From Planctomycetota bacterium (lineage in GTDB: Bacteria; Planctomycetota; UBA11346): a stretch of 64,000 nucleotides of DNA. The notes below the pieces were generated by a model. That model worked only from the letters and a program-made list of their open reading frames with translations, was not told the DNA's origin and did no database searches. The first letter of the stretch is position 1, and every line of letters starts with the position of its first letter. The stretch is taken from the NCBI GenBank assembly GCA_013696105.1, contig JACCZE010000336.1:7865-71864 (forward strand), read 5' to 3'. Shown here one piece after another: positions 1 through 64,000 of this stretch. The position numbers were made by a program, and so were the translations under genes.

Positions 1-1637
1 CGTCGGCGGGATTGTCGAGGTTGCGGTAGATGAAGAACGGCCCGGGAGGACGTTCGGGATCCGGCCCGGAAGCCAGCCACGCGTTGTAGTTCGCCGCCAT
101 CTCCGCTTCGCTCAGTGGAGTCAGCCAGATCTGGCGGTTGCTCTGGTTGTAGAACAGCGCCGCACCGAGCGCGAGGTCGTCGCGCCAGAAGCGGCCTTGC
201 CAATCGAGACCGACGGCATGGATGGTCTCGGCGCCCAGATCCGGGTCGCTGGCGAAGTAGTATTCGCTGATGCGGCTCTCGATCGGCGTGGGCAGCCGGT
301 AACCGCTCGAGTACGACAGCAGCACGAACGAGTCGGTGTCGGGTGCGACGTTGAGCGCGACGCGTGGCGAGAGGTAACCTCCGAACTCGCTGTGCCGATC
401 GTAGCGTACGCCACCGGTAGCGATCGCATCGGCGAGCATCCGGTACTGGGCTTCGGCGAACAGTGCCCGATTGGTGGTGTCCACCTGGGTCCACGTCGAG
501 CGGTCGCGATAGATCCCACCGCGCCCCCACAGGTTCGAGCGCGATCGCCAGCGGTCGTATTCCCCGCCGACGCTCAGGCTGCCGGTGCTCGCGGAGATGG
601 CATCGATCTGCGCGCGCGTGTTGTCCTGGCGGTTGATGAATCCCGCTTGGGTATAGCGGAACGCTTCTGAGGGGACGAACACGGTCTTCTGCGTCTGATA
701 AACCTTGTCGGAGCGGTGATGCAGGTGGCGCAGATGCAGGACCGGTCCCTCGAGCGAGGCGATGACGTCGTCATCGCGGAAGCGCGTGTCGTTCGACCCG
801 GCATCGAGATCGTCGACGAACTCCCAGTGCCGCACGTCGTGCCACTCGTAGCGAGCCTCCAGACGGTGATCGAACGGCATGCGCGCGCCGAGAGTCGCAT
901 GCGCGCGCCGTGCCACCAGATCCGCGTCCCCGGAATCGCCGGTATGCGGGTCCGGAACGTGCCCGAGTCCGCTGTCAACCGCGGGCAGGTCGCCCAGCCG
1001 CGTCGCACCGGCTCCGACCTTGTAGTACAGGATCGGGCCCAAGGGCCCGCGGGCCGACGCATCGACCTCCTGGTGCAGCGGCGTGCCGAGGGCGGCCAGC
1101 GCATGCACCTGGTGGGTACGCGATGGACCGCGACCACGGATGGCGATCACCCCGCCGAACGCATTCGCGCCATAGCCGACCGCGCTCGGACCCTTGATGA
1201 TCTCGACGCGCTCGATGTCGCTGAGATCGATGGTGCCACGCCAGATCACCGAGCCGAACTCCTCCTGCTTGAATTCGCGTCCATCCACGACGACCAGCAC
1301 GCGGTTGTTGAGCAGGCCGTCATAGCCGCGCATGCCCACGTCGAACTGACCGTGACGCGCCTGGTACACGTCGATGCCGGCGATGTAGCGCAGGCGGTCG
1401 GGCAGGGTGATCGCCGGCGTCCCCGTGAGGTCGCGCTCGTCGAGCACCACCACCGCCTGCGGCGCGGTCTCGACACGTTGGCGCCGCCGCGACACCGCCT
1501 CGACCCAGCGGTGCTCATCGACCAGAGCGGTGTCTTCGACCGGAGAGAGCGGCGCCGGCGCCTCGGCAGCACCCAGGCACGATGCGGCGCCGATCACCCA
1601 TGCCACTGCCGATATGCGTGGGCGTCCATCGAGCATC
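1..1637 (-). CDS. TonB-dependent outer-membrane receptor; start codon at 1637, C-terminus runs off the window edge
   Basis: Minus-strand translation from the ATG at 1637 gives a signal-peptide-like N-terminus (MLDGRPRISAVAWVIGAASCLGAAEA). The plug-domain signature IEVIKGPSAVGYGANAFGGVIAI is at about 1140-1210. The barrel region continues to nt 1 with no stop. It is absent from the ORF track because it has no in-window stop. Confidence 0.8.
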
Positions 1638-1700
1638 CCCGCGTTGTGGCCATCCCATCCCCCGCGTCAACGTTCCCCCGATCATCTGCGGCCAGCGGAC

Positions 1701-1764
1701 ATCGAGCCGCGACAAAGCCCGGGGGTAGGCGCGCCCGCGCCGTAGGGGCGACAGCCCCTGCACA
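1701..1764. repeat. 64-bp GC-rich structured repeat, copy A (REP/MITE-like)
   Basis: The sequence atcgagccgcgacaaagcccgggggtaggcgcgcccgcgccgtaggggcgacagcccctgcaca recurs at 1846-1909. It also recurs, inverted and about 95% identical, at 4437-4502. It contains the stem-loop ggggc-gaca-gcccc. Confidence 0.75.
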
Positions 1765-1821
1765 AACAGCGGGCGCCGAGCGGCGGTGGCGGCATACAAT
1801 TGGCGAAGCCAATGCCGCCAC

Positions 1822-1848
1822 GATCAGGACTGCTCTGCAGTCCTGATC
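1822..1848. repeat. Perfect 12-bp inverted repeat with a 3-nt loop (gatcaggactgc tct gcagtcctgatc) between the two direct repeat copies
   Basis: Seen directly in the sequence; it is part of the composite repeat element. Confidence 0.8.
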
Positions 1849-1909
1849 GAGCCGCGACAAAGCCCGGGGGTAGGCGCGCCCGCGCCGTAGGGGCGACAGC
1901 CCCTGCACA
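1846..1909. repeat. 64-bp structured repeat, copy B (direct copy of 1701-1764)
   Basis: Identical to copy A over 64 bp. It is followed at 1912-1929 by the GNRA-tetraloop hairpin caggggc-gaaa-gcccctg. Confidence 0.75.
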
Positions 1910-1911
1910 GA

Positions 1912-1929
1912 CAGGGGCGAAAGCCCCTG
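1912..1929 (-). terminator. GNRA-tetraloop hairpin (caggggc gaaa gcccctg) immediately 3' of the minus-strand gene ending at 1933; possible terminator or mRNA-stabilising REP stem
   Basis: A perfect 7-bp GC stem with a GAAA loop lies 3 nt past the stop codon. No U-tract follows, so it is not a canonical intrinsic terminator. Confidence 0.35.
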
Positions 1930-1932
1930 AGA

Positions 1933-2520
1933 TTAGAGATCCTCCTGCTCGCCGAGCGTTTCCGACAGCCAGCGCAGGACCTCGTGCAGCGCCGGCACGC
2001 CCAGCCGACGCCACGGGCCGATGACGCGGTAGAATGCCGTCTCTTCGAGCAGCGACGCGTCGCGTTCGCGCGCCAGCTCGACCAAGTGCGGGGCGGTGAT
2101 CTCCATGACCTCCGCGAGTGCGACGAGATCGGTGATGATGTCCCCAGTGGTCGCCTCCTGGTCGAGATCGACCGCCGATTCCAGGCGCCGGTACGAGGTC
2201 GACAGGTGGATGCGCGTGAACCAGTCTTCGAGCCGGAGCCGCCACAGCCGGGCGATCTCGCGCCCATCGACCTCGAGCGCGCGGGCCTCTCGCCGCTCCC
2301 GGCTCTCCTGCGGCGCCATGACGAAGTGGAGGAGCCGGTTCTCGGCGCGATGGAGCTGCAGCTTGACCATCGTCAGCTCCTCCTGCCACCGGCGGAAGCA
2401 CGCGGCGAATGCCGCGTCGCCGCTGTGGCACGCGTCGCCGATGTCGGCCAGCCACCGGCTCTGCGACAAGTACAGCGCAGCGAGGGCGCGCAGGAGCTCG
2501 TCGGCCAAGTGTTCGGACAT
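1933..2520 (-). CDS. Hypothetical protein, 195 aa, all-helical; possibly a DinB/YfiT-like four-helix bundle
   Basis: Track ORF with balanced, non-skewed composition (E/L/R rich), unlike the overlapping R/A/G/P-rich frames. No motif I can name with confidence. Confidence 0.55.
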   Translation of the reverse strand: MSEHLADELLRALAALYLSQSRWLADIGDACHSGDAAFAACFRRWQEELTMVKLQLHRAENRLLHFVMAPQESRERREARALEVDGREIARLWRLRLEDWFTRIHLSTSYRRLESAVDLDQEATTGDIITDLVALAEVMEITAPHLVELARERDASLLEETAFYRVIGPWRRLGVPALHEVLRWLSETLGEQEDL

Positions 2521-2650
2521 GGTCGCATGTTAGCGCCTTCACCACCAAGCACAGAGGCCTCCGGCCGTGCCTGCGAGCGCGCTGATCCGACGCCGCATCC
2601 GACCATGGTCGCCCCGGTAGCCATTTACGCCGTGGACCCTAGGCTCCGTC

Positions 2651-4288
2651 ATGACAGCGAAGGGCGGACCGTCCCCCGGAATCGAGGACCTGGTCGAGTC
2701 GTTGTCGCTGTGCGCAGACCGCGCCGAGTTCTACCGGCGGCTCGAGGTCGTGCTTGGTCACCTCCATGCCTTGCCAGCGATCCTCTACCTGCGCACCGGA
2801 GACCTGCTGCATGCGGTGGCGGGCTTCGAATGCTCGAGCGATGTCCCGCCGGTGCCGATCGATACCCTTCCGCGCGGTGGCGACCAGCCGGGCGAACTGC
2901 CAGCGAACCAGTTCCCGCTCATCGCGGGCGATGAGACCATCGGCCTGATCGCGGTCTTCGGTCGCGCACCGGGCGACGCCCAAGCCGTGCATCGGTACGG
3001 CGTGATCGTCGGCGCCACGCTCAGACACCTCGAGCGCAGCGAGGCGCTCGCGCGCGAACTGCAGGCGGCGCAGGAGCAGATCGGGCACCTCGTCGGAGCT
3101 GGACTCCTCCTTCACCACCTCGAGATCGACGTGCTGCTGGTGAAGACGCTCGAGTCGGTGCTTGGTGCGGTCCGCGCCCAGGTCGGCGCGGTGATGATCA
3201 CCGCAACCGACGCCGCAGCCGCTCGCTCCGCGACCTGGGGATTGCGCGAAGCGGCCGTGCAATCACTGCGCTACCGCAACGGGCAGCGGCTGATCGATCG
3301 CGTCCTGGCCGAGCAGGCGACGCTCGCATTCACCCGCGAGGAGCTGCGCGAATCGCTGATCACCGAGGGCCCGATGGTGCACCTCGGCGGGTTGCTGGCC
3401 GTACCCCTGACCGCGCGCGGGCGCAGCCTCGGCTTGGTGCTTTTGGGCAACATCCACGCCTTCACTCCGGGGCAGCGCCGGCTGGCGGAAACCCTCGCCG
3501 GATTCGCCGCGATCGCCCTGGACAACGCGGTGCTGGTCAAGGCCATGGTCGACAACGAGCGGTTGACCCAGGAGCTGTCGATCGCCCGCTCGGTGCAGGA
3601 GGGGATGTACCCGTTGACGGGCCTCGCGGTCGGCGGCGTGTCCGTCGAGGGATCGTCGCGGCCGTGCAATGAGACCGGGGGGGACTACTTCACCTTCCTC
3701 GAGCGCGAGGGTGAGGTCATCGCCATGGTCGGCGACGTCAGCGGACACGGTCTGGGCGCCGCGCTGTTCGCCACCATGGCGCACGCCATCGTCCAGCAGC
3801 AGCTGCATGCGGACGCGGATATCGCCGGCGCTTTCCATGTCCTCAACGAGGGACTGTGCCACGCCCAGAGCGGCCGCTTCATGACCGCGGCGCTGGTCGC
3901 ACTCGATCCGACCACCCGTGCATTCTCGTTCGTCTCGGCGGGACAGACCCCGCTTTTGTGGATCCACGACGGCGAGGTGCAATGGCTGGATAGCGGCGGC
4001 ATGCCGTTGGGCATCGTGCTCGACAATGTGCTGGTCGAGGATCCGCCGCGCCGGCTGTCGGCGGGGGACGTGCTGGTGCTCTACACCGACGGATTCATCG
4101 AGGCGTCCAATCCCGGCGGCGAGGCTTTCGGCGATGCGCGCCTCGCCGCGACCGCGCTCGAGGGGGTAGCTCTCGGACTCGGGCCCACCGAGCTGATGAT
4201 GCTGATCAATTCAGCGGTCGACGCCTGGTGCTCGGGACGCATCCACGAGGATGATCTGACGATGGTGGTGATCGCAGTCGCGGGATGA
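2651..4288 (+). CDS. GAF-domain-containing PP2C-type serine phosphatase (SpoIIE/RsbU family)
   Basis: The N-terminal two thirds are GAF-like. The C-terminal part has the SpoIIE/PP2C motifs ELSIARSVQEGMYP, GGDYF, GDVSGHG, DGFIEA and DDLTMVVI. Confidence 0.85.
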   Translation: MTAKGGPSPGIEDLVESLSLCADRAEFYRRLEVVLGHLHALPAILYLRTGDLLHAVAGFECSSDVPPVPIDTLPRGGDQPGELPANQFPLIAGDETIGLIAVFGRAPGDAQAVHRYGVIVGATLRHLERSEALARELQAAQEQIGHLVGAGLLLHHLEIDVLLVKTLESVLGAVRAQVGAVMITATDAAAARSATWGLREAAVQSLRYRNGQRLIDRVLAEQATLAFTREELRESLITEGPMVHLGGLLAVPLTARGRSLGLVLLGNIHAFTPGQRRLAETLAGFAAIALDNAVLVKAMVDNERLTQELSIARSVQEGMYPLTGLAVGGVSVEGSSRPCNETGGDYFTFLEREGEVIAMVGDVSGHGLGAALFATMAHAIVQQQLHADADIAGAFHVLNEGLCHAQSGRFMTAALVALDPTTRAFSFVSAGQTPLLWIHDGEVQWLDSGGMPLGIVLDNVLVEDPPRRLSAGDVLVLYTDGFIEASNPGGEAFGDARLAATALEGVALGLGPTELMMLINSAVDAWCSGRIHEDDLTMVVIAVAG

Positions 4289-4325
4289 GGGTGTCGGGTG
4301 GCCGCAGGTTCATATTCGGATGATG

Positions 4326-4346
4326 GCGGATAGCGGATAGCGGATA
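4326..4346. repeat. Tandem 7-mer (gcggata x3)
   Basis: Seen directly in the intergenic region between the phosphatase and the S41 peptidase. Confidence 0.7.
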
Positions 4347-4436
4347 GCTGGTCGCCTGCTGATCTCCGGATCGGATTCCGGTTGCGTGCCCTCGGTGCCG
4401 GACCGAGCGGTCGATGCGGTGGCCTCCCAGTCTGTT

Positions 4437-4589
4437 TGTGCAGGGGCTGTGGCCCCTACGGCGCGGGCGCGCCTACCCCCCGGGCTATGTCGCGGCTCGA
4501 TGTCGTCGGAAGCCTCCGACATCATGGCGGCATCGCCTGCGGCGATTGTATGCCGCCACCGCCGCTCGGCGCCCGCAGTTTGTGCAGGG
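4437..4589. repeat. Inverted, diverged copy of the composite repeat at 1701-1909 (core plus tail)
   Basis: 4437-4502 is the reverse complement of the 64-bp core with 3 differences. 4545-4589 is the reverse complement of 1757-1800 (attgtatgccgccaccgccgctcggcgcccgc...tttgtgcaggg). Confidence 0.75.
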
Positions 4590-4650
4590 ACAATGCCTTC
4601 CACCCCCAGGTGCACGGCGTACAGTCGACGGTCGCACAGAAAGGCTCCTC

Positions 4651-7482
4651 GTGGCACTGACGACACGCGCCGTGTTCCTGGCCCTCCTCTTCGCGCTCGG
4701 GTCGGGGACGTCCGCCCCGGGTGCGGATGATCCGGCTCCGTTCCCGGACATGGGCAAGGCCGTGTGCGAGCTGCTCAAGAAGCACTATTACGACCCCAAG
4801 CGATTCCACCCGCGCGTCATGGTCGAGCGCGCGCTGCGCGCCCTCGAGACCAGCGAGATGTCGATCGATACCACCTGGCTGGGCGAGAGCATCGTCCTGC
4901 ACATCGGCGACAGCCCCCGGCAGAAGGTCAATGCGCCCGAGCCGAAGGATGTCGACGAGGCGATGGCGATCATCGAGCAGGTGCGCATCCGCGTCGATGC
5001 CGCCGATTTCCCACCGGCGCGACGACGCGATCTCGACTACGTGCTGATGAACGGCGCGTTGCTGAGCCTGGATCCGCACACGCTGCTGCTGCCCCCCGAA
5101 CCGGCGAAGGAATTCAGCGAGGACATCCAGGGAGAGTTCTATGGCATCGGCGCCTACCTCGCCCAGGACGAGGGCGTGGTCACCATCGAACGCGTGATGC
5201 CCGGGCTCCCTGCTGATCGCGCCGGAGTCGAGGACGGCGACGTCATCCTCGGCATCGACAGCGAGAAGACCGCGGGGCTCAGCCTCGATCAGGCAGTGAA
5301 GCGCATCAAGGGCCCCAAGGGCAGCACCGTGATCCTGACCCTCGAGCGCAAGGGCGTTGCCGAACCCATCGACCTGCCGATCGTGCGCGATCTCGTGCAG
5401 GTGATCTCGACGCGCTCCTTCCGGACCGGCGATGTCGGCTACCTGCGCATGGACGATTTCAGCGCCAACACCGCGCACGAGCTGTATTCAGCGCTGCAAG
5501 AGCTGCAGCAGCCGGGTCCGCTCAAGGCGTTCGTGATCGACCTGCGCTACAACGGCGGCGGCCTGCTCGATCAGGCGAAGCTGATCAGCAATTTCTTCCT
5601 GCCCAAGGCGCGCGAGATCGTGCGCACAGTGACCAACGACGGCAAAGCCGATATCTCCAAGAGCTCGGGGAAGCCCATCCTCGGGGACGTGCCGATGGTG
5701 GTGCTGGTTTCCGGCGGCAGCGCGAGCGCGGCCGAGATCCTCTCAGGCGCGCTCCAGTGCAATGACCGCGCGGTGGTCGCCGGCACCACGACCTTCGGCA
5801 AGGGTTCGGTCCAGGCGGTCAAGCCGCTGCACGACGGCAGCAAACTCAAGCTGACCATCCAGGAGTACCAACTTCCCGGAGGCGTCTCGATCCAGGATGT
5901 CGGCGTCACTCCCGATCTGCGGCTCATTCGCCACAGCGTGCGCGAAGACGGCACCGTCGACCTGGTGCCGTTCACCCGTGAGCGCGAAGTGGATGACGAT
6001 TTCGCCCTCGAGAACAAGAAGCCGTACGAGCACAAGAGCACGTACGAGGTCGGTTGGGTCGCTCCGCACCTGACCAAGGACCAGCAGAAGCAATCGAACA
6101 TCTCGGCCCGCGATTTCCATCCCGACCAGGAATCGTCGCTGATACTGGATATCCTCGTGGATGCGGTCGCCCAGCCGGGCTACGCCGAGGACGCACTGGC
6201 CGCGCGCAAGGCCAACACGCTGCGCCAGTTCCTGCTCGAGCGCATGAAAGCGCCGGTCGCCAAGCGCTCCGAGATCGAGGCCCAGGCCCTCGCGACCCTG
6301 CTTTCAAAACGGTCGACTCCGATCGACTGGGGCGACAAATCGCTGGCCGCTTCCGGCTCGCTGACGCTCAGCTTCAACGGCCCCGCGACGCTCAATGCCG
6401 GGGATCCGGCTTCACTCTCGTTCACCATCGCCAACAGCGCCAGTACCGATACCGGCCGCCTGTTCGGCCTGGTGAAGGCGGACAAGATGAGCCCCTTCTG
6501 GGAAGAGGAGCTGCTCTTCGGCCAGGTTCCCGCCAACGGTTCGGCGACGGGCATCATGGCCTTCAAGGTGCCGCCGCGCCTGTACAGCGGGCAGGAGCGC
6601 TTCACCGTGGAGGTCTACTCCGATGGCGCGTCGGCTCCTTTGGCCAGCCTACCGGTCTCGGTCGAGGTGCGCAGCCTGCTGCGGCCGCACTTCAGCTATT
6701 CGTGGCGGCTCGACGAGCCCAGCGGCGACGGCCAGCTCGATCCGGGCGAAACGGCTCGGGTCCATCTGACCCTGCGCAACGATGGCGACGCCGCATCCTC
6801 GAAGGTGAAGCTGTACGTGTTCAAATCGGATGATCCCTACGTGCAGCTCGGTGAGGTGCGATTCACCTTCGACGCGGGCATCCCCATGGGAGGCGAAGTC
6901 ACCGCGAAGGTGCCCATCACCGTGCTCAAGGAGGTCAAGCGCGGCGGCGTCGCGGTGCCGTTCAGCGCCGAATCGGTCAAGCTGCAGGTACGCGCCGAGG
7001 AAGTGTTCCCCGACGACATCTCGGGTCTCTACCGTTCGACCTTGTTCAACACCATGACCATCCCGGTCGCTCAGCCGCTGGCAGAGGGACGGGTCGTCCA
7101 GCCCATGGTGGTGCTCGATGCCCTCGAGACTCAAGCCGACAACCGGCACAAGCTCCGGCTGAAGGTCACGGACGACAACCTCAAATTCATCTCGCTGTTC
7201 CAGGACGAGGACAAGGTCGATCTGGAATCCGCCGGCGTCCTGACCGCTACCGGACAGGACCGCGCCGACGCAGCGGTGAAATCGAGCGTCTATGAGACCT
7301 TCGTCACGTTGAAGCCGGGACTCAACACCCTGCGCATCGTCGCGATGGACCGGGACGACGTCACCGAGGTGCTGCCTCTGCGCGTCTGGGGTCCCGAGGT
7401 GGCCACGCCGCCGCGCACCGCCTCGACCACGCCGGTTCCGGCAGCGACGCCCGGATCATCGCCAGAGACCGCGGTTCCCTGA
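4651..7482 (+). CDS. S41 family C-terminal processing peptidase (Prc/Tsp-like) with PDZ domain and a long CARDB-like C-terminal extension
   Basis: Motifs FYGIGAYL, a PDZ GLPADRAGVEDGDVILGID, FVIDLRYNGGG, the Ser/Lys catalytic region VSGGSASAAEILSGALQ and TTFGKGSVQ. A GTG start at 4651 is preceded by AAAGG and followed by a signal-peptide-like LVALTTRAVFLALLFALG. The track ORF begins at 4414 inside the repeat; that N-terminal portion was rejected. Confidence 0.85.
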   Translation: MALTTRAVFLALLFALGSGTSAPGADDPAPFPDMGKAVCELLKKHYYDPKRFHPRVMVERALRALETSEMSIDTTWLGESIVLHIGDSPRQKVNAPEPKDVDEAMAIIEQVRIRVDAADFPPARRRDLDYVLMNGALLSLDPHTLLLPPEPAKEFSEDIQGEFYGIGAYLAQDEGVVTIERVMPGLPADRAGVEDGDVILGIDSEKTAGLSLDQAVKRIKGPKGSTVILTLERKGVAEPIDLPIVRDLVQVISTRSFRTGDVGYLRMDDFSANTAHELYSALQELQQPGPLKAFVIDLRYNGGGLLDQAKLISNFFLPKAREIVRTVTNDGKADISKSSGKPILGDVPMVVLVSGGSASAAEILSGALQCNDRAVVAGTTTFGKGSVQAVKPLHDGSKLKLTIQEYQLPGGVSIQDVGVTPDLRLIRHSVREDGTVDLVPFTREREVDDDFALENKKPYEHKSTYEVGWVAPHLTKDQQKQSNISARDFHPDQESSLILDILVDAVAQPGYAEDALAARKANTLRQFLLERMKAPVAKRSEIEAQALATLLSKRSTPIDWGDKSLAASGSLTLSFNGPATLNAGDPASLSFTIANSASTDTGRLFGLVKADKMSPFWEEELLFGQVPANGSATGIMAFKVPPRLYSGQERFTVEVYSDGASAPLASLPVSVEVRSLLRPHFSYSWRLDEPSGDGQLDPGETARVHLTLRNDGDAASSKVKLYVFKSDDPYVQLGEVRFTFDAGIPMGGEVTAKVPITVLKEVKRGGVAVPFSAESVKLQVRAEEVFPDDISGLYRSTLFNTMTIPVAQPLAEGRVVQPMVVLDALETQADNRHKLRLKVTDDNLKFISLFQDEDKVDLESAGVLTATGQDRADAAVKSSVYETFVTLKPGLNTLRIVAMDRDDVTEVLPLRVWGPEVATPPRTASTTPVPAATPGSSPETAVP

Positions 7483-7483
7483 C

Positions 7484-8473
7484 ATGCTCGCGCGACCGCG
7501 CCGCAATCGCGCATCCCCGGCGGTCCGCGCGTTGGTGCGCGAGACGACCCTCTCGACATCGCACCTGGTCCTGCCGCTCTTCGTCCAGGACGGCGAACAG
7601 TCCGAGACGCCGATACCGTCGATGCCGGGTCATGCCCGCCTCGGGATCGAGCGACTCGTTGCGCGCGCGCGCGCGGCGCATGCGCTCGGTATCCAGGCAG
7701 TGGCCCTCTTCCCCGCCCTGGCTGATGCCGCCAAGGATCCGCGCGCGACTCAGAGTGTGAATCCCGAGGGACTGCTCCAGCGGGCGGTGCGCGCGCTGAA
7801 GCGAGCCATCCCGGGCTTGCTGGTCATCACCGATGTGGCGATGGATCCGTATTCATCCCATGGACACGACGGTGTGGTCCACGGCGGTCGTGTGGTCAAC
7901 GACGATACGCTGCCCATCCTCGCCGCGATGGCGGTGGCTCAGGCGCGCGCAGGCGCCGATGTCGTCGCACCATCGGACATGATGGACGGGCGCATCCGCG
8001 CGGTGCGTGAGGCGTTGGACGCCGCGGGTTTCAGCGATGTCGGCATCTGCAGCTATTGCGTCAAATACGCGTCCGCGTTCTACGGTCCGTTCCGTGCGGC
8101 GCTCGATTCGGCGCCGCGTCCCGATGCCGACATCCCTGCCGACAAGACCACCTACCAGATGGACCCGGCCAACATCCGCGAGGCGCTGCGCGAGGTCGCG
8201 CTCGATGAAGCCGAGGGTGCGGACTGGCTGATGGTCAAACCCGGCTTGCCATACCTCGATGTCGTCGGCGCAGTACGGGCTGCGACCACGCTGCCAGTCG
8301 CCGCATACCACGTCAGCGGCGAATACGCGATGCTCAAGGCCGCCGCTGAGCGCGGGTGGCTCGACTTCGATCGTGCGCTGCTCGAGAGCTTGCTGTCGTT
8401 TCGCCGCGCTGGCGCCGATATCATCTTCACCTATGGGGCGATCGAAGCCGCGCGTCTGCTGTCAGCCAAGTGA
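7484..8473 (+). CDS. hemB: Porphobilinogen synthase (delta-aminolevulinate dehydratase)
   Basis: Classic HemB N-terminus RPRRNR..ALVRET.L....LVLPLFV.DG and conservation across its full length. Confidence 0.95.
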   Translation: MLARPRRNRASPAVRALVRETTLSTSHLVLPLFVQDGEQSETPIPSMPGHARLGIERLVARARAAHALGIQAVALFPALADAAKDPRATQSVNPEGLLQRAVRALKRAIPGLLVITDVAMDPYSSHGHDGVVHGGRVVNDDTLPILAAMAVAQARAGADVVAPSDMMDGRIRAVREALDAAGFSDVGICSYCVKYASAFYGPFRAALDSAPRPDADIPADKTTYQMDPANIREALREVALDEAEGADWLMVKPGLPYLDVVGAVRAATTLPVAAYHVSGEYAMLKAAAERGWLDFDRALLESLLSFRRAGADIIFTYGAIEAARLLSAK

Positions 8474-8534
8474 TGGAAGCGACGGGTCGAGGACCGGGAT
8501 ACGTTCCCGGGTAGATCCCGATCGGGCTTGCAGT

Positions 8535-9443
8535 CTAACCATCCAGGGCGCGATCCAGGCGTCCATCGCACGAGTCGAGCAGGGCTTCGGATCGTTCCCG
8601 GGTCAGGTTCCGACGATGCATGACGACCGCGGTCTTCACCGCACCGCCGGCGCGATCGAGCAGGAGGAAGGCGTCCGGGCGGGGAAGTCCGGTCAGGTCC
8701 GAGACGATGCGCGCCGCGCGGTCGCGGAGCTTGTCATTGGTCGCGCGCACATCGACCATCAGGTTCTGGTAGGTCTTGCCCAGGCGCACCATCAGCGTCG
8801 TCGAAATGGTGTTCAGCGTCAGCTTGGTCGCGGTGCCGGCCTTCAAACGGGTGGATCCGGTGAGGATCTCGGGTCCGGTCGCGAGCGCGATCACGTGATC
8901 GGCCTGCGATGCGGGCGGATCCTGCGTGCAGCAGATGAGCGCGGTGAGCGTGGCGGGGCACAGGCGCTTGGCATGCGCGAGGGCTCCGAGGGCGTAGGGG
9001 GTGCTGCCTCCGGCCGCGATGGCGATGACGGTATCGCGGCCATCGAGGTCCAGCGCGGCGAGCTCGGCAGCGGCGCCGTCGAACTCGTCCTCGCGTCCCT
9101 CGCTCGAGCGGCGTAACGAGGCGTCGCCACCGGCGATGATTCCGATCACCCGGTCCGCGCCGACCTGGAACGTCGGCGGAGCCTCCGAGGCATCGAGCAC
9201 TCCCAGCCGTCCGGACGTGCCCGCACCCACGTAGATCAAGCGGCCTCCGGCACAGAAGCGCGGCTCGGCAGCGTCGATCACAGCGATGGTCGCCGCTCGC
9301 GCGCCATCGATGGCGTCCAGCACGCGGCGATCCTCTGACCGCATCAGGTCGACGATGGCAGCGATGTCCATGCGATGCAGATCGATGCTGCGGGGATTGC
9401 GCCCCTCGGTCGGGATCGCGGCTCGATCGGGAGGAAGCGCCAT
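8535..9443 (-). CDS. murQ: N-acetylmuramic acid 6-phosphate etherase
   Basis: The SIS domain carries the MurQ signatures TEGRNPRSIDL, GAGTSGRLGVLDASE, GSTPYALGALA and GSTRLKAGTATKLTLNTIST. The start was moved to the internal Met at 9443 to match the MurQ N-terminus; the track ORF runs to 9725. Confidence 0.9.
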   Translation of the reverse strand: MALPPDRAAIPTEGRNPRSIDLHRMDIAAIVDLMRSEDRRVLDAIDGARAATIAVIDAAEPRFCAGGRLIYVGAGTSGRLGVLDASEAPPTFQVGADRVIGIIAGGDASLRRSSEGREDEFDGAAAELAALDLDGRDTVIAIAAGGSTPYALGALAHAKRLCPATLTALICCTQDPPASQADHVIALATGPEILTGSTRLKAGTATKLTLNTISTTLMVRLGKTYQNLMVDVRATNDKLRDRAARIVSDLTGLPRPDAFLLLDRAGGAVKTAVVMHRRNLTRERSEALLDSCDGRLDRALDG

Positions 9444-9561
9444 GTGCTGAGGACGGTACGCGTCAGGATCGCAGCTCCAGGGGTTGTATGGTCCGGGGCG
9501 GCGGTGCTGGACGACCCCGTGCACAACCATAAACCCCCATTCGCGAGGTCGTGTGCCGCCC

Positions 9562-9930
9562 ATGCCTGCCATCCTGATGGTCGACGACGATCCGAGCATC
9601 CTCATGGTCGGGAAGCTGATGCTCAAGAAGGCCGGCCATCGCGTCCTGACCGCTGGCTCTGGGACCGAAGCCCTGGCGATGCTCCAAGCGAACGACGTGT
9701 CGCTGGTCTTCCTCGATCTGATCATGCCCGGACAGGACGGGGTGCAGACCTTCCGCGCCTTGCGCGAGGCGAAGCCCGAGATCGCCGTGGTGATCGTCAG
9801 CGGACACGACGATGCGCGGTCGTCTGGCGAGTTCTCGACCCTCGGGGATCAGCCGGTGGGTTACCTGCAGAAGCCCTTCACGCTGCTGAGCCTGACCGCA
9901 GCGGCGCAGAAGTATTTCAAGCCAGGGTGA
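9562..9930 (+). CDS. Single-domain response regulator (CheY-like receiver, no output domain)
   Basis: MPAILMVDDDPSILMVGKLML...FLDLIMPG...VVIVSGH places the phospho-acceptor Asp in the DLIMPG context. The start was set at the Met at 9562. Confidence 0.8.
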   Translation: MPAILMVDDDPSILMVGKLMLKKAGHRVLTAGSGTEALAMLQANDVSLVFLDLIMPGQDGVQTFRALREAKPEIAVVIVSGHDDARSSGEFSTLGDQPVGYLQKPFTLLSLTAAAQKYFKPG

Positions 9931-9963
9931 CGGCTCGCGGTCGGGACTGCGCGGCCTAACTGC

Positions 9964-11019
9964 TTAAGGAATCGTCCAACTGCCGGCGATCGGCGGCTGC
10001 TCCACCCCCGTCACCTGCGGCAGCGTGATCGGTACACGGTCCTGGCACAGCGCGCCGAGTATGGCCATCGCCACGCATTCGCGCATGTCCACCGGGATGC
10101 CGAGCTGATCGCTGGTGATGGCAGGGATTCCCGCGCGCTCGCGGATCTCCGCCACCAGGGCGCGATTGCGGGTGCCGCCGCCCGCGAGCACCAGTCGGCG
10201 TGCGGGCACCGCGTGCTGCACGATCACGCGCGCGATGGCGGCGCAGGCGGTGCGCGCGAGGTCCTCGGGCGTGTGCCGTCCGCGGTGGCGATCCACCCAC
10301 GCGGCCAATTCGTCCCCGGTTCCCAGGCTGCGGCCGGCGCGCGCCTGCAACGAGAGTTTCGCGGTCAGGGCATCGAGCGCGCGGCGATCGACGCTGCCTG
10401 CCAGGGCGTGCAGCCCGTCGCGATCATACGGCTGATCGAACAATCGCCGTGCGAGGTGGTCGAGGACCTGGTTGCACGCGCACACGTCCCGGCCGCCGAT
10501 CCGGGAGGTATCGTCGCCGCCCGGCAGGATGGTGAGGTTGCAGAAGCCGCCGAGATTGATGACCGCGCGTGCCTCGGAACCGTGTCGGAACAGGATGTGG
10601 TCGGCGAGCGGAGTGATCGGGGCTCCCTGCCCGCCAGCTGCGAGGTCGGCTGCGCGCAGATCACTCACCACCGGGACCCCGAGCGCCAACGCCAGCGGCG
10701 CTGGCTGGAACAATTGCCAGCTCACCGGGGGAGCGTGGAACACCGTCTGGCCATGCACGCAGACCAGGTCGATGCGATCGGCGCCGAGATCGCGGATCGC
10801 GTCGACATGCAGGGCCGTGAAGGCGAGTGAGGTTTCGCTGATCTCGCGCGCGGTCATCGGCTGCTGCTCGGCCAGGCGTCGCAAGGGCGCCTGCACATCG
10901 CCCAACGGATGGCTCGCGCAGCTCACCAGCTCGGCGCGAATGGCCAGTCCGCTGCCGGTGATGCGCACCAGCGCGACGTCGATGCCATCGAGCGAGGTGC
11001 CGGTCATGCAGCCGACCAC
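9964..11019 (-). CDS. anmK: Anhydro-N-acetylmuramic acid kinase
   Basis: G(C)MTGTSLDGIDVAL is the AnmK N-terminal signature, and the protein ends in AGSWTIP. The track ORF starts at 11160 with a 45-aa basic extension that was rejected. The true start is most likely the GTG at about 11019 or the ATG at 11007. Confidence 0.85.
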   Translation of the reverse strand: MVGCMTGTSLDGIDVALVRITGSGLAIRAELVSCASHPLGDVQAPLRRLAEQQPMTAREISETSLAFTALHVDAIRDLGADRIDLVCVHGQTVFHAPPVSWQLFQPAPLALALGVPVVSDLRAADLAAGGQGAPITPLADHILFRHGSEARAVINLGGFCNLTILPGGDDTSRIGGRDVCACNQVLDHLARRLFDQPYDRDGLHALAGSVDRRALDALTAKLSLQARAGRSLGTGDELAAWVDRHRGRHTPEDLARTACAAIARVIVQHAVPARRLVLAGGGTRNRALVAEIRERAGIPAITSDQLGIPVDMRECVAMAILGALCQDRVPITLPQVTGVEQPPIAGSWTIP

Positions 11020-11156
11020 CAGACGCCCCTTGGTCGGAGCGCGCGTCGTCTGGCGCTGCGGAACCGGCACCAGTCGGGCCGGCTTCACCAGAGTGGGTCG
11101 CGGCTGCGCGCGCACGGGGGCGTCGCTGCGACCGCCGCGTCGACCCAGACGCACCT

Positions 11157-12989
11157 TCATCCCCGCTCCAGGTCGGCGACGATCTCGTCGTATGCGCGCA
11201 CGCTGTCATCCAATCCACCCGGACGGGAGCGCACCAGCCAGAGTTCGCGATGCCGTGCCGTCAGCCGGCGGAACGATTCGGCGAGCGTGCGGCGCCAGGC
11301 CGGATCGGTGGGCGACGTGCGGCGCATCGTCGCGCGGCGTGCGGTCTTCGAGGCCTCCTCCAGCGTGTGCATGATCTCGGCGGTGAGTTCGTGTGCGATG
11401 TCCAGCGGCGCGGAATCGAACAGCTTCGCCAGCCGGTCTTCGACCGACCGCCAGTCCGCTGCCTCGCCGACCCAGGGCTTGTCCCACGGCATGTGCAGGT
11501 CCTGGTAGAGCGCGGAGCGGTTCCCGAGCGGGCGGCGCACGCCATCGGGACCGTCCTTGCCGCCGAGCAGGCGCAGGGGCGCATCGACATCGCCGAGCTC
11601 GTCGAGCCAGCCGCCGAGCGCCAGACTGGCGTCGTCGAAGGCGTGCAGCGAGGTGGCGCGCGGATCGTAGGTCGCCTCGCCGCTCCATGCCCGGTGCGCT
11701 GCCTCGGCGAGCGCATTGAGTTCGATGGGCCATTGCTGGCGGTGGCCGTGATCGCCCCAGCTGGTCACCAGGTATCCGCGTGCGCCGCCAGCGATGCCGG
11801 CGCGTGCCGCTGCCAACAGGTTCCCGCGCCGCGGTCCGGTGCGCCCGACGATGCTGCGCCAGCCGCTGGTGCCGGGACAGACCCACACCTCGCGTCCAGC
11901 CGTACGGAACTGTTCGCACCAGGTCTCGAAGCGTCCGTGCGCTTCGTAATCCCAGGCCAGGCCGATGAGGTCCTCGGGCAAGCGGCCGAGGGCTTCGGGG
12001 TGATGGAGCGCGATGTCGGCCCAGAACATCGGGCGCTTGCCCAGACGGCGCGCGATCGCGCACACCTGTTCGACGAAGCCGAGGTAGACGTCGGCGCGAC
12101 CGCGGCGTTCGACCTCGGCACGGGAGCGGCCCTGTCCGAGATCGTAGGTCTCATCGCATCCGATGTTGATCAGCGGACTCGTGAAGCAGGGGGCGAGCTG
12201 GGAGAGCAGATCATCGATCAGCGCGATCGATCGCGGGTCCCCTGGACACAGGCTGAAAGGACCCTTCAACACGCTATCGTCGAAGGTCCATGGCGTGTCC
12301 TGACCCTGGATCTCGGCCAGCGGCGCGTAGCGCGGATGGGCGAACCAGCGTTCGAGGTGTCCGAAGCAGTTCTGGTTGGCTGCGAGTTCGATTCCGTGGG
12401 ACCGGCAATGGGCGTCGAGCGTACGGATCTCGTCGGGGGTGATCGGCGACCAGCCGCGCCAAGCGTCCTCGTGGCCGATGTAGGCGTAGGTGTGTTCGGT
12501 GTAGAGCTGCAGGTGGTTGATCTTGAACGAAGCCAAGCGCTCGACCGTGGCCAGCAGGTGGGCCATGGTCGGGACCCGGTCGCGCGAGATGTCGAGCATC
12601 ACCCCGCGGATCGGGAATGCCGGACGGTCCTGGATGCGCACGCAGGGCAGTCGACGACCGTACTGCTTCAAGAGCTGTGACAGGGTGCGCGCGCCATAGG
12701 CGATGCCGCGCGCGTCATCGGCCTCGATCAGGATGCGCGAGGGAGAGACCGTGAGCCGGTAGGCCTCGGGATTCTTCAGCGGCTCGATCGCCACGCCGCA
12801 AATGATCTGGGCATCGACCTCGCCATCATCGCTGCCAACGCGGTCGCCCAGGACACGGGCGACCGCCGGCAGATAATCGGGATGTCCATGGATACCGAAG
12901 ACGTGCGGAACGTCGCGCCATTCGCCCACCAGGAGGATCGCCTTGGGCGCCGGCAGCAGCAGCGGGTGCAGGTCCAGGAGCGCGGTCAT
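11157..12989 (-). CDS. Glycoside hydrolase family 20 beta-N-acetylhexosaminidase-like protein, cytoplasmic (no signal peptide)
   Basis: RGVMLDISRDRVPTMAHLLATVERLASFKINHLQLYTEHTYAY and the catalytic region INIGCDETYDLG (D-E pair). The ATG at 12989 overlaps the upstream stop as ATGA. The upper part of the 1025-aa track ORF above 12989 was rejected. Confidence 0.8.
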   Translation of the reverse strand: MTALLDLHPLLLPAPKAILLVGEWRDVPHVFGIHGHPDYLPAVARVLGDRVGSDDGEVDAQIICGVAIEPLKNPEAYRLTVSPSRILIEADDARGIAYGARTLSQLLKQYGRRLPCVRIQDRPAFPIRGVMLDISRDRVPTMAHLLATVERLASFKINHLQLYTEHTYAYIGHEDAWRGWSPITPDEIRTLDAHCRSHGIELAANQNCFGHLERWFAHPRYAPLAEIQGQDTPWTFDDSVLKGPFSLCPGDPRSIALIDDLLSQLAPCFTSPLINIGCDETYDLGQGRSRAEVERRGRADVYLGFVEQVCAIARRLGKRPMFWADIALHHPEALGRLPEDLIGLAWDYEAHGRFETWCEQFRTAGREVWVCPGTSGWRSIVGRTGPRRGNLLAAARAGIAGGARGYLVTSWGDHGHRQQWPIELNALAEAAHRAWSGEATYDPRATSLHAFDDASLALGGWLDELGDVDAPLRLLGGKDGPDGVRRPLGNRSALYQDLHMPWDKPWVGEAADWRSVEDRLAKLFDSAPLDIAHELTAEIMHTLEEASKTARRATMRRTSPTDPAWRRTLAESFRRLTARHRELWLVRSRPGGLDDSVRAYDEIVADLERG

Positions 12990-14626
12990 ACGGGTGCGGG
13001 TTGCGGCTGCAGGTGCGGGTCCCGATCCTCCTCCATCGATCCGCCCCGCGGGTCCTTCATCGACACGCACACCGCCAGCGACACCGCGGTGGCGATGAGC
13101 AGGCGCCACGGCGAGGCGAGGACCAGGCGGTGGATACCCTGATGGGTGCTCAGATCCGGCAGGATCCAGCAGGTGAAATTGTACCAGATCGCCGGCTGCA
13201 GGAAGGCTGTCATGGCGAAGCCCATGACCAGGGAGGAGATGGCGGTGAATGGCGTGCCACGGCGGGTGAACAACGTGGTGAGGAAGACCGCCAGCAGGCC
13301 GGAGTACGCGAAGGTCATCACTCCCAATGCGAACTCGATCAGCGTCTCGTTGTTGTGCTTCCACCACGCCACGCACGCGCATGCGAACAGCGCCAGCACG
13401 ATGCCCCAGCCGACCACCGCCAACCGGCCGATAAGCAGGTAGTGCCGATCCGGACGATTCTTCAAGAGCGGGCGATAGAAATCGTTGACGAAGGCCGACG
13501 CCATCGCGTTCAGGGCCGACAGCAGGCTGGCGAACGCCACCGAGAACAGTCCCGCCATCATCAGGCCGCGCAGTCCCTGGGGCATTTCGTGATGAATGAA
13601 GGACAGGAAGACATCCTTCGCCTTCGGTGTCGGATAGGTCGGTGCGGCCGCGCCCATCAGGTCTGGACGCTGGTAGTACAGGTACAGCAGCAGGCCGATG
13701 GCCATGAACAGCATCGTCACAGGGATGCCCATGAGGATTGCGAACAGCGCCGAACGCCCGCCGCGCACCGCGTCCTTGCAAGTCAGCATGCGCTGGGCGA
13801 GATCCTGGTCGGTGCCGTAAGCGGCGAGGTTGAAGAGCACCCAGCCGGTGATGGCGGTGAACACGGTGAAGGTGGTGCCGGGAGAGAGGTCGAAGCTCAG
13901 CACTGCGAGCTTCGAGTGATCCCCCACTCGGGTGGACGCCAGCTCCGAGACGATCTCGGTCACCGGGATGGGAATGCGGTGGAGCAGGACTCCGGCTGCC
14001 GCCAGGGTCGCGCCGATGAGCACGATGATCTGGATGACGTCGGTCCAGATGATGCTCGCGATGCCGCCGACCAGGGTGTAGACGATCCCGACCAGCGCGA
14101 CCACCGCGATCGCGATGTACAGGTGGTGCGGGTGATCGATGCCGGTGTCGCCGAACAGCAGCAAGGCGGCCGGAGCCGCGGCGATGAACAGCCGCGATCC
14201 GTTGGCGAACACCCGACCGATGACGAAGGTCCAACTCGCGGCCATCTTGACCCCCGGCCCGAAACGTCGGCCGAGCAGTTCATAGACCGTGACCACCTGG
14301 TAGCGGTAGAACACCGGGATGAAGAACCAGCCCACGATCAGCACCGCCAGGATGGCGCCGATGGTGGCCGACAGGTAGGTCAGATCCCCGGCGTAGGACT
14401 GTTGCGGTCCGCCGATGAACGTCGCGGCCGACAGCGCCGTCGCGAGCACCGACAGCGCCACTGCCCAGGGTGGCATCTGCCGCTCGCCGACGAAGTACGC
14501 GTCGGCGGTGGCCGGACGGCGCGAAACGAGGTAACCGGTGACCACCAGCACAGCGAAGTAGGCGGCGAGCACCACCCAGTCGGCGAGCTGGAATGGGGTT
14601 GCCGGCGTTACGAGGGGGGCGTCCAC
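12986..14626 (-). CDS. Sodium:solute symporter family (SSF) transporter
   Basis: A 546-aa polytopic membrane protein with the SSF-typical N-terminus (FQLADWVVLAAYFAVLVVTGYLVSRR...YFVGER) and about 13 TM segments. Confidence 0.85.
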   Translation of the reverse strand: MDAPLVTPATPFQLADWVVLAAYFAVLVVTGYLVSRRPATADAYFVGERQMPPWAVALSVLATALSAATFIGGPQQSYAGDLTYLSATIGAILAVLIVGWFFIPVFYRYQVVTVYELLGRRFGPGVKMAASWTFVIGRVFANGSRLFIAAAPAALLLFGDTGIDHPHHLYIAIAVVALVGIVYTLVGGIASIIWTDVIQIIVLIGATLAAAGVLLHRIPIPVTEIVSELASTRVGDHSKLAVLSFDLSPGTTFTVFTAITGWVLFNLAAYGTDQDLAQRMLTCKDAVRGGRSALFAILMGIPVTMLFMAIGLLLYLYYQRPDLMGAAAPTYPTPKAKDVFLSFIHHEMPQGLRGLMMAGLFSVAFASLLSALNAMASAFVNDFYRPLLKNRPDRHYLLIGRLAVVGWGIVLALFACACVAWWKHNNETLIEFALGVMTFAYSGLLAVFLTTLFTRRGTPFTAISSLVMGFAMTAFLQPAIWYNFTCWILPDLSTHQGIHRLVLASPWRLLIATAVSLAVCVSMKDPRGGSMEEDRDPHLQPQPAPV

Positions 14627-14724
14627 CCGTGAGGGAATACCGACGGATGGCCGCGGTTCCAGAGGCGTCGTCTCCGCGGCTGCGCTTGATGTGGTGCGCG
14701 GTTCCTGGCCCGTAGGTTGAACGC

Positions 14725-15855
14725 ATGAGACATCACCTGCTGGCCGCCGTGATGCTGGTCGCTGCCTCGATGGGTGCCGAGGAGGGGCAGCGCTACCAGC
14801 CGGTCTCGCCCTGGCCGTCGCTGACCTTCACCAAACCCCTGTGCATCGCCCATCCACCGGATCTCTCCGATACGCTCTACCTCATCGAGCAGACCGGTCG
14901 GATCCGCTATTTCCACCAGGGTGAGAAGAACCCGCAGGCCGTCACCGCGCTCGACATCACCGCCAAGGTGAACAGTTCCGGGAACGAGGAAGGCATGCTC
15001 GCCCTCGCCTTCCATCCGAAGTTCGCGTCCGATCGGCGCGTGTTCATCTACTACTGCCTCGACAAGCCCCGGCGCACCCGCCTGTCGAGTTTCCTCGCCG
15101 ACGCGAAGGACCCTGCGAGCTTCGACCCGGCGAGCGAGCGCGTCCTGCTCGAGATCGACCAGCCCTATTCGAACCACAACGGAGGCATGCTGCTGTTCGA
15201 CCGCAAGGGCCTCTTGTACCTGAGCATCGGCGACGGCGGCTCGGGCGGGGATCCGCACGACAACGGTCAGAGCCTGAAGACCCTGCTCGCGAAGATCATC
15301 CGCATCGACATCGATAAAACCGATGGCGCGCGGCCCTACGGCATCCCCGCTGACAATCCCTTCGTCGGCATCGGCGGCGCCCGGCCAGAGATCTGGGCCT
15401 ATGGACTACGCAATGTCTGGCGCATGAGTTTCGATCGCGCGACCGGGGACCTCTGGGCTGGCGACGTCGGACAGAACAAATGGGAGGAGGTCGACGTCAT
15501 CATCAAGGGGGGCAACTACGGTTGGAACGCGCGGGAGGGGAAGCATGTGTTCAAGGACGGGGTGACCGCACAGAAGGCCATCGAGCCGATCCTGGAGTAC
15601 CCGCGCGATGCCGGTCAATCCATCACCGGTGGCTATGTCTATCGCGGAAAGCGTCTTCCCGAGCTGGTCGCTACCTACATCTACGGCGACTTCGCGAGCG
15701 GTCGGATCTGGGGCGCGACGGTCGCGAACGGCAAGCTCTCGACCAACCGCGAGATCGCGCGCGCTGGGGCGATCTCTTCCTTCGGAGAGGACCGCGACGG
15801 AGAGATCTATTTCACGTCCTTCGATGGGCACGTGTACACGCTCGCGAAACCCTGA
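14725..15855 (+). CDS. PQQ-dependent soluble sugar dehydrogenase (sGDH/YliI-like beta-propeller), secreted
   Basis: Signal peptide, then GMLALAFHP, NHNGGMLLFDRKGLLYLSIGDGGSGGDP and YGLRNVWRMSFD, which match the glucose/sorbosone dehydrogenase family. Confidence 0.85.
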   Translation: MRHHLLAAVMLVAASMGAEEGQRYQPVSPWPSLTFTKPLCIAHPPDLSDTLYLIEQTGRIRYFHQGEKNPQAVTALDITAKVNSSGNEEGMLALAFHPKFASDRRVFIYYCLDKPRRTRLSSFLADAKDPASFDPASERVLLEIDQPYSNHNGGMLLFDRKGLLYLSIGDGGSGGDPHDNGQSLKTLLAKIIRIDIDKTDGARPYGIPADNPFVGIGGARPEIWAYGLRNVWRMSFDRATGDLWAGDVGQNKWEEVDVIIKGGNYGWNAREGKHVFKDGVTAQKAIEPILEYPRDAGQSITGGYVYRGKRLPELVATYIYGDFASGRIWGATVANGKLSTNREIARAGAISSFGEDRDGEIYFTSFDGHVYTLAKP

Positions 15856-15882
15856 CGATTCGTAGCCGTCGCCTCATCCTCG

Positions 15883-16587
15883 TCACTGGTGGTCGGCGAT
15901 CCCGGTGTCCTGCTCGAGGTGGGCGAGGTCGTTCACCGACATGATGTGGCCGTAACGCTTGGGTTCGCCGTTGACCGCGACCGCGAACGGGCGCACGCGG
16001 TTGATGCCGGTGTTAGACACCACCAGATGCCAGGTGTGCGCGCGGTCGAGCCCCATCATGTACGACAGGTAGAGACCCATGACGCCGCCATGGCAGACCA
16101 CCAGGATGCGTTCTCCGTGGTGGCGCTCGGCAATGTCGGTCAGGGCCTGGGTGATGCGCAGCGCGCCCATGTTGTAGGATTCTCCGATGCCGCCGCCGCG
16201 GCGCATATCCGGATTCCGCAGCTGCCAGGCCGCCCATTCCTCGGGAAATTTCTCGGCGATCACCGCGCCGGTCATGCCGGTCCAGGTACCGGCGTCGAGT
16301 TCGCGCAGACGGGGGTCGATCAGGATCGGTAGCGCCACGGCGGCGGACAGGTATCCCGCGGTCGCGGTGGCGCGCTGCAGATCGCTGGCATAGAGCGCGG
16401 CGAAGCTCATTCCGGCGAGGCGCTTGGCCACACGCTGCGCCTGCTGGTGACCGGTCGCGGTCAGGGGAACGTCCATCTGGCCGGTGACATAGCCGCCGAG
16501 GTTGCCATCGCTCTGGGCATGGCGCACGATCCACAGTTCGGTGAGTTCGCGCCTGAGAGAGGTCGCGGTGATCGCTGCGCCGCTCAC
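15883..16587 (-). CDS. Histidine phosphatase family protein (phosphoglycerate mutase-like)
   Basis: LWIVRHAQS.N is the RHG motif with catalytic His. The start was set at a GTG overlapping the upstream stop (GTGA) at 16587. The track ORF starts at 16629 and would overlap the neighbour by 45 nt. Confidence 0.7.
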   Translation of the reverse strand: MSGAAITATSLRRELTELWIVRHAQSDGNLGGYVTGQMDVPLTATGHQQAQRVAKRLAGMSFAALYASDLQRATATAGYLSAAVALPILIDPRLRELDAGTWTGMTGAVIAEKFPEEWAAWQLRNPDMRRGGGIGESYNMGALRITQALTDIAERHHGERILVVCHGGVMGLYLSYMMGLDRAHTWHLVVSNTGINRVRPFAVAVNGEPKRYGHIMSVNDLAHLEQDTGIADHQ

Positions 16588-17171
16588 CGCGCCACCGGGA
16601 ACCAAGCCGGCTCGGCGCCTGGCTTCCATTTGATGTTGCAGCCCATGCTCGGCCGTTGATCCGACGGCGCTGGCAGCCCCGCCAGACAGGAGTCCAACGC
16701 CGTTCGCAGGTCCTTCCCAGTCACGGGGAGAGCGTTCTTGGGGCGGGAGTCGTCGAACTGGCCGCGATAATACAGCTTCCGTGCCTGGTCGTAGAGGAAG
16801 AAGTCCGGAGTGCAGGCGGCGCGATAGGCCTTGGCGACCGATTGGTCGGCGTCGTGGGCATAGGGGAAGCGGTAGCCGGCGGAGCGCTTCTCGGCCGCCA
16901 TGGCGGCGAAGCCGTCGTCCGGATACCGCTCTCCATCGTTGCTGTTGATGCCGACGATAGCGACTCCCCGTGGCTGGTAGTCATCCGCGAGTCGAGCGAT
17001 GTCGGCGCGGAGGTGCTTCACGTAGGGACAGTGGTTGCAGATGAACATCACCACCAGTGCCTGCGCGCGCGACAGGTCCTGCAGGCTCAGGGTCCCGCCC
17101 TCGGCCTCGGGCAGCGAGAACGGCGGAGCCGGAGTGCCGAGCGGAACCATCGTGGATGTCTGCGCGACCAT
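16584..17171 (-). CDS. Thioredoxin-fold redoxin (CxxC thiol-disulfide oxidoreductase-like)
   Basis: The CNHC active-site motif sits in a thioredoxin-like context (ALVVMFICNHCPYV). Confidence 0.65.
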   Translation of the reverse strand: MVAQTSTMVPLGTPAPPFSLPEAEGGTLSLQDLSRAQALVVMFICNHCPYVKHLRADIARLADDYQPRGVAIVGINSNDGERYPDDGFAAMAAEKRSAGYRFPYAHDADQSVAKAYRAACTPDFFLYDQARKLYYRGQFDDSRPKNALPVTGKDLRTALDSCLAGLPAPSDQRPSMGCNIKWKPGAEPAWFPVAR

Positions 17172-17324
17172 GACGGCAGCGTAAGAGGCAGACGGGCGAG
17201 TCCACGGAGAGCCAGGTACGGGGCGCGCGTGAAGGGCCGATCAACGACCATGGGCCATCAACCACCAACCACCAGCCACCAGCCACCAACGACTATCCCA
17301 GGAGCGTCCCCCGACGGCAGGCGC

Positions 17325-18353
17325 TCAATGCAGGCTGTCTCGTAGCAGTTCCTTCTTCGCCCGCGCTTCTTCCGCGTTGGCGCGCCGGGTGAAACCGAGC
17401 GCGAAGATGGCGATCACCACCAGGCTGACCAGCCAGCTCTCGATCTCGAGGAATGGGCGGTAATGCAGGTTCCACTGCGCGTTGGCGAGGCGGAATTCCT
17501 CCCGCGCCGTTTCGGCGGCGAGATGGTCGCGCTGGTCCTTGGGCAGATCGGGGTGGCGTTCGTCGGTCAACCGCTGCTGCTCGCGGGCGATGATGTCGAG
17601 ACTCGGAGGTGCCGGCGAACGCGCGTTGACGATGATGACGTGATTGAGCTCGAGCAGACGTTCGGCGGTGGCCCCGACGGAGCGCTCGTACTCGGCTGCT
17701 GTCGCATAGGCGGCAGCAGGCGGAGCGATCGGGGCGCGCACGATGTCGACTGGGGTTTCGAGGATCAGCAGCGCCCCTACCAGACCGACGGCGGCGAATG
17801 CGGCACCCTCCAGACGCGGAAAATGCGACAGCAGGGTGACGAAGCCCTGGGCGGCGAAGCGGATGGCGAGGATGCCAAGGAAGCTGCCGATGATCAGGAT
17901 CCACAGCTTGCCGGATAGTGCGATCGTGGCGGCGATCGAATCCACCGAGAACACGATGTCGGCCAGCTCCACCGCCACGACAGTGCTCCAGAACGCCGAG
18001 AGCCCGGGGATCTTCCAGCTCGGGGCCTTCGGCTCGCCCTCGACGTGCTTCTTCTTCAGGAAATAGGCCACGGCGAGGTACAGCAGGTACGCCCCGCCGA
18101 TCAGCTTCAGGTACCATTTGCTCATGATCCAGACTGCGAGGATCAGGGCTATGATGCGGAAGACGTAGGCGCCGATCAGTCCCCAGCGCAGCGCCCTGCC
18201 CTGCTGCTCCTTCGGCAGTTCGCGCACCATCAGCGCGAGCACCACCGCATTGTCCAACGACAGCAGGCAGTGCAGGACGATCACCACCCCGACCACCAGA
18301 AGGTCGCCGGGGACGAAGGTGTCCAACTGCAGGAAATGGAGCAGCGATTCCAT
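17325..18353 (-). CDS. TerC family integral membrane protein
   Basis: The LSLDNAVVLALMV motif, typical of TerC/Alx family members, with 7-9 TM segments. Confidence 0.85.
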   Translation of the reverse strand: MESLLHFLQLDTFVPGDLLVVGVVIVLHCLLSLDNAVVLALMVRELPKEQQGRALRWGLIGAYVFRIIALILAVWIMSKWYLKLIGGAYLLYLAVAYFLKKKHVEGEPKAPSWKIPGLSAFWSTVVAVELADIVFSVDSIAATIALSGKLWILIIGSFLGILAIRFAAQGFVTLLSHFPRLEGAAFAAVGLVGALLILETPVDIVRAPIAPPAAAYATAAEYERSVGATAERLLELNHVIIVNARSPAPPSLDIIAREQQRLTDERHPDLPKDQRDHLAAETAREEFRLANAQWNLHYRPFLEIESWLVSLVVIAIFALGFTRRANAEEARAKKELLRDSLH

Positions 18354-18429
18354 AGGGAAGCAGGCTGCAGTCCGCAGGTGGTGCGGTCAAGAGCAACCGG
18401 GTCAACCTCGCCCGCTCACTGTGGTCGGA

Positions 18430-19611
18430 TCAGTGACCTGGAACCCCGGGAGCGGCTGGCGCGATCGCCCCGCTACTCAGCGCTTCGGGCAGGAAGTAGA
18501 AGAGCACGCCGATGATGATGTAGACCGACAGCAGCTGGACGCCCTCGAGCCAGTTGGATTCGCCGTCGCCGACCACCTGCTCGGTGACCAGCACCGCGAG
18601 GATGATCGCCAGGACCTCCGCGGTGGTGAACACCAGATCCATTGGTCCGGCTGATTCCGGCCCGATGAAATAGCTGGCGAAGACCAGCACCGGTGCGACG
18701 AACAACGCGATCTGGATGCTTGAACCCAGGGCGATTCCCACCGCCAGGTCCATGCGCTTCTTCATGGCCATGAGGATCGCGGTCGAATGTTCCGCTGCGT
18801 TGCCGACGATGGCGACGATGATGACGCCGACGAAGACGTTGGTCATCCCGAATGCCGTCGCGGCGTGCGTGACCGAGCCGACCATCCACTCGGCGAGGAT
18901 CGACAGCACGACCGTGGCCCCGACCAGCACGCTGATCGCCTTCTTCACGCTCCAGTGCGTGCCTGCGGCTTCATCTTCGACTTCCGCCGCCTGGGCCGAG
19001 GAACCGGTGAACAGCTGCCGGTGGGTGTGCAGCGAGAAGAGCAGGCTGCAACCGTAGGTGATGATCAGCACGATCGCGATCACCAGGCTCAGGCTGAGCT
19101 CCTTGTCGTGGATCGATTCGCCGCCCAGGTGATGGAAGGTCGCTGGGGCGACCAGCGACGCCGCCGCGAGGAACACCATCGAGCTGTAGGAGCTGACGCC
19201 CTTGGCGTTGAAGGGCAGGTTCGGATGCTTCAGTCCGCCAGCGAAGCAGGCGGCTCCGAGCACCAGCAGCAGGTTGCCGATGATCGAGCCGGTGATCGAG
19301 GCCTTCACCACATCGTACATGCCGGCATGCAATGCGATCAGGGCGATGATCAGTTCGGCCGCGTTACCGAAGGTCGCGTTCAGGAGGCCGCCGATGCCAT
19401 CGCCGGTGCGCTCGGCCAAGTGCTCGGTGGCGCGCCCCATCCAACCTGCGGCCGGGATGATCGCCAGGCAGGACGCGATGAAGATCCAGGTATGGTTGTG
19501 GCCGATGAATTCCTGGTACGCCGCGATGGGAATGAAGACCAGGAGCCAGTTCAGCGAGGGCTTGAGGTAGGAGCTCATCGCGGAAGGCTGGTGGTTATCC
19601 GGTCCTGTCAA
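18430..19611 (-). CDS. Ca2+/H+ (cation) antiporter, CaCA family (ChaA/CAX-like)
   Basis: Two alpha-repeats carry GNAAELI and GNAAEHS motifs. An alternative start at the Met at 19578 is possible. Confidence 0.85.
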
Positions 19612-19651
19612 TCAGTCCTGATCGTCGGAGCTGCGGTCACCGAGAAAGCGC

Positions 19652-20371
19652 TCACGTATAGAGGCCGCCGTTGATCGCGAGCACATGGCCGGTCACGTAT
19701 CCGGCGTCGGGCGAGCACAGGTAGGATACTGCCGCAGCGACCTCAGCGACCGTGCCGAGGCGTCCCAGGGGCACGGCCTGCAGCATCTGCTCCAGCGGTA
19801 GGCCCTTGGTCATGTCGGTGTCGATCAGTCCCGGCGCGACCACGTTGGCGGTGACACCGCGCTTGGCGATCTCGCGCGCGAGCGCCTTGGTAGCCGCGAT
19901 CAGCCCACCCTTGGCGGCTGAATAGTTGACCTGGCCTGGATTGCCCATCTGGCCGCTGACCGAAGCGATGGTGACGATGCGCCCTTTGCGCGCCTTGAGC
20001 ATCGGACCCACCAGCGGGCGGACGATGTTGTAGAATCCGCCGAGGCTGGTGTGGATCACCGAATCCCACTCCTCGTCCGCCATCCATGCCAGGAGCCCGT
20101 CGCGGGCGATGCCGGCGTTGACGATCACCGCGTCCGGAGTTCCGCGCTCGTCGAGCAGGCGCTCGATCGCCGCCTTGGCCGCGACCCGGTCGGTGACGTC
20201 GAATGGAACGAGCGCCGCCTGACGACCGGCCGCTCGGACTGCGGTCGCGACCGCTTCCGCCGCCTCGGTGCTGGCGCGGAAATTGATGGCGACGTCGAAG
20301 CCGTCGCGCGCGAGTCGCTGGGCGATCGCGGCGCCAATGCCTCGGCTGGCTCCGGTGACGAGGGCGTACAT
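19652..20371 (-). CDS. 3-oxoacyl-ACP reductase-like short-chain dehydrogenase (FabG family)
   Basis: TGASRGIG Rossmann motif, NAG, S-Y-K catalytic residues (YSAAKGGL) and IASVSG. The start was set at the internal Met at 20371. Confidence 0.85.
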   Translation of the reverse strand: MYALVTGASRGIGAAIAQRLARDGFDVAINFRASTEAAEAVATAVRAAGRQAALVPFDVTDRVAAKAAIERLLDERGTPDAVIVNAGIARDGLLAWMADEEWDSVIHTSLGGFYNIVRPLVGPMLKARKGRIVTIASVSGQMGNPGQVNYSAAKGGLIAATKALAREIAKRGVTANVVAPGLIDTDMTKGLPLEQMLQAVPLGRLGTVAEVAAAVSYLCSPDAGYVTGHVLAINGGLYT

Positions 20372-20566
20372 ACCGGGGGATGATGGCGCCGGAGCGGGGA
20401 TTGGAAGCCACACGGGGATGCGCATCGTTCTCCGTCCTTCGTCCTCCGTCCTCCGTCAACGGCGCCGCGATGGTGTTCGCTGGTCCCGCGTGTGCGTGGG
20501 GAAAGCGGGCATCCGCGGAGAATGCGGCGCTTTCCATTCCCGAGTCGTCTTCGATCATGGGTGGCG

Positions 20567-21811
20567 ATGCGACTGACCACCACCTTCGACATCTTCGCCT
20601 GGTACGACCAGGTGCGCGCCTCGGGCCGTCCGGTGGCGTGGTGCTCAGCGTTCGCGCCGGCCGAGGTCCTGGTGGCGATGGGCATCATCCCGGTCTATCC
20701 CGAGAACCACGCCGCGATGATGGGCGCGCTGTCCGAATCTCGCGACCCCGACCATCCGTACGCCCGCGCCGCCATCACCGCCGCAGAGGGTTCGGGCTAT
20801 CGCAGCCCGCGCCTGTGCAGCTACGCGCTCGCCGATCTCGGCGCACTCACCGGCGGGCGCGCTTCCCCGATCGGGGGGCTACCACCGCCGGACCTGTTCT
20901 ACGCCTGCGATAGCCAATGCGCGGTCGTCGCGCGCTGGGGCGACGAGGTGCAGCGGCACTTCCACGGGCTCGGGGCCCAGGCGCGGGACATCCCGCACTA
21001 TGTGCTCAAGGCGCCCCCGCTCACCCGCTCCGAGCACCACACCCCGGCCGAACTCGCGGGATTCGAGGCGCAGATCCTCGCGCATGTCGATGACATCGGC
21101 CGGCGCTTGGGCCTGACGCTGGATCACGCCGAGCTCGCGCGGGTGGTCGCACGCTCGGCCGAGGCCAACCGCCTGTGGCAGCGCTGCCTCGAGCTCGCGC
21201 GCCAGCGGCCGGCGCCGTGGACCAACCTCGACGCCTTCACCGCGATGGCACCGATCGTCATCGCGCGCGGGACGCAGACCGCGATCGACTACTACCGCGA
21301 TCTGCTGGCCGAGCTCGAGGCGCGCAGCACCGCCGGATACGCGGCGGTACCCGCGGAGACGGTGCGCCTGGTGTGGGACGCCATCCCGATCTGGCCGCGC
21401 AAGAATTGGCTCGCCAAGTTCTGCGCCGAGCGCGGCGCCGCCTTCGTCGCCAGTACCTACACGCATTCGTGGTGGTTCGAGTTCGATGCGACGCGGCCGC
21501 TGGCGACCCTGGTCGAACGTTACGCCTGGAACACCATGAACCGCTCCGGCGCGTGGGTGCTGGACTGGACGCTCGGCCTGGTGCGGGATTACGCCGCCGA
21601 CGGCATCGTCGCGCACTGGAACCGTTCATGCGGGATCTGGAACAGCTACGTGAAGCGCCGCGTGCCCGGTTACCAGGCCGCCGGCGTGCCGCACATCGTC
21701 ATCGAAGCCGACATGGTCGACGCCCGCGCGTTCGACGAAGCCGCCGTCTCGCGCCAACTCGACGACTTCATCACCACTCTGCGCGCCCGGTCTGCGGTCC
21801 GTTCTCCGTAG
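20567..21811 (+). CDS. 2-hydroxyacyl-CoA dehydratase D-component family protein (HgdB/YjiM-like), with no cognate activase nearby
   Basis: GIIPVYPENHAAMMGA, a Cys-containing CSYA region, YVLKAPP and VPHIVIEADMVD resemble PF06050-type proteins. The assignment rests on motif recall only. The start was set at the Met at 20567. Confidence 0.5.
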   Translation: MRLTTTFDIFAWYDQVRASGRPVAWCSAFAPAEVLVAMGIIPVYPENHAAMMGALSESRDPDHPYARAAITAAEGSGYRSPRLCSYALADLGALTGGRASPIGGLPPPDLFYACDSQCAVVARWGDEVQRHFHGLGAQARDIPHYVLKAPPLTRSEHHTPAELAGFEAQILAHVDDIGRRLGLTLDHAELARVVARSAEANRLWQRCLELARQRPAPWTNLDAFTAMAPIVIARGTQTAIDYYRDLLAELEARSTAGYAAVPAETVRLVWDAIPIWPRKNWLAKFCAERGAAFVASTYTHSWWFEFDATRPLATLVERYAWNTMNRSGAWVLDWTLGLVRDYAADGIVAHWNRSCGIWNSYVKRRVPGYQAAGVPHIVIEADMVDARAFDEAAVSRQLDDFITTLRARSAVRSP

Positions 21812-23564
21812 TCGACGTCGGACCTCGGACCTCGGAGCTCGGACTGTCCGCCGCGCACCGCCACAGCCGGTTCTCTCCACCGCTTGGGATCCGCTCCTCG
21901 ATCACGAATCCCGCGGCGACCAGCATGCGCTCCATCTCCTCGGCGGTGATGAAGCACAGCGTGCCGGTATCGGGATTGAACCCGAAACGGGTGGTGAACC
22001 GCTCGCAGGCGGCCACGCTGCCGGCGTCGCCAGCGTCCACGGCGATGCCTTCGCGCAGGAAGAGCCGGCCGCCCGGTCGCAATGCCGCGCGCAGCTGCGC
22101 GAGCACCGCCGCCTGCTCCTGGGCAGGCCAGTAATGCAAGACGTCGAGCAGCATCACGGTATCGAATCGCGGCGGCAGCTGCTGTGGAAAGGGCAGGCGA
22201 CCCTTGAGCAGTTCCCAGCGATCGTTCAGGGGATGGCCCAAACGTGCGAGCACGCGGCGTGCGATCTCGAGCTTGTCCTCGTCGAGATCGACCCCGCAGT
22301 AGCCGCTGACATCCGGGCGCACGGCAGAGAGGGCCGCGACCAGGCCCGGTCCGCAGCCGGCATCGAGCACGCGGCCCCAGGTACCGGTGTCGGCTGCGAG
22401 CTGCCCATAGACCGGATCGCCACGCAGCTTGCCCCGCATGTAGAAACGCCAGTAGGGCGACAATGTCGCCAGCGCGGCGCACATGCGACGGGAACCCGCC
22501 AGCTCGGAACTCGGCAGCCAATCGCGACGCACCCAGGCGGTGACGGTCAGCCAACCGACCAGCGAAGCGACGAGGACCGCGGTCGTGCCGGCGAGGTTCG
22601 GAGACAGCGCCATCGCTGCGATCGTGCAAGCGGGAGCGCACCAGCGCAGCGGCAGCCGTCCGTGGTCGCGCCCCCACCACGTCACCAACGCCAGGGTCTG
22701 GCTTCCCGCGACCGCGACCAGGAAGTCGGTCGTGGGCATGCCGCTCGCAGCGTGACGCACCGGGGTCCCGGAGGCGATCTCCGCGATCTTCCACGACCAG
22801 TCGACGGTGCTCGCGGTCAGGGCGACCACGACCACGGCCAATCCCCATTGCCCGGTGGCTCCGCCCCAGATCACCACCATCGCGAGGATCTGCAGGATGT
22901 CATCGCTGCGGAACACGCCTTCCTGCATGACCGCGCCGATGATCAGCAGCGCCACGGCGACGCGCGACCACAGCACTGACTTCGCGTGCGGCAGAACTTC
23001 GAGCGGAAGCGCTCGCGGTTGGTTCGCGTGCGGACCAGGAGCCAGGGCCCAACGGTTCGTCGCCGCCGGTATCCAGAGACAGCCAAGGCCCACGGCGATC
23101 AGGATCCCCACGGATGCGGGCCATTGGGGCAGCGAGCCGGCCGCCAGGACCTGCGCGGACACCACCGCGAACGAGGTTCCGCGCGACACCGTGGACGCGA
23201 ACGAGTCAGCGCGCGTCGCCCCGAGACCGGCGAGCAGGGGGATCAGGGCGACGAATGAGCCGACCGCGATCGAGGTGGCGTTCGGAGAAGACGTCCCCGT
23301 GTCGCCTCTCACGAGGAGGGTGCCCACGCATACGCCCACCAATGAACTCGCGACCACGGCCAGCCAGGTCGCCGGCGAACGCGCGCAGATCGCCGCTGCG
23401 CTCAGGACGACTCCGAGCGCGATGAGGTCGACCGGGGTCAGGGTTCCCATGATCGGATGCCCCAGTGCCGCCGCGACCGCGATCAGCGCGACCGCCGGGA
23501 TGCCGGCCGCCCACGGATGCCGGCGGCACCAGGATTGCAGCGGGAACCACGCGCGCGCGAGCAT
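21771..23564 (-). CDS. Fusion protein: N-terminal polytopic membrane domain (about 400 aa) plus C-terminal class I SAM-dependent methyltransferase
   Basis: The C-terminus has VLDAGCGPGLVA (motif I) and RPGGRLFL (post-II). The N-terminus has at least 10 hydrophobic helices. The start is uncertain; 23564 was chosen and 23687 or 23450 are possible. Confidence 0.6.
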   Translation of the reverse strand: MLARAWFPLQSWCRRHPWAAGIPAVALIAVAAALGHPIMGTLTPVDLIALGVVLSAAAICARSPATWLAVVASSLVGVCVGTLLVRGDTGTSSPNATSIAVGSFVALIPLLAGLGATRADSFASTVSRGTSFAVVSAQVLAAGSLPQWPASVGILIAVGLGCLWIPAATNRWALAPGPHANQPRALPLEVLPHAKSVLWSRVAVALLIIGAVMQEGVFRSDDILQILAMVVIWGGATGQWGLAVVVVALTASTVDWSWKIAEIASGTPVRHAASGMPTTDFLVAVAGSQTLALVTWWGRDHGRLPLRWCAPACTIAAMALSPNLAGTTAVLVASLVGWLTVTAWVRRDWLPSSELAGSRRMCAALATLSPYWRFYMRGKLRGDPVYGQLAADTGTWGRVLDAGCGPGLVAALSAVRPDVSGYCGVDLDEDKLEIARRVLARLGHPLNDRWELLKGRLPFPQQLPPRFDTVMLLDVLHYWPAQEQAAVLAQLRAALRPGGRLFLREGIAVDAGDAGSVAACERFTTRFGFNPDTGTLCFITAEEMERMLVAAGFVIEERIPSGGENRLWRCAADSPSSEVRGPTSTTENGPQTGRAEW

Positions 23565-23656
23565 GGCAGACGTTGCGCGTCCTCCGATGGGGACGCAACC
23601 GGCAAGCGCCGCTCTCGAGCCTGTTACCGGTTGAACCGCACCTGCCCGCTCCTGCA

Positions 23657-24289
23657 ATGCGCCTCGTGCCCGCGCCCCAGATCGCACCTCCCGGCCATCT
23701 CGATCTGCACGTCGTGCTGGTGGCGCTGACTCCGTCCCTGCTCTGCCTCGCGACGGCGCTCGCGCTGGTGGCCATCGGTCGCCGCCGGGCCGCTGGGTTC
23801 GTCGGCTGGACGGGGCTCGGTGCGGCGTGGCTGCTCCTCGCCGTGTTCCTCAAGCCGGGAGGGATCGCCTCATCGCTCGACGCACCGCTCGCCCAGGGAT
23901 GGGTGGTCATCGGTGCCTGGCAGATCCTGGCCGCTCTGGCCGCCGGCGCCTGGGCTGCCTTTTGTTGGCGGCCGATGCCGGACGGGGTCCCGCCAGCCGC
24001 CTGGGCGTTACGTGTCGCCGTGGCCATGGCCCTGCCGATCTGCGTATTCCCTCCCCTGCTGTTGGCGTGCGAGCCCGACCTGCGCGGGCGTCCCTGGCAG
24101 ACGGACCGCTGGCTCCAGGTCCGACTCGTCGCTGTGATCGGGGCGAGCGTGGCCTGCTGGTGGATCATCGCGCCGCTCGCCATGGCGATCGCAGCGGCGG
24201 TGGTGGCGGCGACGGTGTCCGGTCCCTGGCGGTTGCCGATCGCGCTCGCCTGCCTGGCGGCGATCGCCTCGCTGCGCGCAGCGCTCTGA
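23657..24289 (+). CDS. Hypothetical small membrane protein (about 210 aa, 5-6 TM)
   Basis: Hydrophobic periodicity, W-rich loops and a start right after the convergent neighbour. No identifiable family. Confidence 0.4.
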   Translation: MRLVPAPQIAPPGHLDLHVVLVALTPSLLCLATALALVAIGRRRAAGFVGWTGLGAAWLLLAVFLKPGGIASSLDAPLAQGWVVIGAWQILAALAAGAWAAFCWRPMPDGVPPAAWALRVAVAMALPICVFPPLLLACEPDLRGRPWQTDRWLQVRLVAVIGASVACWWIIAPLAMAIAAAVVAATVSGPWRLPIALACLAAIASLRAAL

Positions 24290-24357
24290 GCGGACGACCA
24301 CTGGCGCACCGATGCCGTGCTTGCATCGCATGGCATCACGGCCGACCATGCCTCGAG

Positions 24358-25320
24358 ATGATCATCGCCTGGATTCCGACCGACAAGGGCTTGACGAAGT
24401 TCGAAGGCCCGATCGTCGACTCCATTCCCGCGCAGGCGGTGTGGCTGGACATGATCGACATCACGCGCGAGGAGGAGCTGCTGGTCGAGAAGCTGATGGG
24501 CATCGACATCCCGACGCGGGCCGAGATGCAGGAGATCGAGGTCTCGAGCCGGCTGTACCGCGAGGGCCCGGTCTCGTACATGACCGCGACCCACCTGATC
24601 AAGACCGAGACCGACAATCCCGAGACCTCTGCGGTCACCTTCATCCTGTGCAAGGACCGCCTCGTCACCCTGCGCTACGCCGAACCGTGGTCCTTCCGCA
24701 CCTTTGGCCAGCGCGCCGCACGCTCGGGCGTATCCAATGCCGAGCAGGTTTTCGTCAGCCTGATGGAGATCACCGTCGAGCGCCTCGCCGATCTGCTCGA
24801 GCTGGTCTCGATCGAGCTCGAGCACTTGTCGCAGCAGATCTTCCGACGGCGCGTCGGCGACGTCGAGCTCGATCTGCAGCGCGCGATCATCAAGATCGGC
24901 ACGTGCGGCAACATCGGCGGCAAGGTGCGCGAGAGCCTGCTCGACAAGAACCGCGTCGTCACCTTCGCGGAGCAGGCGACCCAGGATTGGATGAGCGCGG
25001 ATGGCAAATCACGGCTGCGCGCCGCCCAGCACGACATCCACTCGCTGTCGGACCACGCGACCTTCACCGCATCCAAGATCAACTTCCTGCTCGATGCCAC
25101 CATCGGCCTGATCACCATGGATCAGAACCGCGTGATCAAGATCTTCTCGATCGGCGCGGTGATCTTCCTGCCGCCGACCCTGATCGCCAGCATCTACGGT
25201 ATGAATTTCAAGCACATGCCCGAGCTGCACTGGATGCTCGGATATCCGATGTCCATCGCCATGATGCTGATGTCCGTCGCGACCACGCTCTACTGGTTCA
25301 AGCGCAAGCGCTGGCTCTGA
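24358..25320 (+). CDS. corA: Magnesium/cobalt transporter CorA
   Basis: The C-terminal two TM segments carry the signature YGMNF (IASIYGMNFKHMPEL). Length and N-terminal cytoplasmic domain are typical. Confidence 0.9.
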   Translation: MIIAWIPTDKGLTKFEGPIVDSIPAQAVWLDMIDITREEELLVEKLMGIDIPTRAEMQEIEVSSRLYREGPVSYMTATHLIKTETDNPETSAVTFILCKDRLVTLRYAEPWSFRTFGQRAARSGVSNAEQVFVSLMEITVERLADLLELVSIELEHLSQQIFRRRVGDVELDLQRAIIKIGTCGNIGGKVRESLLDKNRVVTFAEQATQDWMSADGKSRLRAAQHDIHSLSDHATFTASKINFLLDATIGLITMDQNRVIKIFSIGAVIFLPPTLIASIYGMNFKHMPELHWMLGYPMSIAMMLMSVATTLYWFKRKRWL

Positions 25321-25330
25321 CCGGACGCGT

Positions 25331-26653
25331 ATGACCGATCTGACTGGTCGTTCCGTGCTGGTGTGGGGATTCGGCCGCCATGGCGGCGGATTGGCCGCCG
25401 CGCGGCACTGCGCCGCCCACGGAGCTCGGGTGTCGATCCTCGAGCAGCGCCCGCGCGAGGATTTCGGCGCAGCGGGCGCCGAGGCTGCGGCGCAGGGCTG
25501 GGAGTGGCACATCGGCGACGCGGGCCACGCGGCCTTCGGGCGTTGCGACCTGGTGGTCGCCTCTCCGGCGATCCCGCCGCGCGCATGGCCGTTGAAGCAT
25601 CCGCCGCGCTCCTGTCCGGAAGCCCTGTTCTTCGCCGCCCACCAGGGACCGCGCATAGCCGTCACCGGCACCAAAGGCAAGAGCACCACCGCGACCATCA
25701 TCGCGACGCTCCTGGGGTGGCCGGTCGGCGGCAACAGCCACGAGCCGCTGCTCGATACCCTGGCGCGCGACGGCGTGCAGTCGCCGTTGGTGTGCGAATT
25801 GTCGAGCTTCCAGCTGTGGTACCTCGCCGAGATGCGGCCGCGCTTCCAGGTCGCGGTATTCACCAGCTTCGCGCGCGACCACCTCGACTGGCATCCCGAT
25901 ATCGAGCACTACCGCGCCGCGAAGCTGGCGGTGCTGTCGTGGGCAGACTCGTGCGCGATCGCGCCCGAGATGGAGCAGATCGCGCTGAGATGCGCGCCGC
26001 GGCTGGGGAAGATCGTACTCGTCGGCGGCGAATTCCGCGCGCTCGACGGCTCGGTCATCGCCAGACGCACCGACCTGCCGCTGCCCGGCGACCACAATGC
26101 CCGCAACGCCTGCCTGGCGATCAGCGCCGCGCTCAAGATCGGCGTGCCTGCCGCCGAGATCGCGGAACGTCTGCGCGCGGTGCGTGGTCTGCCGCACCGC
26201 CTGGAGACCGTGCACCAGGCAGGCGACTGGCGCTACGTCAACGATTCCATCGCCACCACGCCGGAATCCGCGATCGCGGGCATGAACGCGCTCACCGGTC
26301 CCCTGTGCGTGATCCTCGGCGGTTCGGACAAGGGCGCTGAGTTCATCGAACTCGCGGCCGCTGCGGCGCGGCGCGGTGCCCTGGCGGTCGTCATCGGTCA
26401 GACCGCGCCCCGGATCTCGTCCGCGCTCTCCCTCTACGGCCTGCGGCCCAAGCCGGCGGCGACGATCGAGGAGGCCGTATCCCTGGCGCGCGCCCAATTG
26501 CCTGCGGGTGGAACCATCCTGCTCAGCCCCGCCTGTGCCTCGTTCGACATGTTCCGTGGGTTCGAGGACCGGGGCGAGCGCTTCACCCGTGCCGCTCGCG
26601 CCATTACCGATGATGCTGGCGGAACGCCCTTCGCGGGGAATCATCCGCCATGA
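25331..26653 (+). CDS. murD: UDP-N-acetylmuramoylalanine--D-glutamate ligase (Mur ligase family, MurD-like)
   Basis: VLVWGFGRHG, the P-loop GTKGKSTT, ELSSFQL, NDSIATTP and the C-terminal SPACASFDMF..FE.RG. Confidence 0.85.
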   Translation: MTDLTGRSVLVWGFGRHGGGLAAARHCAAHGARVSILEQRPREDFGAAGAEAAAQGWEWHIGDAGHAAFGRCDLVVASPAIPPRAWPLKHPPRSCPEALFFAAHQGPRIAVTGTKGKSTTATIIATLLGWPVGGNSHEPLLDTLARDGVQSPLVCELSSFQLWYLAEMRPRFQVAVFTSFARDHLDWHPDIEHYRAAKLAVLSWADSCAIAPEMEQIALRCAPRLGKIVLVGGEFRALDGSVIARRTDLPLPGDHNARNACLAISAALKIGVPAAEIAERLRAVRGLPHRLETVHQAGDWRYVNDSIATTPESAIAGMNALTGPLCVILGGSDKGAEFIELAAAAARRGALAVVIGQTAPRISSALSLYGLRPKPAATIEEAVSLARAQLPAGGTILLSPACASFDMFRGFEDRGERFTRAARAITDDAGGTPFAGNHPP

Positions 26654-28284
26654 TCACCGATGTCCGACCAGGGCCCGGCTCGTCGCGCTACCTGCTCGGT
26701 TTCGACCTGCGCCGTCGCCCGCACCTGGAAGCCGACGTGCTGGTGGTGGGTGGCGGAGTCGCGGGCCTGTGCGCCGCGCTCGCTGCGGCGGACCATGGCA
26801 AGGAGGTGCTGGTCCTGGCCAAGGCGACGATGCGCGACAGCAACACCGCGTGGGCGCAAGGTGGCGTGGCGGTGGTGCTCAACCAGGCGGAGCGCGAACC
26901 CGAGGACGACATCGAGGTGCACGTGCGCGACACGCTCGTCGCGGGCGCCGGGCTGTGCGACGTCGACGTGGTGCGCGACATCCTCGGCGATGCAGCCGAA
27001 TCGATCGATCTGCTGCGTCGCCACGGTTGCCTGTTCGACCGGAGTGAAAAGGGGGCCTTGGAGCTGACGCGAGAAGGGGGACACAGCGCCCGGCGCATCC
27101 TCCATGCCAACGGCGACTCGACCGGCGCCGAGATCGTGCGCAGTCTCGCGGCCGCGGCCTCGGCGCATCCGCGCATCACCGTCATCGAGAACGCCTTCGC
27201 CATCGATCTGCTCACCGACGGCGGCCGCGCAGCGGGCGTGATCTATTACCGCCGCGAGGAGCTCGTCGCCGCCCTCGCCGGCACCACCATCCTCGCCACC
27301 GGCGGTTGCGGCCGGGTGTGGCGCGAATCCACCAATCCGCCGGTCGCCACCGGCGACGGACTGGCGATGGCGTATCGCGCGGGCGCGACCCTGGCCGATC
27401 TCGAGTTCATGCAGTTCCATCCCACCACGCTCTACATCGCTGGTGGCGCGCGCCTGCTGATCACCGAGGCGATGCGCGGCGAGGGTGCGGTCTTGAAGAA
27501 CCACGTCGGCGAGCGCTTCATGCCGCGCTACCATGCCGACGCCGAACTCGCTCCCCGCGACGTGGTGACGCGGGCGATCATCAGCGAGATTCGCCGTACC
27601 GGATTCCCGCACGTCTGGCTCGATGCCACGCACCTGGGAGCGGAGTTCCTGCGCGGACGCTTCCCCACCATCTTCCAGGCCTGCGCCAAGCTCGGCATCG
27701 ACATCGCCACCGCGTGGATGCCGGTGCATCCGAGCGCGCACTACCATTGCGGCGGCATCGTCACCGACACGCGCGGCGCGACCTCCATCCCGCGCCTGTG
27801 GGCGGCGGGCGAAGTCGCCTGCACCGGGCTGCACGGAGCGAACCGCCTGGCGTCCAACAGCATCCTCGAGGGACTGGTGATGGGCATCCGCGCCGGCAAC
27901 GATGCCGGCAACGCCGGTGGGCCTCCCGGGCGGGTGCGCATCAGCGCGCCCACGCCCGAGCCCGCTCCGGACGGTTTGGACGTACCGGATCTGGTGCGCA
28001 GCCTGCGCGCGATGATGTGGCGCCAGGTCGGCATCGAGCGCAATGCGGCGGAACTCGCCGTGGCGCGTCGCAGCCTGGCCTTCTGGCTCAGCCACCAGGC
28101 GCGCGGCGGATTCCGTGATCGCAGCGGGTGGGAGCTCCAGAACCAGCTGCTGGTCGGCAGCCTGGTCGCCTCAGCGGCCGAGCGGCGCACCGCCAGCGTC
28201 GGCACCCATACGCGGGCGGATTCGCTCGGAGCGATCGACACGACGCATCTGGGCTATATCCGCACCGATCAGGAACCGCCCTAG
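26650..28284 (+). CDS. nadB: L-aspartate oxidase
   Basis: FAD-binding N-terminus VLVVGGGVAGLCAALAAA, the AQGGVAVVL motif, HYHCGGI and RLASNSILEG. The start overlaps the murD stop as ATGA. Confidence 0.9.
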   Translation: MITDVRPGPGSSRYLLGFDLRRRPHLEADVLVVGGGVAGLCAALAAADHGKEVLVLAKATMRDSNTAWAQGGVAVVLNQAEREPEDDIEVHVRDTLVAGAGLCDVDVVRDILGDAAESIDLLRRHGCLFDRSEKGALELTREGGHSARRILHANGDSTGAEIVRSLAAAASAHPRITVIENAFAIDLLTDGGRAAGVIYYRREELVAALAGTTILATGGCGRVWRESTNPPVATGDGLAMAYRAGATLADLEFMQFHPTTLYIAGGARLLITEAMRGEGAVLKNHVGERFMPRYHADAELAPRDVVTRAIISEIRRTGFPHVWLDATHLGAEFLRGRFPTIFQACAKLGIDIATAWMPVHPSAHYHCGGIVTDTRGATSIPRLWAAGEVACTGLHGANRLASNSILEGLVMGIRAGNDAGNAGGPPGRVRISAPTPEPAPDGLDVPDLVRSLRAMMWRQVGIERNAAELAVARRSLAFWLSHQARGGFRDRSGWELQNQLLVGSLVASAAERRTASVGTHTRADSLGAIDTTHLGYIRTDQEPP

Positions 28285-28363
28285 GTCCCTCGTTGCGACA
28301 TGTGCTTGCGATCGGCCCATGGCCGATCGATCATCCTGCCAGTCTACACGTCCGGAGTCCGCC

Positions 28364-28726
28364 ATGACCGATCCCCAGATCCCCAATCCCGCTGGAGCCA
28401 CGCCCGCGACGCCGATCGAGCCGGTATGGACGGCCGTCGGCAACGCGTCCGAGTGGCCGGCGAACGGCGGACGGCTCGCGCGGGTCGGCGCTCGCCGCAT
28501 CGGGGTCTACCACCATGCGGACGCCTGGTACGCCTTGAAGGATGTCTGCCCGCACGCAGGCGTCAGCCTGGTCCAGGGACCGGTCCACGATGGCCAGGTC
28601 ATGTGCATCGGTCACGGCTGGACGTTCAGCCTCACCTCGGGCGAGGTCGTGCGCGGCCCGCAGGGCGTCAAGGTCGGCACCTATCCGGTGCGGGTGCGCG
28701 AGGGTGTGGTCGAAGTCGCGGTGTGA
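28364..28726 (+). CDS. Rieske [2Fe-2S] domain protein (NirD-like small subunit)
   Basis: CPHAG..L..G......V.C..HGW.F.L.SGE; note that the second pair is C-x-H, as in NirD, rather than C-x-x-H. Confidence 0.7.
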   Translation: MTDPQIPNPAGATPATPIEPVWTAVGNASEWPANGGRLARVGARRIGVYHHADAWYALKDVCPHAGVSLVQGPVHDGQVMCIGHGWTFSLTSGEVVRGPQGVKVGTYPVRVREGVVEVAV

Positions 28727-28784
28727 GCGTGCGGAGCGAGGGCGGTCGGCGGTTCGACTCTTGGTCCCCATCACCAGATCAACC

Positions 28785-28824
28785 TCCACCGATCTCCACC
28801 GATCTCCACCGATCTCCACCGATT
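28785..28824. repeat. Tandem decamer repeat (tccaccgatc x4) 60 bp upstream of tRNA-Thr
   Basis: Seen directly in the sequence. Confidence 0.85.
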
Positions 28825-28886
28825 CGGCCTCGCTCCACCGACCCGGCTTGTCTTGCCCAGGGTCCCTCGTACCGTTCACCGCCCAC

Positions 28887-28961
28887 GCCCGAGTAGCTCA
28901 GTGGTAGAGCAGCGCTTTCGTAAAGCGAAGGTCGGAGGTTCGAATCCTCTCTTGGGCACCA
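28887..28961 (+). tRNA. tRNA-Thr (anticodon CGU)
   Basis: A 75-nt cloverleaf: acceptor gcccgag/cttgggc, D-arm gctc-agtggta-gagc, anticodon loop ttCGTaa, T-arm ggagg-ttcgaat-cctct and a 3' CCA. It is close to E. coli thrW. Confidence 0.9.
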
Positions 28962-29009
28962 TTCCCGATCTCCGTCCCGCACGCTGGCCGCGCTCCCGCT
29001 GAGCGGGGA

Positions 29010-30026
29010 TCAGGCGTAGACCGCGATCACCGGGCGTTGTCCGGATACGCTGATCTCGCGGGTCGAGACGCGCGTGAATCCCGGAAACACCAGCGAATCG
29101 ATATCGATGGTCAGCACCGCCAGTCGCCCGCCCGGGGCGACGCAGCGCGCGATGGCCGGTCCGACGCGGCGATGGAAGTCGGGCAGTGCGCCATCGACGC
29201 CGACCTGCCGGTCCCAGGGCAGGTTGCACACCACCCGTTCCATCGACGCCGCTGCCAATGGCAGGATGCGCGCATCCCACCGCGCGCTCGAGACGGAGGC
29301 GCCAGCCGATCGCGCATGGGTGCGGGCCGCGCTGATGGCATCGCCGTCGAGATCCCCCGCGGTCGCGCGCGCGCCAGCCAGGGCGGCTTCGATCGCGATC
29401 GTGCCGACGCCGCAGCACGGATCGAGGACGCGCATGCCCGGGCGCACCTCGGCCAGCTCCAGCATGGAAGCGGCGATGCTCGGCCTGAGCGAGCCGGGCC
29501 GGTGCGTCCCGAGGTAGGTCCGTTCATGCAGCGGATCCGCTGCCACACGCACGCCGACATAGGCGATCTCGTGCTCGATGAACACGCGCACGTTGAGGTC
29601 GGCTTCGTCGTCGGTCTCGACATGGTTCCAGCCGCTGCGTTCGGCGATGCCCGACGAGACGGCTGCCCGGATCTCCTCGCCCGAATAGTTGCGTTTGCCG
29701 ACGAAGCTGGCGGTGACGGTGAAGCTCGGTGAGGGGGGCAGCGCGCGCACCGCGCGCAGCGCGGTCACGGTCGCGCGCAGATCCAGCCGTCCCGCCAGCT
29801 GCCGCACGGTCGCCAGCACCGCACGCGGACGTGCGATTCCTGCCCAGGTCGCGCAATCGATGAACAAGTCATCGACCGTGCGCAACGACAGCAGCGCACT
29901 GAGATCGCCGGCGACCGTGGCCGTGACACGGCGGTAGCCGACGCTGCCGACGACGGCCAAGCGGCCGAGTTCAGCGGCAGCGACATCTTCCAGCCCGCGC
30001 GTGGTGAGGACGAAGACCGCGGTCAT
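29010..30026 (-). CDS. THUMP-domain class I SAM-dependent RNA methyltransferase (RlmL/Trm-like)
   Basis: An N-terminal THUMP-like region, then VLDPCCGVGTIAIEAALAG (motif I), a DLD acidic residue and NLPWDRQ (DPPY-like motif IV). The start was set at the internal Met at 30026. Confidence 0.7.
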   Translation of the reverse strand: MTAVFVLTTRGLEDVAAAELGRLAVVGSVGYRRVTATVAGDLSALLSLRTVDDLFIDCATWAGIARPRAVLATVRQLAGRLDLRATVTALRAVRALPPSPSFTVTASFVGKRNYSGEEIRAAVSSGIAERSGWNHVETDDEADLNVRVFIEHEIAYVGVRVAADPLHERTYLGTHRPGSLRPSIAASMLELAEVRPGMRVLDPCCGVGTIAIEAALAGARATAGDLDGDAISAARTHARSAGASVSSARWDARILPLAAASMERVVCNLPWDRQVGVDGALPDFHRRVGPAIARCVAPGGRLAVLTIDIDSLVFPGFTRVSTREISVSGQRPVIAVYA

Positions 30027-30154
30027 GGGGAGGATCGAGACGGACCGGTTCCGGCTGGTTCCGATTCCAGCATCATCGGAACGCCAAGACATCGGCGCGC
30101 TGCATCGAGTCCCAGGAGACGGAGGACGTAGGACGGAGGACCCAGCACGTTGTC

Positions 30155-30625
30155 CTATCTCGTCGCGGCCGCGACCTTGAACACCAGCTTGCGATAACGG
30201 ACTTCCGAGCCGGCGGGATGGCAGCAGGGCTTGTGCGCGTCCGCCGGCCAGAAGATCGCGAATTCCTGCGGCCGCACCAGCAGCCGCGTGGGCACGCCGG
30301 GAGGCTGGTGGTAGAAGCGGATGTCGCCATCGGGAGCGAAGTCGTCGCTGGGCGCGAGGTCGCGCATCGGCATCCACTCCATGATCTCGGATCCGGCGAG
30401 ATTAACCTGGATGTCGATGTAGCGGCGGTGCGATTCGAAGCGCTTGTCCTCGGCTGCGCGCGTGACTCCGGACTCGACGATCACGAACAGGTCCTCGCCG
30501 CAGAGCGGATAGCGGCCGTCGGCGCAGGTGCGGGCCTCGTCGCGCCCGCACCAGGCGAACGCCTGTGCGAACAGGGGATGCAGGTGCGCGTAGCGCGCAG
30601 CGTTGGCCAGCGTGTCGAGGATCAT
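30155..30625 (-). CDS. YhcH/YjgK/YiaL family protein (DUF386 cupin-like; sialic-acid-catabolism-associated in E. coli)
   Basis: Near collinear with E. coli YhcH: GRYPL.GEDLFVIV, YIDIQ, FAIFWPADAHKPCC and RKLVFKV. The start ATG overlaps the ACP stop as ATGA. Confidence 0.8.
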   Translation of the reverse strand: MILDTLANAARYAHLHPLFAQAFAWCGRDEARTCADGRYPLCGEDLFVIVESGVTRAAEDKRFESHRRYIDIQVNLAGSEIMEWMPMRDLAPSDDFAPDGDIRFYHQPPGVPTRLLVRPQEFAIFWPADAHKPCCHPAGSEVRYRKLVFKVAAATR

Positions 30626-30882
30626 GCCTTCGCGGGCTGCGAGCGGATGAACGCGTCGAGCGCGGCGAGGCTCGCGAACGCCTTCTTGCCGACATCCATG
30701 TTGCCGATGCGCACGCCGTAGTTGCGCTCGACGATCACCGCCAGCTCGAGCGCGTCGATCGAATCGAGGCCGAGGCCCTCGCCGAACAGCGGGGCGTCGG
30801 GAACGATGTCCGCAGGCGACATGCCTTCGAGGTTCAATCCGGTGATGATCTGCTGCGCCAGTTTCAGCTGCGATTCGCTCAT
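30622..30882 (-). CDS. Acyl carrier protein
   Basis: 86 aa with the phosphopantetheine attachment motif LGLDSIDALEL. Confidence 0.8.
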   Translation of the reverse strand: MSESQLKLAQQIITGLNLEGMSPADIVPDAPLFGEGLGLDSIDALELAVIVERNYGVRIGNMDVGKKAFASLAALDAFIRSQPAKA

Positions 30883-30965
30883 CGCGCGGAGGGTACGTCC
30901 GGCGTCGGCAAGACAACTGGGGGACATGGCGCTCGGTGTCGCCAGATCGGCCAGGATGGAAGCGA

Positions 30966-32519
30966 TCAGCGGTCAGCGACCCAGGTCTCGGCCCAGGCGC
31001 TGAGGGAGCGGTCGGCCTCGACGCGTGCCAGGAGCACGGCTGGACATCCATCGGCGATCAGGTCCTGGGCGATGGCCCGGCCCTGGTCGTCGCTTGCGCC
31101 GAGGATGGTGCACCCCGGGCCGGTGATGCGCAGGCGGATGCTCAGCTCGCCGACCGGCGCGCTCGGAAGCGTATACGGGAAGCGCTGGGGATCGGCGCCC
31201 CGCTCGCGACGGTTGCGTTCGAACGACCGGTCGCTGGCCGCGCAGCCGGCCTCGGTCAGCAATACGACCCCGGTGTCGGCGGGCAGCTCGCCCGATTCCA
31301 TGGCCAGGACGATGAGCGCCCGGCAGGCGAGATCCATGCGTCCCCACATCGGATCGACGCGGCCGATGATCTCGAGCGCGGTCATGCGTGGCAGGCCGTC
31401 GTCTCCGAATTCGCGCCAGGTGCCGGTCTCGTCCTGGTGCCGCCAGCCGCGCGCGTCCATGTCGATGCGGCGGCGCAGTCGGGCCCGGACCGCAGCGCGC
31501 GCCGGAGCCGGGCGGTCGCCGATCACGACCACGCCATTGATGCCGCCGAACCCCGCATTCGCCGAGAGGATCGATCCCGCCGCGAGCGCGTGGACGCCCG
31601 GAGGAAGGACGGTGATCGCACCCGCGCAGCCTTGCTGACGCAGGTTGACCGTGCCGGGAGTCGCGCCACGCGCGCGCGCCGCAGCGGCGATCGCGAATTC
31701 GGCGAGGCCGCACGCACCCAGGCTGTGCCCGAGCAGGCCCTTGATCGCAGTGACGGGTACGCGCGGACAGGTCGCCGCATACGCCAGGCTCTCACTGTCG
31801 TCGTTGTAGCGCGTGCCGGTGCCGTGGGCGACGATGAGCGCGAGGGGCGAATCTCCAGCGCGCGCGATCGCCGCGTTGCACGCCCGCGACACGCCGCTGC
31901 CGTCGCGCGTCGGCCCGGTGAGGTGGTTGGCATCCAGGCTCGCACCCCACCCCTGCAGATGCAGAGATCCGCCATCGTCGTCTGCGGACAGCACCACCGC
32001 GCCAGCGACCTCGCCGAGCGCCAAACCGGCGCGCTCGGCATCGAAGGGATGGCTGCCGGTCGGGTCGAGCGCGCGCAGCGCCGCGAATCCATCGCTGATG
32101 AACGGGCCGATACGGTCCCCCGCCAGCACCAGGACCCGCCGGGCGCGACCGCTCGCGAGCCAGCGCGCCGCCACGCCGCATGCGATCGGCGAACTGGCGC
32201 ATGCTGCGCTCACGGCGAAGGCCGGCGCCGCGAAGTGCTTGCCGAGTTCCGTCGCGACCTGCGCGGGTCCCCCGGCATAGCCTGCACCGCTGATCAAGCT
32301 GTCGCACCAGGGCCCGAGGTCGCCTTTGGTGGTCGCGAAGACGACCAGATCGGGTCGAGCGCCGGCGAGTGCTTCGTTCCCGATGCGGATCAGGGTCTCG
32401 ACCAGTCCCCCCGGCAGCGCCAGTGGTGCGGTGGAGGCGACGCCGGCATCGAGCGCGGCCAGCGTCGCAGCGAGGTCGCCGACGGGCGTGGCGAGGGAGG
32501 TTCCGGCGATGCGCGGCAT
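30966..32519 (-). CDS. Beta-ketoacyl-ACP synthase (KS) with a short N-terminus, fused to a C-terminal Cys-less chain-length-factor-like half domain
   Basis: KS active-site Cys in AVSAACASS, His in AHGTGT and GHSLGACG, and the C-terminal NAGFGGINGVVVI. A further 180 aa or so resembles the KS N-terminal half, with FPYTLPSAPVGELSIRLRITGPGCTILGASDD and the catalytic Cys position replaced. The start is at the Met at 32519. The upper 640 nt of the track ORF were rejected. Confidence 0.8.
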   Translation of the reverse strand: MPRIAGTSLATPVGDLAATLAALDAGVASTAPLALPGGLVETLIRIGNEALAGARPDLVVFATTKGDLGPWCDSLISGAGYAGGPAQVATELGKHFAAPAFAVSAACASSPIACGVAARWLASGRARRVLVLAGDRIGPFISDGFAALRALDPTGSHPFDAERAGLALGEVAGAVVLSADDDGGSLHLQGWGASLDANHLTGPTRDGSGVSRACNAAIARAGDSPLALIVAHGTGTRYNDDSESLAYAATCPRVPVTAIKGLLGHSLGACGLAEFAIAAAARARGATPGTVNLRQQGCAGAITVLPPGVHALAAGSILSANAGFGGINGVVVIGDRPAPARAAVRARLRRRIDMDARGWRHQDETGTWREFGDDGLPRMTALEIIGRVDPMWGRMDLACRALIVLAMESGELPADTGVVLLTEAGCAASDRSFERNRRERGADPQRFPYTLPSAPVGELSIRLRITGPGCTILGASDDQGRAIAQDLIADGCPAVLLARVEADRSLSAWAETWVADR

Positions 32520-32607
32520 GACTGCAGGGTCGAGCCGCCGGTGGCATGGGCAAGGGGCGCGGCCAGTTTCCGGTGTCCTCGCCGTTCCCAGGGCGTATTC
32601 CGCGCCG

Positions 32608-34137
32608 ATGTCCCCGTCCATCGCCTGGATCAGCGGCGCGGCCTTGCCCGCCGATCGGCCGTCCACGCTCGGGGAGCTGTTCTCCCGATGCGTCGCTCGC
32701 TTGGGATCCACCACGGTGCTCGTCGATGGCGAGCTGGGGCTCTCCTGGCAGGACCTGGACCTGTGGTCGGGGCGGATCGCGGCCGCGCTGGCGGATCGGG
32801 TCGCACCCGGAGAACGCATCGCCATCCTCGCGCCCAACGGCGCGGCGCACCTGCTGGTGGAGCTGGCGGCGTGGCGACTGGCGGCAGTGGCCGCGCCGAT
32901 CTTCACGGGATTCGGCCAGCAGCGACTGCGCGCGCTGGTGGCGGAACTCGATCCACGCGTCGTGGTGGTCGCCGATCCTGCGCACGCGGCGTGCGCACCG
33001 CCCGGGGCGGAGATCATCTCGACCGCGCGGGTGCTCGAGTGGGCGCGCTCCTCGGTGCGTGGCATCGATCGACCCGCGTCGGCGCGGACGCCGTGCCTCA
33101 TCCAATTCACCAGTGGATCCACCGGCGCGCCGCGCGGCGTGGTGCTGTGCCACGACAACCTCGCGAGCCAGCAGGCGGCGTTCGCGCAGTTGTGGCCGGA
33201 GATCGGAGCCGGAGATCGCCTCGCGTCCTACCTGCCCTGGCATCACAGCTTCGGCGCGCTCGCCGAGCGGCTGTGGGCGCTGTGCCGCGGGGCGACCATC
33301 ACCGTCGTGCCCGGCGGTGGCCGTGATCGCCAGCGTTTCGTCGACACGGTGCGCGCCGTGCGCCCGACCGTCTTCATGAGCGTGCCGAAGATGCACGCCG
33401 TTGCGCTGGGCGAACACGCTCTGGACGCGCGCGCGCTGCGCTGGGCGTTCACCGCCGGCGCACCGCTGCCCGAGGAGCTGTTCGCCGCCTACCAGCGCCT
33501 GGGTGCCCCGGTCTACGAAGGCTGGGGTCTGACCGAGACCAGTCCCAGCGCCACCATCACGCCTCCCGGATCGCGCCACCATCCAGGAGTGGTCGGCGTC
33601 CCGATCCCCGGCGTCGAGGTCGGCGTCGAAGCTGACACCGGCCGCATCCTGGTGCGCGGTCCCAATGTCATGCTCGGATACCACCGCCGCGAAGCGCCGA
33701 CGCTGGTGGATGGCGGGCTGGACAGCGGCGACCTCGGACGCTGGTCGGATCACGGCCTGGTGCTGACCGGGCGTGCGGATCAGGTGCTGAAGCTCGGCAA
33801 TGGCGAGAAGGTCGCCGCTGCCGAGATCGAGGCGGCGCTGCTCGCGCATCCCTCGGTCCATCACGCGGTGGTCGCTGCCGATGGTGAGCTCATCGCTCTA
33901 CTCGATGCGCACGCCGGCCATCGGATGAGCGCCCTGGCCGACGCCGTGCGCGCGGCGAATGCGGCCGAACCCGTCCCGTATCGACGTATAGCGCGCGCCT
34001 ACGCCCTGTCGCGGCCGTGCACCATCGAGAACGGCCAATTGACCGCGTCGATGAAGGTCGCGCGCGGCGCCGTCCTCTCGATGTGGTCGCGGTGGACCTC
34101 CGAGGGTGGAGCGGAAGTCGTCGCGATCGCGCTGTAG
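32608..34137 (+). CDS. AMP-dependent synthetase/ligase (acyl-CoA or acyl-ACP synthetase-like)
   Basis: FTSGSTGAPRGVVLCH (A3 P-loop), YEGWGLTETS (A5) and GRADQVLKLGNGEKV (A8/A10 region). The start was set at the Met at 32608. Confidence 0.85.
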   Translation: MSPSIAWISGAALPADRPSTLGELFSRCVARLGSTTVLVDGELGLSWQDLDLWSGRIAAALADRVAPGERIAILAPNGAAHLLVELAAWRLAAVAAPIFTGFGQQRLRALVAELDPRVVVVADPAHAACAPPGAEIISTARVLEWARSSVRGIDRPASARTPCLIQFTSGSTGAPRGVVLCHDNLASQQAAFAQLWPEIGAGDRLASYLPWHHSFGALAERLWALCRGATITVVPGGGRDRQRFVDTVRAVRPTVFMSVPKMHAVALGEHALDARALRWAFTAGAPLPEELFAAYQRLGAPVYEGWGLTETSPSATITPPGSRHHPGVVGVPIPGVEVGVEADTGRILVRGPNVMLGYHRREAPTLVDGGLDSGDLGRWSDHGLVLTGRADQVLKLGNGEKVAAAEIEAALLAHPSVHHAVVAADGELIALLDAHAGHRMSALADAVRAANAAEPVPYRRIARAYALSRPCTIENGQLTASMKVARGAVLSMWSRWTSEGGAEVVAIAL

Positions 34138-34239
34138 CGATGTCCATGCGGCAGCCAGCAGCACACCGGCCGTATCACGGTGCTGGTGCTGGTGCTGGTG
34201 CTGTTGGTGATGCTGAGCGCCTCCGAGAGGACGCCGGCG

Positions 34240-34692
34240 TCATCCGTCGCGCGATCCTGGTCGCGTTCCGGAGCGGTCGGCCTCGGAGCGGAGGTCGACG
34301 CGTGGCTGCCCATGAGCCACCGCAGCGAGGACCGCGCGGTGCCAGGGGCTGACGGGAAGACCGGGGAGGGCCGCCCAGGGTGCCGACACCGCGACGTGGC
34401 CGCGCTCGGAGGCCTGCGGGCGCTCGTCCGGCCCGAGCGCGGTACGGAAGAACACGGCAATGAAGCGGTCGCCCTGCCAGAGCTCGCAGCACCGGCTGAA
34501 GCCGGGTGGCCGCCACGCGAGCTCCTCGGCGAGTTCCCGTTCCAGGCACCGTTCCGGGGTCTCGGCGTCGTCGATCCGGCCACCGAAGCAGGTCAGCAGC
34601 GCAGGAGCGTAGCGGGCACCCGGAGGCCGCAGCTGCAGCAGTAGCCAGCCGCGCGCATCCTCGATGACCGCGCAGGCGTACTCGGGAAGCAT
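34240..34692 (-). CDS. NUDIX hydrolase
   Basis: The Nudix box GGRIDDAETPERCLERELAEEL fits GX5EX7REUXEEXGU. Confidence 0.75.
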   Translation of the reverse strand: MLPEYACAVIEDARGWLLLQLRPPGARYAPALLTCFGGRIDDAETPERCLERELAEELAWRPPGFSRCCELWQGDRFIAVFFRTALGPDERPQASERGHVAVSAPWAALPGLPVSPWHRAVLAAVAHGQPRVDLRSEADRSGTRPGSRDG

Positions 34693-34806
34693 GGCGGAGT
34701 ATCCAGCCGCGGATGGCGCCTCAACGCCGATTGCATCGCGCTGGCGTTGTTTTGCCGATCCGTGCTGCGGGCCTTGATCGTGTCCGCGAGCTGGAACCAT
34801 GGTCCC

Positions 34807-36510
34807 ATGCCCACCCTGGTGCAGATCGGCGCCGGAAACATCGGTCGCGGCTTCATCGCGCCGACGTTCGCGCAGGCGGGCTGGTCGGTGGTCCTGGTCG
34901 ACATCGATCGCCGCCGGATCGAGGCGGCCCGCACCCGCGGCCGCTACACCGTCACCGAGGTGGACAACGGCGGATCCCGGTTGGTGCCGGTGGCTCCCGT
35001 GACGGGCGTCGACGCGGCCGACCAGGATGCCGTGGTCGATGTCCTGGCGGCATGCGATCTGGCCTCGACCGCGGTCGGACTCAACGCCCTTGCGCGCCTG
35101 GGTCCGGTGCTCGCGCGTGGTCTGATCGCGCGCTGGGCAGCCGGCCGCGACACCCTGGACGTGCTGCTGTGCGAGAACGGCGCGACGGCGGATGCCATTC
35201 TGCGCGAGGCGGTGATGTCGGCGCTACCGGCGGAACAGCGCGCGCGCGCGCGCGCCAGCCTGGGAATCGTGCGCACCTCGATCGGGCGGATGATCCCTCC
35301 CGGCGATGAGGTGGATGCGTTGGACATCGCGGTCGAGCCGTACGCGCATCTGCCGGTGGATCGCGCCGGATTCGTCGGCGCCATCCCCGTCGTGCCGCAT
35401 CTCGAACCTCGCGCGGATTTCGACCTGGTGCTCGGCCAGAAGCTGTACCTGCACAACCTCACCCACGCCTGCCTGGCCTATGCCGGATGCGCGCGGGGCC
35501 TGGCGACCATCCCCGACTGCATGGAGGACGCCGCGCTCGTGGCTGGCGCGCGCCGTGCAGGCGAGGAGGCGAGCGAGGCGCTCGCTCGCGCGCATGGCGG
35601 AACGGCCGCGGGTCGTGCGCGCGTGCTCGCCGAGTGCACGGACCTGCTCGAGGCGCTGTTCGTACGCTATCGCAACCGCGCCCTCGCCGATCCCGTCGCG
35701 CGGGTCGCCCGGGATCCCGTGCGCAAGCTCGCCGTCGACGACCGGCTGGTGGGTGCCGCACGCCTGTGCCTGGCTCACGGGGTCCAACCGAAGGCCATCC
35801 TCGCCCACATCCTGCTCGCGTGCGACCATATCGTCGCCGCCGACGATCCGGGGGCAGCGCTCTGGCGTTCGCTCCAGGGCCGCGGGGCGCTGGCCACCAT
35901 CGCGGCGATCACCAAGCTTCCACCGGAGGATCCATTCATGCGCGCTCTCGACCTCAGCGATCGCCGCCGCCAAGCCACCCAGTCCATGCGCGCAGCGGGC
36001 CTCGTCATCACCGATCCCGAAGCCGATCTGGTGGAGATCGCCGACTTCGGCCTCGGTCGCTTCGAGCAATTCGGTCTGGCGATCCACGTCTACGTCAACA
36101 CCGCGCGCTGCTGCGCCAAGGAGCTGGTGATGCTGCCGGGACAGATCTGCCCTGAGCACCGGCATCCGCCGATCCCTGGTGGCGCCGCCGAGGGCGGAGA
36201 TCCCGGCAAGGAGGAGACCTTCCGCGTGCGCCAGGGCGAGGTGCACCTGTTCCTGCCTGGACACCACAAGGATGGCGCCGAGCGCACGTTCGCGCTCGGT
36301 CTCGTGCCCGAGGACAAGCGCGATGCCGTGACGGTGTTCAAGCACGTCCACCTGACGCCCGGCAGCCAGTACACGCTCAAGCCCAACACCCCCCACTGGT
36401 TCGTCGCCGGCACGGAGGGGGCGATCGTCAGCGAATTCTCGACGCGCTCGCGCGACGAGGCGGACGTTTTCACCGATCCCGCCATCGTCCGCGTCCCCGA
36501 CCCGGCATGA
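34807..36510 (+). CDS. Fusion protein: mannitol-1-phosphate 5-dehydrogenase-like N-terminal domain plus D-lyxose isomerase-like cupin C-terminal domain
   Basis: The N-terminus VQIGAGNIGRGFI...VLLCENG is collinear with MtlD. The C-terminus KELVMLPGQICPEHRHPPIPGG...GKEETFRVRQGEVHLFLPG matches the D-lyxose/D-mannose isomerase cupin signature. Confidence 0.75.
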   Translation: MPTLVQIGAGNIGRGFIAPTFAQAGWSVVLVDIDRRRIEAARTRGRYTVTEVDNGGSRLVPVAPVTGVDAADQDAVVDVLAACDLASTAVGLNALARLGPVLARGLIARWAAGRDTLDVLLCENGATADAILREAVMSALPAEQRARARASLGIVRTSIGRMIPPGDEVDALDIAVEPYAHLPVDRAGFVGAIPVVPHLEPRADFDLVLGQKLYLHNLTHACLAYAGCARGLATIPDCMEDAALVAGARRAGEEASEALARAHGGTAAGRARVLAECTDLLEALFVRYRNRALADPVARVARDPVRKLAVDDRLVGAARLCLAHGVQPKAILAHILLACDHIVAADDPGAALWRSLQGRGALATIAAITKLPPEDPFMRALDLSDRRRQATQSMRAAGLVITDPEADLVEIADFGLGRFEQFGLAIHVYVNTARCCAKELVMLPGQICPEHRHPPIPGGAAEGGDPGKEETFRVRQGEVHLFLPGHHKDGAERTFALGLVPEDKRDAVTVFKHVHLTPGSQYTLKPNTPHWFVAGTEGAIVSEFSTRSRDEADVFTDPAIVRVPDPA

Positions 36511-37646
36511 CGGCGATCCGCGCGATCCCCGTCGAGGTGCTGCGCCGGTTGGCCGCACGTTTGCACGCGTCCGCACCGCGCGTCGCCCAGCTGCGGCTGG
36601 TCGCCGGGTTCGACGGCTTCGTCGACGAGATGATCTCGGTGGTCGGGACCCGCACCGGCCGCGACGCCTGGACGCGCATGGAATCGATGGCCGAGCTGGC
36701 GCGGGTGATGAGCGCCGCCTCTGGGCGCAACAGCCTGCGCGAGATCGTGGTGCGCAGCCAGGATCCCGGCGGCTGCGCGGTGAATCTCGGCGATGGTCTT
36801 GCCGCATTGGGCGTGGGCGTCGACTTCTTCGGGACCATCGGCTCGCCGCGGCATCCCGCTTTCGACGCGTTCGCGGGTGCCTGCCGTTCGAGCACCGCCC
36901 TGGGACGCTCCTATGGGCGCACGCTCGCCTTCGAATTCGGCGACGGGAAGTTCATGTTCAGCGCGGTCGAGCAGCTCGCCGAGCTCGATCCGCCGCTCTT
37001 CGAGCGCTGCCTCGCCGACGGCTCGTTCACGCGCGCGTGCGCGCAGGCCGGGTTGCTGGCGTTCACCAACTGGACGCTCTATCCGCACATGACCGCCTGC
37101 TGGCGCCTGCTGCACGAGCGCGTGCTGTCGTCGCTCACGCACCATCCCTGGCTATTCCTCGACCTGGTCGATCCCTCGAGTCGGTCCGATGCCGACGTCC
37201 GGGACATGCTCGCGGTGGTCCGCGGTTTCGAAGGCCCGTGCCGGACCGTGCTCGGGGTCAACCTCACCGAGGCGGCGGTGCTCGGGCGCATCGTCGGCCT
37301 GGGCGCACCCAGGCCGGAGTCCCTCGCCGAGCACGCATCCGCGCTGCGCACGACCCTGGGCATCTCGCAGGTGGTCATCCACAACGCCAAGGTCAATGCC
37401 GTCGCCGAGGCCGCGGGCTCGGTGGCATGCGGCGCGGGACCGTTCTGCGAACGTCCGGCGAAGACCACCGGCGCCGGCGACCGTTTCAATGCCGGCTACT
37501 GCCTAGGGCTGCTGCTCGACCTGGAGCCGGAGTCGCGACTGGCCCTGGCCAGCGCCACCAGTGGCTCGTTCATCCGCGCCGCCCACAGCGCGACCCTTGC
37601 GGACACGGCACGCTTCGTCGAGGATTGGGCGAACGGCACCCTGTGA
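36507..37646 (+). CDS. PfkB-family carbohydrate kinase (ribokinase-like fold)
   Basis: The C-terminal anion-hole motif TTGAGDRFNAG. The start overlaps the upstream stop as ATGA. Confidence 0.8.
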   Translation: MTAIRAIPVEVLRRLAARLHASAPRVAQLRLVAGFDGFVDEMISVVGTRTGRDAWTRMESMAELARVMSAASGRNSLREIVVRSQDPGGCAVNLGDGLAALGVGVDFFGTIGSPRHPAFDAFAGACRSSTALGRSYGRTLAFEFGDGKFMFSAVEQLAELDPPLFERCLADGSFTRACAQAGLLAFTNWTLYPHMTACWRLLHERVLSSLTHHPWLFLDLVDPSSRSDADVRDMLAVVRGFEGPCRTVLGVNLTEAAVLGRIVGLGAPRPESLAEHASALRTTLGISQVVIHNAKVNAVAEAAGSVACGAGPFCERPAKTTGAGDRFNAGYCLGLLLDLEPESRLALASATSGSFIRAAHSATLADTARFVEDWANGTL

Positions 37647-38554
37647 CCCAACCTCCGCATCGACGTCCGACCCAACACGATCGCCCACCGCGTCCGCAGC
37701 GCCCCGACCGTCCCCGGCGTCCGGATCGACCGCAGCGGTCTGACGAGCGACGCGTCCAGGCGGTCAGGCCGGGCGTCCCCAATGATCCGCAGCAGCACGA
37801 CCTGCACCCGGATGCGGCGGCGGCGGTGGTCGCGAACGCGCACCTGCCCCCGCGCGAGGTGGTGTTGGAGGTGGGTGCCGGGCGCGGCGCCCTCACCGCC
37901 GCGCTGCTGAAGGCCAAGGCCGTGGTGCACGCGATCGAACGCGATCCCGAACGCTGCCGGCACCTGGAGCAGCGCTTCGCCCAGGAGATCACGCGCGGTT
38001 CGTTGATCATCCATTCCGGCGATGCGCTGGCCATCGCTCCAGCGCTCACTGGTCCCTGGCGGGTGGTGGCCAATCCGCCCTTCAACCTGACCTCGTCGCT
38101 GGTGCGGCGCTGGCTGCTGAACCCGCCCGGAGATCCGCCGACGGCGATCGACGTGGTGCTGCAGTACGAAGCCGGGAAGAAGCTGTGCGGCAGCGACGGA
38201 GCGCACACCCGCTCCAGCCCACTGATGCGGCTGATCGGCAAGCCGTGGATCTCGATGCGCCTGTCCCGCGAGCAGGTCGATCCCCCGAGCCGGGTCAGCC
38301 TGTGCGTGTGGTCGTTGCGGCGCGTGCCGACCTCCCCGCCGGTCGAGGAAGCGCGGCGCATCGACCGCCTGCTCGAGCACGCTTTCGCGGGTCCGCACAC
38401 CGTGACCGAGGCCCTGCGCGGCATCGCGACCAATGTCCAGCTGCGCCGCCAGGGGCAGGAACACGGTTGGGACCCGAATGCCCATGCGCGCACCCTGCGG
38501 CCCTCCGCGTGGCGGCATCTGGCGACGCTGCTGGCGCAGTGCGGGAAATTATAG
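37643..38554 (+). CDS. rRNA adenine N6-methyltransferase family protein (Erm/KsgA-like; resembles short actinobacterial Erm(37)-type) with a Pro/Arg-rich N-terminal extension
   Basis: VLEVGAGRGALTAALL (motif I), an acidic IERD residue and VVANPPFNLTSS (motif IV NPPF). The proposed GTG start overlaps the kinase stop as GTGA. The start could lie further downstream. Confidence 0.6.
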   Translation: MTQPPHRRPTQHDRPPRPQRPDRPRRPDRPQRSDERRVQAVRPGVPNDPQQHDLHPDAAAAVVANAHLPPREVVLEVGAGRGALTAALLKAKAVVHAIERDPERCRHLEQRFAQEITRGSLIIHSGDALAIAPALTGPWRVVANPPFNLTSSLVRRWLLNPPGDPPTAIDVVLQYEAGKKLCGSDGAHTRSSPLMRLIGKPWISMRLSREQVDPPSRVSLCVWSLRRVPTSPPVEEARRIDRLLEHAFAGPHTVTEALRGIATNVQLRRQGQEHGWDPNAHARTLRPSAWRHLATLLAQCGKL

Positions 38555-38679
38555 CGGACAGATGGTTGCTGGTGGTATGTGGATGGTGGTGACATCCGTC
38601 TGATCGGGGTCTGCGAATCACCGGTGACTGTCCACCACCGACCACCAACCTTTTCTACCCCGCATTCCATCCTATCCTC

Positions 38680-40083
38680 ATGTCCATGGCAGAGCAGCGC
38701 GTGGACGTGGTGGTGATCGGCAGCGGCCCCGGTGGCGAGGGTGCGGCGATGAAGGCCTCGAAGGAGGGCAAATCGGTCGCCATGGTCGAGCGGCACAACG
38801 AGGTCGGCGGCGGCTGCACGCACTGGGCGACCATCCCGAGCAAGGCGCTGCGCCACACCATCTTCCGGTTGATGGAATTCCGCTCCAATCCCCTGTTCCA
38901 GTCCGAGAACATCGAGGTCTCGTTTCCGCAGCTGCTGAAGACGGCCGACCGGGTGATCCGCGATCAGGTATCGCTGAGAGCCGGATTCTACGATCGCAAC
39001 CAGGTCAAGGTCACGCACGGACACGCGACCTTCATCGACGCCAAGACCATCGAGGTCGACAGCGGCCAGGCCAACGGCAAGTGCGAGCGCATCATCGCCG
39101 ACGGCTTCGTCATCGCCACCGGCTCGCGTCCGTACCGTCCCGACGATGTCGATTTCACGCATCCGCGGGTGCTCGACAGCGACACCGTCCTCAAGCTCCA
39201 GAGCACGCCGCAGTCGATCACCATCTACGGAGCGGGAGTGGTCGGCTGCGAATACGCCTCGATCTTCCGCAACCTGGGCATCAAGGTGAACCTGGTCAAT
39301 ACGCGCGACAAGCTGCTGTCGTTCCTCGATGACGAGATCGTCGACGCGCTGGCCTACCACCTGCGCGACCAGGGCGTGCTGGTGCGGCACAACGAGACCG
39401 CCGAGCGGGTCGAGACCATGGACGACGGCGTGGTGCTGCATCTGAAGTCCGGGAAACGGTTGAAGACCGACGTGCTGCTGTGGGCGAACGGTCGCACCGG
39501 CAACGCCCAGAACATGGGCCTCGAGGCGCTGGGCATCATCCCCAACGAACGCGGTCAGATCCCCATCAATGAGCACTACCAGACCGCGCAGAAGCACATC
39601 TACGCGGTCGGTGACGTGGTCGGCTGGCCGAGCCTCGCCAGCGCGGCGTACGACCAGGGCAGGTTCGCCGCCACCCACCTGATCGAGGGCAGCTGCGACC
39701 AGCGCCTGGTCCAGGACATCCCCACCGGGATCTACACCAGCCCCGAGATCAGCTCGCTCGGCAAGACCGAACGCGAATTGACCGAGGCCAAGGTGCCGTA
39801 CGAGCTCGGGCATTCGCTCTTCCGCAGCCTGGCGCGCGCCCAGATCACCGGCCAGACCGTGGGCATGCTCAAGATCCTGTTCCATCGCGAGACCCTCGAG
39901 ATCCTGGGCATCCATTGCTTCGGCTCGCAGGCCGCCGAGATCATCCACATCGGCCAGGCGATCATGTCCCAGCGCGGGTCGGCCAACACCCTGATGTACT
40001 TCATCAACACGACCTTCAACTATCCGACCATGGCCGAGGCCTACCGGGTGGCGGCGCTCAACGGGCTGAACCGGTTGTTCTGA
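38680..40083 (+). CDS. sthA: Soluble pyridine nucleotide transhydrogenase (Si-specific NAD(P)+ transhydrogenase)
   Basis: Nearly collinear with E. coli SthA, including [37 protein letters not shown], an NADH-binding [11 protein letters not shown] region and the C-terminal dimerisation domain. Confidence 0.95.
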
Positions 40084-40157
40084 GCCGTGGCGACTCTGCG
40101 AATTGTGGAGAACCCGCGTAAAATGACGACGAGGGGCCTGCGCGCAGGGGGTCCGCT

Positions 40158-40814
40158 GTGAGCGTTCTTCCCGCGGAATTGCCCCTATTCCCGCTCCCGG
40201 ACCACGTGCTCATTCCCGGGCTGCCGCAGCCCTACCGGGTCTTCGAGCCGCGCTACCTCGCCCTGGTCCGTGGCCTGCTGCAGGCCTCCTCCGCCGAGCG
40301 CTGGCTGGCCATGCCATGCCTGGAACCCGGTTGGGAGGCTGATTACCAGGGATCACCGCCAGTCCGCCCGATTGCGGCCGCAGCCCTGGTGCGGCGCATC
40401 GAGGAGGGGCCGGGTGGCGAATATCATATCCTGGTCGAAGGCATCGCGCGGATCCGGCTGGTCGAGATCACCTCGTTCCAGCCGTACCGCCTGGCCCGTG
40501 CAGAGGCCCTGGCGGATCGACCGGAGGTCGCCAGCGCGGCTGCGATGCAGGGACTTCTGGATCAGCTCGCCGGCCTCGGAGATCGCATCGACCTCGACGC
40601 ACTCGGCTTGTCTCTGCTGCTCGCGGCCGATTCTGCGCACCGTCTGCTGGTGGATCGTCTCGGGGCGCTGCTCATACGTGTGACCGACGAGCGTCAGCGA
40701 TACCTCGAAACCGTGGATTTAACCGCACGAATCGCTCAGGTTCGTCGCGAGCTCGACGGCTTGTCGGGGGATGGTGGAGCCATGGATCGGCGATGGAAAC
40801 CATCGACCAATTGA
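40158..40814 (+). CDS. LON substrate-binding (Lon N-terminal) domain protein
   Basis: LPLFPLPDHVLIPGLPQPYRVFEPRYLALV is the Lon N-domain signature. It has no AAA+ or protease domain. Confidence 0.7.
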   Translation: MSVLPAELPLFPLPDHVLIPGLPQPYRVFEPRYLALVRGLLQASSAERWLAMPCLEPGWEADYQGSPPVRPIAAAALVRRIEEGPGGEYHILVEGIARIRLVEITSFQPYRLARAEALADRPEVASAAAMQGLLDQLAGLGDRIDLDALGLSLLLAADSAHRLLVDRLGALLIRVTDERQRYLETVDLTARIAQVRRELDGLSGDGGAMDRRWKPSTN

Positions 40815-41445
40815 CGAGAGGATGGATCCGAGGGCACACAACGACACGATCCTGGCACCGTGCCTGGTCCCGATCACCGCTGAGAACAGGCCACCCGGCT
40901 CGGAGAGGTTCTCTGAATCGCGGTATGATCCGATCATCGGGCAGCGTGCCCATCTGCGCTGGGATCCGCGGTTGCGTCGGGACGTCGGTGCGGTTTCCAT
41001 GATGGATGGATGGAAAGACCCACGCATCGACAGGCGAGGCAACCGGCTTGGATCGGCGTCTCCGTCTCTGCAATGCGCTATACAGGTCGCCAAAGCGGTC
41101 CGGCTGGTCCCGCTATGCCTCACAGGTCGTCGGGGGCCTCGGAATATCGATTCTGGCTAGGACGCCGTGGGTGCGTCCAGTGGCTGAAGACGGGGATGCA
41201 GGAAAACGGATGGTGGACCGGTGCCAGATCCAGGCGGAATTCCTGGGAGAATCCCGGAAATGCCGAGCCCCGGTCCGCCAGGCGCCCGTCGGAAAGCCCG
41301 CAAAATCCCAAAATGTGGAGAACTTGTCGGCAAAGACCTGAAACCTGCTCTTGTCGCTGCCAGCGGAGACGCCAAACATGTCCCCGGTCGGCGAACATCA
41401 TCGCTGGCCCGTGTCCATGGCCGTGGCCGTTCGAGAGGGGTCCCA
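40815..41445. other. 630-bp non-coding, lower-GC region upstream of the dnaB-like gene; possible long leader, regulatory region or unrecognised ncRNA
   Basis: There is no convincing ORF: all frames here give R/P-rich or stop-interrupted products. Local GC drops. It contains a short GATGGATGGATGG repeat and one near-DnaA-box, TGTGGAGAA. Confidence 0.3.
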
Positions 41446-43098
41446 GTGAGCAAACCCAGGCAAGACGCCACCCCGATCCCGACGCGCGAGCTCCCACACA
41501 ACCTCGAGCTCGAGAAGGCCGTGCTCGCCGTCCTGCTGGACGGACGCCATGCCGTGGCGATGCAGCAGGCCCGCGCGGTGGTCGAGCACACCATGGCCTT
41601 CTTCCATCGCGACCACCGCATGGTCTACCTGGCCTGCCTCGAGCTCGACGACGACGGTCACCGCGTCGATGCGCAGTCGGTGCTCGAACTGCTCAGCCGA
41701 TATCCCTTCCAGGCGATGATCGAACGCCTCCGTCAGCAGCAGATCCTGTTCGACAGCGAGCAGCTCGATAGCTTGGACCGTCGCCGCCTGCGTGAACTCT
41801 ACCGCCGCACGGCCGGGGATACGTCCGCCGATTTCGCCGACAGCGCCCTGGCCGCCCTCGGGGGCCCCAATGCGGTGTTCGACCTGATGCAGGCGTTCGG
41901 TCCGGTGGCCGGGATGAAGCGCAATGTCGATCTGCTCTGGGACTATTACCTCAAGCGGCGGATGATCTCGCGGCTTCAGAGCCTGTGCGACAAGGCCTAC
42001 CGTACGCCGGACGAGTTCCCGAAGCTCCTGGACGAGGGCAATCAGGCGATCCTGGACCTGAACCGGATGAACCGGATGGCCACCGTGTTCGGCATCTCGG
42101 ATGTGGTCGACCAGACGCTCAAGCACATCACCGAGCAGAACGCGAACCCCGAGCACGCGGTGAAGACCGGCCTCGAGGATGTGGATATGCGCCTGAATTC
42201 GCTGCGTCCGGGCGGACTGTACGTGCTCGCCGCCCGACCCGGCGTGGGCAAGACCTCGCTCGCCCTGAAGATCGTCGCCAACATCGCCAGCAACGTCGAT
42301 GCCCAGCAAGGTGTGCTGTTCTTCAGCCTCGAGGTCGATCGCGTCGACCTGTTGAAGAAGCTGCTGGCGGCCGAGACGGGCGTCGACTTCCAGGCACTGG
42401 ACAGCGGCATCATCAAGCCCGAGGAATACGCCCTGGTCGAGGAGGCAGGTCAGCGCTGCAAGAGCTGGAACCTGCACCTGATGGACGTCTCGGACCTCAC
42501 CGTGCATGCGCTGCGCTCGGTGGTGAAGCGGCAGGTGCTCGAGAGCCAAGGCAAGTTGAAGCTCGTGGTGCTGGATTACCTGCAGCTGTTGAACAGCCAG
42601 AAGACCGACGCGACCGAATATGAGAAGGTGTCCGAGATCAGCCGCGTCCTCAAGCTGATGGCGATGAACCTGAAGATCCCCGTGCTCGCCCTGTCGCAGA
42701 TGTCGCGCGACAGCGAGAAGGGCGTGGGGAGCACTCCGCGCGATCCGCGCTTGAGCGATCTGCGCGGCTCCGGATCGATCGAGCAGGACGCGGACGCCGT
42801 CCTGTTCATGCATCGCGTCGACGGGGGGGAAGGGTCGAAGGAAGGCGAGGTGCGCAAGATCAAGATCATCGTCGCGAAGAACCGCTTCGGACCGACGGGC
42901 GCGGCAGCGATGGACTTCTACCCGTCGAAGATGCGCTTCGTGCCGTCGCGGGTCGAGGAGGAGATCGAAGGCGACACCTTCGATTCGGTGCCGCACAAGG
43001 CCCACAAGCACCAGCAGCGGAAACGCATGCAGGACAAGCCGTCGAGCGAGGAGGACCAGTTCAGTCCGGGGCCATCCGGTGAATCCGCGCTGTTCTGA
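41446..43098 (+). CDS. dnaB: DnaB-family replicative DNA helicase (divergent, with an acidic/basic C-terminal tail)
   Basis: The N-terminal PHNLELEKAVLAVLL, Walker A GLYVLAARPGVGKTS, the H4 region SQMSRDSEK....PRLSDLRGSGSIEQDADAV and RecA-like C-terminal motifs. A GTG start at 41446 has a GAGAGGGG RBS 6 nt upstream. The first 75 codons of the track ORF were rejected. Confidence 0.8.
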   Translation: MSKPRQDATPIPTRELPHNLELEKAVLAVLLDGRHAVAMQQARAVVEHTMAFFHRDHRMVYLACLELDDDGHRVDAQSVLELLSRYPFQAMIERLRQQQILFDSEQLDSLDRRRLRELYRRTAGDTSADFADSALAALGGPNAVFDLMQAFGPVAGMKRNVDLLWDYYLKRRMISRLQSLCDKAYRTPDEFPKLLDEGNQAILDLNRMNRMATVFGISDVVDQTLKHITEQNANPEHAVKTGLEDVDMRLNSLRPGGLYVLAARPGVGKTSLALKIVANIASNVDAQQGVLFFSLEVDRVDLLKKLLAAETGVDFQALDSGIIKPEEYALVEEAGQRCKSWNLHLMDVSDLTVHALRSVVKRQVLESQGKLKLVVLDYLQLLNSQKTDATEYEKVSEISRVLKLMAMNLKIPVLALSQMSRDSEKGVGSTPRDPRLSDLRGSGSIEQDADAVLFMHRVDGGEGSKEGEVRKIKIIVAKNRFGPTGAAAMDFYPSKMRFVPSRVEEEIEGDTFDSVPHKAHKHQQRKRMQDKPSSEEDQFSPGPSGESALF

Positions 43099-43328
43099 TC
43101 CCTGCGAGGTCGTCAGAACTGGAAGCGCTGAGCGGCCAGCCGCTTGGGTGAACCATCAGGTCACCGTTCGCAACGATAGCCGTTGTTGCATTATTCTGCG
43201 ATCATGTGTGCTGTCGCGCTCGCGTCTGCGAGCAGAGGTATCGCTGTGCCACCAGGAGTTCAGGGCATGACCACGAGTCGGATGCTGCGCGATCGACCGG
43301 TCGGGTCCGGAATGGCAGCCAGACGCCG

Positions 43329-45488
43329 ATGAGCGAACCGGACTCCGCTCCTCCCTCCACGCCGGCCGCACCGCCCGAGGCTGGCGATGCCCGAGCGCCT
43401 GGCGCCGGTGGCCAAGACGCAGGGGGCGGACGTTCGATCACCTTCAAGTCGGTGTTCTTCGGCCTGGCCGGCGTCGGATTCATCGCCTTGTATGCCAACT
43501 TCAACAGCGAGATCCTCAAGCTCAGCTCGATCATCGGCAACCAGCTGCCGATCGGGCCGTTCTTCATCATCCTCGTCCTGGCGACCCTATGGAATCCACT
43601 CGCTGGCAAGGTATCGAGCCGTCTGCGCTTGAGCACGCGCGAATTCGCCGTGGTGCTGGCGATGATGCTGATCTCCTGCTGGCTGCCGATGAGCGGGTTC
43701 TACATGCTCTTCCAGCGGGCGATCATCACCCCGTGGACGGTTGCCGCCGGCAAGCCCGACTGGGAGGTCCACAAGACGCTGTCGCACCTCCCAAAGGAGC
43801 TGTTCCCGCTCGAGCATGAACGCGGGTCCACCCAGGCCGACAAGGAAGCCTACGAGCGGGTCTACGAGAGCTTCGCGCAAGGCATCCCGCACGGGGACGA
43901 GAAGCTGGGGTTGACCGAAGCCCCGTATCGCGAATGGCTGCCCGCGATGATGCGGTGGGCTCCGTTGTTGCTGTTCGTGTCGATCGCGGTCATCTCGCTG
44001 ATCCTGCTCGTGCATCGACAGTGGTCGCATCACGAGCAGCTCGCCTATCCCCTGGCCATCGTCTCGACCGCGCTGATCGCGCGGACCGGGTCTCGGGCCA
44101 CCTCCGACATCTTCTATTCCCGGCTGTTCTGGTTCGGGTTCGCACCCGTGTTTGCGATCCACCTGTTCAATTATCTGCACGCGTGGTTTCCGCTGTACGT
44201 GCCGGAGATCAAGCTGACCACCGAGCTGATCGGGGAATTCAAGGAGATCTTCCCGTCGCTGAAGAACTCGATGACCCACGTCACCTCGATCAAGGTGAGC
44301 TTCCTGATCATCGGCATCGCCTACTTCATCGCATCGGACATCAGCCTCAGCCTGGGTATGGCCTCCTTGTTCGTCAGCGTGTTCACCGCCCAGTTCTACA
44401 TCATGAGCGGCGGCATGCCTGTGGGCTGGGGCGAGATGGCCAACATCCGCGCCGGCAGCTATGTGGCCTACGCTGCCCTGCTGGTCTACACGGGGCGCCA
44501 TTTCTACTGGAAGGTCTTCAACAAGGCGGTCCGGCCCATTTCCCAACGAGAGGATATGGAGGCCGTCTGGGCGGCGCGCATCTTCGTCCTGTCGTTCGCC
44601 TGCTTCGTGGGTTTCCTGATCACGGTGATGGATCTCGACTGGTTCATCGCCCTGATCTACGCCGGCAGCGTGATGCTCTTCATGCTGGTGTTCACCCGCA
44701 TCATCTGCGAAACCGGATTGCCGTTCCTGGCCGCGGGTGTCGACATCATCAATGTCATCACCTCGCTCCTGGGTGCGCCTGCGGTCGGTCCAGGCGCGCT
44801 CGTCGTCATCTATTACCTATCATGCATCATCAAGACTGACACCACCGAGGCGCTGATGCCCTACGTCGCGACCAGCTTGAAGACCGCCGACAATGTCGGA
44901 GTCAGCAGGCCGCGCCTGCTGACGGTCGCCTTCGCGGGCATGACCATCGCGTTCGCGCTCTGCTTCTTCTCATGGACCTACGGGCTCTACGCCAAGGGGT
45001 CGGGCAACAACATGTGGGTGGTGTCGCCGTCGATCTGGGCCCTGGATAACGCGACCACCAAGCTCGCGATCCTCAAGGATACCGAGCAATTGGCGGAATC
45101 AGCGAACACCCACGGTTTGGCCAAGCTTGGCCTGATCCCGCAGAACGTCGGCAACGGGCTGATCATCAAGTGGATGGGATTAGGCGCCTTCTTCGTGCTG
45201 GCATTCTCGCTGCTGCGCTTCCGATTCGCGTGGTGGCCGCTGCACCCTGTGGCATTCCTGGTCTGGGGCACCAGCGCGTCGCGCGTGACATGGTTCTCCT
45301 TCTTCCTCGGATGGTGCATCAAGGAGCTGATCGTGCGATTCGGCGGGGGGCGGAGCTACCAATCGCTCAAGCCGATCTTCCTCGGGCTGATCATGGGCGA
45401 GATCGTGGCGGTGGCGATGACCCTGGTCTGTGGAGCCTTCTACTACTGGTCGACCGGCCTGCTGCCGAAGACGATCGGGATCTGGTGA
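43329..45488 (+). CDS. Large polytopic membrane protein (about 719 aa, about 16 TM), OPT-oligopeptide-transporter-like; paralog of 52592-54547
   Basis: An Ala/Pro/Gly-rich N-terminal tail, then repeated TM helices. Segment-level similarity to the second membrane protein (LSTREFAVVLAMMLIS versus LSRAQLFVLFYLSGTII) and loosely to OPT-family N-termini. The start is at the Met at 43329. Confidence 0.6.
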   Translation: MSEPDSAPPSTPAAPPEAGDARAPGAGGQDAGGGRSITFKSVFFGLAGVGFIALYANFNSEILKLSSIIGNQLPIGPFFIILVLATLWNPLAGKVSSRLRLSTREFAVVLAMMLISCWLPMSGFYMLFQRAIITPWTVAAGKPDWEVHKTLSHLPKELFPLEHERGSTQADKEAYERVYESFAQGIPHGDEKLGLTEAPYREWLPAMMRWAPLLLFVSIAVISLILLVHRQWSHHEQLAYPLAIVSTALIARTGSRATSDIFYSRLFWFGFAPVFAIHLFNYLHAWFPLYVPEIKLTTELIGEFKEIFPSLKNSMTHVTSIKVSFLIIGIAYFIASDISLSLGMASLFVSVFTAQFYIMSGGMPVGWGEMANIRAGSYVAYAALLVYTGRHFYWKVFNKAVRPISQREDMEAVWAARIFVLSFACFVGFLITVMDLDWFIALIYAGSVMLFMLVFTRIICETGLPFLAAGVDIINVITSLLGAPAVGPGALVVIYYLSCIIKTDTTEALMPYVATSLKTADNVGVSRPRLLTVAFAGMTIAFALCFFSWTYGLYAKGSGNNMWVVSPSIWALDNATTKLAILKDTEQLAESANTHGLAKLGLIPQNVGNGLIIKWMGLGAFFVLAFSLLRFRFAWWPLHPVAFLVWGTSASRVTWFSFFLGWCIKELIVRFGGGRSYQSLKPIFLGLIMGEIVAVAMTLVCGAFYYWSTGLLPKTIGIW

Positions 45489-45489
45489 C

Positions 45490-46965
45490 ATGAGCGCTCC
45501 AGGCATCGACGTTCGCGCTCAGCACACGATCCCGTTGGCCAAGGCCACCACGCTGTGCCTGAAGGGTATCACCCATCGCCTGTTCCGTTCGCTGCTGACG
45601 CTGATGGTCATCGTGCTCGCCGTGGCGTTTTTCATGACTCTGCTGTGCGAAGCTGCCTTCACGCGCGCGATCGGAAGAGGCGTCATGTCCGAGGCTGCCG
45701 AGCAGCGCATCCCCGAGCGGCGCGCGAAGATTTGGTTCTCGCAGCCATCGCAGGTCCTGCTCGCGACTCGGTTGGCCACCGCCACGCAAGCGGATATCGA
45801 CGAATTCGCCGCGGTATCGGGAGTCGAGCACGCCCACGTGCAGCACCTCGTCGTTGAAAGCGATCGACAGGCGAGGCTCCTAGCTTTTTTCGCCACCATG
45901 GATGCCGGCAGTCGCGCGGTGCTGATCGGAAAGGTCAAAGGTCGCGAGGTGTTCACGCATCTTTCGGATCCAGCGGGATGGGAGGCTTTCACCCAGGGCG
46001 TGCGTCAGGTCCACGCTTATTCGCTGCCACTGCCGTTGCCCGAGATCAAGACGTTCATCGATGGCTATCCGGGCTATATTCGCGATCTCGATGCCTTCGC
46101 CTCCGCATGGAAGGCCGGTGTTTCTCGTTTCACCGCAGAGCTCGCTCCGATCGCCGGAACCACCGAAGAAGCCGGGTGGCGCGCGTGGCTGGTGTCGGCC
46201 GATGCCGGACAGCTCGCAACCGTCCAGGCGTTGCTGGCACGGCATGGCTTCCGGGATACCCTCGAGATTGTCGCGCGCGTGCGCCAAGGTCTGGCCGACG
46301 CCCAGGTGCGCGACCAGATCGCCGCTGCATTGGATTCGGACAAGGCCGTCGTCGCTTGGAAGAAGACCTTCCTGAACGATCCGTCTCCGGACCAGAAGAT
46401 GGGCTTCATCGCGGACAAGCGGGTGGAGCGGGTCCTGGAGGGGCGGTGGAGCCACGAGCGCCTGACTGCGGTCGCGGCGGGCATCGATCATGAGCACCAG
46501 GTCGCCAATCTCGAGAAGGTGGTGTCCCAGCGCATTCCCGACCAGCGCAGCGATGCGCTGATCAACGGTCGTCAGGCGTTCCTCATGGCCATCTCGTTCG
46601 TGGTATGCATGGTCGGCATCGCCAACGCCATGCTCATGGCGATCACCGAGCGCTTCCGTGAGATCGCGACCATGAAATGCCTCGGTGCCACCGACGGCTT
46701 CATCCTGCAGCAGTTCCTGATGGAGGCGGGCATCCAGGGGCTCGCTGGCGGGGCGGTCGGCATGGTCATCGGTGCAGTGTTGGCCGTGGCCAAGGGATCG
46801 GTCGTGTACGGCTCCTACCTCTATGGATATTTCCCCATCGTCGATGTCCTGATCGCAGCGGCGATCTGCATCGCGACCGGAGTCCTTCTATCCACCCTCG
46901 CCTCAATCTATCCGTCGTGGACCGCATCGCGGATGGCCCCGATGGATGCTATGAGGGTCGAGTGA
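45490..46965 (+). CDS. ABC transporter permease, FtsX/MacB-like (type VII ABC), 4 TM with a large periplasmic domain of about 330 aa
   Basis: TM1 (FRSLLTLMVIVLAVAF), a long extracytoplasmic domain, then the FtsX C-terminal signature ITERFREIATMKCLGATDGFILQQFLMEAG...YPSWTASRMAPMDAMRVE. Confidence 0.85.
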   Translation: MSAPGIDVRAQHTIPLAKATTLCLKGITHRLFRSLLTLMVIVLAVAFFMTLLCEAAFTRAIGRGVMSEAAEQRIPERRAKIWFSQPSQVLLATRLATATQADIDEFAAVSGVEHAHVQHLVVESDRQARLLAFFATMDAGSRAVLIGKVKGREVFTHLSDPAGWEAFTQGVRQVHAYSLPLPLPEIKTFIDGYPGYIRDLDAFASAWKAGVSRFTAELAPIAGTTEEAGWRAWLVSADAGQLATVQALLARHGFRDTLEIVARVRQGLADAQVRDQIAAALDSDKAVVAWKKTFLNDPSPDQKMGFIADKRVERVLEGRWSHERLTAVAAGIDHEHQVANLEKVVSQRIPDQRSDALINGRQAFLMAISFVVCMVGIANAMLMAITERFREIATMKCLGATDGFILQQFLMEAGIQGLAGGAVGMVIGAVLAVAKGSVVYGSYLYGYFPIVDVLIAAAICIATGVLLSTLASIYPSWTASRMAPMDAMRVE

Positions 46966-47729
46966 TGACGTTCGATCCGATCGCTTATGGTCGCGGCAAA
47001 TCGATCCTCGTGCGCGCGCATGGCGTGCAGAAGACCTATGTCCGCGGGGCCGAGGTCACCCAGGCGCTCAAGGGCATCGACCTCGAGATTTACCGAGGCG
47101 AATATATCTGCGTCATGGGTCCGTCAGGCTCCGGAAAATCGACATTCTTCAATATGGTCGGCGGTCTGGATTCACCCACGGCGGGCCGGGTATTCATCGA
47201 CGAGGTCGACATGGCCCAGCTCAACGCCCATGAGCTGGCGTTTCTGCGGTGCCGCAAGATCGGCTACATCTTCCAGTCCTACAATCTGAATTCGGTGATG
47301 ACCGCTCTCGAGAACGTCACGCTGCCGATGACCTTCGCGGGCGTCCATTCTGATGAGGCGCGGCGTCGAGGCATGGAGCTGCTCGAGCGCGTCGGGCTCG
47401 GCGACCGCTGGCTGCACCGGCCCAAGCAGATGTCGGGCGGTCAGCAGCAGCGCGTCGCCATCGCTCGCGCACTCGCCAATCGCCCGTCACTGCTGCTGTG
47501 CGACGAGCCGACGGCGAACCTCGACCTGGTCTCAGGCAAGGAGGTGCACCGTATCCTGCATGATCTCAATCGCGATGACGGCGTCACCATCATCTGTGCG
47601 ACGCACGACCACAACATGCTTGAGGTCAGCAACCGCATGATCTGGATCGCGAACGGCCAGATCGAGCGCGTCTCGTTGAGTTCGGATGTGCGCCTCGAAC
47701 GCGCCAGCCTGGGTGACGACCATGGGTGA
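46965..47729 (+). CDS. ABC transporter ATP-binding protein (MacB/LolD-type NBD)
   Basis: Walker A GPSGSGKST, Q-loop, ABC signature MSGGQQQRVAIARAL, Walker B LLLCDEPTANLD and H-loop CATHD. The start overlaps the upstream stop as TGATG. Confidence 0.9.
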   Translation: MTFDPIAYGRGKSILVRAHGVQKTYVRGAEVTQALKGIDLEIYRGEYICVMGPSGSGKSTFFNMVGGLDSPTAGRVFIDEVDMAQLNAHELAFLRCRKIGYIFQSYNLNSVMTALENVTLPMTFAGVHSDEARRRGMELLERVGLGDRWLHRPKQMSGGQQQRVAIARALANRPSLLLCDEPTANLDLVSGKEVHRILHDLNRDDGVTIICATHDHNMLEVSNRMIWIANGQIERVSLSSDVRLERASLGDDHG

Positions 47730-50700
47730 CCGCATCATGCGTCTGTTCATCGCGTGCTGCGCCGTGGTGTCGCTGACCGCGGCCGAGGCGCATCCCGCGT
47801 ACGATGCCGTGATGGCGGAGTTCTCGCGCCATGACCAGCGCCTGCCCGGTAGCGAAGCGTACCGGTCGAGCATTGCCGAGCTCGAGAAGGTCCTGCGCGC
47901 ATCCGGGCTCGAGCCCCATCGGCAGACGTTCGATACGCTGGTCCCGCGCACGCTCACATGCTCGCTGTCCATCGGCGGAGCGGACATCTCGCCGGTCCAT
48001 CCGCTCGCTCCCAATGGTGTTGCTCCCACCGGAACCTGGGGTGCTCCCGTCTCCGGACCCCTGGTGTACGTCGGCTCCGGATCTCCAGCCGATATGGATG
48101 GCAAGCCGATCGAGGGAAGCATCGCGGTGATGGAGTTCGGCGGACCGCACATGGACGAGGTCTTCGCCCAGGGCGCGCGCGCCGTGGTATTCGTCGGCAA
48201 CGACACCGCGACGCAGTGGTCGGTGGCCAAGCATTTCACCTCGTTGCCTGCGATCGTGCCGCGCGTCTATGTCGATCGCCCGGTCGCCGAGCGCGCGGGC
48301 ATGCTGAGCGCCGATGGCTCCGCAACCGCCACCCTCGACGTCTCGACCGCCTGGGAAGATGTCCAAGGCATCAATGTCTGGGCCAAGGTGCCATCCAAGA
48401 GGCCGCGCCCGCAGGTCGCAGAGGGGGAGACCGCCACCCCTCGGCACGCCTTCGTGCTGTCTGCGAATATGGGGACGTTCGGGTCCGTTCCGGACCTCAG
48501 CCCGCAACGGCGCTGGGCCGCGAACTGCGCCCTGCTCGCGGAAGTCGCGGCACGCCTCCAGCGCGAGCAGGCGGAGGCCGAGGTCTACATCGTCTTCTTC
48601 GGCAGCCATTACTCCGCCGAGGAAGGCGCGCGGTTCTTCTATTACGTGGTCGATAAGCATCGCAAGGGCGCGACCGATCGGGATACGTTGGCCTATCGCG
48701 ATCAATCCGTCTACCGCATGCAGCTCGAGCAGGTGGACCGATATACCGCACTTCTCGACCGCGAGGATTTCGCGGGCTCGACGACACGCGATGCGGTCAT
48801 GGTCCGTCTGCAGCTGAAAAACCACCTGGTGGGTATCGTCAACGACATCAACTACGATATGCGCGCATCGGCCATCGCCCAGAGCGCGCTCGAGAAGCGG
48901 ATTGCGGTGATGTCGTCGACGCGCACAAAGGATCTGGCGGAGGGCGTTCCTGAACTCGAGCATGCAATCGCTACGCAAGTCGCCGAGCAGAAGGAGCTGA
49001 AGACCACCAAGTCGGCGGTCAACGTCCTGCGCGGGGAACTGGCCGAAGGAGCATTCAGCGACAAGGCCGCGATCGCCAAGCATATCGACGTCATCCGCGA
49101 GCGGCTCAAACGCAAACGCGCGTGGCTGGAACGGATGATCGCCCACAACGCGACTTTCATCGAGCTGGCGGGGTCGCTCAAAGGCGAGACCATCATCGGC
49201 CACCTGTCGTTCGATTTTTCGTCCTCCGATCGTTCGTGGATGCTCTGTTGTTTCGGTGAGAATTGCTGGTCACGAGCCGAGGAGATATGGCCGGGCGCGC
49301 TCGGAAAGCATGTCACGGCCTACAAGAACGCGTTCGAGTCGATGCAACCGCGGACGGACGGCGTTGGCGGATTGTGGGTCCCGAGCAATGACGCGCCCTT
49401 CCGCTGGGACGCGTTGAGCACTCCGCACAGCCGCACCATCCCATCGGCCACTGCGGTCGCACTCGGGATCGCCGGATTCGAACTGATGACGCTCGCCGAT
49501 CCCCTCGACCACGACGAAATGCCGGTGCTCGGCGAGTGGAAGCTCGCGCCCCTGGCGCCGATGCTCGCGGATTGGGTGAGATCGCTGGCCGCGGTCGATG
49601 ATCTGCCGGTGAAGACCGGGATCCTGCCGACGGAGTACTTCGCTCCGCTCCAGTATTCGGCCTCGGGCGAGGACCTCACCGGTCTCGAGATCGTCGATCA
49701 GGCAAAGGGGGCTGAAGACGTCCAGGGCCTCGCGCGCAATGCGGTGGCGACGGTCGGCTACATGCCGCACAACATCGCCTCTTTCGAGCCGCCCTACAAG
49801 CTCGGCGCTATCAACATGGTGCTCTCGCGCGTGACTCCGGATGGCCGCGTCTTCGCGCCGAACGTGATCAGGCAACCGGACTACGACCCAACCGGCAACT
49901 ACGTCAACGCCTTCGGTTTCACCTCTGATGGCAGGATCGAGCGCACGTCTCCGAATGGACAGGGCGGGGGCAGCCGACTGAAGCTCTTCTATGCCTTCGG
50001 CGGATCGTTCTATACGCCATTCATCCCCAACGATTACATCTTCGTGAATCGCAGCGATTTCCTCGTGGCCAAGACCGACAGCGGTCCGAAGCGTCAGTTC
50101 TCGGCGTGGTTCCGCGGTTTGGAGGTCTTCTACCAGGATCAGCCCGTCAATTTCAAATACCTCGGCAATGGGATGAACATCCTCGGCATCGAGCAGGGGC
50201 TCGGACACGGCGTGGGGATCCCGATCACGTCGACGGACCTGATCGGCTTGAATGTCACCCGTCGATCCGGACACGACTACTCGGCGCTGAATCTGCAGCG
50301 GTTGAAGGCCCTGCGTGAACGCAATCTGGTCAACAAATCACTCGAGAAGCTGCAGGCTGACGCGCAAGAACAGGTCGATCTGGGCGACTCGTCGCGCAAG
50401 GATGGGGAAATCCGTTCAGCGATCGCGCACGATACCATCGCCACGATCATCGGTAACAGGGTGCATCAGCCGCTTCGCGACAACGCCTCTGACCTGGTGC
50501 AGGCGGTCATCATCCTGCTGCTCCTGTGCATCCCATTCTCGTTCGCATGCGAACGGCTGATGATCGGCGCAGCGTCCATCTATCGGCAGATCATCGGCTT
50601 TCTGAGCATCTTCCTCGCCACCTTCGGCGTGCTGTATGCCACCCATCCCGCGTTCTCGCTGGCCTCGGCCCCGATCGTCATCTTCCTGGCGTTCATCATC

Positions 50701-52599
50701 ATCCTGCTGAGCACCTTCGTGATCTTCGTAGTGATGAGCAAGTTCAAGCAGGAGCTCAAAGCGCTCCAGGGGTTATCCTCGAAAGTCCACGGCGGACAGG
50801 GGGAGAGCAGCACCGCGCTCGCGGCGGTGGTGATCGGCATCTCGGGCATGCGCAACCGGCCCTTGAAGACCTTTCTGACGTCGACCACGGTGGTGCTGCT
50901 GACCTTCACCATCCTGGTGTTCGCCTCGTTCACCTCGAATGTCGGCGTCGTCTCGACCTTCGTCGGAGCCGCTCGCGGTCCGGATCGCATCGAATTCCAT
51001 ACACCATCGTTCATGTTCATCCCCGATCGGCTGCTCGACAGCATCTCGGCGGTCTATGGTGATCGGTTCGACGTCTATCGTCGAGCAGGCTCGTTCAAGG
51101 TCTGGGGAAACGTCGGCACCCGTGATGAGATCGTGAATGTCGCCTTCAACCCCAAGGGCGACAAATACCAGCGCCTTGACAGCATGCTGATCGTCGATGA
51201 GCGCGAGGTCCCGAGGTTGGACCCCTTGTTCGCTCCGTTGGCGCAGCCATCGGACTCCGATCTCCCGCCGATCCTGCTGTCGCCCTTGGTGGCGAAGAAG
51301 GTGGGCCTCGCCATCGGGGATACCGTCACCGTCCGAGGTCAAAGCTATCGTCTCGCCGGCACGTTCGACGGCCCGACGCTCAAGCGCATCGAGAACGTCG
51401 ACGCATCGCGCATGCTTCCTCCGGATTTCGATCGTTCGAGTTCCAGTCTCGGCGTCAGCGCCGACAACCAGGACCGGATGCAGAACTTCTTCAAGAGCCT
51501 GGATTTCACCGGATTCATCTACAGTACGCCGGACATGGTCGGCGTCACCACCTTCGCAGGCATGGCGAAGCTGGGCCGGATCGACAATTACCTGGTAATG
51601 TACCCGAAAACCTCGGATGTCGATGTCGATACCGCTGCGCGCGAGATCGCCTCGTACGTCGATGGCCCGGTGTGCGCCTCCGTCGCAGGCAAGGGAACGA
51701 ACCGCTACATCTTCTCACGCGCGTTCGCCGGCTCAGGATTCATCGAGGTGCTGGTGCCGCTGCTGCTGGGCGGGCTGATCATCTTCAGCTCGCTCCTCGG
51801 GTCGATCGTGGATCGTCAGAAGGAGATCTACACCTTCAGCGCGCTCGGGCTCGCTCCACCGGACGTCGGTGCCCTGTTCTTCGCCGAGTCGGCGGTGTAC
51901 TCGGTCCTCGGCGGCATGGGCGGGTACCTCATCAGCCAGGTGGTCGCAAAGGGCCTGATGGTGCTCTCGGCCCATGGGCTCGCCGACGTACCGGACCTGA
52001 ACTTCTCCTCGCTCTCATCGATCGCGACCATCCTCATCGTGATGCTGACCATTATGCTATCGACCATCTATCCGGCGATGATGGCCGGCCGGTCGGCGAA
52101 CCCCGGCGTCGCGCGCAAATGGAAGATGCCAAAGCCCGAGGGCGACCGCATCGCTTTCACATTCCCGTTCACCGTCTCTGCCGAGAGCATCGGCGGCATC
52201 CTCGCCTTCATTCGCGAGCATTTCGAGAACCACGGAGACGCGACGCTCGGGGCATTCTCCGCGCGCGACATTCGCATCTTCCGTGACGAAGGCTCCGCCG
52301 GGCGACCTCCGTCGACGGGAATCTCCGCCGACGTATCGCTCGCTCCGTTCGACCTCGGAGTGCTGCAGCGCTTCGTCCTGAGCACCCGCCCATCGGATAT
52401 CAAGGGCATCGATGAGGTGGTGGTCGAGCTGACGCGCATCAACGGCGCGCCTGGCACGTGGCTGCGCGGCAATCGCGAATTCATCAACGACCTGCGCAAT
52501 CAGTTCTTGTTCTGGCGCTCGCTGCCGCTGGCGACCACCGAGCATTACCAGGAGATCGCTGCGCGCTCATTCGGCACGGCGGAGGTGTCCCTTGGCTAG
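47722..52599 (+). CDS. Giant (about 1625 aa) secreted/membrane protein: signal peptide, M28-peptidase-like domain with a PA-domain insert (canonical metal-ligand motifs not evident), 3 extra TM helices, then an FtsX/MacB-type permease module (4 TM plus a 270-aa periplasmic domain)
   Basis: Signal peptide MRLFIACCAVVSLTAAEA. A PA-like IAVMEFGGPHMDEVFAQGARAVVFVGND. An M28-like layout VLSANMGTF...AANCALLAEVAARL...VYIVFFGSHYSAEEG with EE retained but the HxD/DD positions replaced. FtsX TM1 RNRPLKTFLTSTTVVLLTFTILVFA. The FtsX C-terminal module RQKEIYTFSALGLAPPDVGALFFAESAVYSVLGG...YPAMMAGRSANPG. The start is at 47722 (or 47737). Confidence 0.75.
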   Translation: MGDRIMRLFIACCAVVSLTAAEAHPAYDAVMAEFSRHDQRLPGSEAYRSSIAELEKVLRASGLEPHRQTFDTLVPRTLTCSLSIGGADISPVHPLAPNGVAPTGTWGAPVSGPLVYVGSGSPADMDGKPIEGSIAVMEFGGPHMDEVFAQGARAVVFVGNDTATQWSVAKHFTSLPAIVPRVYVDRPVAERAGMLSADGSATATLDVSTAWEDVQGINVWAKVPSKRPRPQVAEGETATPRHAFVLSANMGTFGSVPDLSPQRRWAANCALLAEVAARLQREQAEAEVYIVFFGSHYSAEEGARFFYYVVDKHRKGATDRDTLAYRDQSVYRMQLEQVDRYTALLDREDFAGSTTRDAVMVRLQLKNHLVGIVNDINYDMRASAIAQSALEKRIAVMSSTRTKDLAEGVPELEHAIATQVAEQKELKTTKSAVNVLRGELAEGAFSDKAAIAKHIDVIRERLKRKRAWLERMIAHNATFIELAGSLKGETIIGHLSFDFSSSDRSWMLCCFGENCWSRAEEIWPGALGKHVTAYKNAFESMQPRTDGVGGLWVPSNDAPFRWDALSTPHSRTIPSATAVALGIAGFELMTLADPLDHDEMPVLGEWKLAPLAPMLADWVRSLAAVDDLPVKTGILPTEYFAPLQYSASGEDLTGLEIVDQAKGAEDVQGLARNAVATVGYMPHNIASFEPPYKLGAINMVLSRVTPDGRVFAPNVIRQPDYDPTGNYVNAFGFTSDGRIERTSPNGQGGGSRLKLFYAFGGSFYTPFIPNDYIFVNRSDFLVAKTDSGPKRQFSAWFRGLEVFYQDQPVNFKYLGNGMNILGIEQGLGHGVGIPITSTDLIGLNVTRRSGHDYSALNLQRLKALRERNLVNKSLEKLQADAQEQVDLGDSSRKDGEIRSAIAHDTIATIIGNRVHQPLRDNASDLVQAVIILLLLCIPFSFACERLMIGAASIYRQIIGFLSIFLATFGVLYATHPAFSLASAPIVIFLAFIIILLSTFVIFVVMSKFKQELKALQGLSSKVHGGQGESSTALAAVVIGISGMRNRPLKTFLTSTTVVLLTFTILVFASFTSNVGVVSTFVGAARGPDRIEFHTPSFMFIPDRLLDSISAVYGDRFDVYRRAGSFKVWGNVGTRDEIVNVAFNPKGDKYQRLDSMLIVDEREVPRLDPLFAPLAQPSDSDLPPILLSPLVAKKVGLAIGDTVTVRGQSYRLAGTFDGPTLKRIENVDASRMLPPDFDRSSSSLGVSADNQDRMQNFFKSLDFTGFIYSTPDMVGVTTFAGMAKLGRIDNYLVMYPKTSDVDVDTAAREIASYVDGPVCASVAGKGTNRYIFSRAFAGSGFIEVLVPLLLGGLIIFSSLLGSIVDRQKEIYTFSALGLAPPDVGALFFAESAVYSVLGGMGGYLISQVVAKGLMVLSAHGLADVPDLNFSSLSSIATILIVMLTIMLSTIYPAMMAGRSANPGVARKWKMPKPEGDRIAFTFPFTVSAESIGGILAFIREHFENHGDATLGAFSARDIRIFRDEGSAGRPPSTGISADVSLAPFDLGVLQRFVLSTRPSDIKGIDEVVVELTRINGAPGTWLRGNREFINDLRNQFLFWRSLPLATTEHYQEIAARSFGTAEVSLG

Positions 52600-54547
52600 G
52601 ATCGACAAGGAACTGGAGCAATACCGCCAGCTGATGTCAGTGCCATCGGTGTTCGAGAACGGATTCTCGCTCTCAACCTTCTTCGGCGTGATGTTCATCG
52701 CCCTGGTGATGGTGCCTGGATCGTTGTACATGGAGCTGCTCGCCGGCCAGGGTGTCGGATCGTCGGCCCAGTGGGTGACGGTGATCCTGTTCATGGAGAT
52801 CGCGAAGCGCGCGAACGCCAAGCTGTCACGCGCCCAGCTCTTCGTGCTGTTCTACCTGTCCGGCACCATCATCGGGCAGGGTGGCGGCCTCTTGTGGACG
52901 CAGTTCCTGGTGCGCAGCGACGCGGCCCTGGGAGCCGGCATGAGCGGTGCCTTCCCGATCTGGGTGGCTCCGAGCGACCCGGCTGCCTTTGAGAACCGCA
53001 CGTTCCTCCAGGCTGCGTGGCTGCCCGCGATCGGTCTCATCTTCTTCAAGATGTTTTTCGGTCGGCTCGACAACATGGTGTTGGGATACGGCCTCTTCCG
53101 GCTGACCAGCGACGTCGAGAAGCTGCCGTTCCCGCTCGCGCCTATTGGCGCGCAGGGGATGCTCGCGCTCGCGGACGATCTCGAAGGCAAGGCTCAGGTC
53201 CAGGGATCGTGGCGCTGGCGGGTGTTCTCGATCGGTGGCGCCCTGGGCATGATCTTCGGTGTGCTGTTCTACGGCTTGCCGACGATCAGTGGTGCGGTGT
53301 TCGGCACATCGTTCACCGTTTTGCCGATCCCTTTCGCGGACTGGTCGGACTACACCAAGACCTACCTGCCCGCGGTCGCGACGGGCCTGTCGTTCGATCT
53401 CGGCAACATCATCCTCGGTATGGTGATGCCCTATTTCGCCATGGTGGGGTCCTTCATCGGCCTGATCACCACCTTCATCATGAATCCGATCCTGTACCAC
53501 ACCGGGGTGCTGACCTCGTGGACCCCGGGCGACAGCACCGTCGAGACGATGTTCAAGAACTCGATCGACCTCTATTTCAGCTTCGGCATCGGGCTGTCGC
53601 TGGCGATCGCGGTCATCGGCTTCATGGCGGTGTTCAAGCTCAAGAAGAAGCAGCGCGAGGACCATGCCGCGGCCCTCGGCAGCGATATCCCGCCTGGCCG
53701 AGGCGACATCCCCAACCGCGTCGTGCTCTGGACCTACGTGCTCTCGACCATCATCTACATCCTGGTCTGCGGATACCTGGTGGATTGGCACACCGGGGTG
53801 ATGGTGGTCCTGGTGTTCTTCGGATTCCTGTACACGCCGATCATCTCCTACGTCACCGCCCGCCTCGAAGGCATCGCCGGGCAGGTGGTCGAGATCCCCT
53901 ACATCCGCGAACTGTCCTTCATCCTGTCAGGCTATCAGGGGGTGGGGATCTGGTTCATCCCCACGCCGATGGCCAATTATGGCGCCCAGACCGTGTTCTA
54001 CCGGCAGGCGGAACTCACCGGCACCCGATTCACGTCCTTGTGGAAGTCCGAGGTCTTCCTCTTCCCGGTGATGATCGTCGCGACCATCGCCTTCGCGAGC
54101 TTCATCTGGGGACTGGGCGAGATCCCCTCGTCGGTCTATCCCTTCACCCAGCAGATGTGGGAGCTCAACGCCAAGAATGCGGTGCTGGTGATGTCGTCCA
54201 CCACCGGCGAGTACTCGCAGTTCCAGGAGGCGCTCTCCGGAACCAAGGTCGGTATCGGCTTCGGCGTCGGCATGGGCGTCTTCGGTTTCCTCGCCGTCTT
54301 CAATGCGCCGACGACCCTGCTCTACGGTCTGATCCGCGGCATCGGCCAGACCACCCCGCACATGGTGATCCCGCAGTTCCTGGGTGCGCTGCTCGGGCGT
54401 TATTACTTCGAGAAGCGCCTGGGCCTGAAATGGCGCGAATACGTGCCCGTGCTCAGCGCGGGATTCTTCTGCGGTGCGGGCCTCATCACCATGTTCTGCA
54501 TCGGAGTGGTGTTCCTGATGAAATCCAGCAACCACCTGCCCTACTGA
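52592..54547 (+). CDS. Large polytopic membrane protein (651 aa, about 16 TM), OPT-like; paralog of 43329-45488
   Basis: A TTG start with a perfect GGAGGTG RBS 4 nt upstream, overlapping the upstream stop. Hydrophobic throughout, with a GMVMPYFAMVGSFIGLITTFIMNP region. Confidence 0.6.
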   Translation: MARIDKELEQYRQLMSVPSVFENGFSLSTFFGVMFIALVMVPGSLYMELLAGQGVGSSAQWVTVILFMEIAKRANAKLSRAQLFVLFYLSGTIIGQGGGLLWTQFLVRSDAALGAGMSGAFPIWVAPSDPAAFENRTFLQAAWLPAIGLIFFKMFFGRLDNMVLGYGLFRLTSDVEKLPFPLAPIGAQGMLALADDLEGKAQVQGSWRWRVFSIGGALGMIFGVLFYGLPTISGAVFGTSFTVLPIPFADWSDYTKTYLPAVATGLSFDLGNIILGMVMPYFAMVGSFIGLITTFIMNPILYHTGVLTSWTPGDSTVETMFKNSIDLYFSFGIGLSLAIAVIGFMAVFKLKKKQREDHAAALGSDIPPGRGDIPNRVVLWTYVLSTIIYILVCGYLVDWHTGVMVVLVFFGFLYTPIISYVTARLEGIAGQVVEIPYIRELSFILSGYQGVGIWFIPTPMANYGAQTVFYRQAELTGTRFTSLWKSEVFLFPVMIVATIAFASFIWGLGEIPSSVYPFTQQMWELNAKNAVLVMSSTTGEYSQFQEALSGTKVGIGFGVGMGVFGFLAVFNAPTTLLYGLIRGIGQTTPHMVIPQFLGALLGRYYFEKRLGLKWREYVPVLSAGFFCGAGLITMFCIGVVFLMKSSNHLPY

Positions 54548-54601
54548 TGCCGATCACCGCCCGACATCCAGTTGAGACGTGCGCCGATGGGAGGGGATCC
54601 G

Positions 54602-55366
54602 ATGGCTGACTGCCCGATTCCATCCGGCCCCGTGGCTTCGGCCCGCGAGCTGATCGTCCGCGTCAGCGGTGTCGACAAGGTGTATCGCACCGGCCACGAG
54701 ACCGTGTACGCGCTCAAAGGCATCGACCTCGACATCTATCGTGGCGAATACCTGTCGATCATGGGCCCGTCGGGTTCAGGCAAATCCACGCTGTTCAACG
54801 TCATCGGCGCGCTCGACAAGCCCACCCGGGGCGAAGTGGCCGTCGGCTCGGTGTCCCTGCCCAAGCTGAGTTCGGCCGAGCTGTCGTACTTCCGTTGCCG
54901 TCACATCGGCTACGTCTTCCAGAACTACAACCTCATCCAGTCGCTGACCGCGCTCGAGAACGTCACGCTGCCGTTGACCTTCATCGGCGCCGACGACGCC
55001 GAAGCCAAGCGCCGAGCGATGGAGGTCTTGGATTTTGTCGGCCTCGCCGATCGCCTCACCCACAATCCCGGACAGCTCTCAGGCGGTCAGCAGCAGCGCG
55101 TGGCGATCGCCCGCGCATTGGCCAATCGTCCCACCATCCTGCTCGCGGACGAGCCCACGGCGAACCTCGACCTCAAGACCGGCGCGATGGTGATCGACAT
55201 CTTCAAGAAATTGTCGTCCGAGCACGGGGTGACGATCATCACCGCGACCCATGACCACAAGATGCTCGCGGTCTCCGATCGCATCGTCGACATCGCAGCG
55301 GGTCAGGTGGCGCGCATCCGCAACGTGCGCGACCTGAACATCACGGTCGGCAAGATCCATGCCTGA
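54602..55366 (+). CDS. ABC transporter ATP-binding protein (second MacB/LolD-type NBD; paralog of 46965-47729)
   Basis: Walker A GPSGSGKST, LSGGQQQRVAIARAL, ILLADEPTANLD and TATHD. The ATG at 54602 is preceded by GGGAGGGG. The track ORF starts at 54572. Confidence 0.9.
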   Translation: MADCPIPSGPVASARELIVRVSGVDKVYRTGHETVYALKGIDLDIYRGEYLSIMGPSGSGKSTLFNVIGALDKPTRGEVAVGSVSLPKLSSAELSYFRCRHIGYVFQNYNLIQSLTALENVTLPLTFIGADDAEAKRRAMEVLDFVGLADRLTHNPGQLSGGQQQRVAIARALANRPTILLADEPTANLDLKTGAMVIDIFKKLSSEHGVTIITATHDHKMLAVSDRIVDIAAGQVARIRNVRDLNITVGKIHA

Positions 55367-56288
55367 GGCCGACGCGCCGCCGGCGCGGAGGGATGATCGG
55401 CTGCCGCTGCACCTCCAGCGCCTGCGGCACCTGTCGTGGGAGGGCTTCTCCTTCGTGCTTCCTCCGGGCTGGGAAATCACCGCGTACAGCTTGGACGCCA
55501 AGAACGGCCAATTCCAGTTTTTCGAGCGCGGCACATTCCGCGCGCAGTTGGTCTGGCGGAAGGTGCCCAAGGCCCCGGATCTGCCGCGTATCCTCAACGA
55601 GATCCATCGGCGTCAGCTCGAGAAGGATGCGCCCGGTTCCTCGAAGTCGTTCAGCACGCTCGAATTCGCCCAGATCGGTCGGTTCCTGGTCGGCCACGAC
55701 CGGCCTGGCCTACCCTGCCAGGCCTCGCTCTTCCAGCCCGATCGCGGCCTGCTCATCCAGTGGGTCTTCCCCAGCTACGATCCAGGAGATTTCATCACGA
55801 GTTGGATGCCGCTGCTCGACTCGTTCGCGCCGAACGATGCCGCGGAGATGCGCTGGGAGCTGTTCGGCCTGTCGCTGCGGCTGCCGCGAAGCATGACCTT
55901 CGAGGAGATCACTCCTGATCCTGCGAATGTGGCGTTGTCGTTCGAGACCAGGAAGCACGCGAAGCTGGTCGCTCGCCGCATGGGCCTTCCGACCATCGTG
56001 CTCGCCGGTACGTCTCTCGCGCGGGTGCATGCGCGCATCCTCGAGCGCGCCGGATCGCGCATCCTCTCGTGCGAGGATCTCTCCATGGATGGCCACCGTG
56101 CGGTGCGCACGCGCTTCGACCGGCGCGGCATGAAAGGCATGGAGAAGTTGGTCGGCGGCTGGTGGCCCGGAGACGCCTGGATCTGGCACGACGAGATCGA
56201 GGGTCGCATCTATGCCATCGAGCAGTTCGGACCCAGGAAGCAGATTCCGATCGAGTTGTCAGCGATCATCCGCCGGGACGGTCCGTGA
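55359..56288 (+). CDS. Hypothetical protein (309 aa); possibly a degenerate HprK-kinase-C-terminal-like domain without a P-loop
   Basis: No Walker A. The segment LAGTSLARVHARILERAGSRILSCEDL loosely parallels the HprK [27 protein letters not shown] with the P-loop lost. The start overlaps the ATPase stop. Confidence 0.45.
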   Translation: MPEADAPPARRDDRLPLHLQRLRHLSWEGFSFVLPPGWEITAYSLDAKNGQFQFFERGTFRAQLVWRKVPKAPDLPRILNEIHRRQLEKDAPGSSKSFSTLEFAQIGRFLVGHDRPGLPCQASLFQPDRGLLIQWVFPSYDPGDFITSWMPLLDSFAPNDAAEMRWELFGLSLRLPRSMTFEEITPDPANVALSFETRKHAKLVARRMGLPTIVLAGTSLARVHARILERAGSRILSCEDLSMDGHRAVRTRFDRRGMKGMEKLVGGWWPGDAWIWHDEIEGRIYAIEQFGPRKQIPIELSAIIRRDGP

Positions 56289-56674
56289 TGGTCGCTAAGC
56301 CAAAGGGTCCGGGGACACTGGCAGAACAGATGTCGGCAGTCCCGGTGCGCAACGAGAAGGTGCGTGTCGTCGAGCAGTCCGGCGGGGCGCACCTGACCGT
56401 ACCCTTGACCTACCACGCCATGCTGCGGCCACTGGCGTCGGCGATGAAGCTGCGCACCGAGAAGACGTTCCAGCTGGATGTGCTCGCCTACTCGGTGTAC
56501 CGCCGGATCGACGGCGTCGCGACCGTCGAGACCCTCGCTGATCGGCTGAAGGATGAATTCCAGCTGTCATTCCATGAGGCGCGCGTGCTGGTGATGCGCT
56601 ACCTGCAGCTCTTGATGGTTCGTGGACTGGTGGTCCTGGCAAAGCCTCTTCCGGCTCCGACCACCGGGGGCTGA
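56288..56674 (+). CDS. PqqD-family-like protein (RiPP recognition element / peptide chaperone fold), 128 aa
   Basis: VPVRNEKVRVVEQSGGAHLTVPL...FQLDVLAYSVYRRIDGVATVETLADRLKDEFQLSFHEARVLVMRYLQLLMVRGLVVL follows the PqqD/RRE pattern P.....V.......L.....L.LN..A..IW.L.DG..TV.EI...L...F.V....A..DV..FL..L...GL. The start overlaps the upstream stop as TGATG. Confidence 0.5.
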   Translation: MVAKPKGPGTLAEQMSAVPVRNEKVRVVEQSGGAHLTVPLTYHAMLRPLASAMKLRTEKTFQLDVLAYSVYRRIDGVATVETLADRLKDEFQLSFHEARVLVMRYLQLLMVRGLVVLAKPLPAPTTGG

Positions 56675-56791
56675 TCCACTCGGTCGATCCTCTCTGTCGA
56701 AGGTTCGGGTGATCCGAGTGCTGATTCTGGCTGCTTGGCACGACTGGCGCTCACATGGTGAAACACCAGCGCTACGCTCGTGAGGGGCCAT

Positions 56792-58192
56792 ATGTTCCGG
56801 ATTCATCGTGCAGTCTGCAGTCTCGCCATCCTGTGCATGCTTGCCGGATGCGGCGGCGGTGGCGGGGGAAGCACTCAGCCGGTTGGCCAATCCACCACTC
56901 CCGTGACGATCGTAGTTCCCACACGTGCGGATCTGGTCCTGGCTGAGCCCATGCAGATGTCCACGAACTCCGGAGTCACCATCCAGCTCATGGTCCGGAA
57001 CGTCGGCGGCGTCGATGCTGCCGATGTGGGTTTGAAAGCGACCCGAGCCGATGGCACGGTGGTGCATCAGGAGACCATAGCAAGCATGCCGGCAGGATCC
57101 GAGCGGATGGTGATGTTCTCGGACGGCGCGCAGGGGGTCAATCAGACCTTCACCATCGTCGTCGATCCAGACAACCGCATCGTCGAGGCTTTCGAGGACA
57201 ACAACACGATCACCGTGACCTCGACATTCATCGATACGCCTTCGACGCTGAATGGCGATCTGGCTCTCAACGGCGTCCATACCCATGGGGCGGTCTACTT
57301 CGCCGATCCGTCGTTCCATCTCTACATCGAGAACAACACCGACCAGAGTCTCAGCGGCATCACCGTCACCGTCCGTGACGAGGCCTCCGGCCAGGATCTC
57401 TACGGGATGCCGTACACCGAATCCACGGTGATCGCTGCGCATACCGTCGGACCTCGCAGCGGGAACCAGGGAGCGGAGGAGCAGGGGATCTTCCGCGCGC
57501 CGTTCTCCGATCCCGCTTACGCCTCCCAGCCCAAGCCGACCCCTGGCCGCCACGTCTACCACGTCATCCTCGACCCCAATGGGCGCTTCGCGGAGACCAA
57601 TGAGGCCAACAACGACTGGCGCCTCGTCGTCAACGTCCCAAGCGGCTATGGCTATTGGCCGCTATCCAACGGCACGGATACGATCGGAGACACCTACAAG
57701 ACCGATGTCATGTTCCAGGATCCGCACATCCATCCCGCGGATCGCCAGCGCTATGTGACCTTCCATGGTTGGCTCAAGAACAACCACCCGGGCAAGCAAC
57801 TCGTCGGACACGACCTGATCAACGGATCCGACCCGGACTACCCCGGTGTGGCCAAGCGCATCGTTCCCTTCGTGGTCAAGCGCGAGGGCGTGCCGATCAC
57901 CTTGATCGCGCCGGGTTTCGATGCCAACCGCCAGATCAATTACGGGGTCACCGCCGCCGGCAAAGCGTACTTCATCCTACCCGATGCCGGATTGGCGCCG
58001 CAGGCAAACCGCGAGTACCTGTTCATCACCCAGGAGCCGCAATCGACGGGCGAGATCAACTACACCATCGACCTCGATCCGGACAACGTCATCGATGAGC
58101 AGTACGAAGGCACGAACATGGGCCAGGGCCCGATCGACAACAACCACGCCGACTCGGTGGTGGTGATGGATCCGCTCGGCACGCCCGGCTGA
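56792..58192 (+). CDS. Lipoprotein with three CARDB-like Ig-fold repeats
   Basis: Lipobox MFRIHRAVCSLAILCMLAGC followed by a Gly-rich linker. The pattern ADLVL......N.GG..A....L......G......T......G......F..G......T..VDP.N.V.E..E.NN repeats. The ATG at 56792 has a GAGGGG RBS. The track ORF starts at 56780. Confidence 0.7.
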   Translation: MFRIHRAVCSLAILCMLAGCGGGGGGSTQPVGQSTTPVTIVVPTRADLVLAEPMQMSTNSGVTIQLMVRNVGGVDAADVGLKATRADGTVVHQETIASMPAGSERMVMFSDGAQGVNQTFTIVVDPDNRIVEAFEDNNTITVTSTFIDTPSTLNGDLALNGVHTHGAVYFADPSFHLYIENNTDQSLSGITVTVRDEASGQDLYGMPYTESTVIAAHTVGPRSGNQGAEEQGIFRAPFSDPAYASQPKPTPGRHVYHVILDPNGRFAETNEANNDWRLVVNVPSGYGYWPLSNGTDTIGDTYKTDVMFQDPHIHPADRQRYVTFHGWLKNNHPGKQLVGHDLINGSDPDYPGVAKRIVPFVVKREGVPITLIAPGFDANRQINYGVTAAGKAYFILPDAGLAPQANREYLFITQEPQSTGEINYTIDLDPDNVIDEQYEGTNMGQGPIDNNHADSVVVMDPLGTPG

Positions 58193-58358
58193 GACCGGCC
58201 TGGGCGGAGACGACTCCGCCGACTGATCCTCGTTGGCCCGCTCTCGCAGCGGAGCGTCGTTCCAGCCGTTCCACGAACGTTGTTGAGAACTCGTCGAGTC
58301 CCACGCCTTGCGCCTCAGGTCGTCGGTCTACACTGCCAGGCCCGAACGAGCTTGCCGA

Positions 58359-58838
58359 GTGCGCTGCCCCTATTGCAACCAAGATGATGACCGCGTGCTG
58401 GACTCCCGGGCGACCGACGATGGCACCGCGATCCGCCGCCGGCGGGTGTGCAACCCCTGTGGCAAGCGCTACACCACCTACGAGCGCGTCGAGGGCGAAG
58501 AATCGTTGCGCGTGGTCAAGAAGGACGGCCGCATCCAGAGCTTCGACCGCCGTAAGGTGCTTGCCGGAATGATCACCGCGTGCGAGAAGCGCCCGGTATC
58601 CTCCGAGGATCTCGAGGCGTCTGCGAACCGCGTCTATCACCAGCTGCTGAGCCTGGGCGAGCGCGAAGTGGGATCGGCGGTCATCGGCCAGCACGTGATG
58701 GACGAGCTGCACAAGCTGGACCAGGTCGCCTATGTGCGCTTCGCGTCGGTGTACCGCCAGTTCAAGGATCTCGACGAGTTCATGAGCGAACTGCGCCGCG
58801 TCATTGGCGGCGGTGGCCCGCAGCAGAAGCCCGAATGA
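58359..58838 (+). CDS. nrdR: Transcriptional repressor NrdR
   Basis: A Zn-ribbon VRCPYCNQDDDRVLDSR....RRRRVCNPCGKRYTTYE followed by an ATP-cone (VVKKDGRIQSFDRRKV). A GTG start at 58359 gives the canonical M-R-C-P-(F/Y)-C N-terminus. The track ORF starts at 58308. Confidence 0.9.
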   Translation: MRCPYCNQDDDRVLDSRATDDGTAIRRRRVCNPCGKRYTTYERVEGEESLRVVKKDGRIQSFDRRKVLAGMITACEKRPVSSEDLEASANRVYHQLLSLGEREVGSAVIGQHVMDELHKLDQVAYVRFASVYRQFKDLDEFMSELRRVIGGGGPQQKPE

Positions 58839-59013
58839 TGCAATGCGTCCATCCTCGGCGAGGATCCGCACCGAAGCGTGACGCGGCCACCGGGAGGGGA
58901 GCGGGAAAATACTGGCGGCGCATGCGCTGCGATCTAAGAGGGGATCCGCGCGAGCCCGCGGCCTCGACCGGGCGCGCCGCTGCGATCGGGTGTACGCTTC
59001 CGGGATCGACCAC

Positions 59014-60435
59014 ATGAGGCCAGCAGCGATCATCAAGCGTGACGGCCGAGAGGTCCCGTTCGACCTTTCGCGGATCGGCGCGGCCATCTCGAAAGCGCTG
59101 CACGCCGTTTCGATCGATGACCGTGCGCTGGCGATCGAACTCGCACGCGTGGTGCTCGAGCACCTGGAGCGCACCAGCGACCAGGCGAGCCTGGGCATCG
59201 AAGAGGTCCAGGACGCCGTCGTCCACGTGCTGCAGGAGAGCGGGTACTACGAGGCCGCCAAATCCTACATCCGCTACCGAGATGACCGTGAGCGTTTCCG
59301 CCGCGAGCGCCGCGTACGCGGCGATGGCGCGGCGGCGGTCAACCTGGCGGTCATCGACAGCGATGGCCGCCGCCGGCAGTGGGATCGGGTCTGGATGAGC
59401 GATCTGCTGGCGACGCGCTATGGGCTCGACCGCAAGGCGGCGACCGATGCCCTGGTCCAGGTCGAAGGGTTCATCGCCGACAGCGCGGTCACTGAGATCG
59501 GCACCCCGCTGGTCATGAGCCTGGTGGATGCTGCCCTGGTGCGCTGTGGCATGCATTCGGTGGCAGCGGAGTGCGCCCCGCTGCGCATCGACCGCGGAGA
59601 AGCGCGCAAGGCGCTCTCTGGTGCAGCTGATGGCCTCCAGGCGGTGGTGCGCGCGGGCAATCGCACCCTCGAGCAGCTGTCCCTGGCTGAATCGTACCCC
59701 CAGCAGGTCATGCGCCTGTACTGCCGCGGCCGGTTGTGGATCGATGGGCTCGACGATCCGCGCCGCGGCAGCCAGTTCACCGCGACCATCGATGGCAGTT
59801 CGAATCCCTGGCAGGTGCTGACCAACGCCTACAGCATCGCCGCCGATGCCGCCAAACGCTGGCGCCGGCTGCACCTGGTCCTGCCGCCGACCATCCTCGG
59901 GCACCTCGAACGCGGCGCCGCGTCGCTGGTGCAGCCGATCGTCTCGCTGGCCAACCTCGCGCACGTCTACCTGTATTGCGACGGGCGCACGCCCCTGCTC
60001 AGCAGCTGGCCCTTCATCGGACACCGCGTCTCCATCGCCACCTACAACGACGATTTCCTGCTCCTGCGCCAATTGCAGGAGATGAACCTGCACATGCTCT
60101 CGGGTTCGCATCTGATGCGCGGCGGATACCGCGCGCGCGTCGCCGTCGAACTGGCGCTCAACGCGCAGGGCCTGGAAGGGGAATTTTCGCAGATGGATTC
60201 GCTGGCGATGGGACTGGTGTCCGCTGCCAAGGTCCGACTCCAGCAACTGGGCACGACCGAGGGTGCCGAAGCCGATATCCGATTCGCGATCTTCGGACTC
60301 GTGCTGCACTCGACCTCGAACGAGTACCTCGAGCGGCAGGTCATCCAGGAAGCGCTGCGCAACGGCCTCAACGTCACGCGCAGCGCGCATCTGCCCGAAG
60401 ATGCGTGCGCACATTTGGGCAGGCTGCTCGAATAG
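59014..60435 (+). CDS. ATP-cone domain protein resembling the N-terminal part of anaerobic ribonucleotide reductase NrdD, truncated at 474 aa with no glycyl-radical domain
   Basis: The N-terminus MRPAAIIKRDGREVPFDLSRIGAAISKA...YIRYRDDRERF parallels the E. coli NrdD HVMKRDGCKVPFKSERI...YIEYRHDRD. An internal CRGRLWIDGLDD resembles the NrdD RGDIHYHDLD motif. There is no C-terminal RVCGY glycyl-radical motif and no Zn-ribbon. Confidence 0.6.
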   Translation: MRPAAIIKRDGREVPFDLSRIGAAISKALHAVSIDDRALAIELARVVLEHLERTSDQASLGIEEVQDAVVHVLQESGYYEAAKSYIRYRDDRERFRRERRVRGDGAAAVNLAVIDSDGRRRQWDRVWMSDLLATRYGLDRKAATDALVQVEGFIADSAVTEIGTPLVMSLVDAALVRCGMHSVAAECAPLRIDRGEARKALSGAADGLQAVVRAGNRTLEQLSLAESYPQQVMRLYCRGRLWIDGLDDPRRGSQFTATIDGSSNPWQVLTNAYSIAADAAKRWRRLHLVLPPTILGHLERGAASLVQPIVSLANLAHVYLYCDGRTPLLSSWPFIGHRVSIATYNDDFLLLRQLQEMNLHMLSGSHLMRGGYRARVAVELALNAQGLEGEFSQMDSLAMGLVSAAKVRLQQLGTTEGAEADIRFAIFGLVLHSTSNEYLERQVIQEALRNGLNVTRSAHLPEDACAHLGRLLE

Positions 60436-60675
60436 CCGACTCGGCCACCGAGGCCGACATCCGCATTCGCATCGGCGCGGCATCGAGCGATCGCAAAAGC
60501 ATTCGTTCCGCACGACGTGCTGTCCTCTGCGCGGCGATCCACGCCTGCACGACGGACTCGACCTCGACCGTGGCGATCCGGACGTCGAAAAGTTTTTCTT
60601 GAAACATCCGTGATGATTTCAGGCTGCGCCCCCACGCGGACGTTTCAGATAGATCGACCGCGCCGAAAGGACCCC

Positions 60676-61161
60676 ATGGCACATGATGCATCGGTAGCTC
60701 CGAAGGAGCGCGTCAACATCGTCTATCAGGCATCGACCGGCGATGCGCAGCAGGAGAAGGAGCTGCCTCTGAAGCTGCTGATGTTGGGGGATTACACCCA
60801 ACGCGCCGATGACCAGCCGCTCGAGGAACGCAAGGCTGTCGGCGTGACGAAGGACAACTTCGACGATGTCCTCGCCAGCCAATCGATCCGGGTCGCCCTG
60901 CAGGTGCCCAACCGGCTTGCCGAGGACGCGGGTGAGCTCGCGGTGCATCTGTCGATCGCATCGATGAAGGACTTCGAACCCGAGGCGCTCGCACGCCAGG
61001 TTCCGGAACTCGCCAAGCTGCTGGCGCTGCGCGAAGCACTCTCGGCATTGAAGGGTCCGCTGGGCAACGTCCCGGCTTTCCGCAAGAAGATCCAGGATCT
61101 GATCGCGGATACGTCCACGCGTTCCGCCCTGCTGAAGGAAGTCGGCGCCGCCGACGTCTGA
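60676..61161 (+). CDS. tssB: Type VI secretion system contractile sheath small subunit TssB (VipA)
   Basis: KERVNIVYQASTGDAQQEKELPLKLLMLGDY...NFDDVL...SMKDFEPEALARQVPEL matches the TssB pattern. A GAAAGGA RBS precedes the ATG at 60676. The first 53 codons of the track ORF were rejected. Confidence 0.85.
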   Translation: MAHDASVAPKERVNIVYQASTGDAQQEKELPLKLLMLGDYTQRADDQPLEERKAVGVTKDNFDDVLASQSIRVALQVPNRLAEDAGELAVHLSIASMKDFEPEALARQVPELAKLLALREALSALKGPLGNVPAFRKKIQDLIADTSTRSALLKEVGAADV

Positions 61162-61216
61162 TCGCTCCCGCCCTCCCACGCGACCCATTCACGCGACTCG
61201 TCCGAAGGAACGCCCC

Positions 61217-62716
61217 ATGGCCAATCCAGCAGCCCAATCAGCAGCAAAAGCCGCAGCGGCTCCGTCACCTGCACCCAGCGAGTCCTCGCTGCTCGATCAG
61301 ATCATGGCCCAGACCAGGCTCGCGCCGCAGGACGACGGATATGCGATCGCACGACGCGGCGTCGGCGCTTTCATCGCCGAGCTCCTCGCGGGCAGCGAGG
61401 GGGCGAAGGTCGACAAGCAGGCGGTCGATGTGATGATCGCCGAAATCGACCGCAAGGTCGGTCGACAGCTCGACGAGATCCTCCACGACGAACGTTTCCA
61501 GGCGCTCGAAGCCGCCTGGCGCGGATTGAAACTGGTGGTCGATCGCACGGACTTCCGCGAGAACATCAGCATCCGCCTGCTCGATGTCTCCAAGGATGCG
61601 CTGCGCGCCGACTTCGAAGACGCTCCCGAAGTCGTGCAGTCCGGCCTGTACAAGATCGTCTACGCGGGCGAATACGGCCAGTTCGGCGGCGAACCGTACG
61701 GCGCCCTGATCGCCAACTACGACTTCGCGCCAACGGCCCCCGACATCGCGCTGCTGCAGAAGGCGGCGAGCGTGGCGACCATGGCGCATGCGCCGTTCAT
61801 CGCCGCTGCCGCTCCGCGCTTCTTCGGATTGGAGGATTTCGAACGTCTGCCGAACCTCAACGACCTGAAATCGATCATGGAAGGCCCGCAGTACGCCAAA
61901 TGGCGCTCGTTCCGCGAGACCGAGGATGCGCGCTCCGTCGGTCTGACCCTGCCGCGCTTCCTGCTGCGCCTGCCGTACGGCCAGGACACCATCCCGGTCA
62001 AGTCGTTCGCCTATCAGGAGGATGTCGGCGGCCGCCACGGCAATTACCTGTGGGGCAACGCCGCCTTCGCCTTCGCGACGCGGCTCACCGAGAGCTTCGC
62101 CAAGTACCGGTGGTGCCCGAACGTCATCGGCCCGCAGAGCGGTGGATCGGTGGACAATCTCCCGCTGCACCACTTCGAGTCGATGGGCGACCTCGAGACC
62201 AAGATCCCGACCGAGGTCCTGATCTCGGAGCGCCGCGAATTCGAGCTCGCCGAAGAGGGCTTCATCGCCTTGGCCATGCGCAAGGGATCCGACAACGCCT
62301 GCTTCTTCTCCGCCAACTCGTGTCAGAAACCGAAGACCTTCGGCGGCAGCGCAGAAGGCAAGCAGGCCGAGACCAATTACCGCCTGGGCACCCAGCTGCC
62401 GTACCTCTTCATCGTCAATCGGCTGGCGCACTACATAAAGGTGCTGCAGCGCGAGCAGATCGGATCGTGGAAGGAGAGCACGGATCTCGAACGCGAGCTC
62501 AACGCGTGGATCGGGCAATACGTCGCCGACATGGAGAATCCCCAGGCCTCGGTACGCAATGCCCGACCGCTGCGCAGCGCGCAGATCACCGTCGAGGACA
62601 TCCCCGGGGATGCTGGCTGGTACCGGGTGTCGCTGAAGGTGCGCCCGCACTTCAAGTACATGGGCGCCGCATTCACGCTGTCGCTCATCGGGAAGCTCGA
62701 CAAGGACGGCAAGTGA
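61217..62716 (+). CDS. tssC: Type VI secretion system contractile sheath large subunit TssC (VipB)
   Basis: Length of 499 aa and conserved blocks (LLDQIMAQTR, GEPYGALIANYDF, PRFLLRLPYG, PNVIGPQSGG) match TssC. Confidence 0.9.
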   Translation: MANPAAQSAAKAAAAPSPAPSESSLLDQIMAQTRLAPQDDGYAIARRGVGAFIAELLAGSEGAKVDKQAVDVMIAEIDRKVGRQLDEILHDERFQALEAAWRGLKLVVDRTDFRENISIRLLDVSKDALRADFEDAPEVVQSGLYKIVYAGEYGQFGGEPYGALIANYDFAPTAPDIALLQKAASVATMAHAPFIAAAAPRFFGLEDFERLPNLNDLKSIMEGPQYAKWRSFRETEDARSVGLTLPRFLLRLPYGQDTIPVKSFAYQEDVGGRHGNYLWGNAAFAFATRLTESFAKYRWCPNVIGPQSGGSVDNLPLHHFESMGDLETKIPTEVLISERREFELAEEGFIALAMRKGSDNACFFSANSCQKPKTFGGSAEGKQAETNYRLGTQLPYLFIVNRLAHYIKVLQREQIGSWKESTDLERELNAWIGQYVADMENPQASVRNARPLRSAQITVEDIPGDAGWYRVSLKVRPHFKYMGAAFTLSLIGKLDKDGK

Positions 62717-62735
62717 ATCCGATCCCGGTGGCCCC

Positions 62736-63155
62736 GTGGCCGCTGGGATGATGCCGTCGTCATCCCTGCTCGCCCGCCTGGCCCAGCCTGCCGCCGCTGC
62801 GAGCGCACGGCGCGATCGTGGCGCGCTGCTGCGGTCGATCGTGGCCAATCTGCAGAACGTCCTGAATTCCCGGATCGGATCCGCGGCTGCGCAGATGGAC
62901 CTGGGCACGCCGTCGCCGCACGAGATCGCGGCGCATTTCCCGGCATCGATCGGTCACCTGCAGCTGGCGATACGCGCCTGCATCCAGCGCTATGAGCCGC
63001 GTCTGCGCTCGGTCGAAGTCGTCTTCGTCGAGACGTCGCGCGCGTCCCTGATGCTCCATTTTCAGATCTCCGCTCGGCTGGCCGGTGACCTGCACGAAGA
63101 ACTGCTGTTCCGCACGACCGTCGACGCCGCTGGCCGCGTATCGCTGCAGGCCTGA
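62736..63155 (+). CDS. tssE: Type VI secretion system baseplate subunit TssE (gp25-like)
   Basis: SLLARL....SI..NLQNVLNSRIGS...DLGTP......I..CIQRYEPRL..V.V matches the TssE/GPW_gp25 family. An alternative start at the Met at 62748 is possible. Confidence 0.8.
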   Translation: MAAGMMPSSSLLARLAQPAAAASARRDRGALLRSIVANLQNVLNSRIGSAAAQMDLGTPSPHEIAAHFPASIGHLQLAIRACIQRYEPRLRSVEVVFVETSRASLMLHFQISARLAGDLHEELLFRTTVDAAGRVSLQA

Positions 63156-63157
63156 TC

Positions 63158-64000
63158 GTGTCGTCCCTACCGTCGTATTACCAGGACGAGCTCTCGCACC
63201 TGCGCGAACTGGGCCGCGAATTCGCACGCCTCCATCCCGGTTCCGCCTCCCACCTGAGCGAGGACGGGTCAGACCCCGATGTCGAGCGCCTGCTCGAGGG
63301 ATTCGCGTTCCTGACCTCCCGGGTGCGCCAGAAGCTCGCTGACGATCTGCCGGAGATCTCGCACGCGTTGCTTGATCGTCTGTGGCCGGGATTCCTGCGC
63401 CCGATCCCGTCGATGACCATGATGCAGTTCACTCCCGCATCCCAGGCGCGAGAAGCGGTGCTGGTGCCGCGCGGAGCATTAGTCGAATCCGTGCCGCTGG
63501 ACGGAACGCGCTGTGGCTTCCGGACGGCCTACGACACCGAGGTCACGCCGCTGCGGCTGACCGCGGTGGAGCTGGTTCCAGATGATGGCGGCGTGCGCAT
63601 GGGCTTCCAACTGCCCGAAGGGGCCAGCGTCCGTGACCTGGGGATCTCGCGCCTGCGGCTGCACCTGAGCGGAAGTCCCGCTTCTGCCCGCTGGCTGCGC
63701 TGGGCACTGCTGTCGGCGTGCCGCGGGGTGCGTGTGGTCGTCAGCGATACGCAGCGGACGTATGAACTCGGCATCGAAGCGATCCAGCCGGTGGGATTCG
63801 CGCGTGAGCACGCCCTCCTGCCTGACGAACCGCGATCCCTGCCGGCATTGCGCCTGTTGCAGGAGCACTTCGCTTTCCCGGAAAAGTTCCTGTTCGTCGA
63901 TATCGTTGGCCTGGATAGCATCGCTGGACTCGCCCAGGCGCCCTCCTTCGCACTGATCTTCCGACTCGATCGCATACCCGTGGGGGCGCCATCGCTTTCG
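63158..64000 (+). CDS. tssF: Type VI secretion system baseplate subunit TssF, N-terminal part; continues past the window end
   Basis: Translation from the GTG at 63158, 3 nt after the tssE stop, gives SSLPSYYQDELSHLRELGREFARLHPGSASHL...DPDVERLLEGFAFLTSRVRQKLADDLPEISHALLDRLWPGFLRPIPS, the canonical TssF N-terminus. The frame stays open to nt 64000. It is absent from the ORF track because it has no in-window stop. Confidence 0.8.
   Translation, partial: MSSLPSYYQDELSHLRELGREFARLHPGSASHLSEDGSDPDVERLLEGFAFLTSRVRQKLADDLPEISHALLDRLWPGFLRPIPSMTMMQFTPASQAREAVLVPRGALVESVPLDGTRCGFRTAYDTEVTPLRLTAVELVPDDGGVRMGFQLPEGASVRDLGISRLRLHLSGSPASARWLRWALLSACRGVRVVVSDTQRTYELGIEAIQPVGFAREHALLPDEPRSLPALRLLQEHFAFPEKFLFVDIVGLDSIAGLAQAPSFALIFRLDRIPVGAPSLS

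Follow-up and report, generated by a model that had tools for sequence, protein, structure and literature searches.

The described systems closest to the locus considered here are the pair ApeO/ApeC of aryl-polyene (highly reducing type II PKS) clusters and the type II PKS-like proteins AmcF/AmcG/AmcB/AmcH (Cfa3-Cfa4/Cfa1/Cfa5) for cispentacin and coronafacic acid; as systems, the curated cut-offs of both are above what the locus scores. In ApeO-ApeC (6QSP, 7F28), a ketosynthase (KS) with the Cys-His-His active site is paired with a Cys-less partner made of one thiolase half, and the starter comes from an AMP-ligase; ApeC is described as consisting of a single thiolase fold and as roughly half as large as its KS (PMC8358021). 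The minimal cispentacin set comprises an ACP, a KS, a partner factor, and an adenylating enzyme, with FabD and FabI borrowed from fatty-acid synthesis (PMC10698177). Its small, motif-less partner AmcG heterodimerises with the short KS AmcF. A KS and a chain-length factor (CLF) in one chain are documented in the searched literature only for PfaC of the PUFA synthase (6RIW), where a full-size CLF is part of a multidomain megasynthase.

The locus, situated in a 64-kb window (the whole stretch of planctomycete DNA that was analysed, 64,000 nucleotides), shares with these systems an adenylating enzyme, an ACP, a short KS, and a small Cys-less partner, but it differs from both in that the KS and the partner form one polypeptide and in the presence of a DUF386 gene, which has no counterpart in amc or aryl-polyene clusters. 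It probably represents a minimal four-gene type II polyketide/fatty-acid-synthase-like machine, conserved in an uncultured Planctomycetota lineage. All elements described in the sequence-only reading were confirmed at their coordinates; the locus and the adjoining methyltransferase gene comprise the following.

32608-34137, plus strand: adenylate-forming (AMP-dependent) ligase, 509 aa (PF00501, E 1e-65)
32520-32607, no strand: 88-bp divergent ligase/KS spacer, presumed shared promoter region (read from the sequence)
30966-32519, minus strand: fusion protein KS::CLF, 517 aa (best start 32519, stop 30966)
31515-32519, minus strand: KS domain, residues 1-335 of the fusion (PF00109 and PF02801)
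30966-31514, minus strand: CLF-like C-terminal domain, residues 336-517 plus the stop codon (structure, profile, gene order)
30622-30927, minus strand: ACP, 101-aa ORF, 86 aa from the probable start at 30882 (PF00550, E 2e-8)
30155-30625, minus strand: YhcH/YjgK/YiaL-family (DUF386) protein, 156 aa (PF04074, 127 bits)
29010-30026, minus strand: THUMP methyltransferase, 128 bp downstream of the DUF386 gene

The KS half harbors the motifs AACASS (residue 105, including Cys107), HGTGT (232), and GHSLG (264). In agreement with the initial claim of retained catalytic residues, its catalytic set is complete (Cys107, His232, His265, Lys260, Thr234, and Thr236) and, like the GFGG loop, invariant in 49 homologues. 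The N-terminal half of the KS had also been described as short, and indeed 106 residues precede the Cys vs. ~160 in FabF, the median in 49 family members being 105. The Pfam KS domains span only residues 76-293 of the fusion protein, and FabF-type alignments begin at KS residue ~98, equivalent to FabF residue ~158; hence, the part ahead of the Cys is ~55-60 residues shorter than in FabF. Compared with ApeO/FabF, the KS half is ~65-75 residues shorter. The domain was modelled by AF2 with a pLDDT of 96, and its best NCBIfam model, PRK09185, scored 138 bits against a cut-off of 407.

The 182-aa C-terminal extension (residues ~336-517) had been read as resembling a KS N-terminal half with the active-site Cys replaced. 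It yields no Pfam match even at E<=10, PF13723 included, and no direct PDB sequence match; its best NCBIfam match is the AmcG model (E 0.033, in a sensible register). Modelled alone, it reached an AF2 pLDDT of 93 (93-96 over the models) and adopted a KS fold: Foldseek retrieved FabF N-halves together with ApeC from two species, 6QSP_B and 7F28 (AbApeC), with E values between 1e-6 and 1e-5, and the extension was superposed on ApeC at TMq 0.65. A profile search returned 1221 cluster representatives, most of those outside the fused clade being stand-alone proteins 190-300 aa long; PF00109 is matched by 71 and PF13723 by 23 of the 85 stand-alone homologues sampled. In hhalign, the extension and the stand-alone ~230-aa homologues were aligned with a probability of 99.9% (E 1e-34). 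Conservation of the extension is strong all the same, the invariant residues being W392, G393, R394, D396, R400, G425, D430, Q445, F447, T450, L451, G457, E458, I461, R462, and G467. A GPGCT motif lies at residue 467 of the fusion protein, and position 476, which corresponds to the active-site Cys, is occupied by D, S, or N, and never by Cys, in 49 family members. By structure, profile, and gene order, the extension is a single Cys-less thiolase half, which bears out the initial description.

The whole 517-aa protein was modelled with a pLDDT of 96 and a pTM of 0.95. Among PDB entries, the KS-CLF didomain of PfaC matches it best (TMq 0.78), with KS-only chains at ~0.59, which indicates that the extension occupies the CLF position. 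The two differ in other respects: the identity is ~15%, the CLF is half-size, and the enzyme is a stand-alone protein served by a discrete ACP. The same architecture is found in ~94 full-length homologues (45-64% identity), i.e., far beyond chance. The KS and the extension make one ORF in 21 planctomycete loci (20 distinct stretches in public contigs) and in two further loci outside Planctomycetota; in a 22nd planctomycete locus (L024), the two parts occupy different reading frames. In ~20 loci of other phyla, the KS and the CLF-like protein are encoded by separate ORFs, mostly adjacent and overlapping, and followed by an ACP gene in ~7 cases. Thus, the proposal of a CLF-like half domain fused in cis is upheld by the structure prediction with Foldseek, by transitive profile homology, and by the pattern of fission and fusion across phyla.

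The ACP clears the cut-off of 70 of NF006617 (PRK09184) with 81.7 bits and carries the phosphopantetheine Ser in GLDSID, the Ser of LDS being residue 56 of the 101-aa ORF. Translation probably starts at 30882, giving 86 aa, which matches the length of the homologues. PRK09184 and the best model of the KS, PRK09185, are adjoining accessions, and both presumably originate from aryl-polyene-type clusters. The start of the ligase at 32608 was picked via GC3 and start-codon analysis. Its closest solved relatives, oxalate-, malonate-, and feruloyl-CoA ligases, match at only ~100 bits, and the enzyme is presumed to be a starter-acid:ACP or CoA ligase. Orthologues with 43-64% identity take the same divergent position at the related loci. 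In the 88-bp spacer separating ligase and KS, the promoter/terminator scan revealed no sigma-70 consensus.

The DUF386 protein is recognized by TIGR00022 (88 bits vs. a cut-off of 45.5) and stays below the equivalog cut-off for N-acetylneuraminate anomerase (91 vs. 160). Its metal site is intact: Glu64, His66, Asp71, and His131 align with the zinc ligands of YjgK and are invariant in 34 homologues. It thereby shares with YhcH (NanQ), YjgK (TabA), and YiaL the jelly-roll zinc or copper site of Glu, His, Asp, and His, but it resides in a carrier-protein/ketosynthase operon and not in a sugar operon. The known functions of DUF386 all concern sugars or metal homeostasis, and the literature searched offers no precedent for its involvement in a carrier-protein pathway. 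The KS-linked proteins form a group of their own (52-77% identity), and in the sampled homologues that are more distant (52% and 44% identity), no KS or ACP gene is adjacent.

The genes for the ligase, KS::CLF, ACP, and DUF386 are found together, amid otherwise differing neighbours, in eight or more of the Planctomycetota contigs sampled; the sequence-only reading had asked whether orthologous trios are conserved in relatives, and a set of four is. The divergent ligase/KS arrangement is kept in L001, L003, L004, L006, L010, L017, and L089, the ACP gene directly follows the KS gene in nearly all related loci, and DUF386 adjoins the ACP gene in L001, L003, L004, L006, L009, L010, L011, L017, L019, L020, and L089. 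The ATG of the DUF386 gene and the stop codon of the ACP gene share the overlap ATGA, by which the former gene is predicted to be translationally coupled to the latter. Hence, the YhcH-family gene, initially viewed as an unexpected sugar-associated passenger, turned out to be a conserved fourth member of the module. The THUMP methyltransferase gene, claimed to be co-transcribed, falls outside the module, being absent from every related locus. Thus, the ACP is to be considered dedicated and not an "orphan".

The conserved synteny and the intact malonyl-decarboxylation residues are consistent with the suggested minimal starter-loading and elongation set, and the locus is read here as a minimal KS-CLF module of the single-chain type that has recruited a DUF386 metalloprotein. 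The ligase would adenylate a carboxylic acid and load it onto the dedicated ACP directly or through CoA; since the module encodes neither, FabD and phosphopantetheinyl transferase would be supplied in trans by housekeeping enzymes, much as the Amc system relies on fatty-acid synthesis for malonyl transfer and reduction (PMC10698177). The 517-aa protein would operate as a single-chain pseudo-heterodimer, in which the shortened but complete KS is packed on the attached half-size Cys-less domain, which takes the role of the second subunit (cf. ApeC with ApeO and AmcG with AmcF); therefore, the model suggests a monomer with one active site. The ACP-bound starter and malonyl-ACP would be condensed, probably in one or a few rounds, to beta-ketoacyl-ACP. 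The DUF386 metalloprotein may then act on the keto intermediate or the released acid, e.g., in cyclisation, isomerisation, or release. The product would probably be a small polyketide- or fatty-acid-like molecule.

A cluster of the cispentacin/coronafacic-acid type, in which a 2-oxo-dicarboxylate (e.g., 2-oxoglutarate) is loaded, elongated once, and closed into a five-membered carbocycle with the fused KS partner as a cyclisation factor like AmcG, seems unlikely. Published minimal amc-like clusters are defined by the same four functions, and AmcG is described as lacking known motifs (PMC10698177); AmcF is likewise a short KS (model of 369 positions), the nearest solved relatives of the ligase use small dicarboxylates, and the AmcB and AmcF models are matched by the ACP and the KS, as is AmcG by the C-terminal domain. 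Still, these matches are far under the cut-offs (AmcF 102.7 vs. 325, AmcG 13.8 vs. 80, AmcB 30.4 vs. 80). AmcF is outscored by PRK09185, the ACP clears PRK09184 instead, the AmcH model is absent among the 25 best ligase matches, and the main text of PMC10698177 mentions neither a planctomycete nor a fused example.

Rather improbable, too, is that the locus constitutes the initiation arm of an aryl-polyene/flexirubin-like lipid pigment pathway (cf. ApeH/ApeE/ApeR), with the reductase, dehydratases, exporter, and acyltransferases located elsewhere in the genome. In two clade members without DUF386 (L002 and L005), the ligase and fused KS directly adjoin aryl-polyene-like genes, among them a lipid A-type acyltransferase, a separate KS with a PF13723 CLF, GT2, ApeI-like and ApeP-like dehydratases, and a MacAB/TolC-type exporter, suggesting that the fused KS may serve inside larger pathways. 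The large clusters that hold more distant fused relatives also contain ApeI, ApeP, LolA, thioesterase, and acyltransferase genes, and the PRK09184 match of the ACP fits as well; remaining pathway genes could sit elsewhere in this genome. However, in eight or more contigs the four genes are surrounded by unrelated housekeeping genes only, no exporter is adjacent to the module, and tblastn with the aryl-polyene-like proteins of L002/L005 found no homologue of LPLAT, GT2, or the ApeI-/ApeP-type dehydratases, nor anything else, in the window, so the standard aryl-polyene or xanthomonadin core is not what is seen. The lack of DUF386 where aryl-polyene-like genes occur suggests two alternative contexts, not one split pathway.

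The least likely alternative is primary metabolism, e.g., of a cofactor or special-lipid precursor, in analogy to enzymes of the BioZ type, which condense an activated dicarboxylate with malonyl-ACP. In favour of it, the module is a single, small unit of high conservation (identity of 45-64% for the KS and 52-77% for DUF386), devoid of a regulator, transporter, or tailoring gene, embedded in several genomes amid MurD, NadB, ribosomal protein S9, RRF, and UMP kinase, and its ligase resembles dicarboxylate-CoA ligases, but this evidence is circumstantial, none of the known cofactor pathways combines a KS-CLF with DUF386, and secondary-metabolism-type genes replace DUF386 in some clade members.

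Within the contig collection, 120 blocks are indexed for one DUF386 orthologue; the 21 contigs read for it collapsed into one similar gene arrangement.

The module consists of an AMP-dependent ligase gene facing, in divergent orientation, the genes for a ketosynthase (KS) fused to a chain length factor (CLF)-like half, an acyl carrier protein (ACP) and a protein of the DUF386 family. These genes and their nearest neighbors are arranged in the window as follows:

32608-34137, plus strand: AMP-dependent ligase, divergent from the KS gene over an 88-bp spacer
32519 to 30966, minus strand: ketosynthase fusion (KS::CLF), 517 aa, first in transcription order
30927 or 30882 to 30622, minus strand: acyl carrier protein, second in transcription order
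30625 to 30155, minus strand: YhcH/YjgK/YiaL (DUF386) protein, 156 aa, third in transcription order
30026 to 29010, minus strand: THUMP-type / UPF0020 RNA methyltransferase, after a 128-bp gap following DUF386
28887-28961, plus strand: tRNA-Thr(CGT), located, as is the THUMP gene, between the module and a Rieske/NadB/MurD block

The stop codon of the ACP gene and the start codon of the DUF386 gene overlap in the shared sequence ATGA. The operon structure is read solely from gene overlap and spacing, since the promoter/terminator consensus scan of 28800-34400 was uninformative in this high-GC window (G+C about 0.70 around the locus).

The Pfam KS domains are confined to residues 76-293 of the fusion protein, which harbors the KS catalytic set, i.e., Cys107 (AACASS), His232 (HGTGT), His265 (GHSLG), Lys260 and Thr234/Thr236, along with the GFGG loop. 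The set and the loop are invariant across 49 aligned homologues; hence, the residues for decarboxylative condensation with malonyl-ACP are intact. The segment preceding the Cys (family median 105 residues) is ~55-60 residues shorter than usual: alignments with FabF-type structures start at KS residue ~98, corresponding to FabF residue ~158, and the absent segment, as judged by eye against full-length relatives, comprises a long loop and the 'RxMD' helix after the first helix. Both the retention of the catalytic residues and the unusually short N-terminal half had been proposed in the sequence-only reading, and both hold across the family. The NCBIfam models rank in the order PRK09185 (138 bits), FabF (121) and AmcF (103), all under their cut-offs, and the match to the first of them, NF006618, covers profile positions 151-392 only.

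The homology of the C-terminal extension (residues ~336-517) becomes clear only via its structure and the profile of its stand-alone homologues, since direct searches gave nothing useful. Thus, Pfam returned no match at E<=10 for residues 334-517 apart from a spurious DUF6221, the profile search of PDB sequences returned noise only, and the best NCBIfam match, to the cispentacin KS partner AmcG, was weak (13.8 bits, cut-off 80). The hhalign comparison with one PF13723 protein from L005, a related locus on a public contig, gave a probability of 2.9% in a plausible register. The extension is among the best-conserved regions of the fusion protein, with 16 invariant positions. AlphaFold2 modeled the whole protein with a pLDDT of 96.1 and a pTM of 0.95 (49-sequence alignment) and the extension alone with a pLDDT of 93, in the form of a single thiolase half whose predicted secondary structure (beta-alpha-beta-alpha-alpha-beta-alpha-beta-beta) follows the same order as the KS N-terminal half.

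Searched with Foldseek, the isolated extension matched condensing enzymes only, namely, at E 1e-6 to 1e-5, FabF N-terminal halves and the aryl-polyene CLF ApeC from two species, Xenorhabdus (6QSP_B, 238 aa, TMq 0.65) and Acinetobacter (7F28 A/C, ~200 aa); the actinorhodin CLF (1TQY_B, TMq 0.50) was a partial structural match only. ApeC is a chain length factor with one thiolase fold, about half its KS in size (PMC8358021). For the whole protein, the top match was the KS-CLF didomain of the PUFA synthase PfaC (6RIW, TMq 0.78) vs. about 0.59 for KS-only chains; hence, the extension in the model occupies the place of a CLF or second KS subunit.

The HMM of the extension retrieved 1221 proteins at E<=1e-3 from 1.8 billion cluster representatives; most of those outside the fused clade stand alone, with lengths of 190-300 aa. 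Among 85 such homologues, 71 match PF00109, the KS N-terminal domain, and 23 match PF13723 (Ketoacyl-synt_2), the aryl-polyene-type CLF family. Two stand-alone homologues match PF00109 positions 79-170, i.e., up to the active-site region, and the hhalign comparison of the extension alignment with that of the stand-alone homologues gave a probability of 99.9% (E 1e-34). At position 476, which corresponds to that of the catalytic Cys, 49/49 sequences carry Asp, Ser or Asn, and the Cys of the GPGCT motif in the extension is not conserved. The structure model, in which the extension shows a KS fold matching KS N-terminal halves and ApeC, the profile homology, the fusion and fission of the genes and the residue at position 476 together confirm the earlier suggestion that a CLF-like half domain devoid of the Cys is fused in cis.

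The KS and the extension form one ORF in 21 planctomycete loci from public contigs (20 distinct stretches) and lie in different reading frames in a 22nd (L024). The single-ORF arrangement is also encountered in two non-planctomycete loci, labelled Spartobacteria and Lentisphaerae. In ~20 loci of other phyla (Myxococcota, Desulfobacterota, Bacillota, Bacteroidota, Nitrospirota and candidate phyla), the homologous KS (~370-400 aa) comes with an extension homologue on an ORF of its own (~170-290 aa), mostly adjacent and overlapping, and followed by an ACP gene in about seven cases. In the literature searched, the sole covalent KS-CLF fusions were the full-size didomains of PUFA synthases, and no report of a planctomycete type II system of such kind was encountered. 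The fission/fusion pattern provides independent genetic evidence for a large family of unannotated ~230-aa half-KS proteins, mostly matching the N-terminal KS Pfam model only, as obligate partners of KS.

Other arrangements were observed as well. In the Desulfobacterota loci L083 (2068-2577) and L073 (2398-2979), a stand-alone extension homologue of 169-193 aa is situated ~5.5 kb from the KS, directly upstream of a conserved ~420-aa protein. On the myxobacterial contig L087, two distinct fused condensing enzymes are encoded next to each other (5922-8225 and 9001-10926): one is a KS::KS-N/PF13723 protein of 767 aa, the other, of 641 aa and with an ACP upstream, is a relative of the window protein. 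It thus seems that KS and CLF became fused on more than one occasion.

Judging by sequence comparison, the module has ties to two branches of the non-aromatic type II PKS-like systems, aryl-polyene and cispentacin/coronafacic-acid, and, by the curated thresholds, belongs to neither. With the Amc/coronafacic-acid system it shares, at the level of function only, the core set of ACP, KS, small partner and adenylate-forming enzyme, which are all present and syntenic here; however, the equivalog cut-offs are not reached for AmcF (102.7 vs. 325), AmcB (30.4 vs. 80) and AmcG. The ACP passes the cut-off of PRK09184 (81.7 bits, cut-off 70), its match to AmcB being weak. In the Amc system, a 2-oxoglutarate starter undergoes one elongation and then cyclisation to a five-membered ring. 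The study of cispentacin described 'minimal type' clusters with exactly the four functions present in the module, and reported that the KS partner complex depends on the small partner to be soluble and that the machinery of fatty-acid synthesis supplies FabD and FabI (PMC10698177). These minimal-type clusters constitute the best mechanistic precedent for the module.

The similarity to the aryl-polyene pair ApeO/ApeC includes the Cys-His-His triad of the KS together with Lys260, and a partner predicted to be a single thiolase half without the active-site Cys in the position of the second subunit. Unlike ApeC, the extension lacks a direct PF13723 match, the link being transitive via 23/85 stand-alone homologues; unlike ApeO, the KS stays under the cut-off of the aryl-polyene-associated NF006618 (PRK09185; 138.1 vs. 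407); and unlike the ApeO/ApeC heterodimer of separate polypeptides, it is encoded together with its partner by a single ORF. Aryl-polyene clusters feature ApeI/ApeP dehydratases, a ketoreductase, acyltransferases, LolA/MMPL export and a glycosyltransferase. The genes flanking the module in the window are unrelated, and tblastn of the 64-kb window with the ApeI-like, ApeP-like, LPLAT, GT2 and KS/CLF proteins of L002 and L005 revealed the KS itself only. The sub-threshold KS, its fused partner and the tblastn result argue against an aryl-polyene core of standard architecture, the alternative named along with the original interpretation.

At the same time, some clade members without DUF386 do adjoin aryl-polyene-like genes: ApeP-like and ApeI-like dehydratases with a MacAB/TolC-type exporter in L002, and a lipid A-type acyltransferase, a separate KS and PF13723 CLF, GT2 and an ApeI-like protein in L005. 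Fused relatives of greater divergence (560-740 aa, 33-39% identity) belong to large clusters holding ApeI, ApeP, LolA, thioesterase, acyltransferases, several ACPs, another KS/CLF pair and B12-binding radical SAM proteins. Two such ~17-kb clusters, in L086 and L088 (about 2400-19500 each), comprise aryl-polyene-like genes (ApeI, ApeP, LolA, thioesterase, acyltransferases, three ACPs and KS + PF13723) as well as two B12-binding or radical SAM proteins and FAD-dependent desaturase-like enzymes.

The PfaC didomain of PUFA synthases likewise carries KS and CLF covalently in one chain and provides the top Foldseek match, but its CLF is full-size and part of a multidomain megasynthase, whereas the CLF-like part here measures 182 aa and no other domains are present. 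In aromatic type II PKS, KS-alpha is paired with a separate full-length KS-beta (CLF, about 400 aa) in clusters with cyclases/aromatases; the partner in the module is half-size and fused, and cyclase/aromatase genes are not present. FabF and FabB are homodimeric KS of about 410 aa; a housekeeping role of this kind is ruled out by the scores (120.9 vs. 493.75 for TIGR03150, FabF; 36.6 vs. 630 for NF005935, FabB) and by the architecture with its shortened N-terminal half and fused partner, predicted to take the dimer position. KS-III (FabH-like) identity can be dismissed, the weak PF08545 match spanning the active-site helix only and the triad being Cys-His-His.

The divergent ligase, KS::CLF, ACP and DUF386 occur together in eight related loci (L001, L003, L004, L006, L009, L010, L017 and L089), among which the flanking genes vary. 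On the partial contigs L011, L019 and L020, the KS and DUF386 are present, with the ACP between them in the former two; no ACP match was found in L020. The 4-bp overlap of ACP and DUF386 recurs in L001, L004, L006 and L089. One DUF386 orthologue has index entries in 120 blocks of the contig collection, and the 21 contigs read for it collapsed into one similar gene arrangement. The sequence-only reading had raised the question of whether the ligase/KS/ACP trio is conserved in relatives, which it is, and had deemed co-transcription with a YhcH protein and a THUMP methyltransferase unexpected: of the two, DUF386 proved to be a conserved, overlapping member of the unit, and THUMP, encountered in none of the related loci, is rejected as a member. 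In L004 and L089, the module borders immediately on the Rieske/NadB/MurD block, whereas THUMP and tRNA-Thr intervene in the window; this segment looks like a lineage-specific insertion.

The DUF386 protein passes the cut-offs of PF04074 (127.4 bits, cut-off 26.5) and TIGR00022 (88.2, cut-off 45.5). In contrast with the N-acetylneuraminate anomerase NanQ, it scores below the cut-off of NF040884 (91 vs. 160) and resides in an ACP/KS rather than a sialic-acid operon context. Its tetrad E64, H66, D71 and H131, invariant in 34 homologues, aligns with the zinc ligands of YjgK, where the Glu-His-Asp-His tetrad binds zinc (PMC12517248). DUF386 proteins linked to a KS group together at 52-77% identity. 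Of the more distant homologues, the two looked up (52% and 44% identity) do not adjoin KS or ACP genes, and DUF386 was not found in the non-planctomycete KS/CLF loci; thus, its recruitment is specific to the clade. In the literature searched, no link of DUF386 to ketosynthases was found. The distant homologues lie directly downstream of a YcaO protein in L091 (4275-6459) and of a ThiF/rhodanese protein in L090 (4756-6474), both contexts being unrelated to sugars.

Collectively, the finding is real and its first interpretation was essentially right. The analysis establishes the architecture, fold, residues, fusion history and synteny, whereas the substrates, the number of cycles, the oligomeric state and the role of DUF386 are inferred. 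As for its most likely operation, the ligase would activate a starter acid and load it onto the dedicated ACP; the single-chain KS-CLF would then condense the ACP-bound starter with malonyl-ACP, and the DUF386 metalloprotein would process the beta-keto product. Judging from the short KS and its half-size partner, the pocket may be small and elongation limited to one or a few rounds. To our knowledge, sugar anomerisation is the only activity assigned so far to the widespread DUF386 family. Since its known activity is the ring opening/closing of a 2-keto sugar acid (PMC8141875), a role in keto-acid cyclisation, isomerisation or release is chemically plausible by analogy, albeit speculative. A farther-reaching proposal, which we consider possible but rather doubtful, is that the DUF386 zinc protein is an unrecognised partner of carrier-protein biosynthesis and cyclises, isomerises or releases the beta-keto product formed by a monomeric single-chain KS-CLF, that the four genes make a Planctomycetota-specific small metabolite or cofactor, and that the 517-aa enzyme is the smallest self-contained elongating KS-CLF condensing enzyme.

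In type II polyketide-like systems, it is the KS-CLF pair that determines how long the chain becomes and what shape the product takes; such pairs are notoriously hard to express and engineer, since folding has to proceed jointly for both subunits. A natural compact single-chain KS-CLF (517 aa vs. about 600-640 for ApeO + ApeC and about 820 for the FabF dimer) would be a convenient model for structural studies and engineering. For the DUF386 family, the conserved and translationally coupled gene of the module represents a new, unexpected and testable biochemical context, and the product of the module, common in uncultured Planctomycetota, could be a characteristic metabolite or lipid of the lineage.

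On the ligase side of the module, a 587-aa ORF (34747-36510, plus strand) encodes mannitol-dehydrogenase-family N- and C-domains with a C-terminal D-lyxose-isomerase-like cupin (PF07385, weak) and overlaps by 4 bp with the gene of a prokaryotic ketohexokinase (PF25270; 36507-37646, plus strand). This pair and a NUDIX gene also adjoin the module in L003, indicating lineage synteny. Further along, at about 38000-64000, the G+C content drops to about 0.61-0.66 in most parts vs. about 0.70-0.72 at 26-38 kb.

Follow-up and report, generated by a model that had tools for sequence, protein, structure and literature searches.

In the window, the 64,000-nt stretch of Planctomycetota DNA analysed here, nine co-directional open reading frames (G1-G9) occupy positions 43329-58192 of the plus strand, just where the first-pass annotation had placed them, and are flanked by dnaB (41221-43098) and nrdR (Table 1). 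They agree with the gene calls of the Planctomycetes MAG GCA_020063865.1 and have a coding-type GC3 of 0.77-0.89. The terminator-like hairpin 3′ of dnaB is likely to be the upstream boundary of the transcription unit. The spacing had been described as 0-8 nt or overlapping, which holds for six of the eight junctions: G1/G2 have a spacer of 1 nt, G2/G3 and G7/G8 overlap by 1 nt, and G3/G4, G4/G5 and G6/G7 overlap by 8 nt, but the spacers at G5/G6 and G8/G9 are 54 nt and 117 nt. The map of reading frames and junctions contains no gap of precursor size inside the cluster. For G5 the TTG at 52592 has to be the start, since conservation sets in as early as residue 5.

Table 1. Genes, protein domains and boundary feature of the cluster (TM, transmembrane)
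Feature	Coordinates	Strand	Evidence
Terminator-like hairpin 3′ of dnaB	43170..43189	+	Consensus scan, pattern match only
G1, DUF6785 + DUF6784 membrane protein, 719 aa	43329..45488	+	Pfam E 7e-74 and 2e-25
G2, FtsX/MacB-fold permease, 491 aa	45490..46965	+	Pfam FtsX E 2e-16
G3, ABC ATPase, 254 aa	46965..47729	+	ABC_tran E 1e-33
G4, giant subunit, 1625 aa	47722..52599	+	Profile, Pfam and hydropathy
G4 residues 1-342, signal peptide and M28 aminopeptidase-like domain with PA insert	47722..48747	+	Family profile against PDB
G4 residues 925-1003, three extra TM segments linking ectodomain and FtsX module	50494..50730	+	Hydropathy
G4 residues 1050-1450, MacB/LolC-like 4-TM module with its own periplasmic domain	50869..52071	+	Pfam, PDB
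G4 residues 1455-1625, conserved cytoplasmic C-terminal domain	52084..52596	+	Helix-grip/KA1-like fold
G5, divergent OPT-superfamily polytopic protein, 651 aa	52592..54547	+	OPT 30.9 bits, cut-off 25.8
G6, second ABC ATPase, 254 aa	54602..55366	+	ABC_tran E 7e-35
G7, cytoplasmic protein, PsbP/Mog1-like fold, 309 aa	55359..56288	+	Fold assignment
G8, PqqD/RRE-like small cytoplasmic protein, 128 aa	56288..56674	+	Pfam PqqD 26.8 bits, cut-off 23.4
G9, CARDB lipoprotein, 466 aa	56792..58192	+	CARDB E 7e-21, LAGC lipobox

The first-pass annotation had proposed comparing the gene neighbourhood across genomes, and in 80 GTDB loci (L005-L084), with the counts below taken on 37 well-flanked loci, the neighbourhood is clearly conserved. 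The order G2-G3-G4-G5-G6 is kept in approximately 34-36 of the 37 loci, in several phyla: G2 is present in 34, G3 in 35 (always after G2) and G6 in 34 (always after G5), while G5 lies directly 3′ of G4 in 36 and in all four remote variants of the locus. G7 and G8 travel as a pair, upstream or downstream of the rest, in 31/37; G8 always adjoins G7, and in one locus from a single MAG (L071) the two are fused in one reading frame. G1 is found in 22. The cluster occurs in hundreds of bacteria, those of the Planctomycetes-Verrucomicrobia group and some others; its carriers belong to Planctomycetota, Phycisphaerae, Verrucomicrobiota, Kiritimatiellia, Lentisphaeria/Victivallales, Polyangiaceae, Omnitrophota and Sumerlaeia. 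At least 594 G4-related stretches occur in GTDB species genomes, and at 50% identity the family falls into about 1,600 clusters. No further gene recurs in more than four loci. Apart from the fact that ABC and permease genes are of a generic kind, nothing speaks for unrelated transporters lying side by side by chance, and this explanation is excluded, with practically nil probability, because synteny holds across phyla: the same genes in the same order persist at protein identities of 19-55%, the G7-G8 block is permuted as a unit, and one fusion exists.

The exception is G9. Its CARDB domain and lipobox are as first described, but it has no homologue in the 80 loci or in L002-L004, and in the nearest relatives of the locus Big_2 proteins take its position; it is a lineage-specific neighbour outside the conserved module. 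The proposed nine-gene unit thus shrinks to G1-G8, which, judged by their co-conservation, would be one functional module of eight genes.

Beyond the well-flanked loci, G4 and G5 stay adjacent even in relatives only 19-25% identical to G4. These remote variants consist of G4 and G5 with or without G1, which adjoins the giant gene in L085 and L087, and have no adjacent ATPase, G2, G7 or G8, so that the ABC and cytoplasmic components may have joined the set later or may have their genes at another place. G4 would have G5 as an obligatory partner and G1 as a usual one.

The calls of G2 as an FtsX permease and of G3 and G6 as nucleotide-binding ABC ATPases are confirmed. Hydropathy places four transmembrane segments in G2 (35-53, 364-382, 415-433 and 450-468), with a periplasmic loop of ∼310 aa between the first and the second. 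Both ATPases have intact Walker A, signature and Walker B motifs, and their best matches are LolD, MacB, DevA and FtsE, with the darobactin protein DarD also among the matches; against LolD they score 218 bits (G3) and 227 bits (G6), below the cut-off of 307.75. They are 59% identical to each other and represent two lineages, each specific to its position and kept across loci. The first-pass annotation read these genes as two ABC modules. Two FtsX permeases and two ATPases are indeed present, but a single LolCDE-like heteromer of G2 and G4 with G3 and G6 fits equally well, and most likely the four form such a heteromer.

The giant G4 runs from a signal peptide through an M28/PA-like ectodomain, three transmembrane segments and a four-segment FtsX module to a cytoplasmic C-terminal domain, so the predicted fusion of an M28/PA ectodomain to FtsX stands. 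Against the PDB, the family profile matches, for the ectodomain, 2ek8 (E 1e-19) and 6hc6 (E 3e-17), and also YwaD, nicastrin and the transferrin receptor. In no member of the family is the metal/catalytic set complete: the motif His is left in 4 of 37 members (AHxD[ST] in three, GHFDA in one), the position of the bridging Asp carries Arg, Glu or Asp or is misaligned, and the Glu-Glu pair is kept in none. The domain is thus catalytically degenerate, a pseudo-peptidase as originally suggested. Nicastrin, the transferrin receptor and nicalin likewise carry an M28/PA scaffold without catalytic residues on the outside of membrane complexes, but these are eukaryotic single-pass proteins, whereas here a bacterial protein joins the domain to a 7-TM FtsX-type module. 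Of this module, the linking segments at residues 925-1003 are highly conserved, Pfam FtsX matches at 1344-1456, and the PDB matches are MacB, LolF, YtrF and LolC. The C-terminal domain has the fold class of the START, Bet v 1 and KA1 lipid/ligand binders. G4 would thus display a dead M28/PA ectodomain in the periplasm and a helix-grip/KA1-like domain in the cytoplasm.

The membrane part of G4 also matches the PADLOC families PDLC01991 and PDLC01990 ('CARF_m8-LolE_TM'), for which we found no characterisation, with E 2e-42 for G4 of the window. The homologous module is ∼500 aa long and takes in the extra transmembrane segments (including 925-1003), the FtsX module and the first part of the C-terminal domain; in the giant of L002, residues 986-1539 align to profile positions 83-596 of 810. 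This could suggest a membrane effector for signal sensing or of defence type, with kinship to these CRISPR-ancillary candidates, with the C-terminal domain sensing a ligand. However, the N- and C-terminal domains differ between the two, the C-terminal domain of G4 alone has no PADLOC match, and it is predicted to fold as an antiparallel helix-grip rather than as a Rossmann-like CARF. Neither cas nor other defence genes are nearby and the locus is conserved in the manner of a housekeeping-type module, and we consider this relationship to defence very improbable.

Characterised type VII ABC systems such as FtsEX-EnvC, LolCDE, MacAB-TolC and YbbAP-TesA transmit mechanical changes to the periplasmic side, and FtsEX in this way controls coiled-coil proteins with degenerate or real hydrolase domains. 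G1-G8 could act similarly without transporting anything: ATP would switch a fused coiled-coil/pseudo-peptidase ectodomain, as FtsEX does with EnvC, PcsB, RipC or CwlO, and so control a periplasmic enzyme or cell-wall/envelope remodelling, while the OPT-like proteins recycle released peptides. The FtsX-fold permeases, the FtsE/LolD-like ATPases and the degenerate metallopeptidase fit this picture, and ATP-driven control of such a domain is a plausible shared logic. A helical insert of ∼170 aa after the pseudo-peptidase domain parallels EnvC, in which a coiled coil is combined with a degenerate LytM domain (PMC7668044, PMC12505981); however, the coiled-coil assignment is weak, the only PDB matches of the insert being non-significant ones to the coiled-coil proteins SMC, EmrA and Spc25 (E 0.1-1). 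In the present cluster, the pseudo-peptidase is of the M28/PA type and shares one chain with the permease, permeases and ATPases are encoded by two genes each, and the set further includes two large polytopic partners and a pair of cytoplasmic proteins. Scores against the FtsX and FtsE equivalogs of NCBIfam stay far below cut-off, no hydrolase partner is co-conserved, and G7, G8 and the cytoplasmic C-terminal domain are left unexplained. We therefore regard a pure regulator as rather unlikely.

The two large membrane proteins had been taken for paralogous OPT-like proteins of 16 transmembrane segments each. A crude hydropathy count gives approximately 13-14 in each, and the two are not demonstrably paralogous: BLASTP finds no similarity between G1 and G5, and their profiles match at just 10.7% probability. 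G1 is a DUF6785/DUF6784 protein and not detectably OPT (0/22 family members match). For G5 the OPT call holds, as a weak match above the Pfam cut-off (PF03169); 17 of 30 family members match, the best with E 6e-11. Very divergent and always coupled to the giant FtsX protein, G5 differs from the rest of the OPT family, and its mean identity across phyla of 53% points to very strong constraint on this member of the OPT superfamily.

The OPT proteins characterised so far import peptides or metal chelates, and a system for capture and import can be built from the same parts. The ectodomain would bind extracellular or periplasmic oligopeptides uncleaved and feed them to G5, possibly also to G1; the FtsX/ABC part would gate or reset the ectodomain, and G7 and G8 would receive or sense the peptide in the cytoplasm. 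The M28/PA scaffold is a fold that binds peptide N-termini, the deepest conserved pair is G4-G5, even without an adjacent ATPase, and many carriers are polymer-degrading PVC bacteria, with the cluster of L002, for example, beside glycoside hydrolases and a sulfatase. However, we know of no type VII ABC system that supports import. The ectodomain has lost the metal site by which a substrate is normally anchored, and it is not obvious what a cytoplasmic PqqD-like chaperone and a PsbP-like protein would do in uptake. Import is possible in our view, though doubtful.

For these two cytoplasmic proteins, G8 bears out its PqqD-like annotation in Pfam, and its family profile has the lasso-peptide PqqD-family chaperone B1 (9x90_B, E 5e-5) as closest solved match; PqqD and TbiB1 match more weakly, at E 0.013-0.07, above the default cut-off of the tool. 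G7, previously an unknown, is indeed in no Pfam or NCBIfam family but can be assigned a PsbP/Mog1-like fold, which most likely occurs twice in tandem. No enzyme-like fold was found for it; the fold class also holds the Eag chaperones, DcrB and LpqN. G7 differs from PsbP, Mog1 and DUF1795 (Eag) proteins in its absence of family membership at the sequence level and in being cytoplasmic and tied to the cluster.

A PqqD-type winged-helix domain related to lasso B1 could indicate export or immunity for a ribosomal peptide encoded elsewhere, its leader recognised by G8 and the product exported by the ABC/OPT proteins; MacB-type exporters do serve some peptide natural products, as the ATPase match DarD of darobactin illustrates. 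Yet in none of the 80 loci is a precursor, maturation enzyme or protease co-conserved, and no radical-SAM enzyme or cyclase is present here. G8 does not reach the cut-offs of the equivalogs for the PQQ pathway and ScmD and is partnered by a PsbP/Mog1-like protein whose fold is not enzyme-like. The locus also behaves as a vertically inherited core across phyla, here between dnaB and nrdR. Such a role seems improbable.

Profile searches of all nine proteins support most of the original domain calls, the exception being G1, and the claim that no named system matches is upheld as well. The NCBIfam equivalogs LolD, LolCE, FtsE, FtsX, MacB, DevA, DarD and PqqD are all far below cut-off, and we found no paper describing the cluster. 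LolCDE is similar in its two different FtsX-fold permeases, in the LolD-like ATPases and possibly in extracting a substrate from the membrane, but has one ATPase instead of two distinct ones; here no LolA/LolB-like partner is co-conserved, and the lipoprotein gene beside the cluster is not conserved. MacAB-TolC and YbbAP-TesA share the MacB-fold transmembrane module and the principle of mechanotransmission to a periplasmic partner. However, the conserved set has no MacA-type adaptor, TolC or TesA-like hydrolase, its ATPases are separate from the permeases, and no MacB_PCD Pfam match was found.

The reading that we favour, tentatively and with a probability of roughly one in three for the model as a whole, is that G1-G8 form one inner-membrane machine around a type VII (FtsX/MacB-fold) ABC mechanotransducer; the analysis shows its parts, their folds, the lost catalytic residues and the joint conservation, while its stoichiometry, direction of transport and cargo are what we infer. 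The first-pass annotation had proposed a machine that processes, extracts or exports a peptide or lipoprotein, and no substrate or cargo gene is co-conserved across the loci. In the machine that we envisage, G7 and G8 would, on the cytoplasmic side, bind cargo of a peptide-like or hydrophobic nature, or else the tail of a membrane subunit, and the OPT-like permease(s) would provide the path across the inner membrane, although an export path through an OPT-like protein is, to our knowledge, unprecedented. ATP hydrolysis by G3 and G6 would drive FtsX-type conformational changes, through which the pseudo-peptidase ectodomain would, in the periplasm, capture, extract or pass on the cargo. The conserved cluster thus matches no described system and would be a new kind of envelope machine, one that probably moves peptide-like or hydrophobic cargo outward.

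Nine co-directional open reading frames occupy the plus strand of the window at 43329-58192 (G1-G9, numbered 5' to 3'). Their GC3 is of coding type, in a window whose GC is high overall (about 0.61-0.72), and the set agrees with the gene calls of the Planctomycetes MAG GCA_020063865.1. The first-pass annotation described them as separated by 0-8 nt or overlapping, which is accurate for six of the eight junctions (overlaps or 1-nt spacers) but not for G5/G6 and G8/G9, where the gaps are 54 and 117 nt. On the 3' side the cluster is followed by nrdR, an ATP-cone protein and a type VI secretion cluster. No riboswitch or other RNA element was found in or before the operon, and no sigma-70-type promoter on the plus strand, a pattern that is uninformative for this phylum.

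Positions of the features discussed and occurrence of the cluster genes in related loci (window, positions in the stretch; L001, source contig numbering; other L numbers, loci from related genomes)
Feature	Position	Loci with gene (of 37)	Remark
dnaB	window 41221-43098		upstream bound of the cluster; terminator-like hairpin after it
G1, DUF6785/DUF6784 protein		22	
G2, FtsX permease		34	
G3, ABC ATPase		35	
G5, OPT-like protein		36	
G6, ABC ATPase		34	
G7, 309-aa protein		31	
G8, PqqD-like protein		31	
G9, CARDB lipoprotein		0	
Membrane module of G4	window 50494-52230		residues ~925-1504
Proline-rich segment of G8	window 56288-56460		residues ~1-55
Sugar-related genes	window 34747-37646		
nrdR and 481-aa protein	window 58308-60435		
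T6SS genes	window 60517-63155 and beyond; L001 15318-20930		~2 kb downstream of the operon
Opposite-strand FtsX/ATPase pair	L041:18220-20552; L076:11317-14918; L080:4895-6934		
Duplicated block or second DUF6785 gene	L066:1486-7245		
Cysteine-containing G7 homologues	L002:6452-7360; L060:3067-3981		examples
Fused G7-G8 ORF	L071:2431-3744		Victivallales MAG

The surroundings can be described briefly. Upstream of the cluster, a 587-aa fusion of a mannitol-dehydrogenase-like and a D-lyxose-isomerase-like domain is followed by a ketohexokinase of prokaryotic type, and the two look like a pair for the use of sugars. Downstream, the 481-aa protein encoded after nrdR has an N-terminal ATP-cone as its sole Pfam match, the remainder being unannotated. 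The T6SS genes comprise tssB/VipA, tssC/VipB and tssE/gp25, and then tssF, tssG and clpV in the source contig; they show no linkage to G1-G8 in other genomes.

To describe gene order, open reading frames were called in 80 loci from GTDB genomes and assigned by profiles of the window proteins, and the 37 loci with enough flank were counted. The neighbourhood is conserved: G2, G3, G5 and G6 are each found in 34-36 of the 37 loci, and the adjacency of G5 to the 1625-aa giant, G4, persists down to 19-25% identity. The clustering is well beyond chance, so that an accidental juxtaposition of these genes, which the same annotation had allowed for, is refuted by synteny and has a negligible probability. 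The commonest order is G7-G8-G2-G3-G4-G5-G6 (13 loci); G1 stands ahead of this series in nine loci, and the window's own order, G1-G2-G3-G4-G5-G6-G7-G8, is seen in six. The window's order is already present on two metagenomic contigs at 46-48% identity, where a Big_2 protein stands instead of G9. The conserved unit is thus one of eight genes and not the nine first proposed; G9 was rejected as a member because no locus counted carries it and the Big_2 protein takes its place in the nearest relatives. Among open reading frames of at least 100 aa, no co-conserved substrate or partner gene occurs in more than four of about 80 loci.

Four remote relatives, 19-25% identical to G4, have a G5 homologue directly after the giant, and in two of the four DUF6785 adjoins it; an ATPase, G2, G7 or G8 stands beside the giant in none of them. 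Because these relatives keep G4-G5 without adjacent ABC genes, G7 or G8, the deepest unit is G4 plus G5, with or without G1, of which the eight-gene form would be a PVC/Myxococcota elaboration. Some genomes contain a duplicated giant, G5 and G6 block, or two DUF6785 genes (L077/L080, L066 and L024). Specifically, the two copies in L077 and L080 lie on two contigs of one MAG, Phycisphaerae bacterium SM23_33, and L024 has DUF6785 directly 5' of the giant and is missing G2 and G3.

The giant itself is widely distributed. A word-index search with G4 returned 63 matches, all about 1600 aa long, and at least 594 stretches were confirmed in GTDB species genomes, the best 80 of which are all from MAGs. 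A profile of its C-terminal domain collects 1,597 clusters at 50% identity; the matches nearly always terminate proteins of 1600-1900 aa, and the cluster records looked up carry the name 'hypothetical protein' and no other. Among the matches listed, the main carriers are PVC bacteria (Planctomycetota, Phycisphaerae, Verrucomicrobiota, Kiritimatiellia and Lentisphaeria/Victivallales), with further carriers in Polyangiaceae/Myxococcales, Omnitrophota and Sumerlaeia.

The core of the cluster has the components of a type VII ABC system, and here the earlier description of FtsX/MacB-type permeases with nucleotide-binding domains is confirmed. Pfam FtsX is found in both G2 and G4. G2 is an FtsX-fold permease with four TM segments and a ~310-aa periplasmic loop between TM1 and TM2 (Pfam; hydropathy). 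The ATPases G3 and G6 are 59% identical to each other, have intact Walker A, signature, Walker B and H-loop motifs, and belong to the LolD/MacB/FtsE clade; their top NCBIfam matches are LolD, MacB, DevA and FtsE, every score being under the equivalog cut-off. One heteromeric ABC module and two separate modules both fit this gene content. From sequence, we rate G1-G8 among the type VII ABC machines. In three loci an extra FtsX-permease/ATPase pair lies in opposite orientation just downstream of the cluster, and looks like a generic MacB-like transporter.

Comparison with named systems agrees with the first-pass annotation, which could match the combination to none. The scores are far from LolCDE (TIGR02212, 44 against 362 bits; TIGR02211, 218 and 227 against 307.75) and from FtsEX (TIGR00439, 38.8 against 255 bits; TIGR02673, 195 and 205 against 264.85). 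MacAB-TolC has a fused MacB plus MacA, whereas NF007826 reaches at most 214 against 966 bits here and the conserved set is without an adaptor. The cluster proteins also fail the DevA, DarD, PqqD and ScmD equivalogs. Across the 80 loci there is no co-conserved adaptor, outer-membrane duct, LolA-like protein or hydrolase. A regulator resembling FtsEX-EnvC, connected with peptide recycling, is an unlikely reading of these genes. PQQ, lasso and RiPP clusters differ as well (TIGR03859, 20 against 46 bits). Export of a RiPP is quite improbable, since neither a precursor nor maturation enzymes are co-conserved: the 80 loci have no further conserved gene of at least 100 aa, and the gaps within the cluster are too small for a precursor. 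Literature searches on DUF6785/6784, FtsX+M28+PqqD, OPT+FtsX+PVC and type VII ABC+PqqD found no published description of the cluster.

A single G4 sequence has FtsX as its sole Pfam match, and the profile of its 37-member family reveals more. Over residues 10-342 this profile matches M28 aminopeptidases with a PA domain in the PDB (2ek8, E 1e-19; 6hc6, E 3e-17; also YwaD, nicastrin and the transferrin receptor), which places this region in the M28/PA fold, and PF04389 is present in distant family members. At about 1270-1445 the same profile matches MacB, LolC, LolF and YtrF. For an active M28 peptidase we looked for the metal ligands His, Asp, Glu, Asp and His and the catalytic Glu, and no family member retains the full set. 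Specifically, the motif His is found in only four of 37 members (AHxD[ST] in three, GHFDA in one), where the bridging Asp is expected there is Arg, Glu or Asp or a misalignment, and the Glu-Glu pair is absent from every member; the second half of the domain could not be aligned. Because the metal and catalytic set is complete in no member, the domain is a pseudo-peptidase, as had been suspected from the single sequence. Residues 490-660 resemble the second half of an M28 domain in their motifs by eye, an unconfirmed candidate, as the PDB profile search found no match there.

By hydropathy, G4 runs from a signal peptide through three extra TM segments at 925-1003 to the FtsX module, and its C-terminal domain has a predicted helix-grip/KA1-like fold. 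The membrane module matches the PADLOC models 'CARF_m8--CARF_LolE_TM' (E 2e-42) and 'CARF_Beta-galactosidase_LolE_TM', whose proteins are giant or modular, with the same extra-TM and FtsX module and other end domains. The ~500-aa module of the 'CARF_m8-LolE_TM' models is homologous to that of G4, which could be taken to mean that the giant is a CARF-related sensor or effector. However, its C-terminal domain taken alone has no PADLOC match and its fold is not CARF-like, no cas genes lie near the cluster, and the context is no defence island. A role in defence is therefore unlikely, and the CARF-related reading highly improbable.

The two large membrane proteins, first described as an OPT-like pair of paralogues, fared differently. 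G5 scores a little above the gathering threshold for OPT (PF03169, 30.9 against 25.8 bits), OPT is matched by 17 of 30 relatives, and the family is unusually conserved, with a mean identity of 53% across phyla. G1, however, is a DUF6785 plus DUF6784 protein without an OPT match; most of the first domain calls were upheld, but not this one. Paralogy of G1 and G5 was rejected: BLASTP finds nothing, hhalign gives a probability of 10.7%, and OPT is matched by no G1 relative. The hhalign match centres on a common E-x-L-x-[YF]-P-x-A motif, and a remote relationship is possible. Neither single sequences nor profiles found a solved structure akin to G1 or G5. That the cluster captures peptides and imports them through the OPT-like protein seems doubtful to us.

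G7, first listed as a 309-aa unknown, is PsbP/Mog1-like, and the fold is probably present twice in tandem. The protein has no family model and few close homologues. Cysteines are conserved in most homologues (AWxCP...RLY and a C-terminal L-x-C-C) and hint at a metal site; the subfamily of the window's G7 is without them (IWHDE...; CC missing). The PqqD-like assignment of G8 stands, its domain being of the PqqD/RRE type (Pfam PqqD, 26.8 against 23.4 bits), and its profile matches the solved structure 9x90_B (E 5e-5), with PqqD and TbiB1 weaker. Homologues of G8 carry a conserved, inserted proline-rich segment, VP..P....PP.SW..P, before the PqqD-like core; canonical PqqD proteins are without it, and the window's own G8 conserves it poorly. 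In one locus a single 437-aa ORF joins the G7 and G8 domains; it may be a Rosetta-stone sign that the two proteins form a complex, or else an artefact of a frameshift or of assembly.

A type VII ABC core is inherited together with a pseudo-peptidase ectodomain, two proteins resembling permeases and a pair of cytoplasmic proteins with binding folds, and every component can be assigned to an outward pathway. The functional idea of the first-pass annotation, a machine that would process, extract or export a peptide or lipoprotein, is plausible. In such a pathway G7 and G8 would recognise the cargo in the cytoplasm, G5 and possibly G1 would let it cross the membrane, and the ectodomains of G2 and G4 would capture, extract or hand it off, driven by ATP. 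The fold classes of G7 and the G4 C-terminal domain are ones that commonly bind a hydrophobic ligand or a stretch of peptide, and the substrates of characterised type VII systems are often lipidated or embedded in the membrane; our best guess from these, a tentative one, is that the cargo is peptide-like, a lipopeptide or lipid-linked. We give a probability of roughly 0.3 to the full reading, that G1-G8 is an unrecognised envelope machine of PVC bacteria and of some Myxococcota, Omnitrophota and Sumerlaeota, in which a type VII motor mechanically coupled to OPT-superfamily permeases moves a cargo recognised in the cytoplasm, whether a peptide, a lipopeptide or a lipid-linked molecule, across the inner membrane to the periplasm or outer layers. 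If true, a secondary-transporter fold and an ABC mechanotransducer would be combined in one transport logic, for which we know of no characterised counterpart. The chance that the assembly as a whole embodies a new transport logic is substantial.

With at least 594 GTDB stretches and about 1,600 clusters at 50% identity, the cluster equals many named systems in the breadth of its distribution, yet the literature that we searched gives it no name, and one of its proteins, G7, belongs to no modelled family. Its carriers are concentrated among PVC bacteria, a group in which the biology of the envelope and the routes of uptake and export are poorly understood. Knowing the cargo could reveal a new envelope pathway, give DUF6785/DUF6784 and a bacterial OPT branch their first function, and show what use a bacterial membrane motor makes of a dead peptidase domain.

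Follow-up and report, generated by a model that had tools for sequence, protein, structure and literature searches.

The window analyzed here, 64,000 nt of contig JACCZE010000336.1 from a Planctomycetota bacterium, carries a run of eight plus-strand genes, one of which encodes an exceptionally large membrane protein, hereafter the giant. The frame from 47686 to 52599 (+) is open without interruption, the ATG at 47722 yields 1625 aa, and this product matches, at 100% identity, a protein (P0001) that NCBI lists for the MAG of a Planctomycetes bacterium; the giant ORF reported in the preliminary description is therefore real. The genes of the cluster are as follows.

43206..45488, plus strand: multipass membrane protein with DUF6785 and DUF6784, 760 aa, which opens the cluster (Pfam E 8e-74 and 2e-25).
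45490..46965, plus strand: second, ordinary-sized FtsX-type permease, about 491 aa when read from the ATG at 45490; its longest open frame begins at 45430 (Pfam FtsX, E 2.5e-16).
46965..47729, plus strand: LolD/MacB-type ABC ATPase 1, about 254 aa from the ATG at 46965 (Pfam ABC_tran; similarity to NCBIfam LolD, MacB and FtsE).
47722..52599, plus strand: the giant gene, 1625 aa plus stop (ORF reading and exact NCBI match).
52592..54547, plus strand: OPT-family multipass membrane protein, 651 aa (Pfam OPT).
54572..55366, plus strand: LolD/MacB-type ABC ATPase 2, 264 aa (Pfam, NCBIfam and motif reading).
55359..56288, plus strand: soluble orphan protein u309, 309 aa (co-conserved with the cluster).
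56288..56674, plus strand: PqqD-like (peptide-chaperone / RRE-type) protein, 128 aa (Pfam PqqD, E 6.6e-6, 26.8 bits, above the cut-off).

The giant is translationally coupled to the two LolD-type ATPases, the second FtsX permease and the OPT-family protein. The ATG of ATPase 1 overlaps the stop of the small permease (TGATG), the stop of ATPase 1 and the start of the giant share 8 nt (ATGGGTGA), and the OPT-family start overlaps the giant stop by a further 8 nt. The two ATPases are 59% identical, each with intact Walker A, signature, Walker B and H-loop motifs.

This arrangement recurs in related genomes, where the commonest order is FtsX (about 490 aa), ATPase, giant, OPT-family membrane protein, ATPase, usually accompanied by u309 and the PqqD-like protein and often by the DUF6785/6784 protein. 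Partners were counted over 67 loci on the downstream side, 53 on the upstream side and 36 that were well flanked. The most constant is the OPT-family protein (58% mean column identity), which lies directly 3' of the giant in 66 of 67 loci; ATPase 2 is present in 63 of the 67. On the other side, ATPase 1 is found in 50 of 53 loci and the small permease precedes the giant in 49. The well-flanked loci include u309 in 26 cases, the PqqD-like gene likewise in 26 (placed 5' of the gene for the small permease or behind ATPase 2) and the DUF6785/6784 protein in 19. In the most divergent relative (P0056) only the OPT-like partner adjoins, so the full eight-gene set is not obligatory in cis. The Pfam OPT assignment is a weak match (PF03169, 30.9 bits against a cut-off of 25.8, model positions 134-619 of 623), a sequence search for a solved relative of this partner returned none, and u309 has no relative in Pfam, NCBIfam or the PDB. 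At the family level, three hints share a peptide theme, namely the M28/PA fold, the weak Pfam OPT match and the PqqD match at 26.8 bits. The cluster contains neither RiPP-type modifying enzymes nor a precursor gene.

The giant joins a dead aminopeptidase-like M28/PA ectodomain to a MacB/FtsX-type ABC permease in one chain. Its parts, all on the plus strand, are these.

47722..47793, plus strand: signal peptide, aa 1-24, MR-LFIACCAVVSLTA-AEA/HP (hydrophobic segment 5-23; the slash marks the putative A-x-A cleavage site).
47794..49611, plus strand: M28 aminopeptidase-like fold with a PA (apical) insertion, the pseudo-peptidase, aa ~25-630; PA at aa ~111-225.
48688..49176, plus strand: helical (coiled-coil-like) insertion inside the M28 fold, directly after the former EE helix, aa 323-485 (AF2 helices 323-345, 356-399, 403-442 and 448-485).
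49639..50211, plus strand: beta-rich ectodomain module, aa ~640-830 (AF2 secondary structure, pLDDT mostly >85).
50230..50496, plus strand: helical stalk leading to the membrane, aa 837-925 (AF2 helices 845-866, 872-893 and 897-929).
50497..50751, plus strand: three extra TM helices, TMa 927-947, TMb 955-975 and TMc 983-1006 (TM scan, AF2, PADLOC PDLC01991 positions 65-365).
50752..50862, plus strand: cytoplasmic linker and amphipathic pre-TM1 helix, aa 1011-1047, GISGMRNRPLKTF (AF2 helix aa 1030-1044; conservation 0.62).
50863..52086, plus strand: type VII ABC (FtsX/MacB) permease module with four TMs (Pfam FtsX, TM scan, AF2).
52087..52596, plus strand: conserved cytoplasmic C-terminal domain, aa 1456-1625, about 170 aa (beta-alpha-beta4-alpha2 topology in AF2).

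Sequence profiles and high-confidence structure models agree on the core architecture originally proposed, an inactive M28/PA ectodomain followed by three extra TMs and a complete MacB/FtsX permease; the AF2 models reach pLDDT 92.1 and pTM 0.92 for the N-terminal part, and pLDDT 86.8 and pTM 0.73 for the C-terminal part. The earlier domain map, right in this core, took no notice of the conserved C-terminal domain that ends the protein in the cytoplasm (aa ~1456-1625) or of the neighboring genes in the operon. By per-segment conservation, the membrane core and this C-terminal domain are under the strongest selection.

The cleavable signal peptide places the ectodomain, about 900 aa, in the periplasm. 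It has the M28 alpha/beta fold with an inserted PA domain, as first described; the fold extends over aa ~25-630, including the AF2-predicted helical insertion of about 165 aa, rather than over the N-terminal 800 residues or so. Pfam M28 stays below significance with the giant as query. Conservation along the protein is lowest in the helical insertion (0.28, 21% gaps), which is missing from the deepest-branching relatives, the Pfam M28 match being contiguous in P0056 and P0062. The beta-rich module that follows gave no separate match standing out in fold comparison. The protease-like and apical parts correspond to those of the TfR/GCPII architecture. That architecture as a whole (M28B) was rejected for the giant, which differs by its signal peptide, in-domain helical insertion, beta-rich domain and multi-TM anchor. 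TfR is tethered by a type II anchor at its N-terminus; the giant is anchored C-terminally, and its helical element is inserted within the protease-like domain instead of forming the C-terminal helical dimerization domain of TfR and GCPII.

The catalytic apparatus is lost. Active-site residues were mapped through HMMER alignments to 2ek8, not by structural superposition. The H-x-D and bridging-Asp motifs are absent, as had been noted from the sequence, and the giant reads N249-M-G251 and R264-W265 at these places. The preliminary description held that the Glu-Glu pair in SAEEG (E300-E301) remained; this pair is out of register with the catalytic EE. Both alignments set GAEENGLIGS of M28 against GSHYSAEEGA of the giant, which puts H296-Y297 at the catalytic EE position. 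Nor is the SAEEG pair conserved, since the family mostly has Q and D/E in columns 300 and 301. The former catalytic and ligand positions of the giant are occupied by N249, G251, R264/W265, H296, Y297, D498 and D598.

The same loss is seen throughout the family, as tallied over 152 long members. The His position of H-x-D has T, P, H, N or Y, with His in 17, and the bridging Asp is Arg in 130. At the general-base position His (79) and Gln (29) prevail and Glu occurs in only 9, being missing from 143 members, while the ligand Glu has become Tyr (64) or Ala (45) and the final His is Asp in 90. The full set of H, D, acid and EE is intact in none of the 152. With metal ligands and catalytic Glu gone throughout the family, the ectodomain belongs beside transferrin receptor, nicalin and GPAA1 as a non-catalytic module. 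An active family M28 peptidase was rejected as a description, the co-catalytic ligands (His, Asp, Glu, Asp, His) and the EE general base not being kept; the secreted M28 + PA aminopeptidases (Aneurinibacillus AM-1 2ek8, B. subtilis YwaD/BSAP 6hc6 and P. aeruginosa PaAP 8ac7) differ from the giant as well in having neither the helical insertion after the EE helix nor a tether to a permease. The membrane-anchored proteins transferrin receptor 1, nicalin and GPAA1 (inactive) and GCPII/PSMA (active) are eukaryotic, and none is fused to an ABC permease.

The permease module of the giant runs from TM1 (1048-1072) through a periplasmic Porter/Sabre-like domain (1073-1338) to TM2 (1339-1363), a coupling helix (1366-1374, RQKEIYTFSALG), TM3 (1379-1417) and TM4 (1430-1452). 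The membrane-spanning stretches proper, from the TM scan and AF2, are 1048-1072, 1341-1362, about 1385-1410 and 1432-1452. PF02687 (FtsX) matches aa 1344-1456 at 39.6 bits against a cut-off of 25.5. A large extracytoplasmic domain with the Porter (and Sabre) fold lies between TM1 and TM2, and AF2 places both the major coupling helix in the TM2-TM3 cytoplasmic loop and the amphipathic helix before TM1, two elements defined as type VII features in PMC5985334, where MacB has the corresponding pre-TM1 helix. The whole fold resembles solved type VII members, and a cognate MacB/LolD-type ATPase is at hand. The RQKEIYTFSALGLAPPDVG motif is conserved (R1365, E1368, G1376, L1377 and P1379 are invariant), as previously stated, although its RQKEI belongs to the cytoplasmic TM2-TM3 coupling-helix loop and not to a C-terminal helix. 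The three extra TMs (conservation 0.63) contain the invariant membrane-embedded residues P938, F939, E944, R945, P976 and F978.

The seven-TM core also matches PADLOC profile PDLC01991 (CARF_m8--CARF_LolE_TM) at E 2e-42, profile positions 65-365 aligning with aa 916-1242 and 397-598 with aa 1298-1504; the last 210 or so profile positions have no match in the giant. Scanned alone, neither the ectodomain nor the C-terminal domain matches PDLC01991 or PDLC01990. Judged by its model name only, the latter (CARF_Beta-galactosidase_LolE_TM) has a comparable enzyme-like ectodomain, LolE-type TM core and cytoplasmic domain. The C-terminal domain of the giant, predicted to be beta-alpha-beta4-alpha2, does not appear Rossmann/CARF-like, and no CRISPR or defense genes lie near the giant. 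Pfam and NCBIfam hold no family for this domain, to which we provisionally assign fold resemblances to KA1, AMPK-alpha C-terminal, START and SRPBCC domains.

The same fusion occurs in at least 594 species genomes, mostly of the PVC superphylum and Myxococcota, and in about 1000 protein clusters (1044 at 50% identity); a homologue search retrieved 63 full-length homologues. The fusion, originally called unusual, is so relative to characterized systems only, and is the rule for the family in PVC and Myxococcota. The giant shares with type VII ABC transporters (MacB, LolCDE, FtsEX, HrtBA, YtrEF and YbbAP-TesA) the four-TM FtsX module, the Porter/Sabre-type domain between TM1 and TM2, the coupling helix and the amphipathic pre-TM1 helix, as well as separate LolD/MacB-type ATPase genes next door and, as for LolCE, two permease genes per operon. 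It exceeds them by the N-terminal ectodomain, three extra TMs and cytoplasmic C-terminal domain, and its cluster stands apart through two ATPases that are distinct, an OPT-family membrane partner that is obligatory and the lack of a division context. A MacAB-TolC-type tripartite pump was considered and rejected, there being no HlyD/MFP (MacA-type) adaptor among the cluster genes of the window or in related loci.

Taken together, the giant would serve a type VII (MacB/LolCE/FtsX-class) ABC mechanotransmission machine as its large permease subunit; the mechanotransmission framework is taken from PMC5985334. ATP binding and hydrolysis by the ATPases of the cluster would zip the FtsX helices, by analogy with MacB, and the periplasmic domains, the tethered pseudo-peptidase among them, would be moved by this zipping. 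The pseudo-peptidase could be the receptor or clamp of a periplasmic ligand, which would be passed to, or received from, the OPT-like membrane partner. The M28/PA cleft together with the OPT-family and PqqD-like partners suggests that the ligand is most plausibly a peptide or protein terminus, a guess at this stage. The giant may form either a homodimer, like M28 domains of the TfR/GCPII type and like MacB, or a LolC/LolE-like heterodimer with the FtsX protein of about 490 aa. The substrate-binding role first proposed for the pseudo-peptidase, with ATP-driven manipulation of the bound substrate, is plausible. We judge it somewhat better than an even prospect that an ATP-driven mechanotransmission machine carries the ectodomain as a receptor or scaffold without catalytic activity.

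The strongest competitor, which we nevertheless hold to be unlikely, is an extractor resembling LolCDE or YbbAP, in which the giant and the smaller FtsX permease would form a heterodimer whose cargo, pulled from the inner membrane, is a lipid-anchored protein, a lipopeptide or some other hydrophobic molecule. The cargo would be gripped by M28/PA, with the SRPBCC/KA1-like C-terminal domain making lipid contacts at the cytoplasmic face. Two different FtsX permeases per operon, as LolC and LolE, agree with this idea, as do the ATPases, whose best match is LolD (217-227 bits), and the lipid-binding folds (KA1, START and SRPBCC) among those assigned to the C-terminal domain, although that assignment is itself provisional. 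Nicalin and GPAA1, M28-like pseudo-enzymes of eukaryotes, act in membrane-protein or lipid-anchor biogenesis, and both are among the fold or profile matches. However, the two ATPases are distinct, unlike LolD2, the cluster has no gene for a LolA-like carrier, and the NCBIfam scores for LolC and LolE are negligible. By equivalog, a LolCDE lipoprotein extractor was rejected (LolC 10.8 bits against 473; lolCE 8.8 against 362).

It is less probable still that the M28-like domain remains an enzyme with a remodeled, for instance mononuclear, site built from D251, H296, D498 and D598, as a tethered peptidase or an acyl- or glutaminyl-cyclase-like protein whose substrate access is gated by the ABC module, compare YbbAP-TesA. 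Conserved polar residues do persist at former ligand positions (D251 in 139, H296 in 79, D498 in 91 and D598 in 90 of the 152 members), so that a remodeled metal or ligand site is conceivable, and PMC12646458 supplies a precedent for a type VII ABC transporter working together with a periplasmic hydrolase. Against it, position 251 is Gly in the giant itself, and the Arg at the bridging-Asp position, the missing general base, the canonical set found in no member and the non-significant Pfam M28 result all speak for loss of catalysis.

We give a similarly low probability to a single-chain regulator like FtsEX-EnvC, in which the helical insertion would stand for the EnvC coiled coil docking on the FtsX periplasmic domain and, in the ATP-bound state, the dead peptidase would switch on a separate hydrolase of the cell wall or envelope. 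EnvC, which PMC7668044 and PMC12505981 present as an FtsEX-controlled, catalytically dead peptidase homologue with a coiled coil, is the parallel to a giant with a long predicted helical insertion. Yet the insertion is the least conserved part and absent from deep-branching relatives, and the genes that do keep company with the giant encode the OPT-family protein and PqqD/u309, with no co-conserved hydrolase or amidase among them. An FtsEX division regulator was also rejected by equivalog, as FtsX_Gneg, FtsX_Gpos and FtsX_actino do not match the giant; division genes are missing nearby, its neighbors being OPT-like, PqqD-like and DUF6785 genes rather than ftsE, ftsY or envC. That the long ORF is an assembly chimera or two-gene read-through deserves practically no credence despite the MAG source and a gene split in two long-read assemblies (1047 + 669 aa in L085; fragmented in L086), because the same fusion recurs across all those genomes and clusters, with collinear full-length homologues of about 1500-1900 aa and 25-79% identity in hundreds of independent assemblies and with conserved linker regions, and because the split cases show overlapping frames and adjoining fragmented genes or transposases, typical of indel errors or decay.

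The giant, with its pseudo-peptidase on a type VII permease, is the centerpiece of a widespread seven-to-eight-gene envelope system, for which we found no description in the literature searched. Tentatively, and with the balance still against it, the cluster may constitute an undescribed envelope machine of PVC bacteria and Myxococcota, comprising two type VII ABC engines, two OPT-like proteins, a dead-peptidase receptor built into the giant and a cytoplasmic PqqD-like peptide chaperone plus its orphan partner, for a new ATP-driven capture and translocation or processing of peptides or protein termini at or across the inner membrane. If so, the function of this machine would be separate from efflux, lipoprotein release and hydrolase activation.

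The giant protein is encoded by a single uninterrupted open reading frame (window 47686-52599, forward strand), in which the ATG at 47722 gives 1625 residues; as ATGGGTGA, this start shares bases with the stop codon of the preceding ATPase gene. The G+C content of the region (61-65%) is the same as that of its surroundings, and the NCBI entry 'MAG: hypothetical protein H0V44_13325 [Planctomycetes bacterium]' is 100% identical to the product. Searching with the full-length query gave 63 homologues, all of ~1360-1865 aa and all with FtsX. When only the ectodomain was used, an exhaustive HMMER search returned 1044 clusters at 50% identity, 488 of them with E <= 1e-10; the best matches are mostly 1500-1900 aa, and the short ones are largely 'partial' proteins from short contigs. 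Scanning one genome per species with a degenerate pattern detected giant-type proteins in at least 594 species. Those listed belong mostly to Planctomycetota, Verrucomicrobiota, Kiritimatiellia and Lentisphaeria/Victivallales, and also to Polyangiaceae/Myxococcales, Omnitrophota and Sumerlaeia. The preliminary description had asked for orthologs of the same fusion in other genomes, and these exist: the fusion is genuine, and its distribution rules out an assembly chimera. The database homologues are named only 'hypothetical protein', 'ABC transporter permease' or 'cell division protein FtsX', and the top matches all come from MAGs.

Two megabase-scale long-read contigs hold the giant gene in overlapping pieces (related loci L085, 6894-12010, and L086, 5931-14426); in L086 the DUF6785 gene is fragmented as well, and the pieces adjoin transposase fragments. 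The splits reflect indel errors in the assemblies or else a cluster that is truly decaying. With overlapping frames or fragmented neighbours, the genes look frameshifted or decayed and were rejected as natural two-gene versions.

The layout of the giant was drawn from a hydrophobicity scan and two structural models. The AlphaFold2 model of aa 1-930, built on a 62-sequence alignment, is confident (pLDDT 92.1, pTM 0.92); the C-terminal model covers aa 900-1625 (pLDDT 86.8, pTM 0.73).

Domain layout of the giant protein (h, hydrophobicity scan; A, AlphaFold2 model of aa 1-930; C, C-terminal model)
aa 5-23: signal-like segment at the N-terminus (h)
aa ~25-322: alpha/beta domain with inserted beta-rich domain (A)
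aa 323-485: four long helices, the helical insertion (A)
aa 486-630: alpha/beta domain resumed (A)
aa ~640-830: beta-rich domain (A)
aa 837-929: three-helix stalk (A)
aa ~927-947, 955-975, 983-1006: three extra transmembrane (TM) helices, TMa-c (h), N-terminal to the amphipathic helix (C)
aa 1030-1044: amphipathic helix before TM1 (C)
aa 1050-1072: FtsX-module TM1 (h)
aa 1072-1335: alpha/beta periplasmic domain between TM1 and TM2 (C)
aa 1341-1362: FtsX-module TM2 (h)
aa 1366-1374: short cytoplasmic helix between TM2 and TM3 (C)
aa ~1385-1410: FtsX-module TM3, weaker (h)
aa 1432-1452: FtsX-module TM4 (h)
aa 1476-1618: beta-alpha-beta4-alpha2 domain after TM3 and TM4 (C)

A putative signal cleavage site, read from the sequence, falls between AEA and HP. 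The beta-rich domain at aa 640-830 had no fold match of its own, the structural matches of the whole model being dominated by M28. We infer that the membrane path runs out-in-out-in, bringing TM1 into the MacB orientation; the Lys/Arg-rich loops (945-955, 1007-1047) fit this path, as they fall on the predicted cytoplasmic side. Measured as mean top-residue frequency, conservation peaks in the membrane core and cytoplasmic domain (FtsX TM1, 0.73; TM2-TM4, 0.67; extra TMs, 0.63; C-terminal cytoplasmic domain, 0.56), lower in M28/PA (~0.46), and lowest in the helical insertion (0.28). Invariant residues lie in or beside the extra TMs (P938, F939, E944, R945 and H975-P976-A977-F978; aa 926-1010, window 50497-50751), and the charged and aromatic ones may make up a site within the membrane for interaction or function.

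Direct scans of the giant gave FtsX only with Pfam (aa 1344-1456, E 6.5e-10) and nothing above threshold with NCBIfam, where similarity to ADOP, LolC and MacB was sub-threshold. Neither scan matched M28 or PA, so M28 ancestry is shown through the family profile and structure. A profile of 35 full-length homologues matched the PA-containing M28 aminopeptidase 2ek8 (E 1.5e-19), YwaD/BSAP 6hc6 (5e-17) and PaAP, and more weakly the transferrin receptor (about 1e-4) and nicalin (0.01); Foldseek agreed. Pfam M28 is itself significant on four distant members (P0048, P0053, P0056 and P0062). Its match is contiguous in P0056 and P0062, which implies that the helical insertion arose inside the giant family. 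Catalytic positions were mapped through HMMER alignments to 2ek8 and family alignments.

M28 catalytic positions in the giant and in the 152 family members of at least 1300 aa
His of 'HHDS' (2ek8): giant N249; family T 45, P 20, H 17, N 13, Y 12
Asp of 'HHDS' (2ek8): giant G251; family D 139
Bridging Asp of 'GANDDASG' (2ek8): giant R264/W265; family R 130 at position 264
First Glu of 'GAEENGLIGS' (2ek8): giant H296; family H 79, Q 29, R 15, E 9
Second Glu of 'GAEENGLIGS' (2ek8): giant Y297; family Y 64, A 45
Next Asp ligand of M28: giant D498; family D 91, N 31
Last His of M28: giant D598; family D 90, E 20

The complete set of H, D, acid and EE is kept in 0 of the 152 members. The proposal that the M28 domain is inactive is therefore borne out across the family, and the alignment that had been called for, scoring the metal ligands, places the loss of H-x-D and the bridging Asp in the giant itself. 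The preliminary description had also seen a retained Glu-Glu pair in SAEEG (E300-E301). The true EE register lies four residues upstream of this pair, whose columns are mostly Q and D/E; register and poor conservation rule it out as the catalytic pair. The giant is an M28 homologue by fold that, by alignment, lacks the catalytic residues. A less likely rival reading makes the ectodomain an enzyme with a remodelled active site; Arg occupies position 264 in most family members, and none keeps the canonical set. The Gly at aa 251 (window 48472-48474) stands at the former H-x-D Asp, where 139/152 members have D; the giant is an outlier there even among its own pseudo-peptidase family.

In its C-terminal half the giant is a type VII ABC permease. 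Hallmarks of the MacB superfamily are four TM helices, with a periplasmic Porter/Sabre domain separating TM1 from TM2 and a major coupling helix separating TM2 from TM3, and an amphipathic helix that precedes TM1 (PMC5985334), and every testable mark of membership was found in the giant. The motif RQKEIYTFSALGLAPPDVG, previously placed in the C-terminal helix, is indeed conserved, but it belongs to the coupling-helix loop; R1365, E1368, G1376, L1377 and P1379 are invariant among the 35 homologues. The giant lacks the defining features of the MacAB, LolCDE and FtsEX subfamilies, and no membrane-fusion adaptor, LolA-like, amidase or RiPP-modifying genes are co-conserved with the cluster. Two further, less likely rivals make the giant an FtsEX-EnvC-like hydrolase activator or a Lol/YbbAP-like extractor of lipids or lipoproteins.

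The PADLOC model 'CARF_m8--CARF_LolE_TM' matched a seven-TM core comprising the three extra TMs and the FtsX module (aa 916-1504, window 50467-52233; E 2e-42), but left both the ectodomain and the C-terminal domain unmatched. The small FtsX permease of the operon reached only 1.9e-6 with the same model. This difference argues that the three extra TMs define a distinct permease subclass, apparently common to proteins classified as CARF-linked. A sister PADLOC model, judged by its name alone, has a LolE-type TM core bearing an ectodomain that resembles beta-galactosidase. Seven-TM FtsX-type permeases may thus form a broader class in which enzyme-like ectodomains and cytoplasmic domains can be exchanged. 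Membership of a defence system was rejected: PADLOC gave only this core and generic ATPase matches, and no CARF region was matched.

The giant lies in a densely packed cluster in which several genes overlap by 1-8 nt.

Cluster genes and their occurrence in fetched related loci with enough flank (counts given as 'at least' are lower bounds because of tblastn sensitivity)
43206-45488: DUF6785/6784 membrane protein; DUF6785 usually upstream, at least 19/36
45490-46965: small FtsX permease, ~491 aa; upstream of the giant, 49/53
46965-47729: ATPase 1; immediately upstream of the giant, 50/53
47722-52599 (+): giant
52592-54547: OPT-family (OPT-like) membrane protein, Pfam OPT above cut-off; immediately downstream of the giant, 66/67
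54572-55366: ATPase 2; after the OPT-like gene, 63/67
55359-56288: u309, orphan protein of 309 aa; with PqqD, at least 26/36
56288-56674: PqqD-like protein, Pfam 6.6e-6; upstream or downstream, at least 26/36

The two ATPases share 59% identity, have intact motifs, and find their best model matches in LolD, MacB, DevA and FtsE. The most divergent relative keeps only the OPT-like neighbour. The OPT-like protein is far better conserved than the giant (58% mean column identity, alignment A5) and has no solved relative by sequence. More than 100 of its residues are invariant across PVC and Myxococcota homologues. BLASTP found no match between DUF6785 and the OPT-like protein; profile-profile comparison of DUF6785/DUF6784 with it gave a weak, suggestive match (probability 23-32%, E about 5e-4 to 9e-4), centred on a common motif E-x-L-x-[YF]-P-x-A ('HRQWSxHEQLxYPxA' vs 'FRLxSDxEKLPFPxA'). 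On this basis the cluster may hold two modules, each of an OPT-like membrane protein, an FtsX-type permease and an ATPase. The orphan u309 is soluble, with invariant W27, P35, W38, G50, W66 and R207, and has no Pfam, NCBIfam or PDB relative even through a 31-sequence profile. It is always accompanied by a PqqD-like protein (113-143 aa); the two genes either precede the small FtsX gene or follow ATPase 2.

A promoter and terminator scan gave nothing above chance, its sole suggestive site being a terminator-like hairpin (43170-43189) that lies between the dnaB gene and the cluster. Upstream (window 40158-43189) are genes for a Lon-N (LON_substr_bdg) protein and for a DnaB helicase that is 625 aa long and has a long N-terminal extension; both likewise precede the cluster in the closest relative (locus L001), with an extra DUF1499 gene between. 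After the cluster (window 56780-58192) comes a CARDB-domain putative lipoprotein with a lipobox-like N-terminus, LAGCGGGGGGS, a homologue of which adjoins the cluster in 0/86 related loci.

The analysis establishes that the giant has the fold of a type VII ABC permease and a dead-peptidase domain in the periplasm, and that cognate ATPases, a near-constant OPT-family partner (66/67 loci) and a frequent PqqD-like partner (at least 26/36) go with it. In MacB, ATP-driven zipping of TM helices shifts the periplasmic domains (PMC5985334). By analogy, MacB-like zipping in the giant would move its periplasmic domains and take effect on, or by way of, the covalently linked M28/PA module, a putative receptor or clamp. 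The ligand would most plausibly be a peptide or protein terminus, because a conserved cleft-forming fold is combined with an OPT (oligopeptide transporter) partner and a cytoplasmic PqqD-type peptide-binding partner. The M28/PA proteins TfR and GCPII dimerise, as does MacB, making a giant homodimer served by ATPase 2 an attractive possibility. A LolC/LolE-like heterodimer of the giant and the small FtsX, with a heterodimeric ATPase pair, would fit the gene order equally well; permeases of the MacB superfamily are homo- or heterodimeric (PMC5985334).

The literature searched contained no description of an FtsX/type VII ABC architecture with an M28 (pseudo)peptidase, and nothing on FtsX with M28 and PqqD, on FtsX with Peptidase_M28 in Planctomycetes, or on DUF6785. 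The giant family is real, widespread and uncharacterised. To our knowledge, type VII ABC systems are understood in only a few functional classes, namely efflux, lipoprotein release, hydrolase activation, haem/lipid extraction and bacitracin sensing. The family adds to these a permease with a permanently attached, predicted receptor of dead peptidase fold, three extra TMs and a cytoplasmic domain, present in hundreds of species of the poorly studied, environmentally and gut-relevant Planctomycetota, Verrucomicrobiota, Kiritimatiellia, Lentisphaeria and Polyangiaceae. The giant would be a bacterial counterpart of the eukaryotic M28-like pseudo-enzymes transferrin receptor, nicalin and GPAA1, and a tractable system for how mechanotransmission couples to a covalently attached periplasmic effector.
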